From positions 62,001 through 126,000 of the forward strand of contig NW_026921433.1 of the NCBI RefSeq assembly GCF_032062105.1: DNA of 64,000 nucleotides. Reading direction: 5' to 3'. Numbering within the stretch: position 1 is the stretch's first letter; the number at the start of each line of letters is the position of its first letter. This DNA is from Saccostrea cucullata. Taxonomy: Eukaryota. The notes under the pieces were generated by a model that was not told the DNA's origin, ran no database searches, and worked only from the letters and a program-made list of their open reading frames with translations. Shown here piece after piece: positions 1 through 64,000 of this stretch. The translations under genes and the position numbers were made by a program.

Positions 1-290
1 GAGAGCTGCTTATGTAAATTGTGCTTCAAAATCTGCTTGCATAGTCTTGAGTTAAGATACATTAGTTCAGCGGATAGCTGCTCATGTAAATTGTATAATA
101 AAATCTGGCTTGCATAGTCTTGAGTTGAGATACATGGCTTCAGCGCATTGCTGCTCATGTAAATTGTGTGTTAAAATCTGCTTGCATAGTCTTAGTTCAA
201 GATACATGAATTCAGCGGATAGCTGCTCATGTAAATTGTATGTTAAAAACTCTGCCTGCATTGTCTTGAGGTTGGATGAAGACCTACCTA
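1..290. repeat. ~72-bp minisatellite, about 4 copies visible, truncated by window start
   Basis: GCTGCTYATGTAAATTGT recurs at 5, 77, 150 and 222. Confidence 0.85.
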
Positions 291-2760
291 ATTTTACATA
301 TATACTAAACATTCCTTGCAGTGATTTTGGCTTCTCTTGATCCACAATTTAACAGCTAACAGGTGAATGTTAATGTCTTTGTTGCATCAGTACTTGTTAT
401 TTGTCAAGAACCCTAGTCTAAAATGTATGTGATATCATATGAACTTCAACTTCAATGTTGTTTTATATATTTAAAAAAAATACTTCAAAAAATGCTGTAA
501 ATTTCAGTATTTCTACTATTTTTATAAAAATGTTTTCTTTTGATTTTTCTCCTTGTTTGGCGTCAACCCCTCACTGCGTGACACTGCGTGAGGGCTTGTG
601 GCGCAATTGTTTGGACGCCTCCAAGGATTTACTCATTTATGTTATATTTTATGCATATTTACATGTACTCTGATATGTTCACTGCATGTAAATTTCTAGT
701 CAGTCTCAGGGGGATCACACTTGTACCTTTCACCTGTGTACATGTAACCTGTATTGTTTAATATTAGATGATCCCCCTTAATGATTTGTTATACATTTTA
801 CTATATGTCATTGAATAAAATGACATATTCGACAAAACTGCATATCTGTGTTTGGTTATTTTTCACTGCACTTTCAGGCTGATATTTCTCATAGGAGGCA
901 TAAATAACTTTCCATCACAATATGACGGTCTTTTTATATTATTTAGAAGTATAAAAACTTGTTAATTCGCGAGTAAGATGATTTCCTATATCCATATCCC
1001 CTTAAACTCTGTTGCAAGGAGATCCTGAATTAGTAGGAATAATAAATGTTGAAAAATAAACGACCCGACCCCCCTCCCCTCGGGTCAAATTTCCACCCAG
1101 GCAAAATTCAGCGTTACTTGTTCCCTTAATATTCGCTCCTATGAACTTGACCTTTATTTTAAAACAAATGCATTGAATTTTTTTTTCTTGAGATAAACAA
1201 TTGTTCTGAGAATACTCATCACGATAAGATCGATGCCACTATGATACAATTATTAAATAAATGTTGGTTTTAAGCGCACATACTTTAATATGTGTAAACA
1301 TATAATTGATTCAATATATATTAGTAAACACCTAATTTTTCCCTTTAAATTATGTTTAAATAGATGGGAATCAGTTGACAAGATAATTGATAAGCTAGGT
1401 TAAGTATATCTTATTTCTTTTTGGCCTTGACAATATCTTTGTTTGTATAGAACAAGAAGAAAAGAAATATCTCTTAATTGGAACTGTACCCTTTAGGAGG
1501 GAACACTCGACGGTCTTGAATAATTTGACTCATTGTACTGTATTATTTCTAAATGCTACTTTTGTTAAGACTTATGAAAGATCTATGACCACGTATTTTA
1601 ATAACAATGTTATTCAAAGAGAATATCACCTATTTCGAGTTATCAAAATTTGGGTATTTATTTGCAGACGCCAACATAATATACATATATAATGAACAAA
1701 CATAATATAAATGAATATTTACCGATATGACCAACTTTTGAAGGAAAGATAGACATAGTTGCTTCCGGTATTAACAAATAACTGGTACATGTACATGTAA
1801 CGTCTACCAGAAATTACCTACAAAGATCAAATTAATTTTATTATTACATATTTCAGAATAGCATTTGGATGTTGATTATCATAATAATAAAATGAAATTA
1901 TCATTTTTGACCTTAACTATAAGTTTTTTTAAAATAATTACATAAAGGTTAAAAAAAAAGTTTTTAACAAATTAAATTAAAATAACTTTTTTTTTGGTAT
2001 TCGTTTGTACAGAAATTACTATTGTCTATTGTATCTTTTGTAGAGACTGACAACAATGCATGACCCCCAGGATCGAAGTTATGATAATGCGAATACACTA
2101 TATTTAATCGATAAGTTTTAATTTTGACTTTGTCCAAAATGATCCAAAAATGATCGATTATGTTTCCGTTCAAAAAAGATGTGCATGTTACATATAAACG
2201 AGTATATTGATTATATTTCTCACAGAATGTGTAAATTCCACAGTTTACAGTTACATTCATAACACTGCACAGACTTAATCAGTTTAATGCTGTAGATTTT
2301 TTGGTATACCGGGTACATACATTTACACGAATCGTTCGGATAGTTCAATTTTTATCAATAATACTGTCAGCTTAAGGACAAATGATGCAAACAAACTTAT
2401 GTCAAAAAATTTGAAAATTTACACCTCCTGTTTTGTTCAAATGAGTAAATGAATAAGTTTCACAGCGTAGTTTTTATTTTTTTGATTCAAAATTTCACGA
2501 AAATGGGAATTGAAGTGGGTTTCTTTGTAAAGATTAATTAGGATGTTTTCCGAAGGGCAGAATTTGAACATCACAGATCCAGAGGGTTAACAATTTCTTT
2601 ATATTCTAGAAAATGTTCATTTGTTTCATTTGCATTGATATCAGGCCAAAAAAATATATATCGAGCCAGACATCCATTTTTTGTTCGTACCATCTGTCCT
2701 TAAAACACAGAACCAATTAGGATATTATTAGTTTGTAAATTATCGCATACTTCTTCTTAT

Positions 2761-3664
2761 TAGTGATGTGAAAAATTGCCTATAAATGATATTCGAATAT
2801 TCGATAGGAGTATTCGAATTTATTCCAATATTCGATAAAATAAATACATTAATCATTTATAAAATATATATTTCACTCTCCTGTCAATTAGTGCATTTTT
2901 ATGTCATTATTTTGGAATAAAATTTCACGTAGAATTCCGTAAATGCAAAGTAATTACATATATATTTTTTAAAAGTTTACAGAATATATGTTCAAAGAGT
3001 ATAATCCAAAAAGTAATTAAAATTTGTTTTTGATTAATTTAACTTTTACCAAAGTCTACACTAATTACTCCTACCAATTTATACCACGCTAAACAATTAT
3101 CTACTGAAGAGAAATTAAAACCAGTTAATTTAAGCTAATTAAATTCCTGATAATTATTTTTAATGATATATACTAATACATAAACAAGTGATCCATGTGC
3201 TTTCTGTACACCTGTGTCCTTACAACAACACAAACTGATTGTAAGTATTTGGAACTGTTATACCACTAATTAAATGATCAAAGAATTATTTATTGCAATA
3301 GTTACACTCTTCACATGTTTAAAGAATTCCATCAGGACGGTCGGCAGGGGATGCCTACATCTCCATGGCACCTGATCCCACCTCTGTTGTTTCGGGGGTC
3401 AGTGTTTGCTCTGCTCTTATTTTATTTGTTTTATGGACTTTGAGATTGAATACTGTTCGTTATCTCCATATCCTTCCTTTTATTTTTTTTAATCAAATCT
3501 TATTCCTAGTTAATAGTACGAACTTGATAAATACCAAATGATGCTTGACAGAATTTTCACTCTAATGAATGATTGTAGTCTTAAATACCGAATACTCAAA
3601 TCATATATTTATATTCGAATATCAACTCATCGAATAGATTTTAGAATATTCGCTGACATCCCTA
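2761..3664. mobile_element. Degenerate hAT-like non-autonomous element
   Basis: Ends TAGTGATGTG...GACATCCCTA (TAGGGATG-type TIR); subterminal ATATTCGAAT repeats at both ends; imperfect 8-bp flanks CTTCTTAT/CTTTTTAC. Confidence 0.55.
3335..3478 (+). repeat. Dispersed repeat (GGCACCTGATCCCACCTCTG core), probably a Penelope-like element 3' end
   Basis: Diverged homologues at ~5855-5930(-), 18142-18245(+), 29300-29370(-), 29550-29697(+), 50353-50480(-), 62795-62865(-). Family assignment is from recall of oyster repeats. Confidence 0.6.
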
Positions 3665-4915
3665 CTTTTTACTATAGAAAAACGTGGTATAAATCCAAAA
3701 ATAGATAATATTAAATACCAAACCAAGAATATGATGAAATTAAGATTCCTGAAGCTCATATATTTCTGAAATTTTGGGTGCTATGTAAACGAAATTCATT
3801 TCTTTAATCAGAATCTTATTTATATTGCATTGATTATATGTTTTCAATTGATGCCCCTAAAACAATTAATGATTTGTTTTAATACATACCATTTGAAAAT
3901 GTTTGATTTGGTAATTTTTCCTACTTTCGAATTGCCATTTTGGAATTTCCAGTCGTAACTGCATTAAAAAGGTATAAACATGTTTGCGTTGTTTTAAAGT
4001 TTTTAAAGGTTTTTTTAAAATGTCCTCTAGTAGATAAAGAGCAGTTTCATATTTCGGTTTTTAAATCCCATCGAAGACACGGTTGGCAAAAATTCGTTGA
4101 AACGTATACACGTCAACTTGAAATCCTCTCTTGTTGATTTATAATTAGTTGCATTTCATATCTACAAGGTGTTAAGATAGTTCTTTCTTTATTTTTCTCA
4201 GTCTCAAAAGGAAATACAATGAGATTTTTAAAATGTGTGATATTTCATGTTCACATAGTACTACTATGCTACTTATAACGTTGTAATTCTGTATAATTAC
4301 TTATAAGTGTACGTTGAGAAAGATCGTAAACTCATACATTTTTTATGGCCTTCAGATCGAACTTATTGATTAACTGTACACAACTATCAAGTTAAAATGC
4401 TAAGCTTGCAGTCATCATGTAATTAAATAAGCTGAAATCCCTTGATAAAGCTTAAAATGATACAAAACATTTGGCTTTATTTAAAAAAAAAACGCTAATA
4501 AACTTGAGCTGATCTCTAAGAGGACCAGTTTCCAATTTTTGATCGATGGAAACTCAAGCCATTAAAATACATAATTCATTATAGAAGACCAACCTTGGCT
4601 CAATACCTCTTGAACAAAACGTATTTTTATCAAAAGGGCTTAATGATGAATTAAATTTCGTACAAACCCGTATTTATAGCCCGAAAGATGTTTCAAAAAA
4701 ATACCTTATTACTTATATTTACATTTGTGACTTATTCATACTTTATACTTGTCTGATTGTGACTTTTAATGTGTGAAATGCATTATTTTTCAAACCCAAC
4801 GGCATGTATTTTATCCACTGAACTCACGTAGCCCTTTTATGACGTCACTGAGAAATTACGTCGAACGATTATCTATACGCAAATCTATGACCTCTTGACC
4901 CCATACCTGTATTTA

Positions 4916-5409
4916 CAGTAAAACTCGGTTATAGCGAAGTCCTTGGGACCTGTGAATTTAATTCGCTATATCCGTAATTCGTTATATCATTAAAACGAAT
5001 TCATATAGCCATTATAGCGAATTCGCAATATGCATATTTCCTTCAAGTATTACTACCAAGTATGTTAGGGAAGTAAATATTACAAAACATAATTTATTAT
5101 CTTCGATAACTAGGGTATTATTATGAATTGGATTTTATATATAAATGCTAAAAGGAAATAAAGTCAGTTCAATTTATCAATTTTTTAAATAATCTTTGAA
5201 AGTTCGTTATAAACGATGTGAATTTAATTATATTCAACCTCAATGGGACTCAAAATCAGTTCGCTATATCCGTAAATTCGTTTTATCAGAGTTCGTTACA
5301 ACCGTAAAATTTTACAAAGATTTGTTACGAATTTTGCCGGGGACCCAGAAAAACTTCGCTATATCCGTGAATTCGCTATATCCGTGTTCGTACTAAACGA
5401 GTTTTACTG
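4916..5409. mobile_element. Tc1/mariner (pogo-like) MITE
   Basis: TIRs CAGTAAAACTCG...CGAGTTTTACTG, TA on both sides (4914-4915, 5410-5411), internal TTCGCTATATCCGT repeats. Confidence 0.85.
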
Positions 5410-6067
5410 TATACAGTTATAGATACGCATTGCTTTCAGTAGTGTTATATAAAGGAAAACATTTGCAAATGTAAATATAATGAAATAACTAAAATTGTAC
5501 CATCAACTATATCCCGTGTATTAATTGAAATTATGAAGAATTTATGGCTAAACATCAAGCTCAAAATATTTAGACTCCTGAAGCATTATTTGATACAATT
5601 TAACTCATCGATCATCTTGAAACCTTTGATGAAAACTATATAAGATCTCTGTACGAGTCCATTCCCCGTCAAAGTTTAGTTGTAATCAAGTCAAAGGACA
5701 ACATCAATAGGTATTAATAAGGTTCTTTAATTTTTACACATTAAATATATATTGTTTATTTTTTGCAAAGAGCGCTGTGCTGAGCCTCTGGGTCCAATGT
5801 CTTTTTAATAAGGGCGTGTGATATTGATTATGAAACATATGGCGATAACAAACAAAAGTAGGATCAGGTGCAATGGAGGAGTGAGCATCCCCTGCCGACC
5901 GGTCATACCTGCCATTAGCTGCGTGTCATGGTCAGGAAATAACAGAAATGTCCGTCTTCAGGTTGAATCACTGCTGAAACTCCAAAATTTCCAAACTGAT
6001 AAGAAGTCACTTCAGTAAGTTGTGTGTCTGTGTTGTGTAAGTAGTAAGTGGTTTCAGTGTAAAATTT

Positions 6068-6550
6068 GTGTACTTACTTAAGCGCTATGATCTTACTGAG
6101 GATGGGTTTAAGCGAAAATTTAGATCTTCCAGGCCAGTAGAAGGTGAAACTTTCATTCAGTTTTCTGTGAGACTTAGTAGTTATATGCAAAGATGGTTGA
6201 GAATGGTAAACATTGCTGAAACTGAAGCTTTCTTTGATTTGGTTCTAAGAGATCAGTTTTTGCATGTTTATAATAGGGATTTAACTCTTTTCCTAAAAGA
6301 GCGAATACCAAAATCCATTCAAGACATGGCTAATTTAGCAGATCAATACCGTGAAGCAAGGTTGGCTAATGCTGTAACATTCACTGGCGACAAAAGCAAT
6401 GATTACCGCCCAAAAAAGAAGGATCGACACGATCATGATAGTCACAGAAATGGTAAAGGTGAGAGAAAATATCAAGCTAAGCCTTCGTTTATTCCAAAAT
6501 CAGAAAGACGATGCTATGTATGTCATAAGCAGAAACAAGCCAAAGGTTAG
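6068..6550 (+). pseudogene. Gag remnant of Gmr1-type element (SCAN-related capsid plus zinc knuckle)
   Basis: LLKRYDLTEDGFKRKFRSSRP...ETFIQFSVRLSSYMQRW...RDQFL; RRCYVCHK. Confidence 0.75.
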
Positions 6551-6763
6551 TTCAGTTACTCATAAGCAATCGGAGTATTCTGTAAATGAGGAAACTAAAA
6601 AAAGGTGAAACCGTCGCCAAGGTACGTTTCGGTACTTCTTTACCAACAGCCAAATTAATGTAACAAATTTTAACGCAGGTGACTTTTCAATTCAGATCTC
6701 TTCATCTTGCTATCAGAAGCAAAATAACTTGCCTATTTCAGCTGGATATGCCGAAGGTAACCT

Positions 6764-9700
6764 GTGACAGTTTTGAGAGACACGGAGTGTACTGGTATAG
6801 TTGTGAGAAAAAGCAAGGTTGATGAGGATAAGTTCATTAGAAACAAGTTTCAAACCTGCATTCTAGCAGATGGATCTTCAGTCAAGGTATCTGTAGCTAC
6901 TATTTCTATCGATACACCATATATTACAGGAACTTTTGATGGTTGGTGCATGGATAACCCTATTTATGATCTCATCATCGGCAAATTCGATAAGGTAAGA
7001 TCACCTGATGACCCAGATCCGCTGTGGACTGAAGTACATGCTGTGGAGACTCGCCAACAAGTCAAGAAAAAACAGAAACCGTGTCCTCAACTTCATGTCC
7101 CAGAGATTTTAAAAGACACTATAAGACCAGAAGATATTAAGATTGCACAGGAGAGAGACGAAACCCTTGGAAAGATTCGTCAATGGGCAGCAGCAGACCA
7201 GGAGGTACTGAAACGGAGAGGAAAAATAAGTTGGTTTCTGAAAAGCGGATTAATCTACCGTAAGTATCAATCAACAGATGAGAACGGTAAGATTTTTATT
7301 CAACTTGTGGAACCACAAAAATTTAGAGAGGTTGTAATGAATTTGGCGCACCAATTCATTATATCAAGACATTTAGCCACTTGTTGTACAACTTCTAGGA
7401 TTCTTACAGAATTTTGTTGGCCTGGAATACAGTCTAAGATAAAGCGTTTCTGTCGCTCATGCGATATTTGTCAGAGAACAGTGCACAAAGGCCGTGTTAC
7501 TAGATATCCTTTGCAGAAGATGCCTCTCATAGACGAAGTGTTTAAAGGGGTCGCAGTAGATATCTCTGGACCAATCCATCCAGTCACAGATAAAGGAAAC
7601 AGGTATGTACTCACTTTAGTTGATTTCGCATCTAGGTATCCAGAAGCCATTCCTCTGGCAACAATAGAAACTGAGAGAGTTGCGGAGGGACTCTTGGAGA
7701 TCTTTTCAAGGATGGGTATACCTGACGAAATATTGAGTGATATGGGTAGTCAGTTCACATCAGCTTTCATGAGAGAGGTACGAGGGACGTTCAATAAATA
7801 ATGTCAGTAGCTCGATGACATACAACATAGTAGTCATATGACATAAAGCTTGACTTTTTCTCATTATCGAATCTTCAATGAATTTATAACAGTTTATGTG
7901 ACCACTTTTCATCACATAGTTTTATCGTGAGAAGCTGGGAAACAAGGGCGATTCGAGACACTGCATTATAAATGAATGGTAAAAACATTAAACTAGAGTG
8001 AAAAAAAGGTACATTAAGGCTGCTGTAAAACTTAATAAATTCCCAAAGAAATATTCCCTGAAATATGTGACATTTACAGCAACCGATGCCTGTTTTGTAG
8101 ACAAATGAACAGGTGGATTTCAATGATAAAAAATTATATAATAGGCATCAATAATGGGTACCCTCCTTGCCAACAAAAATTATAACAACTTATGTACTGT
8201 ATGCCAAATTTGAACAAATAATATTTGATGGTGTATGATTGACTTTAAGACACATAGCAAATTTGATAGATATCATATCGGGAGTAGTTTACACTGTTTT
8301 TAAGAAACGTTTGACAGTTATTAAGCTTGGTACTCTAAGGTCACCCTGTATTTTGAAAAAATGAGTGAAAACGACAGCGTGTACAAAAGTCTTAACAATT
8401 ATTTAAAAATATCAGTTATTGTAGTAATCCACGTTTGTTTTATATTCAAACAGATATTGGAACATGAATCTATTGCTTAAAACCATTAAAACAAAATTTA
8501 ACATAAGATGTACTCAATAAAAACGGCGAAGGTCTGTCAAGTGCAAAGGTTTGCAAAAGCACAAAGACAGATTTATATGCAATTTTCTTAAATATTAGTG
8601 ATATTGTTGTTCAAATTGGTATTCGGGGAGACAGTTTAATATCTTGAGGTGTCTAGAAAGCAGTTTTTTTTTTGCAAAAAAAATCGAAAGCTTTATCAGA
8701 GAAAGGACCCAGAATCAGGAATCCACTACATTGAATTCCTTCATGACATCGTTCAAAACCGCATGCCCTAAAGAGTAAAGGGGTTTTCGGGATAAACAGA
8801 AAGTTAATGTTTTTTTTCACATTAACAAAATTTGCCAGACCTTTGACCCTTTGACTTGTTTCTATTTCCAAACTTGAAAAAAAACACCTTTCAGAAGGAA
8901 AAAACAAGTCTAGGAAATCATTGGATCTGCCATTTTCCAGTATCCTAAGGGTCATACCCAAAAATGAGTTCTAAAAACAATCAGAAATTGGAAAAAAAAT
9001 GTTTCGGACATGTGTTTGAATTAAAAGAGATTAATAAGTAAAATCATGAAGACTAAATAATTGAAAAGCGTCGTTTGCTTCTTTCTGAGCCCCAATGACA
9101 TTATTTATTGAACGCCCCTCGTAAATCGTTTGCTTTCAGTCAGACAGATAACCACAACACCTTATCATCCTATGACAAACGGAATGGTCGAAAGATTTAA
9201 TGGTACTCTCAAGCAAATGCTTAAACGAGTTTGTGCAGATCGTCCCCGAGATTAGGATAGATATATAAACCCAGTTTAATTTGCCTACCGAGAAGTCCCA
9301 TAAGAGAGTTTAGGGTTTTCCCCGTTTGAGTTAGTTTTTGGAAGGCATGTCAAGGGACCAGTAAGTATCCTCAAAGAACTGTCGACCAGAGATGTCGACG
9401 ATCCTCAGGTAAGAACAACCTACGAGTATGTATTGGACTTAAGGGAATGTCTAGAATCAACAGCTGCACTAGCGAGAGAAATCCCAGAGAAGGCATCTAA
9501 AAAACAGACAAAATACTACAACAAATCGGCAAGAACTAGACTTTTGAAAGTAAATGACAAGGTATTGGTTCTTTTACCGACAGATTCTAACCAATTATTA
9601 CAGCAGCGGAAGGGCCCCTTTAGCATCAAAAAGAAGGTAAACAAGGTAGATTACCAGATCAGCATGGGAGGTAAGTTATACACATTTCATATCAACATGT

Positions 9701-11240
9701 TGAAGAAATATCTTGACAGAACACTGCTCAAGAAGACTCAGATCATGACGTCAACGCAATTGTCAGCTCTGCTGTTATTGATTGTGCTGCAGATGAACAA
9801 GACGAGATAGACGATATTCCGAGTTCAGGAAATATTGAAAGACCATAAAGTGTCGATGTTAACCCAGAACTGTCAGATGACGATCGAAGGAAGTTTATTT
9901 CACTCCTGAATCAATTCTCAGATGTTCTCTCTGAAGTTCCAGGTAACACTCACTTGATTGAGCATGATATCAAAACTAATTCAGATCAACCAATCAGAAG
10001 TAAGTCATACTCAGTACCATTTGCAATGAGAGATACTGTGGATAAAGAGGTAGAGAAAATGCTTGAGTTGAAGGTTATTGAGCCCTCAGACAGTCCTTAT
10101 TGCTCACCAAATGTACGTGTTAAGAAAAATGGCAATTACGTTTCGCTTTTGTGTAGATTTTAGGGCAATTAACTCTAATTATTCTAAATTTGACGCTGAA
10201 CCAATGCCTAACGCTGAAGAGATTTTCTAAAAGTTTGTTAATCACAAAGTGTTTTCTAGACTAGATTTGTCCAAAGGTTACTGGCAAGTTCCACTCACTG
10301 CATCCTCAAAGCCAAAGACAGCCTTTCAAACATCCAAAGGTTTGCTTCAGTTCCGAGTTATGCCGTTTGGATTAGTAACAGCTCCAGCGATATTCTCAAG
10401 ACCTATGCTAAGTTACTTTATGGTATGCAGAACATTGACAATTTTATTGACGATGTCATCATTTTCACACCTGATTTTGACCAGCATCTGAAGATACGCG
10501 AGGAACTCTTCAGTAAATTGCGAGATGCAAATTTAACAGCCAAGCCATCAAAATGTTCGATAGGGTACAGCAGTTTGGAATGTCTTGGACATATTGTAGG
10601 TGAGGATAGACTAAAACCACATCCTGAAAAGGTAAGGGCTATTCAAGACGAAAGTAGACCAGAGACGGAACGCCAACTTAAATCTTTTCTTGGTTTGGTA
10701 AGTTTTTATAGGAAATTTGTTTTAAATTTCTCTGCAATTGCCATGCCCCTTACAGATCTCACAAAGAAAGGCGCTCCTAACAAAATAGTTTGGGACAAAC
10801 CACAGAAAACGCCTTTAATACTCTTAAGCAAATGCTTATACATTCACCCATCTTGAAACTTCCAGACTTTGCTAAACCATTCATTCTTCAGACAGATGCG
10901 TCAGAAGGTGATATTGGTGCCGTTCTTTTGCAGCTTGACGATGATATTGGGTTGAAACTTCCAGTAGCATACGCTAGCAGTAAACTGAAACCGAGCGAAT
11001 GTGAGTATTCAACCATTGAAAAAAATGTCTGGCCATAGTTTGGGCAATCAACAAATTCAAGTGTTACCTATATGGACAAGAATTTCTGATTGAGACAGAC
11101 CATCAACCCCTGATGTATCTCAACAAGACTGAAGTGATCAATTCCAGAGTGATGCGATGGGCGCTTAGTCTTCAGTTTTATAGGGATTGCAATCAGAGGG
11201 ATAGATAACCAGGGTGCTGATTATCTCAGTAGACTTTGAT
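6764..11240 (+). pseudogene. Pol remnant (protease, integrase, RT, RNase H) interrupted by a mariner
   Basis: ORF fragments 6764-7801, 9433-9810, 9954-10163, 10249-10491, 10425-10856 and 10790-11038 are successive pol segments. Confidence 0.85.
7781..9121 (+). mobile_element. Mariner element, 1341 bp, decayed transposase
   Basis: TIRs CGAGGGACGTTCAATAAATAATGTCA / TGACATTATTTATTGAACGCCCCTCG; TA duplication (7779-7780, 9122-9123); frameshifted transposase remnants LHD..., PDL..FDLFLFPNLKK, GSAIFQY at ~8740-8960. Confidence 0.9.
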
Positions 11241-12242
11241 TTTGTATATAGTTTTCTGAATTACAGAGACACTTGATTTTATTCATGTTGTAAATGTGTG
11301 TTCAAAAGTATTTTCATACTTATTCAAAGGAGGGAGGTATTGTCACATTTACTCTGTATATTTGTATGTATGTTTCTATTTACTTTAGCATCATATTCAG
11401 TTATCCTGTAGGGGACCTCTTTTATTTTATCATTTATGGAGCCTCAATTCTGCAAGGCTATTTAACGGGCACGGTTGAGTACATCACTCTTTTCCTGCCG
11501 TGTTACGCTAAAACATACACGGGTGATGATTATGTGAATTCCATCCTTAGCCAGTTAAATCTGAGATAATTTCAACAATATTTTTTAAGTAAAAGTTTGT
11601 ATCTCAGAGATCAAACCAGAGATCAAGTAAATTTTTTATACAATTGCTTTTAAAACCAGGTTAAATCAGTTGTATTGACAAAAACATGCGTGTATGTCTA
11701 ATTCATTTAAAGACGTCTCTCTTGTAAGACATATCGACTTATTTTCAAGACATTTCATTCTAAAACAAGTCAGTACCGAAATGTTGGGGCATTTATTTTT
11801 AAATAGGATATCATAAAATCAGAAAGAGAAAAGGGGAACCCGGAAGAGGATTTGTATTACTTATGCAATACTCTCAGAATGCTTGTTACCTATGACATAC
11901 ACATGTACAGTACAGTATACAATTGTTCAAAAAGACTTTGACCTCCTCTTACATATATTTTTTTTCATTTTATGAAAACGCATTAAATATTTTTTAATCA
12001 GATGATGTTGTCATCGCAACCTTTAAATAATAGAATGTAAATCATAAGGAAATGTTGTGTCACTTGAGGTCAATATATGTATATGTTAATAATACACTTA
12101 TTTCATAAACTTTTGATTTCAAAAACAATAGTTCTCCGAATAAAAAAATGGTTTCGTTTATCACACTTTGTTTCAGGTTATGTCAAGTTTTCAATTTTAA
12201 AGTTTCATTTTCGTAAAGCATGGTAAAAAGTATGTGTGTATG

Positions 12243-12447
12243 TACTGTAAATTTATATACATGCGAGGGGTCAAATTATCGTGGTTTGGGGTAAAGATAT
12301 GAGTTCTGGATTTTTCTGGATAAAGAATCGATGGTTAGTAATATAAATGAAAAAAAAATATTCATGGGGGACATACATTCGTGGGTATCTTCATACCTCG
12401 AAAACCACGAAAATTAAACCCACACGAAAACTAATAACTTCACAGTA
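12243..12447. mobile_element. Short MITE with TACTGT...ACAGTA ends
   Basis: Inverted ends with internal TTCGTGG/CCACGAA motifs; related copy at ~18735-18935. Confidence 0.6.
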
Positions 12448-12829
12448 TATTGAATTTATTTGTACCTAGTTTATAAATGCCAACAAAAACACTAAGTCTG
12501 TGTATTTTTTTGAAAAAAGTATTACCACAACGAAGAAATATGTTTTCTTATTATTTCTCGCATAATCACCAGTGTTAGATTGCCTTGTCTGGTGTGAGAC
12601 AGCAGTGTGAGATTTTTCTGTTACACTATATATTACTACGCCGCGAACGATAATATAAATATTCCTTTTTACATAAAGAAATTGTTACAATGTTTTAAAA
12701 TATCACACTAACTTAAAGTTTTGTTATTTATATAGAGGAAAATAAAACAAACATGATTTTATACACGTTTATTTTAATATATTGGCATTTGTTGGTCGTG
12801 GCATATTTTAAAGCAACAATTTAAATAAT

Positions 12830-13010
12830 TGAATAAATGTTGAATCAACTGTTTTTCAACATATAATCAACGTTGATTATCAATGTTGATTCAATGTTAA
12901 GACTTCAACGTTGATACAAATTTTCAAAATCTTACATAAAATCAATGTAGAATCAACATAGAAAAACAACGTTGATTCAAAGTTTATTCAATGTTGTGTG
13001 CTTGCTGGGA
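12830..13010. repeat. Remnant of a non-autonomous element with CAACGTTGA-rich palindromic repeats
   Basis: Multiple TCAACGTTGATTCAA-like units ending GTGTGCTTGCTGGG. Confidence 0.5.
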
Positions 13011-13799
13011 AGGGGGTGCCAAGCAGGGCGACCCCAAACAATTACAACAAGCAGCAGCAACAATCAACATGAAAGCAAAATATTACATGTACATGTACTT
13101 ATAATAAGCATAATAATGGCCGTTCCGGGTATACCGCAAACGGTAATTAACCTTACAATTAAATATTATGTACATGTATTTTAAATAAACTTTACAAGTT
13201 TATATGTATGTAGTTATCGTTCCGGCTTATCAAACCTCGAACGTAACTAAAGATATTTTAGCAAGCAAAGCAAGCACTGTCCATGACATTTGTTGGAAGC
13301 AGTACACATTTTGCACAGCAATTGAGTTTGTTTCAATCAATCAAAGCAGATCAATTCGTGAATTTGTTGAAAGCAGCACACATTTTCAAAGCAAATGAGT
13401 TTGTTTTAAGCAGCAGCATCACAATGAATTATAGCATCAGTTGAATGGCTCGGCGCAAACGCCACATGGCCTAAATCTTTGGAATCCACAGGTTTCGGTC
13501 ACCCCACAAAATGGGGAAGCCGCATTCAACCGACCCACGACCAACCGCCCTTAATGTCACCTATTTACTTGGGAAACTGAAATAGCCCCCCTGAAAATAA
13601 CTCTAGACCCACATACCTCCTAAGTTGATTACGTCTGTATAAGAAATAGACTGAAAATATGCAATTTGTGTCATAATTTATAGTAAACATGATGAATTAT
13701 ATGTAATAAAATTCAAAGAAACATTTATATGTAGACAAAATATTGTACCATCATAAAATTGGCTAATTCTGATTTACCTTTCTCAATTCAACAGCAGCA

Positions 13800-16700
13800 T
13801 GTATGAATTTATTCTGGCTGGTTTCAAACAATAGTTCTAGAAAACCTATTTAACTTACCGTGTAAGATTATCTATGGAAATAAATTTAATTGTAATATAA
13901 TAAGGCTAGCTTTATATCTGAGAATTGACTCTCCAGGCTTTTAGTACTCATATGTATTACATGTAACACAAGGTGTTACAGCAGTAAACGTTTTACTCCC
14001 ACCTATGACTCCAAATGGGATCTTGGGATCAGTTCTTAACTTTATTCTAATTAATGCTTTTCACCAAACTTATCTGTATGAGCTGTGGGCCTATACATCA
14101 TAAACTGGATGTTAACAGATACTTTATTAAATGTACTAAGAATATGGAACTTTTTAAAGTTCACTTCTAATGAAAATTACAGATCTATGCCTATTAAAAT
14201 AATAATGTAACTTCACTACCTAGAACTAGGAACAGGACAAGTATTACTAATAAATGGCTCACAGAGAAAAAAACCTTTCCCACATCAAACTGGCTTGCAA
14301 GAATACAAGATTACATCTACATTTTAATTATTCCTTTAGTTAAAAAAAAATACTAGGAATTATTCTGTTGACATTGCCTGACAGTGCATTATTCCTAAAT
14401 TACAAACAATAGTGTACAGTACTTGCCTAAAGCTATGGAGGATTTAAAAAAATAAAATAAATAAATAATAAAATAATAAATTTGTTTAATTCACCAAAAT
14501 TGAAAATGTGATCAGAAGGAAGCTTTTTCTTGTTAGTAAAGGTTTAATTCATACACTGAACAAGTATTGCCACCTAAAAAGTACTGTGAATAATTTTAAC
14601 TTTTGTCATGCCTTAGAGCCTATGGCTGAGAAATAGAATTTTGCTGTGGTTTCTGGATGAAATATATATGTTTACCTGGCATGAATCTAGTATAGTTAGT
14701 GGATTTTTTTTTGACAAATGCTATAATTTCTAATCCATTAATAACAATTGAATAGCTTTGTATTTCCTAAAATTTTCCCTGACTGAAGCTGTTTGTGAAA
14801 TTCCAATGGGTTGGACTTGGAATGTTTCTAGCCCTGGATCTTATAATTAGTGGTTTCCACTGTTTTGTTGAATATAGTATAAGCCATAAAATTAAATTTA
14901 CTCTATGATTTATGTATCTTAAATGAAATCCATAGGCATATATCATGCTTATCAAGTTTAGAAGTTTGATCAGTGATCACAATTATACTAAATTTATTCA
15001 GTCCAAAGAAAAATGCCACTGTGAAATACATTGCATCAATTGGCCAAATCTTTGTATATTCCAACAGGTGGACCTAATGTAGTAATGAAATTAATTCCAA
15101 ATATTTAAGTCCTTTATATATGTGCCCTCTTGTTTATCAATAATTGACTACTGAATAAAGATATATGCTTAAGTCATTTAAATAAGCAGACTACATGTAC
15201 GATCAGTTTATATTTGTGTCTACTTGATTTGATAACCTTAGTACACTGTATCTTGCAAATAATAAATCTTACTGAATAGATCCAAATTTTGTTATACTCC
15301 TAAGTCATGATCAATAGCCTCATATACAACTCATTCTAGTAAGTGTATAATACACTCTTCTACTGAAATCCCTATCCAATTGATATTTTTCCTAAAGAAT
15401 TTATTATATTCAACTAAAGAGTAAGACCCAAATTGTCTATCAATATATATATTTTTTGTCCCAAAAATTGAATGAATGGCATGTCTCTCCCCTATCTATA
15501 TGTGTTATGAATTTGAATGACCAAAGTTAATTTCAGTAATATTTTTAACCCTGATGTTTTAAAATTCTCATCTGATGTAAATATTCCATGAACTTTATTC
15601 TCTAACCAATAAAATAAAATTATCAAGAATAGCTTTTATGAATATCAATTATTTTTAGTAAAACTACTTAAAGTAATTTTTTAAGCTAAAATCAAGGTAA
15701 CCCACTGATGAACTCAAAATTCAGGTATGTCATGTGTAAAGCTTAAAGCAGACAAAATTTTGAGTAAACACAAGTAAAAAGCTGGAATATTTTTTCCATC
15801 ATTTTTTGTTAATTGTGAAGTATATCCCATTTATTTAAAACCTTATTAAATTAACCTTGTCAGTACTAGATGAGAATGAATAATTGATATTACATGATTC
15901 ATGATCAGTTACTATTTTTCTGGGTCACAGCACACCTATAGCTAAAAATTTTAAATACTTACCAGAGCTAAAAGAAGAGAATTTCTAATTTAAGCAACTG
16001 GTTACAGCATACAGCAGATTATGTTCTTTCACATGCATTGAGCAATGATTTGTCATTTTCCTTAATTTACCAGTCTAACTCTAATTTATCCAAACCACAG
16101 GTAAATAAAATTATCAATTCCTTTATTCCTATTATGGTTATAGCCTTAAAAGTGAAGAATGCATGAGCAAGAAGTACATCAATCAAAATCCCCATCCCAA
16201 AAATCCTAAAGCAAATACCCTTGTGTCAGATTGTATTGTCAAATTTATTGTACGACTCATTACACAATTAAAAATAATTAGCATGGCTCTTATGAGTAAG
16301 TGAGCTACCTTTGATTGCCAATGAATTTGATAAAATTTATGCATTTGCCAAAGGAACCATGGGGCAATACTTCACACATGAGAATCTCTGAATTTAATAT
16401 TAAGAGTACATCAGATTTGAAGTTTAAATAAAGCATTGGTTTTTTCTTGGTTGATTGTGTTGTTTAATATACATGATATAGGGGGCATAATTTTAGCCAA
16501 ATATGAACTAAGTTCCTATTGCATGATAATAACTTTTAACCTGATTTATTCTGAATATTACCCTTACAATGTTTGAATTTTCCCTGTTAATCCTCAGATC
16601 TGGAAAAGGTATATTTGCTTCCGAGCCCCTTTTGGATTTTGTTTGTTTGTTTTATATATTCCTATTGCAAAGTGCATTTAAAAAATCCCCCAATTGTATC
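13800..16700 (-). pseudogene. Very old LINE RT relic
   Basis: Weak collinear remnants on the minus strand: IYIDNL-like ~15430, KYLEL-like ~15100, LILYSTKQW ~14870 (cf. PILLYGSEIW), CVTCN ~13970. No open frame. Confidence 0.35.
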
Positions 16701-17559
16701 ACTTGAGAATGTTCAATTGAATAAATGTTTCGAAAATTGATAAACACCGACTAGCCTTTAATGTTTTGATCACTTTACTGCTATTAAGCCCCCCCCCCCC
16801 CCCCCCCGACTTATAATTGATAATGCCCGATTTATATATAAATATATTTAATGCTTAATTACAAAATATTCCTTAGTCTGATATATATTTGCCCGTAAAC
16901 TAAAGCGTAATCAAGTTTTAACACAACTTATGCCACATGTATGCTGGCAAAGAAAATTTCAATCCTAGCCAATCTTGCATTTTTTTCGAAAAAGAATACT
17001 CCATCCATGCATTTAATCATCAAATCCGATATTTGTCTATACTATTTTATGAAATTATTTAAGAAATAATCGTGATTGAAAGCATATTTTTTGAAAATTC
17101 TATCTGCTACATCTAAGAATCCAGGAAAAGAGGGGGAATTTGAGATATCCTGAACCCGATCTAATTCATAGCTAACCCAACTGAAATAGCAGCAACAAAG
17201 TTTTCCTCATAAAATAAAGGCATCTATTCTTTCAATTAATAGATGCTGTTATTTAACTTATCAAAATAAACTTATTTTCATTCACAATATTGTCGTATTT
17301 TCACATTTCAAGTGGGACTATGTAAAGATCGCGGAAGGAGTCTACTAAAATGAATTTTTACGCTATCGTTTAGATATGTATTCTGATAATTAATTTATTA
17401 TCATATGGACCGAAATTTATTTTCTTAGTTTACAGGTAGGCTTTACCCGAATTTGCATTCAGATTTTTAATTAGATGGAAAGTTAAAAAGAAATATTTTA
17501 AGCCTAATGGAGACATCATTAACGGACAGTTACTTTGAATAAAATAATGCGCGAAAAAT

Positions 17560-17709
17560 AATCATTCATTACATACTCGTGTGGGATAGTGAAATTCCAC
17601 CTCGGGGCCAAGAGTCATGGTCTAGGACTCGGCAAAGCCTCGTTCTAGACTGTGAATTTTGTCCCCGAGGTGTAATTTCACTATCCCACACTCGTAGTAA
17701 TGAATGATT
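17560..17709. mobile_element. 150-bp foldback (hairpin) element
   Basis: AATCATTCATTAC...GTGTGGGATAGTGAAATT...CTCGGGG mirrored by CCCCGAG...AATTTCACTATCCCACAC...GTAATGAATGATT around a GGCAAAGCC loop. Confidence 0.75.
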
Positions 17710-17715
17710 CTATTA

Positions 17716-17855
17716 ATCCCTTTAGGTGAACAGAGAATATCAGAAATGGATAACGACACGAATTATCAGGAGTTATTGCAACAAAGATATAACTATAGTT
17801 ATCTCCGCAGTTCAATTTACATTGTACTTTGTACATTAATTGGTATAACTGGGAA
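17716..17855 (+). pseudogene. Truncated duplicate of the 5' end of the GPCR exon
   Basis: MDNDTNYQELLQQRYNYSYLRSSIYIVLCTLIGITG (ATG 17746) matches MDNDTNYQMLLQQRYYYSYLSSSIFIVLCALIGITG at 19951, including the upstream AG; homology stops at ~17855. Confidence 0.85.
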
Positions 17856-18734
17856 ATTTGTTTTTCTATGTCATAAACCAAAACTAAAAGAAAATTTGAG
17901 TTACCCTGAAAAAGAAAAAAAAATTAGCAAAGTACGTGTAAGCAACAATTAAACAGCAAGTTTATTAATTTATCAGAAAATATTTTCTGTTCTTTATGGT
18001 TACCTACAACATGGCTTTATGATGAATGGTGACTGTTTCTATTCTAACGTCCACTTCACTTATTTGAGTAGCACATGATTGTGAGGTTTATTGTCTTTTA
18101 TTTATGACTTATACAAGAACTTGCTCTACTAATGAACGAAGAGCACACGGCAGGTATGACAGATCAAAAGGAGATGCTGGCTCCTCAATGACACCTAATC
18201 CCACCTCTAATGGCTTTAAAAGTTTGTGTTTGCTCTGCTACTGATCTGTCGTTGAAGTGGATTTTGAACATACCGATGGCTACTATTCCTTTTCTTGATA
18301 TATTCTAGTAAGTTTATGTAGCGTGATATTAAAGCTTAGGAATCGTGATCATGTACCTGAATTTTGCCTACTTTTCATGGTTCTTTTGAATACTTTTTGC
18401 AAAAATACTCACTATCTTTTCTTTTAATATTGTGTGAGGTATGTTTCGGAACGAGTTTTTTTTTCCTTTTGGGCTTGAGCTAAAAGATATTTTAAGTGAC
18501 ATTTTATTTCTTTGTGTAAGGACTATTTCCTTTGCATCGATATATTTATATAGGGAGCGGTAAATTTATGGTTATATTCTATACTTCCTCAATTTACTGT
18601 TCACGGTTCAGCAGACAATAATTAAAGCAGTCATACTACGAGGGCCTCTTACTTCCTGGACATGCATATAAGATAATTTTATCATTAAAAAATACTATGC
18701 AATGTAACCTACATGTTTGGCGAATATATATATG

Positions 18735-18935
18735 TACTGTGGAATAATTTTAATTCGTGGGGGGTCAATGTTCCTGTTCGTCAGACTGTGATTTCGTGGG
18801 TTACTAGTCAATACAATGTTTAACGTAACAATATGTTAAAAAAATAAATGTTCGCGGGAATGTAAATTCGTGGGTAAAGCTGACCCACAAAATCCACGAA
18901 CATTGGTCCCTCACAAACAATGATGCTATATCCAG
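18735..18935. mobile_element. MITE related to 12243-12447
   Basis: TACTGTGG start, TTCGTGG/CCACGAA motifs. Confidence 0.5.
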
Positions 18936-19950
18936 GTCGTCACAAAGGTTAGGTTTACTGTTGCAAAAAGATTATAGCATATGAGATCAACTAAAAGTAT
19001 TACGGATATTTGAAATAATCATTCCTAACATATTTTGATTTACTTTCATGAACCTTGGATCAAAAATGTTCCACCCATCATAATTTTTTTCTTATTGATG
19101 GGAATTGAAACAGCAACAATATTTTTTAATGAATATAAAGAAAATATTTATACTTTCACTTTGAATAAACTTCACTTTAAAGAAACAAACGCAATCATTC
19201 CCAATGTCTTCTTTAATTGAATTTTTTCAGGGAACCGCCTTCAAATCAAAATCCTACCTGACGATACATGTATACTTGACTAGCCAACACAATTGCACAT
19301 TTTCATTATTCAGTTATGGCTGAGTCAAAAACAAACACTTTTAAAACGTTTAATTGGTCGGATTTTAAAATAATCAATCCATTTCTTTCAACTTATGAAT
19401 AAATAGAATTTTATCTTTTGAAATCAGCTATATTTTATACAATGTTTAAAAAATAAAAACTTCTAAAAATAAATGCAACTTATTTTATAAAGTGTATCGC
19501 AATGTTCTTGATTCATTGTATATATAGAACTGTAGATATTACTTTTGACATAGAGTCCAATATTATAACACAAAATTACTATTGCAGGACTTTTACTACC
19601 TTATATCATTCTTCATTTTAAAACTTCATTTTAGATTCATTTCTAATCAAGCAAGGGTTACATCGCAAAAGTTGATAGGTGATATATTTGCATCATAAGT
19701 AAACAATACGTCATTTGTGTAATATATTGTTTGATTATTAAAACATTTATTTCGCTCGTGTTTTTCAAAATCAGAATTTCCTCGAATAAATTTTCAGTCC
19801 TAAGCTTGAATACAGACTACTTACACATTTGAATTACAAAAAATTAAAAGGTTTTCAATAATCGCATATATACGTATTTACAGTGTACCACAAGGAAGAA
19901 ATGATAGTTTTCTTACATCCCTTTACGTAGATGAATAGAGGATATCGGCA

Positions 19951-21165
19951 ATGGATAACGACACAAATTACCAGATGTTATTGCAACAAAGATATTACTA
20001 TAGTTATCTCAGCAGCTCAATTTTCATTGTACTTTGTGCATTAATTGGTATAACTGGGAACTTTGCAATTATATATTTCTACTTCTTCCGCATCAAAGAG
20101 AGAGGAGAGCGTTACTTTATCCCGTTATTGGCCATTGTTGACCTTGTGGCGTGTTTTACAAGTCCCCCTTTCTACATCTTGGACAACACCTTCTTTTTCA
20201 ATTATCCCAGTGATACAGCCTGTAAAATTCTTGCGTTTCTACAGACGTGTGTTCCCGGAGCATCAGCTCATATACTCCTTGTTATATCTATACAGAGATA
20301 TCTTCTTGTTTGTAAACCTTTCGGTCCAAAAATGACTCTTGTTTGGAAAAGAGCTTCTTTTGGAGTAGTTTGTGGAATTTCTGTGTCTTATTCTGCTCCT
20401 CTACTTTGGACCGCTGGTATTCTAGAGTCAACAGAAATATTCATGGACCACAATGTCACAATTACTATATGTAAATTTTCCGTTGACTCCTCACCAACAA
20501 TAACCGTGTATTTCGGATTTCTGACTCTCATTATGTTGGCAAACCTATTTATTACAGCAGGGTTGTATGTTCCCGTTTTGAAGCGAGTTAGGCGTTCCTT
20601 CCTTCAAAGATCCAAGACAAATAAAGCTTATAATAACGGAGAAGGAGTTGTGGAATCGTCATATGCAACGCAAACAACTGAAGCAGAGAATGGTTCCGTA
20701 GACAGCACGAACAATGCTAAAGGTCCGCAATTAAGTGAGACGACAATACACAATGCAACGAATGATTGCCAAGAAACTGTTCCTCAATCATCAAATAATA
20801 TCTCTGAAAATATTGTTGAAACAAATGTGGATGATTGTAAAAGCAGCACAGCAAAGAAAAAGGCAAGCACCAAAATGGCGTCCGTGCAGAGACGAGTGAC
20901 GTGGATGTTTTTTGTTATAATACTTGCTTATGTCTTTTCTTACATACCACCACTTATTATTTTAATTCTTGTGTATACAGTTGAAGATTTTAGTTTCATA
21001 AACCTTACCGAGGCTCAGACTAATGCATGGCTTTATTTTTCACGATTTGTGTTTTTGAATCAAATTATCAATCCTTTTATTTACGGTTATTTTGATACAA
21101 AATTCAGACATCAGCTTCGTATCTGTTGTAAAAGAAGAAGCTCGAAAAAGTTCAATTTAATTTAA
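19951..21165 (+). CDS. Rhodopsin-like (class A) GPCR, 404 aa, peptide-receptor-like orphan, single coding exon
   Basis: Seven hydrophobic segments; GN (TM1), LAIVD (TM2), conserved Cys before TM3, IQRY (DRY position), FSYIP (TM6), NPFIY (TM7), CC after helix 8; long polar third intracellular loop; possible acceptor AG at 19929-19930. Confidence 0.93.
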   Translation: MDNDTNYQMLLQQRYYYSYLSSSIFIVLCALIGITGNFAIIYFYFFRIKERGERYFIPLLAIVDLVACFTSPPFYILDNTFFFNYPSDTACKILAFLQTCVPGASAHILLVISIQRYLLVCKPFGPKMTLVWKRASFGVVCGISVSYSAPLLWTAGILESTEIFMDHNVTITICKFSVDSSPTITVYFGFLTLIMLANLFITAGLYVPVLKRVRRSFLQRSKTNKAYNNGEGVVESSYATQTTEAENGSVDSTNNAKGPQLSETTIHNATNDCQETVPQSSNNISENIVETNVDDCKSSTAKKKASTKMASVQRRVTWMFFVIILAYVFSYIPPLIILILVYTVEDFSFINLTEAQTNAWLYFSRFVFLNQIINPFIYGYFDTKFRHQLRICCKRRSSKKFNLI

Positions 21166-22589
21166 ACCTATTAATTTAAAAAAAAAAAAAGGTAAACAAT
21201 GAATTGATGAGAATATACATGTATATATAATTATTATTTTTTATATGTAAAGTAACTGGCTTCGATATTGAAATTATTGATATTGTTTCGAATTAGAAAA
21301 CATGTGTCTTCAGGAAACCGATCTAAAAAATGTGAATTGAATATTAATTGAACTGTGAAAAGTTAAATTTCAGATTGTCGATTTTTTTTTAACTTTAAGC
21401 TACGTCTGTATATGCATTCTGAAATATATAATTATAAAAAGATTTTTTCCTGTATTTTATCTTCTTTTATCATTTAGTAGAATTGTACATGTTAAGGCGA
21501 TTTAATGGAACAGTTTTCGTAAAGTTGTAATAGTGTCCTGGTAATTGTTAGAGAAGAAAAAAAAGGTATGATTTCAAATTGAATTAGGTTGATTTATAAA
21601 TTTATGACATCTTTTGAATCTCCAGGAAGATAAACCAAAGAAAAGAAATAAGGACAATTCCTGTAGATAAAATACCAGCCATTATAATTAAGCATTGTAT
21701 TAATTCTTTACTTATTTCAATGAAGGCTCTAAAGCAATATATATCTATTAATTTTCCGCAACTTATAAAATTTACAAACTTTAATTGCTTTAGTTGCAAA
21801 TAATACTTCCTTGTTGTTGTAAATAAAAAGTTGAAATATATGAAAACTGTCTAATATTTGATTACACATTAGATTTATCTAGACATTCATGCATGAATTG
21901 AATTTTGGATTTATTGCTGCGTTATTGTTTTTCGATCATCAAAAATAAAAGAAAATGCAAGTCAACCATAAAAAAAATTAATTAGTATATTTCACTTTAC
22001 CAGGAATTTTTTTTTATTTACCAAAAAATATTTTTATATAGAAACCAATTTGTTTGTTTTTCACTGTTTAATTACAAAGTGTGGTAAACGCTTGCCAGTT
22101 TAACTGTGCGAAGGATGATCAAAAATAGATATTTTTTGAGTGTTCCTTCAAGTTCATTGTTCTTCTGAATAAGGCAATCAGATTATAAACATTTTTTTTT
22201 TTATATTTATTATAACATTGTTGCTCATTCTTTATCCATGTTATTATTATATTAGTTTGGAAACATCTTTACTAGTCAATATAGAGCTCTTAAATAGAAC
22301 ATGTAGAATGTAGACTTTAATGAAGTCCACAGTTTTAGGGAATACATAAGATCATCGGTCAGCGAGAAGTCTGCAGTGACCCTTACAGCCATAGGTCAAC
22401 ATTCCACCGTATCGATCGCACAGGTGATTTAAATGACCAGTGACCTACTTATCGAGCATCCCTCAATACTGTGTCTATAGTGAGGGATATACCTTCTTAT
22501 ATCATTCAATGTGAGGGATGACCTGTGGGATGCCCTCTGTTTCCTTATATGAGGGATGGGTGGCGCAGAACTGTCCTTTCTCATTCATC

Positions 22590-22810
22590 ATTGACGATAG
22601 AAAAGTTAAAGTCAAGTTTATCATATAGCTTGGTTAAGTTGTTAGAATACCATTTACCATTAGCGCCTTTTTTAAGTAAAATATCCAAGTATGAAACAGA
22701 TATGTCAGACTCTGTGGTATCTTTTTTTTTTCAAGCTCAACAGGATATATCTATCGACGCGTACGTTGGAATGGAAATTACTATTGTTAATTGACAATGC
22801 GTCGTCGATA
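22590..22810 (-). pseudogene. Penelope-like RT fragment
   Basis: Alignable by eye to 60474-60677 (TTGACGATAGAAAAGTTAAAGTCA...TAAAATATCCAAG...GTCAGACTCTGT...GGAATGGAAATTAC...GTCGTCGATA). Confidence 0.75.
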
Positions 22811-24499
22811 ATCATACATGTATCATAATCAATTTGATGATAGTGAACGATAAAAATAAATTCATAAATTTCAGTAAATCGATAATTACAATAATTAACC
22901 TATACGCTATAAATTAAAAATATATCTATTGGGTTTATCGCTGATTAACGTTTCAACTTAAGTGATTTACGATCCGATTTACATATCTTTACCTCAAGGT
23001 GTAACATAAGTTCAGACTCTAAGATAACGGGGTGAATTTTATTTTTATTTAAACGCGTATAATATTTATGCTTTTCCGAGTTCCTTTTTTCAAATTTTCT
23101 TCCAGCACTGTCCAACCACTGCATTTAAACCCATTTTAGTTTAACAGCCTATACCAAGTGATTTACAATTAGCCTATTGCAAATGATATCTTAAAGGTAG
23201 AATTCAAAAACTAACATTATTAAAATAATCATATTCAAATTACCACTAATTCTAAAGTGTTTTATCTCTCTTTCTTTATTCTTTATTTGAGTCAAAAACA
23301 TAAACCCGAATAAACACGTCAATATTTCTATGACGTGCTTTTCTTCAAATACTGTACAATAAAGGTCCATCAGAGCTTCCGTACTAAAGGTGTCTGGACA
23401 AAGCACTGGACCGTGTACGAAAGGATTATTATGAAATGAAATCTTTGAAAGGTCTGACAAATAATGCACCTAAAAAAATTATATATAAACGAATGAACAA
23501 ACGAAAATGGAATCATAGCAAATAAATAACAAATGTGCGCTTAGGTATAAATAAAAGCTTGGTCATTTTACATTGAGCGGGTACTCTAACGTGTTGGGAT
23601 TGCCTTGTTCCGGGTCGTTTCCTGTTAATAGAAGACAAGAAGAAAAGTAAGTGATTTATATGTGTATAATCAATAAAGAGTGTATCAATCATATATCCTC
23701 AGTACGGTGGGTCAATTTGTTTTACTGGCTGGTTCTCTTACTAGTTTTATATTTAACTATGTACCTGGTTTATTTTTACGGTGAACATATCGGATAATAA
23801 TTAAGTAATTTAATCTCAATTTGCCTCGAACAAAATGTAAAGGTGTCCAGCAATGGTGTATTTAACAGAATCGAGACATGTTAAAATTGATATATTTCAC
23901 TAATATATAGATGTGCAATAAGTGAGGGCAGGATAAATGTTTCATTTTTATTTTCGATCAGAAAATTTGCATATGAAAAGTTAAATACATTCATATGAAT
24001 GTACCTATTTATGTACAAACTCAAATTTGATATTGTGATATTTTGAATGAACGAAGCAATTTGAAGGTTGGATTAAAACTATTTGTTTTGTTTTTTTTGT
24101 AATTCCATAATTTGATGAGCCTCTTCCGTAATTGATACTCATAGCAAAAGTGATCGAATTCTTCCAACTTTTTTTTACCCCGGGATCTTTGTTTAGCAAA
24201 TATATTTAATACACATTAATTTTGACAAATGTTATCCCCATGGGGAAGGAGTTCTGTATATCGATTTTTTTTCCCTTCAAAATTGCCCTGTTCTTGTTTT
24301 TGTACAAAATATATGCTGATATCTTTATCAATTTATTTGGTGTTATTATATAATTATTTTAAAATACTGTCAAGCTGTGGATTCCTTGCAGAGTTTTATT
24401 ATACGTTGTGTTTAATTAATAATCAGACCACCGTTAAGGTCCCTATACGGTCGGTGTTTTCCCAGTATTTTTCCGATCATTATTGTTAAGGTAGTAAAG

Positions 24500-27400
24500 A
24501 TAGAGTCATTATTCATCCGCTCCTGTCGAGATGATGAAACGTGAGCAAGAACAGAGGTTTTGACAGTTCTTTTCCATTCGGATTTTGAAGGGAAAGAGCC
24601 TTCACACAAGTACTTTTTAAGGAAGTGACAGAGGTTGTATTTGGACAGAATTGAGATTATATCCGGAATGAATCCATAACACACGATATTGTTGTTTTGT
24701 AGGAAGTCAAAAAGGCGATTCAGGAATAACTGTTTTGTGAGAAAACTGGGGTCTAGTTCGCAAAGACGGCCAAAGAATTGAAGTTTTTTATGTCAATTTC
24801 TGCGGATATTGGGATAAGACCAAGAAGACTCTCACACATGTCGGATCTTGTTTGTTTAGGCAGAGACATGGTGTGTTTACAAACGAAATGCTGAAACGTG
24901 CTGAGAAGTTTAATATCTTTTTGCCGGAGATCACACCAAAGTTCACTTCCATATAAGACGGCAGGGAGCACCACCTTCTTGTACAAGTTAGCAATGGTAA
25001 TGGGATTTAAGTGTTCGCACGCCTTCAGAGCAAAATATGCTTGGCGTCCTTTCCTACAGGCATTGTGGGTTCTCTCGCTCGGATTCATCTTACAGTGTAG
25101 GAAGATCCCAAGATGGTTGTAGGTCTCCGATAGGTGAACAGGTTCTTCACCTAATCTCCAAGACAGAGAGGTACTAAGGCGGTTTCCGGCTCGGTTAAAG
25201 AGGAGAACACTTGACTTGCTGGCATTAAATTTGAATCGCCATCGCGTGGAATAACTGTACGCAGTGTCGAGCATATTCTGTAGTCCTACAGGGGAGAGAG
25301 CTATACAGGAAATGTCGTCAGCAAGAGTAGGGTTTGAACTGGCGATACTATATATCCCGGTGTTGTGACCTGTTCGTTGGAGTTCATTAAGTAGATCGTT
25401 GTTGAACACCAAGTACAAGAAAGTGGAGAGCACCCCTCCCTGTCGTACACCTTGGGTAACGGGAAACCATTCGGAGTTCGTTTGGTTTACGGCAACAGAG
25501 CAGGATGTGTCGGTGTGGCAGTCATCGATGAGAGACCATAAGTGGCCAGATATACCAAGCTGATGCAATTTAAACATTAGACCATGTCTCCAGACAGTGT
25601 CAAAGGCCTTCTGGGTGTCGAGAAAGGCAACAAAAACCGGACTTCTGTGTTCAATATTATGAAATATTGTCTCTTGTAGGTTGAAGGAAGCAGTAATACA
25701 ACCTAACTTTTGTTGAAATCCTTGTTGTTGGAAATTAGGAAAGTGGATATTCGACAGATGAAATGTTTTTATTCTTGTTAACAGCAGTTTTTCAAATAAT
25801 TTAAAAAGACAAGGCAGCAAGGCAATCGGCCTATAGCTGTCAGGAGATTTCCTTGGTTTATTGCTACCTTTGTAGATCGGAGTGATGAGATCGCGCTTCC
25901 ATATTGTGGGCACCTTCCCTATCTTTACGATGGAGTTAAAAAGGTAAGCAATACATTTGGTTAGACCCATGCCTCCGTAAATAAGGTGTTCATTCTGAAT
26001 GCGGTCTAGGCCCGGAGCCTTCCTGCGCTTGAGGGTCGTAATAATAGCAAGGATTTCCTCATGAGTTACTGCGCCTCCAGGCATCGACAGTCTCCCGTCG
26101 ACGAGAACTGAACGTTTTATTTCTTCATATGAGCTTTCGATAGTGTTTTTAAAGGCTAAGTCGTAATGATCACAGTCATTGGAATTGTAAACATTTTCGA
26201 AATGTTGTGCAAAGCACATCGCAACTCCAGATGGGTCATCGTACGTTTCTCCATTCCGTTGAATTTCAGGGTAGATCTTACAGCTTTTGGGACGTCGACG
26301 ATGGATTAGTTTCCAAAATAGGCGCACGTCACATTCAGAGGCTTCATCGATGTCATTGAAAACTTTAGTCATGTACCGATCGTGCTCTCTATTCAGTTCA
26401 TTTCGAAAGTTTCTTTTAGCGCGTTTGTAGTTTCTGTAGGATTCATTGTGCATTCCGCGCGGGCGACCATCGCGAATCCAGTTTTGACGTTGTTGGCGTT
26501 CCTGGGAATGGAGTACTTTCACGGTTGATGTCCATTCAGGTTTTAAATAAGGTTTGTATTTAGCAGTAGGTATGGACAGGGACGCAGAGTTATGCAGCAC
26601 AGTATTTAAATCGTTACAAAATGAATTGACATTGTCAATACAATTAAGATCTCTTCCTAAAAACTGTACAGTTTGGTTTTCAACAGATGTTTCGTAATCT
26701 TTTAGTTTGCTACTCTCCGCTTTATGCCAAGCTGGGAGTGAGGCTAAAGATTCACATAATACATGACATTTTATATCAATATCAAGCTTCATCAATAATG
26801 GCAGATGATCCGATGTAAGACAAAAAGACCCTTCTTCAAACACATGGTATTGTTTTACATGTTTACATAGAACCTTACTACAAAATATATAGTCTAGAGA
26901 AGCTTGAGTCGGGATGAACGTATAATGAGATCCCGAACCAGAGAAGTCAATGCCAGGGCATCCAAAATCTTTTCGCTTTAAAAATTCTTTCAAAGACTTT
27001 GATTTATGTACATTTGATCGAACATTGTCAACATTTAGACAACTGGCATTGAAGTCACCCCTATAACAACATCACCTTGCAACGAAAAATGATTGATTAA
27101 AGAATCAAGGATGTTTAATTCATTAATGTAGAACTGGATGTTACTATCGGAAGGGAGATAAACACCGAAAATGAACAAGGATCGCTGGTGTGAGCGTTTT
27201 AGCTCAATACCAATAATGCGATATGAGTCGATATCGGGTATTTCGTGAACTGAAAATGCTAAGTCTTTTTTATACATGATACTAATACCACCTTTACCTA
27301 TAAAACGGGAATATTCGTGGGTACAGTCAAGACCCGATTCAGTTCGTGCAAAACTGGTAAATTTTGAGTGGATCGTATCCAGGTAATTTACATTGTCTGG

Positions 27401-27526
27401 CTTGAGCTTATGTTCAGATATTATAGCTAAATCACAATTAGAGTTATCAAGAATATCTAACAAACACAATGATGAGGACATGATACCTCGTACATTCCAA
27501 CACAAAATATTAAGGCTTTCAGACAT
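24500..27526 (-). CDS. LINE ORF2 (APE + RT), about 1000 codons, broken by two 1-bp frameshifts
   Basis: ORFs 27035-27559, 24753-26993 and 24412-24684 join into one frame if one base is added to the C4 run at 27058-27061 and one to the T6 run at 24784-24789. Confidence 0.85.
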
Positions 27527-27589
27527 AATGAACACAAACAAGAAACTGAAAAGGAACATTGTTTAGATAGAAAGTAACTATGATATAAA

Positions 27590-37975: not shown

Positions 37976-40450
37976 AATTGTTTGAATGAAATGATGTTTC
38001 GTTTATTACATGTATTTCTTATAGTTTTTTTTTCCTCACAAATGCACAGCTTCTCATTTTTATGACGAGGAAAAATATTACAAATTGATTTCGTTTTAAT
38101 TGGAATATTTCTAACCCCCCACCATCCCACGGCGCAGATAAGTACTTAATGGTTTCTAACATACAGTATTGAAAATACTTAACTGGTCATATTCTCGACC
38201 AGGGTCATTACTCTTATTCCTTGTTTTCTTTCCTTATTCGGTACATTATTGAGATCGGGGTTCATAGTGTTGATCAGTGAGTCACTCTGCTTCTTAGATA
38301 GGATTCCAGCTTGTACTGTCTCTTTCCATATTCAGCAGAAAGACTTCTCCGCCGCCTGGTCTATTTCTGTACTGCTATTCTTCTACAGGGCCCAGTCTAA
38401 TGAAGTAACATTACACCGAATGTTCAGGGAAGCCAACATTATCGGGAAAAAAAGATTTATTTGAAAATATTTATAAATAATTCTCTTTTAGATCTTTTAT
38501 GTTTGAACTCTTTTATAAATTAATGGCTGTATTTTACGTCACGATTTTATACATATGCCTAGATTATCATATTTTTTCATGGTTTATGAAAATCGTATAT
38601 AAATGTACTGACTTGATACATCATTCTATAAACAAACGTACATAGAAACAAAATTCAAACATATGATCAAAACAATCACAAACGATCAAGAATATTACAT
38701 TGTTTAATTGCTAGCACTAGCAACTAAGTTAGTCTATATTTCTAAAATGTTCGGCTTCACGGTCAGGCATTCTGGGAAAAACTCTGAAAACTACAATCAA
38801 TAGACTGTACGATAACAATTTCGTTGTGTCATTAAATAACATTGGTCTTTTCTTTTTGATTCTGAAGTTTGTTAATTTATTGTGTAACCATGGTAACTTA
38901 CACTTCAAAGTTATAACTACACAACAAAAACTTAGGTCATACACTGTATAATATCAATTCAAGATTCTAGACATCGATCTAGCTTGCGAGTTATAACACC
39001 TTCTTGGATAATACCGTCAACCTAAAAAAATTGGGGTTTTTTTTCTTTTCAAAGTTTATTGGCAAGACACGATAATCGACTTATGAAATGCAGCTCCACA
39101 CTTATATAATTTTAATTCTATAAAATACACTTAAAATTAATAAAAAGAATAGAAATCTAACTATCAGACTCCAGCCTCGTTAAACATTTAAAAAATCAGT
39201 TAATTAAAACAGTTGATAACGAACCTTCCTTTCTTTGTTTAAAAATTGCTACATGTATACTGCTCTAGCTTACCTATCTATTTTAAAAGATAAACTTGTG
39301 TATTGTTATATACCTTTCGGAGATACACATTTTCAGCCTCCATTGGAAGTGCAGATATTGTTACATGTACAGGACAGCTGTTATTGCTGTACACTCGAAC
39401 ACATTGTTACACCTTTAATATTAACATTAAGCGATTTTTTTAACGAAGAATTTTTTTTAACAATATACAGTCATGTATAACAATTTTACATTAAAAGTGT
39501 AGTTCTTCCTCGTAATGTTTATTTCATTGTCAAACCTGCAGCACTTCAGCATTCTCTGCTAGAGGGCGCTTCGTAATGTTCAGTCGTCTTTATTACAAGA
39601 ATCTTGTAAAAAGGATATGAATGGTAAAGGTTTACGTAAAATATTTTTACACCGAGATAAATAAAATCATTTAGATATTTTTCCATCCTCAGCTTTTTAC
39701 TTACCTTCAACTTAAATTGATACAATTTATTATTAATTGTCGGTATATTGAATGTCGAACTATTTTACTTGCTTAAATTTCTATGCCTACTGAAACTGAT
39801 ATTTTTAAATAAGAAAAGTGAAACTTTTGACATTCTTTATGTCATGACACAAAATCAGTCGCCTTGTTTTAGGAAATGGTGACTTTTCATTATAAATACT
39901 GTATTTTTCTATAAAAAAGAATTCAAGAAAAAAAAAATGAATTAAAAAAACCCGACACCTGACATGTTAGGTTGGCCTGCAGTTCATTTAAAAGTCCACC
40001 TAGTACCACTTAAACCTGTGTTTTAAATGTAACTGCATGTATCCAATCTAAATGGCCGCTCTTATCAAATTCTACAGGCACAGGGGACGATAAAATCAGA
40101 CATTTAAATACCTGTTTATCACAGCTAAAACTTAATCCGTCCAAACCTAAGAAACACTCTGTCATGTTCGGGGATATATGTTATCGAAATTTGTCAAGAA
40201 ATTTTTATTCTGGATGTTTTCTAGAGTGATTGTAATTATTTCTGGATTGTTTTCGAGACCAATTTCTGTCTCCATGTTTAGGAATCGTCTGCTATCGTGA
40301 TCGCGTGCGATATGACGTAAACGTTTCCGGGTGTCTCAATTGAAAAAGTGAGATGACGGCCAAGAAAAATCCAAGGAACTTAGGGCGAGGAAAACATAAT
40401 CAATATTGTAATTAGTTTATTTATACTCACCGCAACAAAAACCAGGGATA

Positions 40451-43400
40451 ATGGCGATGCTGAGAGGAAATCCGGACACCCTGGACGACGAAAGGGTAAG
40501 AGTTTGGAGAGACATAATGATATATTAACACTGAACAATTTCTTAATTTAATTTATAACCCTCAATATATTGTGTTTCATGAATGACTGTAGTTTGTCAA
40601 TGTGTGTTGTTATTGATTATTTTATAGTATAAAATTTATACCGTTTTGATGACCGCACGAGCTGTGTTGTAATAGAAATAAATTGAGATTCAACAGTAGA
40701 AATATAAAAGCCCCCCCCCCCTTCTCAAACGACCCACAAAAATCGTGAGTAACTAAACTAGAGGTAATGTGAGCGATGAGCTCACTAAACGATACCCCCC
40801 GCCTCCATATATAGTTATAATGACAAAGTCCATGTTTTGCTGTGGCCGGAAAACCAAAAATGTGTGTCGGATCAAAAAGTGAAATAGGAGGTGCACAATG
40901 GCAATATGTAATAAAGATTCTGTGAAAGTTTCATAAAATTTCATTCAGTGGTATGAGAGGAGTTGCGGATAATAGATGGGTACCCTAAAGCGTAACAGAC
41001 GGACGGACGGACAGACAGACAGCTAGACGGACGGACGGACAGACGTACAGACGGACGGAATTAACGATTACTATATACCCTCCCGCTTTTCAAGCGGGGG
41101 GTATAATAAGAAAAAAGTTTAAGACAGCATTTTAAAGTTTGGTATGCATGTCAGTTTTGAATATATTTTGTCTCTTCTAACGTAAAATGAATGTTAAATT
41201 TGATTTTGTTCAGGGTTTTGTTTACCTTTGATAAACACTGTAATTTTAAAATGACAGGTAGATTTATTTCTAGATCCTACTGTCAGAAATAAGCGCCTTA
41301 AAGATTACGTAATAAGCTTAATTATTCTCCCCCTAATTAAAAATTGTTAGTTTGTTATTTACTGAAAGAAGCGGAAGCGTTCTTTAATTTTAGGTTGTTT
41401 GGAATGATAGTTTTGTATACGAAATTCATGTCGCGCCGTATCCTGAATTAAAACACTGGCCTTAATATTTTAGATTAACCCTCTAAACTTTTGAATTGGC
41501 AGTAAACTTAACCGGCCTTGTTTCAACAAAGTTTTAACTTTAGACCTTTAAATTTTAGATCTTGAAGTGTGTGGAATACTTGCAAGTAGTTAAGAAAATC
41601 AGCAGGCCTATATGCGACTTAAAACCTGAACAAATATTTTCATGAGAATTTGAGAAAGACTTTTTCTTTGTTTCGCAATATCTGTAAATAATTCAGTCAG
41701 GGTACACGTGTATATTTAGTTTATTTTCTATTTCAAAGTCTTTCTTAATCTGCCGTGATTTTGTCCGTACTTTAGGTTTTCTTAGGATTTGATTATCTTC
41801 TAGTAAAAATCAAAGAAAGCGACAGAGATTTCAGATGCAATTATTTTGAAGGGAAAAAAGTTCGCTTCAAGGGTTAAGCACGCATGCTTTTCTTCGCCAT
41901 GAATAATTTAAATCGTCAATTAATTTGAAATCGACACTAGCAATAAAAAAATAGATCAAAAAGATCTAAACTACCCTATGTAATACATTGCCTCTTACGG
42001 GACTGCAATTTCTTCTTTAAAATCGATTTTCTTTATTTTCTTCTACTTTTTAGTTCTTTTCTATCTTTCCCCTTTAAGTTGTACATGTATATATATATTG
42101 TCATTATAACACGTAAATGAAGTGTACATATACTTTATATAGTATTTCAATGTATTTAAATCCCAACAAATGTGAAAAAAAACATACATGGATGTACACT
42201 GATACTCCTAACATGATAAAAATAATTCAGTGACCCCCCCCCCCCCGGGACAATTTTGCTTTATCTAGTTTAATATGATAATCAGGTAATGTGTAGGGGA
42301 AAACTTGGAACCTAACATCAACCCCTACCCTCATTCCTTCCTTACCAAATATGACTTTGGAGACATTGTTTTAAAAGAGATATCTATAGAACTTTTTTTA
42401 AATGTCTAAAACTGGTTTCTGAGGGAGATCTATAACTCTATATACAATATTTACAAAGCTTTACAATGTCTGAAACTGCTTTTTTTACTGAGAGTGATTT
42501 ATATGAAGAGCTTTACAATGTGTTATATTGCTTTCTTCTATAAATCAAATTGATACAGTTTACTTCTTGTACAGAGGGTTCTTTTAAGCTTTACAGTGTT
42601 ACATAGATTTGCAATGTATGATAGAGAGAGGGAGATTTATAGAGATTTACAATGTCTGATACTGTTTTATCTTACAGAGGGAGATCTATAGAGATTTACA
42701 ATGTCTGATTCTGTTTTATTTTACAGAGGGAGATCTATAGAGCTTTACAATGTCTGATACTGTTTTATTTTACAGAGGGAGATTTATAGAGCTTTACAAT
42801 GTCTGATATTTATTTTACATAGGGAGAACTATAGAGATTTACAATGTCTGATACTGTTTTATTTTACAGAGAGAAACTATAGAGATTTACAATGTCTGAT
42901 ACTGTTTTATTTTACAGAGGGAGATCTATAGAGCTTTACAATGTCTGATACTGTTTTATTTTTACAGAGGGAGATCTATAGAGCTTTACAATGTCTGATA
43001 CTGTTTTAATTTAGAGAGAGAAACTATAGAGATTTACAATGTCTGATACTGTTTTATTTTTACAGAGGGAGATCTATAGAGCTTTACAATGTCTGATACT
43101 GTTTTATTTTACAGAGAGAAACTATAGAGCTTTACAATGTCTGATACTGTTTTATTTTTACAGAGAGAGATCAATAGAGATTTACAATGTCTGATACTGT
43201 TTTATTTTACTTAGGGAGATCAATAGAGATTTACAATGTCTGATACTGTTTTGTTTTACATAGGGAGATCTATAGAGATTTACAATGTCTGATACTGTTT
43301 TATTTTACATAGGGAGATCTATAGAGATTTACAATGTCTGATACTGTTTTATCTTACAGAGGGAGATCTATAGAGATTTACAATGTCTGATACTGTTTTA

Positions 43401-46400
43401 TTTTACAGAGGGAGATCTATAGAGATTTACAATGTCTGATACTGTTTTATCTTACAGAGGGAGATCTATAGAGATTTACAATGTCTGATACTGTTTTATT
43501 TTACATAGGGAGATCTATAGAGCTTTACAATGTCTGATACTGTTTTATTTTACATAGGGAGATCTATAGAGATTTACAATGTCTGATACTGTTTTATTTT
43601 ACATAGGGAGAACTATAGAGATTTACAATGTCTGATACTGTTTTATTTTACATAGGGAGAACTATAGAGCTTTACAATGTCTGATACTGTTTTATTTTAC
43701 AGAGAGAAACTATAGAGATTTACAATGTCTGATACTGTTTTATTTTACAGAGGGAGATCTATAGAGATTTACAATGCCTGATACTGTTTTATTTTACAGA
43801 GAGAAAGTATAGAGATTTTCAATGTCTGATACTGTTTTATTTTTACAGAGAGAGATCTATAGAGCTTTACAATGTCTGATACTGTTTTATTTTACATAGG
43901 GAGATCTATAGAGATTTACAATGTCTGATACTGTTTTATTTTACAGAGAGAGATCTATAGAGATTTACAATGTCTGATACTGTTTTATTTTTACAGAGAG
44001 AGATCTATAGAGCTCTACAATGTCTGATACTGTTTTATTTTTACAGAGGGAGATCTATAGAGATTTACAATGTCTGATACTGTTTTATTTTACAGAGAGA
44101 GATCTATAGAGATTTACAATGTCTGATACTGTTTTATTTTACAGAGAGAGATTTATAGAGATTTACAATGTCTGATACTGTTTTATTTTACAGAGAGAGA
44201 TTTATAGAGCTCTACAATGTCTGATACTGTTTTATTTTACAGAGAGAGATCTATAGAGCTCTACAATGTCTGATACTGTTTTATTTTACAGAGAGAGATC
44301 TATAGAGCTCTACAATGTCTGATACTGTTTTATTTTACATAGGGAGATCTATAGAGCTTTACAATGTCTGATACTGTTTTATTTTATATAGGGAGATCTA
44401 TAGAGCTTTACAATGTCTGATACTGTTTTATTTTACATAGGGAGATCTATAGAGCTTTACAATGTCTGATACTGTTTTATCTTACAGAGGGAGATCTATA
44501 GAGATTTACAATGTCTGATACTGTTTTATCTTACAGAGGGAGATCTATAGAGCTTTACAATGTCTGATACTGTTTTATTTTACAGTGAGAGATCTATAGA
44601 GCTTTACAATGTCTGATACTGTTTTATCTTACAGAGGGAGATCTATAGAGATTTACAATGTCTGATACTGTTTTATTTTACAGAGGGAGATCTATAGAGC
44701 TTTACAATGTCTGATACTGTTTTATTTTACATAGGGAGATCTATAGAGATTTACAATGTCTGATACTGTTTTATTTTACAGAGGGAGATCTATAGAGCTT
44801 TACAATGTCTGATACTGTTTTATTTTACATAGGGAGATCTATAGAGCTTTACAATGTCTGATACTGTTTTATTTCATATAGGGAGATCTATAGAGATTTA
44901 CAATGTCTGATACTGTTTTATCTTACAGAGGGAGATCTATAGAGATTTACAATGTCTGATACTGTTTTATTTTACAGAGGGAGATCTATAGAGCTTTACA
45001 ATGTCTGATACTGTTTTATTTTACATAGGGAGATCTATAGAGCTTTACAATGTCTGATACTGTTTTATTTTACAGAGGGAGATCTATAGAGCTTTACAAT
45101 GTCTGATACTGTTTTATTTTACATAGGGAGATCTATAGAGCTTTACAATGTCTGATACTGTTTTATTTTATATAGGGAGATCTATAGAGCTTTACAATGT
45201 CTGATACTGTTTTATTTTACATAGGGAGATCTATAGAGATTTACAATGTCTGATACTGTTTTATTTTACATAGGGAGATCTACAGAGCTTTACAATGTCT
45301 GATACTGTTTTACTTTACATAGGGAGATCTATAGAGCTTTACAATGTCTGATACTCTTTTATTTTACATAGGGAGAACTATAGAGCTTTACAATGTCTGA
45401 TACTGTTTTATTTTTACAGAGAGAGATCTATAGAGATTTACAATGTCTGATACTGTTTTATTTTACATAGGGAGAACTATAGAGATTTACAATGTCTGAT
45501 ACTGTTTTATTTTACAGAGAGAAACTATAGAGATTTACAATGTCTGATACTGTTTTATTTTACAGAGGGAGATTTATAGAGCTTTACAATGTCTGATACT
45601 GTTTTATTTTTAAAGAGGGAGATTTATAGAGCTTTACAATGTCTGATACTGTTTTATTTTACATAGGGAGATCTATAGAGATTTACAATGTCTGATACTG
45701 TTTTATTTTTACAGAGAGAGATCTATAGAGCTTTACAATGTCTGATACTGTTTTATTTTACATAAGGAGATCTATAGAGATTTACAATGTCTGATACTGT
45801 TTTATTTTACAGAGAGAAACTATAGAGATTTACAATGTCTGATACTGTTTTATTTTTACAGAGAGAGATCTATAGAGCTTTACAATGTCTGATACTGTTT
45901 TATTTTACATAGGGAGATCTATAGAGCTTTACAATGTCTGATACTGTTTTATTTTACATAGGGAGATCTATAGTGATTTACAATGTCTGATACTCTTTTA
46001 TTTTACATAGGGAGATCTATAGAGCTTTACAATGTCTGATACTGTTTTATTTTACATAGGGAGATCTATATAGATTTACAATGTCTGATACTGTTTTATT
46101 TTACATAGGGAGATCTATAGAGCTTTACAATGTCTGATACTGTTTTATTTTACATAGGGAGATCTATAGAGATTTACAATGTCTGATACTGTTTTATTTT
46201 ACATAGGGAGATCTATAGAGATTTACAGTGTCTGATACTGTTTTATTTTTACAGAGAGAGATCAATAGAGATTTACAATGTCTGATACTGTTTTATTTTA
46301 CATAGGGAGATCTATAGAGATTTACAATGTCTGATACTGTTTTATTTTACAGTGAGAGATCTATAGAGATTTACAATGTCTGATACTGTTTCATCTTACA

Positions 46401-49400
46401 GAGGGAGATCTATAGAGCTTTACAATGTCTGATACTGTTTTATCTTACAGAGGGAGATCTATAGAGCTTTACAATGTCTGATACTGTTTTATCTTACAGA
46501 GGGAGATCTATAGAGCTTTACAATGTCTGATACTGTTTTATCTTACAGAGGGAGATCTATAGAGCTTGCAGAGAGGGCCAGGTGGAGGAGCTGATCAGAC
46601 TCGTGAGCGGGAACGCTAATATGGTGGTCAAGGTATGTAAGGGATACAGTATATAATTCTAGGGCTGTCACAGCATTTTTGGCACTTCTGAAAATTGTTT
46701 TGGATTGGGAGGAGAATTAAAAGTAAAATTTGTTGTAGCTGAGTTCTACATTATTACTAGTATTTATAACTTAATCAAATATAAGGAATTTCTTTCAAGT
46801 AAATTAAAAATGTAGTTTTAATTGGAAATGGATACCTTAATCAAAGCAGACATCACTCATTCACATTTATTAATGAACATGCTTTGGCTATAGTGACACT
46901 TTTTTAAGATAGCCAAAAACTCCATATTTTCAAAAAGGTTTACTTTAAGTATTGATCTTGTCTATTTATGACCTGCTAAAAGTATAAATTACAGAAATGT
47001 AACAGTATTGATTTCTACACAAACAGATTTCATCGTACAATTCATGGTAAAATTTTCTTTGTACATACCTTTCAATGCTCTATCACGTCTGCAATTTTAT
47101 TGCATCGTTTGATCTTTGGTGTTCTTCTTGCATCTTAATCATGTAAGAATCATGTAAGAACAAAGAACATCATGCTTTTCAGGCCTTTTTCTTCTGTCGC
47201 CCTGTAAATATTGTAATGTATTTATATACACAGGATGGTCAGAAACCTTTACATATCGTCGCACTAAGCGGAAGAGAAGACATGGAATCCATAATCAGTG
47301 CGCTGCTTAAAATCGGAAGTGACGTTAACGCCACGACAACTACAGATGAAGACACGGTCCTACATTTAGTCATTAAACACGCTGTTCTTCGGTTGGCCTT
47401 TCAGACTTGCCTGATGATTCTAGAGCATAATCCAGATCTTGATATACGAAACAAGGTTAAAAAACATATCAATTAAAACTAGTAAAGATTAAAAATTGAA
47501 AATTAAAAAAAAAAATGTACAGAGAAAATTCGAAAGGGTTATGAACTCACAGTAATTAATTAATACTTTCTTTACATGAAAAAATATAACCGTCAAATAT
47601 TCTTCCTCTATCTGAAACAGAACTTACGAACACCATATGATATAGCTATGGCACAGGAATACTTTGAATTGGCTAATGTATTAGATGGTTCGATGACTGC
47701 CGAGGAGGCCCGAGACTACTACACAAAGTCCCTCGGAGAATTATACGGGGTGAATGAAGTATTATTCCTGCAATCGACGTGTTTTTTAAATTGTTGAATC
47801 AAATTTTTAAAATATTGAAATAATGAATTATTTCGACTAGTATTGATATGGAAGATTTTTTCCCAATCATATAGGGACGGCTTATAGACGCTGTAATGAA
47901 CAATAATGAAAAAGAGGCTTACGATTGTGTTAATCAGGGAGCAGATTGTAACTGCCTAAATAAAGTAAGATCACAATGAAAATGCAAACAAAAACTGAAT
48001 TTCAACATTTTTTCTTTTCTTTATAAGTACAACGATTCTGAAATGACAATGCGTTAGCATTTACCATTATTGTTTTGTTTGCTGTAGCATGGCGCTGGCG
48101 CTATACACTACATGTTTACCAATCTTTACCAACATCCCCCGTTAAACCTGCTCGGTCGAATGGTGGATGCCAAGGCAGATGTCAATCTCAGGGATTACGT
48201 AAGATGACATTTTTTTCCCAAAACTATTTTGTTAAAATGAAAGTTAGTTTTACTAGTATTGTGTATGTTATTTCTTTTGACACATATAGATGTTTTTCTT
48301 TTTATCCAATTTTTTACGTATGAAAAATATTCTAGTAGAAATCTCACCGGATTTTTAATGTAAATTTAAGAATAAATTTATCATGCATATTTCTCTAGAG
48401 GATAAAGGATATAAGCTACAAAATATTTTGATTTCTTCCTCTTCTGTATGACACAAGAAATATTTATTCAATTTTGCATTTTCTGTAATGTTTATTAATA
48501 AGATTCTATTAAGATATCATTTCATACACCTTTTCAAGGAAGGGGATACGGCCCTAAATCTGGCAATAAAGAAACCTAGTCTACGACAAGATAATCAAAT
48601 GTACAACGTAGTGGATCAATTACTAAAATGGGGAGCGGATCCAACTCACAGAGATCTGGTTTGAAATTATATATTTAAAATACATGTAACCTTTTCATCA
48701 TTATATCTGGAAAATATGCAAAATAAATAGAAAAGAAATCAATGCCCATAAAATTTTTGTCTCTAAAATTAACGCCATGATTGAATTTAAAAAAGTCTGA
48801 GAATATTTTTTGGTCCATAAACATTTAATATATTACATGTAATTGTTTGCATTGTCAGAGACAGGATTTACTTCATGGCAGTTAACAATTAATTAACAGT
48901 TAATCCTCTTCTTACAGGATGGTAACGATGCTCTAGCACTAGCAGAGAGTAGAAACTATCTGGATGTGGTAAAGTTACTGAAAAGACAGAAAACAGCCAG
49001 GATGACGGTAAGTATCTAGATATTATAGAATCAATGCTAGATAAGTTGAAGGATATATGTAGAACAATGTTTGTTGATTTGACTTTTATTAGTCTTGGAG
49101 CAGTGATTACCTGTTTGCTCTTGAGTGTTGAATAGATTTTAAATAGTGATTATAATAAAAATGTGTGAAAAAAAAGTAGAAAGAAAGAAAGGGAGAGAAG
49201 AAAAAAATACATAAGTATTACATTTAAGATTAACATACCTAAGTCATTTGATAAGAAAGGGATTTTTTGCTGAAATATATGTATTGACAAAGTAAAGTTT
49301 TTTTTCTTTTGTTGTGCAAAGATCGAACGCTGAAATTTTGAGCAGTGTTAAAGTGTAACATTTTTAAACTCCTTTACTTCATATACTTGTTATTTTGTTT

Positions 49401-52400
49401 GTCTATAGTTATTGCTAGTTTATGTCATGTGAATGATGCTGTGTGTTTGTGGTTTGTAGCCTCCCCCTCCAATCACTGCCATACCCACTCGACAGGTACG
49501 GTATTACAAAACTTTTCACATCTTCCATAATGAGCATAAAATCATAAGATCATTATTATTCTTTTCACATTTCTCTATCAAACTACTCTTACAATAGAAC
49601 TGATATCCAACTTCAATTTAGTAAAAAAGGAACAGGCGTAATTTAATGAATGGACTCCATCAATAAAATAAAAATCTTTAAATCTTGAGTAATATCTTCA
49701 AAATGTGCTTGTTTTTAAAGTGGTCTGCTTGAATTGTTTGTCATGACGTCAGTAGGCGTGGTAAATATTTTAGAAAATTGATCAAATAGGTAAAGAGATG
49801 CTGTAAGGTCGACTTTTAGAAAGAAAAACATTTTATTTGAAGTAATTGTGAAAACAGAAATATGCATACTTGTAATCAAACCTAAAGATTAGTTGGTCAC
49901 GAGATGGAAATCTACATTGGAGAATGTCGATTTAATTTACATCTAAACTCCTCTCCTTATACAAAACCATCATGTTATTCCAAATTGGGAATATACACAT
50001 TAACCCCAAAAATGAGACACATTCGAAAAAGGAAGTAATGTGTTCATCTATCCCCATATAAGCCTTCACCAATCGCTGTACCTTGGGAATCGATGACGTC
50101 ATCCCAATTAAAGCCCATGTCTCCGGCATCCCAAACTGGTCGAATATCAAAGGTACAAAATTTGAATCACCTGTTATATATTAACTGCCCAGAATTATTA
50201 ATGAAATACATTTCCCTTCCCTGCATGCATACATATTGAGAAATGTAAGATTAACCTTTTTTTATTGGAAAAACCATTTATCAGATGAATATCTTCTCCT
50301 CATTTCATTTTCGTAAAGCTCGATTTTTTTTTTGTTTTCAATTTTTATAATGAAGGATATGAAGATAACGAACAGTAATCAATGTCAAAGTCCATAAAAC
50401 AGTACAAAACAAGTAAGAGCAAACACGGACCACCAAAACCTCAGAGGTGGGATCAGGTGCCATGGAGGAGTAAACATCCTATACATTGTATTTTTAATTA
50501 ACATTCCTAATAATATTACTTATGCATTTATTCTTATTCTTATGCATTGACAAAAATACACTCGAAAAATGAATATTTGTAAATATAAATATCAATTTAG
50601 AATTAAATTTATTTAAAGGAATCACGTTCTGAATGAAAATGGAATGTTTTGGCATATCTTGATTCTCAGAGAATTTCCTTTCATATCTGAAATCCTATCT
50701 CAGTAGCAATACTATAAATAAAAGTTGATTGTATATCTTTTTCATATACATGTACATGTACGAAAAACACTCATATAAAATAGACCTTTAAAAGAACTCC
50801 GTCTCGTACTCACAGTCTTATTTCCTGTATATATAGTCTCCTACTCCTTCCGAATCCTCCACGCTGCCGCCTCTATCTCCAACTAGAGCTCTCCGACCAT
50901 CGCCAACACCCAGGAGAAACCGGGGCCCCGAACGAAATCACCAGGTTTGTTGCATGCAAATTCCTAACACTGGATACTCTTAATGCTTGCATGCAAAAAC
51001 TAATTTGTGAAAAATCACATGTTTGAATAAACCCATTATAATTATTAATATTGCTTCTCTGGTACATTCTGAATGATTTCACAAAGAGATCACGTTCCTT
51101 TCTGATGGTTTTATTACAATCCGTGTAGTCTCCGGTATCGTCTGACTCCTCCACACTGCCACGAGTTTCCCCTAATAGACCTCTGCGACCAACTCCATCT
51201 CCATCACCAGAACAAAATCAGAATCTCCAGCCCGAACTTCCACGAGTTGCCCCTAATAGAGTTCTGCGACCAACTCCATCTCCATCACCAGAACAAAATC
51301 GGAATCTCGAGCCCGAACATCTACGAGTTTCCCCTAATAGACCTCTGCGACCAACTCCAATTCCATTGCCAGATCAAAATCGGAATCTTGAACCCGAACA
51401 TGAGGTTTGTTGCATGCCCGTCCAAAACCTTTCGATTATTGTTTTGCATGCAACTTCTAATTTTAAGCTTTGTCTGGACTTTTCTGTTTGGAAAAGGTGT
51501 AAAATTGAAATTGACCTAATAATGTTTTTTTTGTTACTAACAATGGGTTGTGGTATTTTTTTTTTTGTACCCAAATCATATGTCTTTCCTGTTGTGTTTT
51601 TATCTGTACATTGATATCATTAATGGACTCTGAACGTTAAATCAATTACATGCATTTTCTAAATAGAAAGACATTTTATTGAACAAAAATTATTAGCAGA
51701 AATCAGTATTTCACTTTCTTCTCTTTAAGCCTATTTATATATAAAATTCAATCTACATTTGTTACTTCTAAATTATTAAGTATACTTACTAGTATTTGAC
51801 AAATCAGGAAGAAAAAAAGAGGAAATAAATTAAATTATTGTTTAACTTTTCTTTCAGCATACTTTCTCAGTGAAGGAATTAGAATTTTTAAACAATGCCT
51901 TAAATGTAACAATTTTCGTCAGTCTATTTTCAAATGATCATATAGAATTCACCCCTGTTGAAAGCCAGGAATAATCATACAATTAAAAAAAAATAAAACC
52001 TTGTATATTTCTAGGAAACACTGGCTATTGAAGAAGATACAGTAAGCTTATTATTGCCCTGACCTTGTACTTTCCTGTTTCTGAAATTTCAATTCACATC
52101 TCAGAACTTTATAAATAATCAGTACATGTATTCGGTTATCACTTCATATATTTTCTTCCTAAGACACACTTCTTCGCAATATTTTCTTTAAATCATTTTG
52201 TGATTACCACATTTTTACTCAAAGAAATGTTCAATTTTATCAAGCACTCCGTCCTTTCACTTAATAATTCTTTTTTTTTTAAGGCATTATTGTAGAAAAT
52301 AAACAACGCAGATGTATTACAATTGATGCACTTCTGTATTAATATACCTTTAAGCATATTCAGTGTCTAATAACAAAATGTCCGTTTGACACATTTTGTT

Positions 52401-55400
52401 ATATTTTTTGTTGTTCTTATGCATGTTTACTTACAAATCTGTATCAGAAACAATCCTTTGTTGATCAATGCAATATTTAGCCGTGTAAAATTCATAACAA
52501 TATACTAGCTGTCTATATATGTTCATGATTTGCTTTCACAAAATCATTTTTTCTGAGACAATATCACAGAGTTCCTATTAGTGTTTGGGAAAAGTTACAA
52601 TTTTGCTTTCACTGGGCGCAAAATGACAACAAAAATATGCCACAAGTTACATTTAATTCATGAATGAATAAATATTGTTTTTACAATAATATTTATAAAG
52701 ATAAAAAAAATTGAAAAAAAAATATACAAAGCTTGATACAAATTACTCATCTAAGGAAAAATGCAGAAACCATATGTTGCATATTGTTCACTATTGAATT
52801 AAATAATTAAGTAATAAATCAGTAGATGAAAATATCTGGATATCTTTTTAAACAAATTTTCCTTAATTTCCATTCAATTCATTGTTTGAATTTCCCTCCC
52901 TCAATCATACACCAAAAATGTGTAAAGACACTTAACTTTAATTATGAAGAATGAACTCTATTAGTAAGTCCATGAAGTGCCATTTGATAGCGGAATGCAC
53001 GGTATTTCATGAGAAAAAATTAAAAGAAAAAGTAAATGAAGCTATTTTAAATGATTTATTACTGTTTTAAAAAAATACACTAACACGGACATAAGGTTAC
53101 CTTTAGATATCAGGATTTTAAAGCTTTTTCAAAGACAAATAAAAAATAATTATCATTGTAGAAAATCAAGTACATGTACTTTAGCGATTTATAAAATGAG
53201 ATTTTATATTTTCTATAACTGTGCATTCTAGTTCATAAATGCAATAGATAATTTATATATGAAGTCATTATTTTAACGTAAACATCCTAAATTTGGAATG
53301 TGACACAAACCTAGCTATTTAAATATTTCAAATGTCAAAACAAGTTAGTTTTCAAGTAAATACATCGATACAACATATATTCACCGTTGCTTTAGCCGAT
53401 ATATTCATGTTTCTTTAAATTAATATGATGTTAATTAAAGTTTTCTAGTGAATAAAACATGCATTTCTTCACCATAGGATTAAGACCATATCATGTTTCT
53501 ATTCATATGTTATGCCAGAGTAAACAAGTGGTCATGAGATATAACAATTATTCACCATTGTTTCAGTTGATGCCTTCATTCATCTTTACATTTATATAAT
53601 ATTACATGTAGTTAATTCAAAAGCCTTTGTAAAAAAAAAAGTGAGATATAACATTTATTTCCTATTGTTTTTAGCAGAAACCTTCATTTTCCTTTACATT
53701 CATACGATATTAGTTAATTTAAAAGTTGTATCGCCTGAGTAAACATGTGAGATATAACATTTATTTACTGCACGAATTGTTTTTTTCTAAGTCGATGCCT
53801 TCATTTTTTTTTTCCGTTACATTCATACTATATCAGTTAATTCAAAAGTTGTATCATCTGAGTAAACAAGTGAGATATAACATTTATTGACCGTTGTTTT
53901 AGCCTATCCCCCCTCCAAGTCATCCAAGACCCCAGAGTCCAGCGGTGAGAAGCGACAACTAATTCTAGATTTTCTTATTAATCATTTTATTACAGAAGCA
54001 TTTTTGTAATCATGCACCGTTTTATTTTTCTTAAACATGTAAATAAATGTCTCCGTCCTTTTTGTTAACCAGATTTTTGAAAATATTTTTATACTTACAT
54101 TTAGTTTTGTATTCACACTGCTAGTAATCTAAATGTTTTGTTGATAGTTGCATATTATAATCATACCTGCTTTACGTTGGTCGCAGATGTAACTTCCCAG
54201 GAATATTACTATATAAAGCCATTACAAGTTTCCTCTTATTTTATGGTGATCTTATAATCGTAGTTAATTTTTAGTTTTCTAATCAAAATACTATGTAATC
54301 AGTAATTATCTTGGAAGCTTATTAAATAATTTTCTTTGCTCTTACTGAAAAAGAACGACACATCTTCGCTAGCCAAGGCTCTCTGATCTGAAATCTGCTC
54401 CATAATGCTGTAGAGTAGATTTCAGATCGGAGGCCCTTGGTTAGCGAACATGTCTTAAGCGAAAAGTTAAAATCTGTATTTATAACAACGTCATATTTTT
54501 TCATTAACAGAATAAAATTCTAACGATTCTTTTCGATAAACCCTTAAAAATTGTCTTCAAGAAAGTATTTGATTTAACAGTAATGATATGTAATGATAGT
54601 TAACATATTTGCTTTTAGTAATTTTTTAACTGTCTGATACTAATCCATTTACACATTAAAATATTTTTATTGTCAAAATGAGAATATAAGTAATATGTAA
54701 AAATTATCTTAACCTAGTCACAATTTATTTCTTAAATTATGTATAAAGTTTAAATAAAACAAAATTTTAAAGTAAGTTTGATTTGCTGATGGTAAAAGAA
54801 TAATGGCCTTATCAAACAGTTGAGGTTTTGAGGATTCTTTTTGACAGGAATCCATCACTTCCGCTATAGAGGAGGACAATCCAGATGACCTGGATGAACT
54901 GTTGGCGGATCCAGACGCCAACCTTAACATTCCTAACTCGGTAATGTATCTGGCGGATCCAGACGCCAACCTAAACATTTCTAACTCGGTAGTGTATCGG
55001 TTCAAGTCATCTATACCATTAAAAATTTTAAATACAATATCTAAATATATGCCCATGAATTATATCAAATTTGAGTTATAATATAGGGAAAGTACCCAAG
55101 ATATTATTATTGCACTGTCACAATATTTAAAAACAATTAATTGTTCTGGAATGATTTTTTATCCTCGCAGATGGGGTTATTTCCATTACATGTTGCAATA
55201 TTGAGAAATAACCCCGCCAGTAGGAACAATATGGTACAACGAATACTAAACAAAGGCGCCGACATAAACGTTAAAGCTATGCCTGTAAGTCTGCCTCTGA
55301 CGTTTATAATGTTTGATATATATGCCTCTAAGTATAATTGAGGATTGTTGCCATGTGAAATATATTTGTTTTAAGCTATAAAGAATATGTAGCACTGGAT

Positions 55401-57177
55401 ATAATTAAAACATGTTTGATCATTAAATGATCTCATTGAATTTGTTTTTCTTAAAATTAAGAAGGTACACAATTTAGCTATGTACTTAATTAAATACGAA
55501 AACATAAAGAAAAAAAAAACTTTTATGCTTCATGAAAAAGATTCATTTTTTGTTACTTAGAATGAAGATCATAATGAGGTATAAAGCTGAGTTTAAAATC
55601 GTCTTCTTTGCTTCAATTCCTTTATAGTTTATATAATTTATACCGCTGTCTGTCAGTAGGAAACTAACGACATGTAACACTGCATGAAATCAAAAGTTGT
55701 TTCTCGTAGTATGATTGTTTTAACTTGATGAAATTTCTGTAATGTGTATTGATGTTTCAAAAATTAGCGGGCGCAGGGCAAATCTCTGTTAAAGGTAATG
55801 TGATTGTCGTAAAAAACATATAAACCATGCACATTGTTTAACCCACAGATGATATATATTCGCCTGGGATTATAATTCACGATTTGATATGATAAACTTA
55901 ACTTTGTGGGTATGTCCTTGAAAAACAGTGCACAAACTTTACAAAATAAATCTTCATCCAATCATATGACACGAATATTTTATTGTTTCATGACATTCTG
56001 AGTACCAATGAATTAGTCACTTTTCTTTTCTTTAACTCCTCTTAACAAACTAGAAAGCGTTCGTATAATTTCATTTGTATGCAAAGTCCTTTTCTCTCTT
56101 AAAAGCTGTATCAAAATAGTTGACAAAATGCGATATAGCCTCGAAATCTTCCAAATATTCCTTACGATATACTAGCTTTTTTATTGCAATTTTTTAAATA
56201 TTTTCTTATCATTCCATTTGGAAAGAAGGAAATATTAAGATTTATCAATTAAGTAAGTACAAATCAATAAATAAATTTTGTATAATTTATCTAATTTTCA
56301 TTAAGTGATGTTTTTGGGGTGTTGTGTACTAATATGAGAACGTCCTTGCAATTAATATTCAGATGTTTTTTTCTTATATATCTATATAGAAGCTTTACAT
56401 AATATGCATGTATTTAACAATTACATCATGCACATTTAATTGTGAGTCTTTAAATGAAGATAAATATCATTTCTGGACGTTTATGATTTCCTCTACATTT
56501 TCGATTTGAATCTGTGTACATTTTAATTTTGAGTTTTATTGTACTCACGCTGTTTACAGGCTGGAAACACTCCTCTCCATATGTCAGTAGCCAGGGATCA
56601 ACTAGACACAGTCCGAATCTTATTGTCGTATAATCCAGCGATATCCCCAACTAATGATGTATGTACTGAATTTAGAAGTAAATATATAAGATGGACAATC
56701 CTGCAAATCAACCTTTATATGCAACTTCTTTTATTCGCAATTGTTGTTTTGAATTTCTCGACGACTATTAATTTTTACGTCGTAGGCAAGAATCTACAAA
56801 TAAAATACGAATTAAAGTCGCTTTACAAAAGTCTGTTATTGATACCTTTAATTTAACTGATGACCCCAAGAAATCATTTTTTTTTTAGCCTTTGAGAAAG
56901 TTGAGCAGGTTTGAAATTTAGAGTTAAAGGAGGAAAATAAACTAAAGAGTTAAAGGAGAAAAATGAACTAAACAAAGGTTTCATAACACTTCTTGAAAAA
57001 AAACTTTGAGGAAGATTAGTATTTTTTCTATCTGTTGTTTTTGTTATTAAGGAGGGTCAGACACCTTACAATTTCGCTGAAGAGAATGGTAACGCTGAAA
57101 TGATGAGGCTTCTGAAGGACCAGGAACAACGTGTACAGCGGAGTAAGGACAAATCCTCCACGTGTGTCATCTTATAA
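40451..57177 (+). CDS. Ankyrin-repeat protein with Pro-rich linker and C-terminal CaaX (CVIL), 633 aa, 18 exons
   Basis: Exons 40451-40495, 46549-46632, 47234-47455, 47621-47749, 47875-47964, 48088-48198, 48539-48658, 48918-49007, 49460-49495, 50063-50152, 50837-50944, 51129-51404, 52015-52041, 53903-53944, 54848-54940, 55171-55284, 56560-56658, 57052-57177; all GT-AG, all multiples of 3; ankyrin motifs GQKPLHIVA, DTVLHLVI, GDTALNLA, GLFPLHVA, GNTPLHMS. Exon 1 and the small linker exons are less certain. Confidence 0.82.
40755..41108 (-). mobile_element. DINE-1/HINE-like (Helentron-associated) short element in intron 1
   Basis: AAACTAGAG end, (GACG/GACA)n microsatellite, terminal hairpin TATACCCTCCCGCTTTTCAAGCGGGGGTATA. 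Confidence 0.7.
42380..46567 (+). repeat. 49-bp tandem array (about 80 copies) derived from the exon 2 splice acceptor
   Basis: Unit TACAATGTCTGATACTGTTTTATTTTACAG|AGGGAGATCTATAGAGCTT; the last unit continues into exon 2 (REIYRACREG...); degenerate at the 5' edge. Copy number estimated from length. Confidence 0.95.
51157..51401 (+). repeat. Coding 81-bp repeat x3 (27-aa Pro-rich unit)
   Basis: PRVSPNRPLRPTPSPSPEQNQNLQPEL-like units within exon 12. Confidence 0.85.
53350..53902 (+). repeat. Degenerate ~110-120-bp tandem repeat x5, each unit containing the exon 14 acceptor
   Basis: GAGATATAACATTTATT...TTGTTTTAG-like units with AG ending at 53395, 53566, 53674, 53791 and 53902. Confidence 0.75.
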
Positions 57178-58180
57178 CAGAGACAGTCTGCACCTGCGTG
57201 ACCTTCTCTGTGAGGTCACAATCGATTTCCATTAACAAATCCTTTAAGTGTAACATCTTATGACAGAGGCAATCTACACATGTGTGACCTTCTTTGTGAC
57301 GTCACAATCAATTCTTACCTCTTCGTTATTTCCACATGTGTTCTTTTAAAAACTCTTCCTATTGTGATGTACTCTTTAAGATACATGTTTCTTAAATATT
57401 TTCCTTTTTAACAGAATGAGATCTTTGGTTAGCACACCATATATGTGTTTGTATTTTACGTCTTGTTTAATATCTAAAAATCTAAATGTGTTGTTTTACA
57501 CTTATTGTTTATGGCTTTTGGCACCACCATTGTCTTGTCTAACGGTTGTACAAGTCCTGTAGAAAGGTTATTTTGTCTTTCAATTCTTCTAGTATATAAT
57601 TGAATGTATTCTTGTTAAACTATTGAAATGTCTGTGATATATTGCAATAAATTATTTTCATATTCTACATTTGGTTTTTCATCAGGAGATGACCCCTACC
57701 AGGTATATATATTTTGTGTGGTGTTGTATCTAATCACACTTTTTTACATTCTTAAGTACACTTTTTAAAATGAAAAAAAAAAAAAAACGAGACAGCAAAG
57801 TGAGCGATTTTCTTTGAGAAACATGTGCACTACCTAATATCAGGAAAGGAAAGGAAATAAATAAGGAAATAAATATCTTTTTTGTTTTCAACTTCTCTAA
57901 AGATTATTGAGGTAAGATTGTGCTTGGATTGTTTTATTTAATATCCATAAAACTGTAAATGAGTACCTATCTTTCCCTAAGTACTCTTCCTTGCTCTTAC
58001 AAGAATTGATTAAATACTCTACTGCATCGCTAATCTATATCGGAGGTTCAAATAAGCCTTTCTGATTAAATTCCATCCTACCTGTGTGCATATGTATGTT
58101 TTATCATATTTCCCAAAACTGGTTTATTTTCCAAACCTCCTGATCCATTTTAACCTTCTTTGTGTGAGCTCAAGGTATCA

Positions 58181-58316
58181 NNNNNNNNNNNNNNNNNNNN
58201 NNNNNNNNNNNNNNNNNNNNNNNNNNNNNNNNNNNNNNNNNNNNNNNNNNNNNNNNNNNNNNNNNNNNNNNNNNNNNNNNNNNNNNNNNNNNNNNNNNNN
58301 NNNNNNNNNNNNNNNN
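58181..58316. other. Assembly gap (136 N)
   Basis: Run of N. Confidence 1.
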
Positions 58317-58669
58317 GAAGGAAAAATGGCCACATATACTTATATAAAAATATGTTATAATATACATGTAAAAGCAAAGTTATTTTTGTCAATTTATTAA
58401 TATAAAAGTTTCTTTAAGACTCTTGGATAAGATTCGACGAGAATATAGTTTTGACAATACTTGCAGCACTAATCATTTATTTCTATTATGAATATAACAT
58501 CAATGTTAAAATTTATTTTTTCGAAAGAAATATTTATTTTCTGAGTTGATAGAAATCTAATATTTCAAATTAAGTGAACGTTTTATTGTTAAATTGTTTG
58601 AAAAGGTTTAAATCTTATAGCAGTATTTAATCAAAGTTATCCGACTAGAGTACATGTATGAAGTATGTA

Positions 58670-59980
58670 CGAGGGCTGTTCAATAAATTATGTCCTCAGT
58701 GCTCGGAAAGAAGCAGAAGACGCTTTTCAATTATTTAACTTAATATTCTCTTTTAATTTTAACACATGTCCGTAAATTTTTTTTATCCAATTTCTGATTG
58801 TTTTGACCCTTAGTATACTGGTAAATGGTAAATCTTATGATTTTCCGGACTCGTCTCTTCCTTCTTAAAGGTGTTTTTTGACGTTTGGAAAATGAAACAA
58901 GTCAAAAGGCGAAAGATCTGGCGAATATTGTTAATGTGAAAAAAAATTAACTTTCTGTTTATCCCAAAAACTCCTTTACTTTTCAGGGCGTGCGGGTTTG
59001 GACGATGTCATTAAAAAATTTAATGTAGTGGATTCCTGAATCTGGTTTCTTCCTCTCATTGACCTTTTGCAAAAAATTGCTTTCTAGACTCTTCCAGAAA
59101 TTATACTGCCCCCCCCCCTCCCGAATACGAGTTTGAATAACAAGACCACTTATATTTAAGAAAATTGAAAAATGCATATAAATCTGTCTTTGTGCCTAGC
59201 AATTCTTTGCTCTTCTCAGACCTTGGCTGTTTTTGTTAAGTACATCTTACTGTAATTTTTGTTTCGAGGGTTTTAAACAATAGATTCAAGTTTCATTATT
59301 TGTTTGTATTTTAAAAAAAACTTGGATAACTACAATTACTGATATTTTAAAATATTTGTTTAGATTATTCATTCACGCTGTCGTTTTCACTCATTTTTCA
59401 AAACAAAGGGTGATTTTGAATACTAAGCTTTTTTACTGTCGAACGTTTCTTTAAAACTTTGTGAACTACTACCGAAATGATGTGTATCGAATTTCTCTGT
59501 GTTTAAAGTCAATCATATAACATCAGTAATTATTTGTCTAAATTTGGCAAACAGTACATTAGTTGTTATAATTTTCGTTGGCAAGGCCGGTACCCATTTT
59601 TTATGCCCATTAAATAATTTTATCATTGAAGACAACCTGCTCATTTGCCTATAATACATACATTGGATGCCGTATATTTTACATATTTCAGTGAATATAT
59701 ATATCTTTCGTTGGAATTCTTAACGAGTTTTACAGCAGTTATAATGAAGCATTTAAGTTCACTCTAGTTTACTGATTCTTTACCATTCATTTTAAGGCAG
59801 TGTCTCGAACAGTCCTTGTTTTCCAGCTTCTCACAATAAAACTATGTGATGAAAAGTGGTCACATAAACTGTTAGAAATTCATTAAAGATTCAATAATGC
59901 GAAAAAGTCAAGATTGATGTCATATGATATCTGTATTGTATGTCATCCAGTTCAGGACATTTTTTATTGAACAGCAGTAG
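58670..59980 (-). mobile_element. Second copy of the decayed mariner, inverted relative to 7781-9121
   Basis: Starts TA|CGAGGGCTGTTCAATAAAT, ends TTTATTGAACAGCAGTAG|TA; collinear reverse-complement similarity (e.g. CTATGTGATGAAAAGTGGTCACATAAACTGTT). Confidence 0.88.
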
Positions 59981-60429
59981 TAAGTTTGTAGACAAGTAAA
60001 TAATAATAATATATGTAATGAAATAGCAGACATACTTTTGGCATTTAACACGAAGAGGTATTGATAAATATCTTTAAAAATCTTTTTTTTTTAAATTGAT
60101 CCAAATCAAGCACTTAAAATATTTAGGCAAGTTCATGCCTTTTTGTGCGACAAATTAAAAGACAGTCAAAAGTCTGCTTAACAATAATTATTAATAAACT
60201 TGAAAATCTTTGTAAAACTCAGTTATGCAGTAATCTAAAAAGCTGAAAAGAATTAGTTAAAAGTGCCGCAAAAATTGTTATAGCTTTACTACTTAGTATT
60301 ATCCTTCTTCCTGAGACAGGGTGGGAACATCTTGTCTACTTTCGTCATACTGCTATGTTCTTTCATACTAACATACTGACAAGGTCATTGTATCGACAAG
60401 AGACCTACAGAAATCATGACTTTAAACAA

Positions 60430-62450
60430 AATGGCGGGTGATGAAGGTATATTACTGCATAAGTAAGGGAAGTTGACGATAGAAAAGTTAAAGTCATCAC
60501 GTTTATCAAATAACTTGGAATTTAGATTAACATTAACGTCTCTTTCAAGTAAAATATCCAAGCATGAAACAGATGTGTCAGACTCTGTCGTATCTTTTAT
60601 CTCGAGCTCTCCTGGATATATCGTATCGACGTAGGAATGGAAATTACCATTGTTAATTGTTAATACGTCGTCGATATATCTGAAGGTCGAGTTGAAGGCC
60701 ACAGCAAGTGTTTTCTTCTTTTCACGCGTAAGATTTTGCATAAATTCTGCTTCATATGAATACAAAAATTGGTCTGCTAATAACGGAGCGCAATTGGTTC
60801 CCATGGGAATTCCAAGAGATTGTTGGAAAACCTGGTCTCCAAAAACCACGTAGATATTGTCAATGAGAAACTCAAGCATCTTCTTGATGTCAACTTCAAA
60901 GTACTTGTGTGTGCAATCAGAATCTTTTTTCACAAAATAATTTTGCAAATGACCAATGACCAGGTAAGTAAATTTACGAGTTCCATTTCTATTGAAGAAG
61001 CAGCTGTCAATGATGTCACAAAGCCTGGATTTTAATTTATCGTGGGGAATGGTTGTGTATAAAGTTGAAAAGTCGTAAGTTTTTAAGCTGTTGATTTTGG
61101 TAAAATTTTGTGATTTCAAATTGTCCAAAAGTTCTTTGGAGTTTTTTAGCATCCACATCTGATTCACAACACTTCTAGAATATATCGTTGCACAGTACTC
61201 TTGAAGTTCTTCCTACGCTACTGTCAATATCTTAGTGAGGAGTAACGAAACCGCAATGTATCTTTGTTTGTAAGGATTCTTATGAAGAATTGGAATTCAA
61301 TATATATATAAGGTAGTTCAAATTCATTTCAGCTCTATAGTATATTAAAAAGTATACAAAACTGACATATGATTTTGAAGAATTTCTTCCTTAGAAAGGG
61401 AAGTATGAGTATAAATAGGATTACCACTTGTAGAATTAAATCCAAGTTCTTCTAGAATACTTACAAACGAAGACAATGTTGTTACCTGCTTTGTCGGCAG
61501 GGACCAGTACGTAAAGATCATGTAATCTATCTAATTCCTTTTTCACTTCTGGTTTATTGAACACAGAAGGATAGATGGTTTTCATATTGCCCCTCAATCT
61601 TTTAATACGTGACTTTAACATGGATCTGATACATTTAATCCATTCTGACAAGGTGTCAACGTCTTCTTTTTCATATCTGGTCCATCGTCTGGCGTAATTT
61701 TCAACAGAATCCATAATATTAATGAAATTCTGACGCCAGTTGAAAGACCGGGGTTCCTTATATTCAGGACCTTTTAAAATAAGTGATCTAAGGTCCTTAT
61801 TGTTAACTATATTTACGTCACATGTAATAATGTGTCCAGCAGGACTATAGTTATAGGGTGAAGAAGAACATGAACACGATTGAGGATTATGTTTCAGATG
61901 CTCTGTATCCAGGCCATGTAAAGTTTTTTTTAATTGAAAAGTCGATGTGTATTTGTAGGAAATACAAGGTGTAGTCTTTAACTTGAAATATGGTGGAATA
62001 CAAGATTGGACCCTTTTGTGATTAAGAATATTACTTATATTAACCGCGTCAATTCCTTTATTGGCATAATGAAGTTTAAGGAAATGATGGACTGTTATAT
62101 ATAGCTGCATTTTCTTCCGCAAAACGTACGGGTTTAAAAAGCCTATGACATGCAATATCCATAATCACAGATCCGAGTTTATATTCTGATGCAGAGGAAT
62201 CAAAAATTGGACTTTCCTTGGCCTTTTCAAGAGGACTATTTAAAAGTTTCGAAGGGACAGAGTAAAGTTTCGTGTGAATATGATGTAGACGTAACTGTTG
62301 ATTTACATAACGTAGTAATGAATCAAAAGAGACGTCGTGTATTGCAGGTTTATTGTACGACCGATGCCCATGACTACGCTTACGTCTCTGTGTATGGTTA
62401 AAAAGTCCTATCACATTAACATTATTACACTGTGGACTGCAAATTTCAAG
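60430..62450 (-). mobile_element. Penelope-like retroelement RT region, decayed and truncated
   Basis: ORF fragments 62076-62414, 61436-62155, 60385-61167 with VPADKA, TYDFSTLYTTIPH, GIPMGTNCAP, RYIDD, DKRDDFNFSIVNFP, SNIP; frameshifted. Confidence 0.85.
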
Positions 62451-62998
62451 AACATTGTATTTTTCTCAAAGCCTGTTTTCGAATACCTGGATTCTCGAAA
62501 TAATATTTTGCTGGAAATGGATGCACTACTCGATTTTGATATATGATATTGGAAATAGGGTGTTAGTCAAATAATTGATTTAAGAACATGGCCTTTTTAA
62601 AGTAAACATAGCTCTTTGAGTATATTTTCATACTTTTACATTTTATGCACAAGTCAAGTTATATTTCAAATTTAGATTGGTTTTCTATACATTGTTGTAA
62701 GAACTGAAACTGTTCAGTAAGCATTGTCCAAATGTATCAAACAAATTTTTAAAAATAACATAGAGATCGATCTAAAAATTTCTCTAATCAAAAGAGATGT
62801 CAGGTGTGGAATCAGGTGCTTAGAAAGGGCTACCATTCCCTATTGACACGTCACGCCCGCTGTTAACCGTATGTATTATCAATAGAAGAAATATTCCATC
62901 CTCAAACTATAAGTATAAAAACAGAATCTCAGACACAACTGTTTTAAAGTGTATCTACTACATGATTGAGAAAGACAATTTTTACATTTTATTTACAG

Positions 62999-63954
62999 AT
63001 CGGACCGATAGACGAGCTAGATGAGATTTTGAGAGATCCAGAGGCCAATGTTAATGTTCAAAACTCGGTAATTCTTTCATTATTACTTCCAGAACAAAAA
63101 CTAGTAATTTGTGCATGCACAATAAATAAAATATTTGTCACAATTCTTGTGCCGTTTGGATTCCCTTCATTTTTTTAAACTGGAAGCCGTATATATATTA
63201 TTTTTCTAATTCTCAATAAATAACTAATTTTTTGTGGTATAGTTTCAATGCCTATTCCTTAACTATGAAATTACACATTCATTCACATTATAATACTACA
63301 AACTAGATACAGTAAAATTTCATAATGCATGCATGCATGTATTTAATTTGCTATTTCTAGAGTGGCTTGTTTCCCCTTCACATGGCAATCATGAAGGACG
63401 ATCCATTAATTCGGGAGACGCTTGTAAAACGTCTGATTAGTCGAGGTGCTGATATCAACGCCAGAGCCATTCCAGTAAGAAAATGGAAGAGTGAAGCAAA
63501 ATAATCTTTAAGAATCATATTAAGGAAACATGTGAATTTAAATTGTCTATGGATTTTTCAACGTAATTTATACCTCAGAAATATACTTTTAGGCAAATAA
63601 AGTAAATTTTCTAGGGATCATGCATATGTGTGGCAAGAAGTCTATCCAATCAAAATGCCTGATAAGTTTAATTCTTAGATTTTTTTTTTGAAGATTTAAA
63701 AAATATTGTTCATTTCAGAGAATGCAAGGAAAGCTTCTGCTCAAGGTACGTTTGGTCAAAAGGTTTTGCTTTAAACTTAAGGACGGACTTTTATTTTCGA
63801 TGATAGAGTGATATAACCTGTATGTATACATCAATATCAACACTATTTCTTACAGGCAGGAAATACTCCTTTACATATGGCATCTATACGAAAACAACAT
63901 AAAATCGCAAAGATCCTGCTAAACCATAAAGCCGAACGGCGGCCTCAAAACGAT
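62999..63954 (+). CDS. Paralogous ankyrin C-terminal module (partial, continues beyond window)
   Basis: Exons 62999-63067, 63361-63474, 63856-63954 match exons 15-17 of the upstream gene in sequence (DELDEILRDPEANVNVQNS; GLFPLHMAI; AGNTPLHMA), in phase, and for the last two in length (114 and 99 nt). Confidence 0.85.
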
Positions 63955-64000
63955 GTAAGTATAAGATTTTACTGCGCGTCTAAGAGAAAGAAAACTGGAT

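Follow-up and report, generated by a model that had tools for sequence, protein, structure and literature searches.

A large minisatellite spanning an intron-exon border in an oyster ankyrin-repeat gene and its decoy splice acceptors

Introduction

Why should an intron carry some eighty copies of its own 3' end, and does the gene that houses them put them to any use? The question arises in a bivalve ankyrin-repeat/CaaX gene of Saccostrea cucullata, found in a window of 64,000 nucleotides (the whole stretch of DNA analysed here), where the 3' part of intron 1 is taken up by a tandem array whose repeat unit crosses the border with exon 2 (Table 1). Our reading, to which we give a probability of roughly 0.8, is that the array is a minisatellite of the mirage type, previously described in amphioxus, that it grew from the gene's own junction, that only its last copy is used, and that it constitutes tolerated mutational debris, not a control device.

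Table 1. Features of the locus, in window coordinates.
Feature	Coordinates	Strand	Evidence
Exon 1: 5' UTR and 15 codons; CDS 40451-40495, MAMLRGNPDTLDDER	40219..40495	+	Residues 1-15 of NCBI S. cucullata proteins P0180, P0181, P0184
Intron 1, 6053 nt	40496..46548	+	Alignment to S. echinata L020
Array, decayed 5' edge: old, diverged copies	42380..42626	+	Sequence parse
Minisatellite, 49 bp x 80.4, with 78 decoy YAG acceptors	42627..46564	+	Tandem Repeats Finder (TRF), unit parse, frames, genome pattern search
Authentic 3' splice region: CTGAT branch-point-like motif, T-rich tract, CAG	46519..46548	+	Sequence; single-copy homologue at S. echinata L020:4932-4961
Exon 2, 28 codons (REIYRAC...MVVK), phase 0, donor AAG/gtatgt	46549..46632	+	Residues 16-43 of P0180, P0181, P0184
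Exon 3, ankyrin repeat	47234..47455	+	Pfam Ank, Ank_3; RNA joints; residues 44-117 of NCBI proteins
Exons 4-8, N-terminal ankyrin module, all phase 0	47621-47749, 47875-47964, 48088-48198, 48539-48658, 48918-49007	+	NCBI proteins
Repeat, 48 bp x 2, across the donor at 54940	54903..54998	+	TRF, sequence
Duplication, 86 bp x 1.9, across the end of the CaaX-coding exon	57149..57313	+	TRF, sequence

Structure of the array and its host gene

The array was recognised by Tandem Repeats Finder as a single repeat of period 49, with 94% matches and a score of 6622, in the one assembly from which its length is known. A separate parse yields 80 well-formed units, the majority (60) of 49 bp, with 11 of 50 bp and seven of 48 bp, in addition to degenerate copies between about 42380 and 42646. 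In the 49-bp unit, the final 30 nt of intron 1, with a CTGAT branch-point-like motif, then a T-rich tract and then YAG, are followed by the opening 19 nt of exon 2. This parse agrees with the anatomy proposed in a first-pass annotation of the DNA, namely a branch-point-like motif, a T-rich tract, CAG and 19 coding nt, and with its description of a decayed 5' edge. Repeat and real exon 2 diverge from 46568 on; the last unit continues into the sequence beyond this point and is the authentic junction, contiguous with the remainder of exon 2. The annotation had also singled out TCTTACAG as a feature of the last four units. It is indeed present in them, but about ten units spread across the whole array contain it. 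CAGTGAG is found in two units only. Recursive splice sites (AG/GT) were looked for in the units, which instead read CAG/AGG or TAG/GGA, and the RNA fold predicted for exon 2 together with the last four units is ordinary (z = -0.82).

Tandem arrays are error-prone in assemblies, and for the globin mirage of amphioxus a mis-assembly in a draft genome has been reported (PMC3087553). As the S. cucullata genome is fragmented (23869 contigs) and the array is known from its assembly sequence, one might suppose that the array is real but owes its length or internal order to mis-assembly of a shorter repeat. The many distinct unit variants, their non-periodic order, and the combination of a decayed 5' edge with a homogeneous 3' edge fit a real, evolving array, and the assembly contains a single copy of the locus. 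We consider such an artefact very improbable.

The host had been called simply an ankyrin gene. The ankyrin assignment stands but the gene is much larger than had been supposed: the locus runs from about 40219 to past the end of the window, a stretch that takes in apparent separate downstream ankyrin genes. Exon 1 ends in phase 0 with the donor AGG/gtaaga after 40495, exons 1 and 2 together with the intron between them span 6182 nt, and the CDS of the CaaX-coding exon ends at 57174 (...STCVIL).

Decoy acceptors and the productive site

Each of the 78 decoy YAG sites (45 CAG and 33 TAG) has a pyrimidine-rich tract upstream. Three decoys, with first exon bases at 44537, 46451 and 46500, match the real site at every one of the 49 nt between -30 and +19; 11 further decoys differ from it by one base. 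Measured to the donor of exon 2, the nearest decoys are only 133-231 nt away. When the phase is carried over from exon 1, a stop is met within 0-51 codons at all 78 decoys and no frame stays open as far as exon 2, so that the last AG is the only acceptor in the array with an open frame. The three routes to a stop that had been proposed earlier all emerge from this frame check: CAG units end at the TAG one unit further on, in CAT-AG units the frame closes after three codons (GDL-stop), and 48-bp units reach TGA.

That the productive acceptor is 46549, as the first-pass annotation held, has indirect support. When exon translations were compared one by one with NCBI proteins, the S. cucullata protein models were found to agree exactly with every exon and to join exons 1 and 2 as 40495/46549. 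Codon-for-codon colinearity, over 15 + 28 codons and without a gap, is also seen in a transcript contig of Magallana gigas (L018), the 5' UTR of which aligns to 40219-40422. RNA contigs from run X9 show the joints 46632 to 47234 and 47455 to 47621; one of them covers 46567-46630 and is spliced to exon 3 with GT..AG, and the loose end of a contig after 47750 corresponds to 47876-47905. Depth in X9, the one informative RNA run, is zero over 46350-46553, a region including the four nearest decoys, against 5-8 in exon 2, the contig starting at 46567 and thus short of the acceptor. No decoy-using transcript was seen in the RNA data, the sensitivity of which is very low; at the level of contigs, low-level decoy use could escape, and transcripts removed by nonsense-mediated decay (NMD) would be under-represented.

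Neither the X9 contigs nor the reads of three raw RNA runs of S. cucullata include one that crosses from exon 1 into exon 2. The raw runs (X21-X23) gave almost nothing: over 46350-47850 one run contributed six reads and the other two contributed none, and all six lie within exon 3 at 95-99% identity, resembling a divergent allele or lineage. A search with the first 117 residues for transcript-derived S. cucullata protein fragments returned only genomic exon-3 fragments of other oysters.

How might the last copy be chosen? What sets the last copy apart is that it alone leads into the purine-rich exon 2 body, with a strong donor 84 nt further on, and so it alone would be recognisable as an exon. 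Silencing of the decoys by exon definition is plausible, but exon definition alone would not obviously exclude nearby decoys that are identical to the real site.

Origin of the array

The unit is peculiar to this locus. A dispersed or transposon-derived satellite was considered, but the unit was found at no other locus of the 1.17-Gb genome: all 78 genome-wide pattern matches fall here and BLAST returned self matches only. Searches of the same genome with exon 3 (as protein) and with exon 2 plus intron 2 (as DNA) also matched the locus alone, so there is no paralogue for comparison.

Related oysters are more informative. In S. echinata (contig L020) the orthologous junction occurs once, at the end of an intron of 1916 nt lacking the 49-bp array. 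Positions 41180-42116 of the window align to L020:3461-4401 and positions 46526-46717 to L020:4938-5130, and the array accounts for the additional length of intron 1 in S. cucullata (6053 nt, compared with 1916 nt). An Ostrea-like genomic contig (L019) likewise has one junction, with zero copies within 258 nt upstream. The single junctions in these two outgroups suggest that the array arose in the S. cucullata lineage. Together with the uniqueness of the unit and the conservation of its exon part, they support the earlier proposal that the array grew from the intron 1/exon 2 junction; the array itself, for which the orthologous intron had been suggested as a check, is absent from both. The flank 42100-42660 has no counterpart of significant similarity in S. 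echinata L020:4380-4965 by which to place the 5' limit of the expansion.

The 19 exon nt common to the unit and exon 2 could in principle be explained the other way round, an older intronic minisatellite having given rise, by exonisation, to a new acceptor and to the 19 nt that open exon 2. The outgroups already contradict this. The 19 nt encode residues (IY[RK][AS]C) conserved in oysters without the array; in S. echinata and Ostrea exon 2 begins in the same way and is preceded by a homologous intron end, both in single copy; and exon 2 is of 28 codons in all oysters compared. We regard the probability of this reverse order of events as close to negligible.

Growth from the junction may be pictured as follows. 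Comparison with the other oysters points to an initial tandem duplication, in the S. cucullata lineage, of a 49-bp piece lying over the intron 1/exon 2 border, and growth to about 80 copies would then have proceeded by slippage or unequal exchange. The extra copies all lie upstream of the intact junction, hence within intron 1, which leaves the gene whole. Splicing would take place at the last copy only, and rare use of a decoy would lead to a premature stop, the product probably being cleared by decay. A CTATAG microhomology (at -34 in the S. echinata intron and +9 in the S. cucullata exon) was entertained as a starting point for the first duplication and dropped, because the joint between units falls after exon base +19 and not at CTATAG.

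A regulatory role?

Decoy 3' acceptor elements and poison exons acting through NMD are established means of regulation, in which single, conserved elements have been shown experimentally to act; the decoy acceptor In100 of caspase-2 is an example. Branch point, pyrimidine tract and AG of a decoy acceptor either bind splicing factors unproductively or, when used, give stopped transcripts. In the second of two options offered by the first-pass annotation, the oyster array could be an attenuator dependent on copy number: appreciable use of decoys would yield stopped and degraded transcripts, or the 80 copies would soak up SF1/U2AF and slow the removal of intron 1, so that array length tunes output. 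The components are all in place, since every one of the 78 decoys combines a branch-point-like motif, a pyrimidine tract, YAG and a premature stop, and three cannot be told from the real site between -30 and +19. The decoys are, moreover, transcribed ahead of that site, and NMD would conceal such products in steady-state RNA.

Nevertheless, the idea finds no support here, and we consider an attenuator unlikely. Conservation, sought as a mark of regulated unproductive splicing, is missing, as neither S. echinata nor the Ostrea-like contig has the array, and any such role would thus be new. The array differs from elements of the In100 type in being lineage-specific, repeated 80-fold and free of evidence of use, RNA depth at the four nearest decoys being zero. 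The same gene tolerates several other arrays of this kind (see below), and the repeats most similar to it in other animals, amphioxus mirages and the pseudo-sites of human F7, are reported to be harmless to splicing (PMC3087553, PMC3902484, PMC1557585).

Other junction-spanning repeats in the gene

The array is not the only repeat in this gene to cross a splice junction. As Table 1 shows, a 48-bp unit is duplicated across a donor further downstream, where the second copy forms an in-frame decoy donor and S. echinata has a single copy, and another duplication crosses the end of the CaaX-coding exon. Further junction-spanning arrays are found in the gene in both Saccostrea species. Six of nine arrays span a junction, more than expected by random placement of seeds (P ~6e-5, in a post hoc test on a gene chosen for its array); with the index array and an orthologous pair set aside, the figure is four of seven (P ~0.004, in the same post hoc, one-gene test). 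It is conceivable, though we think it less likely than not, that duplication in oysters is aimed at exon-intron borders, as in amphioxus, by a mutational bias linked to transcription, splicing or exon chromatin instead of being seeded at random. If so, acceptor-side arrays would amount to natural 80-fold competition experiments, in which the choice of 3' splice site would be set by exon context and not by the site.

Comparison with known systems

In amphioxus, mirage minisatellites are known in Adh3, troponin C, the globins BflGb6 and BflGb9, and PGBD5 (PMC3087553, PMC3902484). Their tandem units, like that of the oyster, lie across an exon-intron border and re-copy a splice signal, the authentic copy is the one contiguous with the exon, and copies close to one edge are left out of homogenisation; in BflGb6 even the side is the same, the unit uniting the 3' end of an intron with the 5' part of exon 2 (PMC3087553, PMC3902484). 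The oyster array shows four hallmarks of a mirage: it is arranged head-to-tail, its unit spans the border with the splice signal, its terminal copy is authentic, and it is derived in place. It differs in its mollusc host and in its dimensions, a 49-bp unit in about 80 copies compared with 3-6 units of 150-160 bp in BflGb6. In addition, amphioxus mirage mRNA is reported to be normally spliced (PMC3087553, PMC3902484), whereas for the oyster we infer the splicing.

A second parallel is the 37-bp VNTR in intron 7 of human F7, the terminal element of which lies across the exon-intron border and which has provided a natural model for the selection of splice sites (Borensztajn et al. 2006, PMC1557585). 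There too the authentic site stands beside pseudo-sites of identical sequence, which in F7 are silent (PMC1557585). The F7 repeat is on the donor side, however, with the first copy authentic, and selection has been explained by a 5'-to-3' scanning model; the oyster repeat is on the acceptor side, with the last of about 80 copies authentic. The scanning model is consequently not directly transferable.

Significance

The oyster array is a very large example of an already known and apparently harmless type of repeat, and by itself is probably harmless. It nonetheless offers an unusually clean natural test of spliceosome choice, setting one acceptor against 78 decoys, three of them identical over 49 nt. 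We know of no acceptor-side model in use that is comparable to donor scanning in F7. The presence of several junction-spanning arrays in one gene, in two Saccostrea species, extends the mirage phenomenon of amphioxus to molluscs. Mirage repeats have been put forward as material from which introns could be gained, and the oyster arrays sharpen the question already posed for amphioxus of how mirages arise and why the edges of exons are favoured (PMC3087553).

The gene and its products

The array lies in intron 1 of an ankyrin-repeat gene whose exons are listed in the table. Each exon translation is an exact substring, one after the other, of three NCBI S. cucullata proteins retrieved in a second protein search (P0180, P0181 and P0184; starting at residues 1, 16, 44, 118, 161, 191, 228, 268 and 298), which makes the window S. 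cucullata or something that these data do not tell apart from it. In the public annotation 40495 is spliced to 46549. When protein representatives were searched with exon 3, the match began at residue 44 of full-length relatives, the position following the 15 + 28 codons of exons 1 and 2. Pfam places ankyrin repeats in the exons from 47234 onwards. According to the protein search the family is chiefly bivalve, with few and more distant matches in gastropods.

The first-pass annotation was right to see an ankyrin gene here and underestimated its size, as the gene extends well past the N-terminal module, with additional modules beyond the window end in the longer isoforms. Over 40219-64000 and the downstream sequence L021 (C3570:124001-134000), what appear to be three tandem ankyrin genes form a single multi-module gene, one that combines an ankyrin domain at its N-terminus with alternative exons rich in proline and with small ankyrin modules that recur. 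The CaaX box, CVIL, ends the NCBI isoforms after 57174, and a longer S. echinata isoform splices onward from directly upstream of the equivalent VIL codons. Within one proline-rich exon, 51159-51401 is an in-frame 81-bp x 3 repeat of SPNRPLRPTPSPSPEQNRNLEPEH-like units, found in isoform P0181. Similar GACG/GACA-based microsatellites occupy two introns of the gene (40995-41059 and L021:8767-8832), and there is a run of N at 58181-58316. Elsewhere in the window, a run of long open frames at 6041-11205 (+) has retrotransposon-like content, by eye showing motifs that resemble protease, reverse transcriptase and integrase. One open frame of 408 aa, containing hydrophobic segments, occupies 19939-21162 (+), and 17704-17949 resembles its N-terminus in shorter form.

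Exons, modules and junction-spanning arrays of the gene (window numbering for S. cucullata, carried on past 64000 into L021 as L021 position + 62000; slash, splice site)
Feature	Position	Remarks
Exon 1	40451-40495	15 codons, donor AGG/gtaaga
Exon 2	46549-46632	28 codons
Later phase-0 exons	47234-47455, 47621-47749, 47875-47964, 48088-48198, 48539-48658, 48918-49007	
Proline-rich alternative exons	49460-49495, 50837-50944, 51129-51404, 53903-53944	
Second ankyrin module	54848-57174	after proline-rich linker; ends in CaaX box (CVIL)
48 bp x 2	54903-54998	spans donor at 54940; S. echinata has one copy (L020:15138-15240)
86 bp x 1.9	57149-57313	spans CaaX exon end: last codons, stop, 3' UTR start
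68 bp x 6.8	69976-70437 (L021:7976-8437)	AAC/GTAAGT donor
77 bp x 3 + 32 bp x 30	S. echinata L020:6969-8190	from exon-5 end and its donor
71 bp x 2	S. echinata L020:17094-17240	across donor
28 bp x ~45	S. echinata L020:29564-30853	CAAACAAC/GTAAGT; donor orthologous to that of the 68-bp array

An array of decoy acceptors

On inspection, a long regular repeat is visible in 42200-46900, running into a coding exon. Tandem Repeats Finder reports it as one array at 42627-46564 (period 49, 80.4 copies, 94% matches, score 6622), in keeping with the roughly 80 copies first proposed, a length that rests on the genome assembly. A parse anchored on the conserved core separated 80 well-formed units, among which 60 measure 49 bp, 11 measure 50 bp and seven measure 48 bp; a few copies that have diverged strongly lie at 42380-42646. 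Each unit runs from a CTGAT branch-point-like motif through a T-rich tract and YAG to 19 nt identical or nearly so to the start of exon 2, which parts from the repeat at 46568. All copies are inside intron 1, leaving the gene intact.

The decoy acceptors number 78, of which 45 are CAG and 33 are TAG. When translation was started at every pyrimidine-preceded YAG, in the phase given by the exon 1 donor, all 78 reached a stop within 0-51 codons, and the AG at 46547-46548 alone opened a continuing frame. The predicted stop patterns (TAG in the following unit, GDL and a stop after the CAT variant, TGA with 48-bp units) hold on translation; the TCTTACAG variant, claimed for the last four units, occurs outside them too. 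Three decoys equal the real site over the full 49 nt (-30 to +19) and 11 more are one base off. The units have no good donor, CAGTGAG being present in just two.

Probable origin from the junction

Several observations bear out the earlier proposal that the array grew from an intron-exon junction. The unit is unique to this locus: the 1.17-Gb genome contains 78 matches to its 31-nt core at two mismatches or fewer, every one of them within the array, and BLAST with 491 bp of array matched this locus alone. The orthologous intron in related species, a comparison suggested at the outset, has a single junction. In S. echinata (L020) intron 1 is 1916 nt, ends in ...TCTGATACTGTTTTCTTTTTACAG/AGGGAGATCTACAAAGCTTGCAGG, and a search of the locus for the 49-bp array found none; an Ostrea-like contig (L019) likewise has one junction, with no repeat-like sequence in the 258 nt upstream. 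Since IY[RK][AS]C, encoded by the 19 exon nucleotides of the unit, is conserved in oysters without the array, the exon part is ancestral coding sequence. Together with the single junctions of these two outgroups, this places the probable growth of the array from the junction after the S. cucullata/S. echinata split. The edges, decayed at the 5' end and identical to the working junction at the 3' end, agree with an array that grows, or is homogenised, close to its 3' end. That the array serves as an attenuator or a sink for splicing factors seems improbable, given that the sister species does without it.

Choice of the productive acceptor

RNA was mapped to 46350-47850. Contigs from run X9 contain the GT..AG joints 46632>47234 and 47455>47621, and a loose end past 47750 corresponds to the exon at 47875. 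Depth is zero across the four nearest decoy units (46350-46553) as against 5-8 over exon 2, where the contig begins at 46567, short of the acceptor; three raw-read runs were almost empty over the mapped range. In run X21, six reads on exon 3 (47268-47424; 95-99% identity) share T>C differences and the same loose end after 47424, pointing to a divergent allele, or to some closely related lineage that bears the same species label.

No read spans the exon 1/exon 2 junction, and the case for 46549 as the probable productive acceptor, a well-supported one, comes from NCBI annotation and homology: in a colinear alignment to the window, exon 1 matches the 5' UTR and the first 15 codons of a Magallana gigas transcript contig (L018, open frame P0005), and exon 2 matches the following 28 codons with no gap. 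This acceptor may be chosen through exon definition, because it alone leads into the unique body of exon 2, rich in purines, and on to a strong donor after 84 nt, two features that jointly would permit such definition. The nearest decoys, identical to the real site, are 133-231 nt from that donor. Some low-level decoy use followed by decay is possible.

Junction arrays and known systems

Other arrays in the gene also span junctions. Across both Saccostrea loci, six of nine sizeable arrays span a constitutive junction (P ~6e-5 for random placement of unit-sized seeds, post hoc); with the intron 1 array left out and the orthologous pair treated as one, P is 0.004, again post hoc. The 68-bp unit is built from 45 nt at the 3' end of an ankyrin exon together with its donor, leaving five perfect GTAAGT decoy donors downstream, and the arrays at this orthologous donor differ in unit length between the species (28 bp in S. 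echinata versus 68 bp in S. cucullata). At L020:6969-8190 the 77-bp part is exon-5 end plus donor and the 32-bp part exon-5 coding sequence. NCBI proteins use the first donor of the 54903-54998 duplication; the second copy has a donor of its own, CTCG/GTAGTG, whose use would add 16 in-frame residues. The second copy at 57149-57313 encodes KSFKCNIL against KSSTCVIL.

Minisatellites with units spanning an exon-intron border, termed mirages, were seen first at amphioxus Adh3 and afterwards in troponin C and PGBD5 (PMC3087553, PMC3902484). A donor-side counterpart is the human F7 intron-7 VNTR, whose pseudo-sites match the authentic donor exactly and could function in principle, yet are silent (PMC1557585). 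The oyster array, on the acceptor side and far longer than the amphioxus globin mirages, is structurally a mirage.
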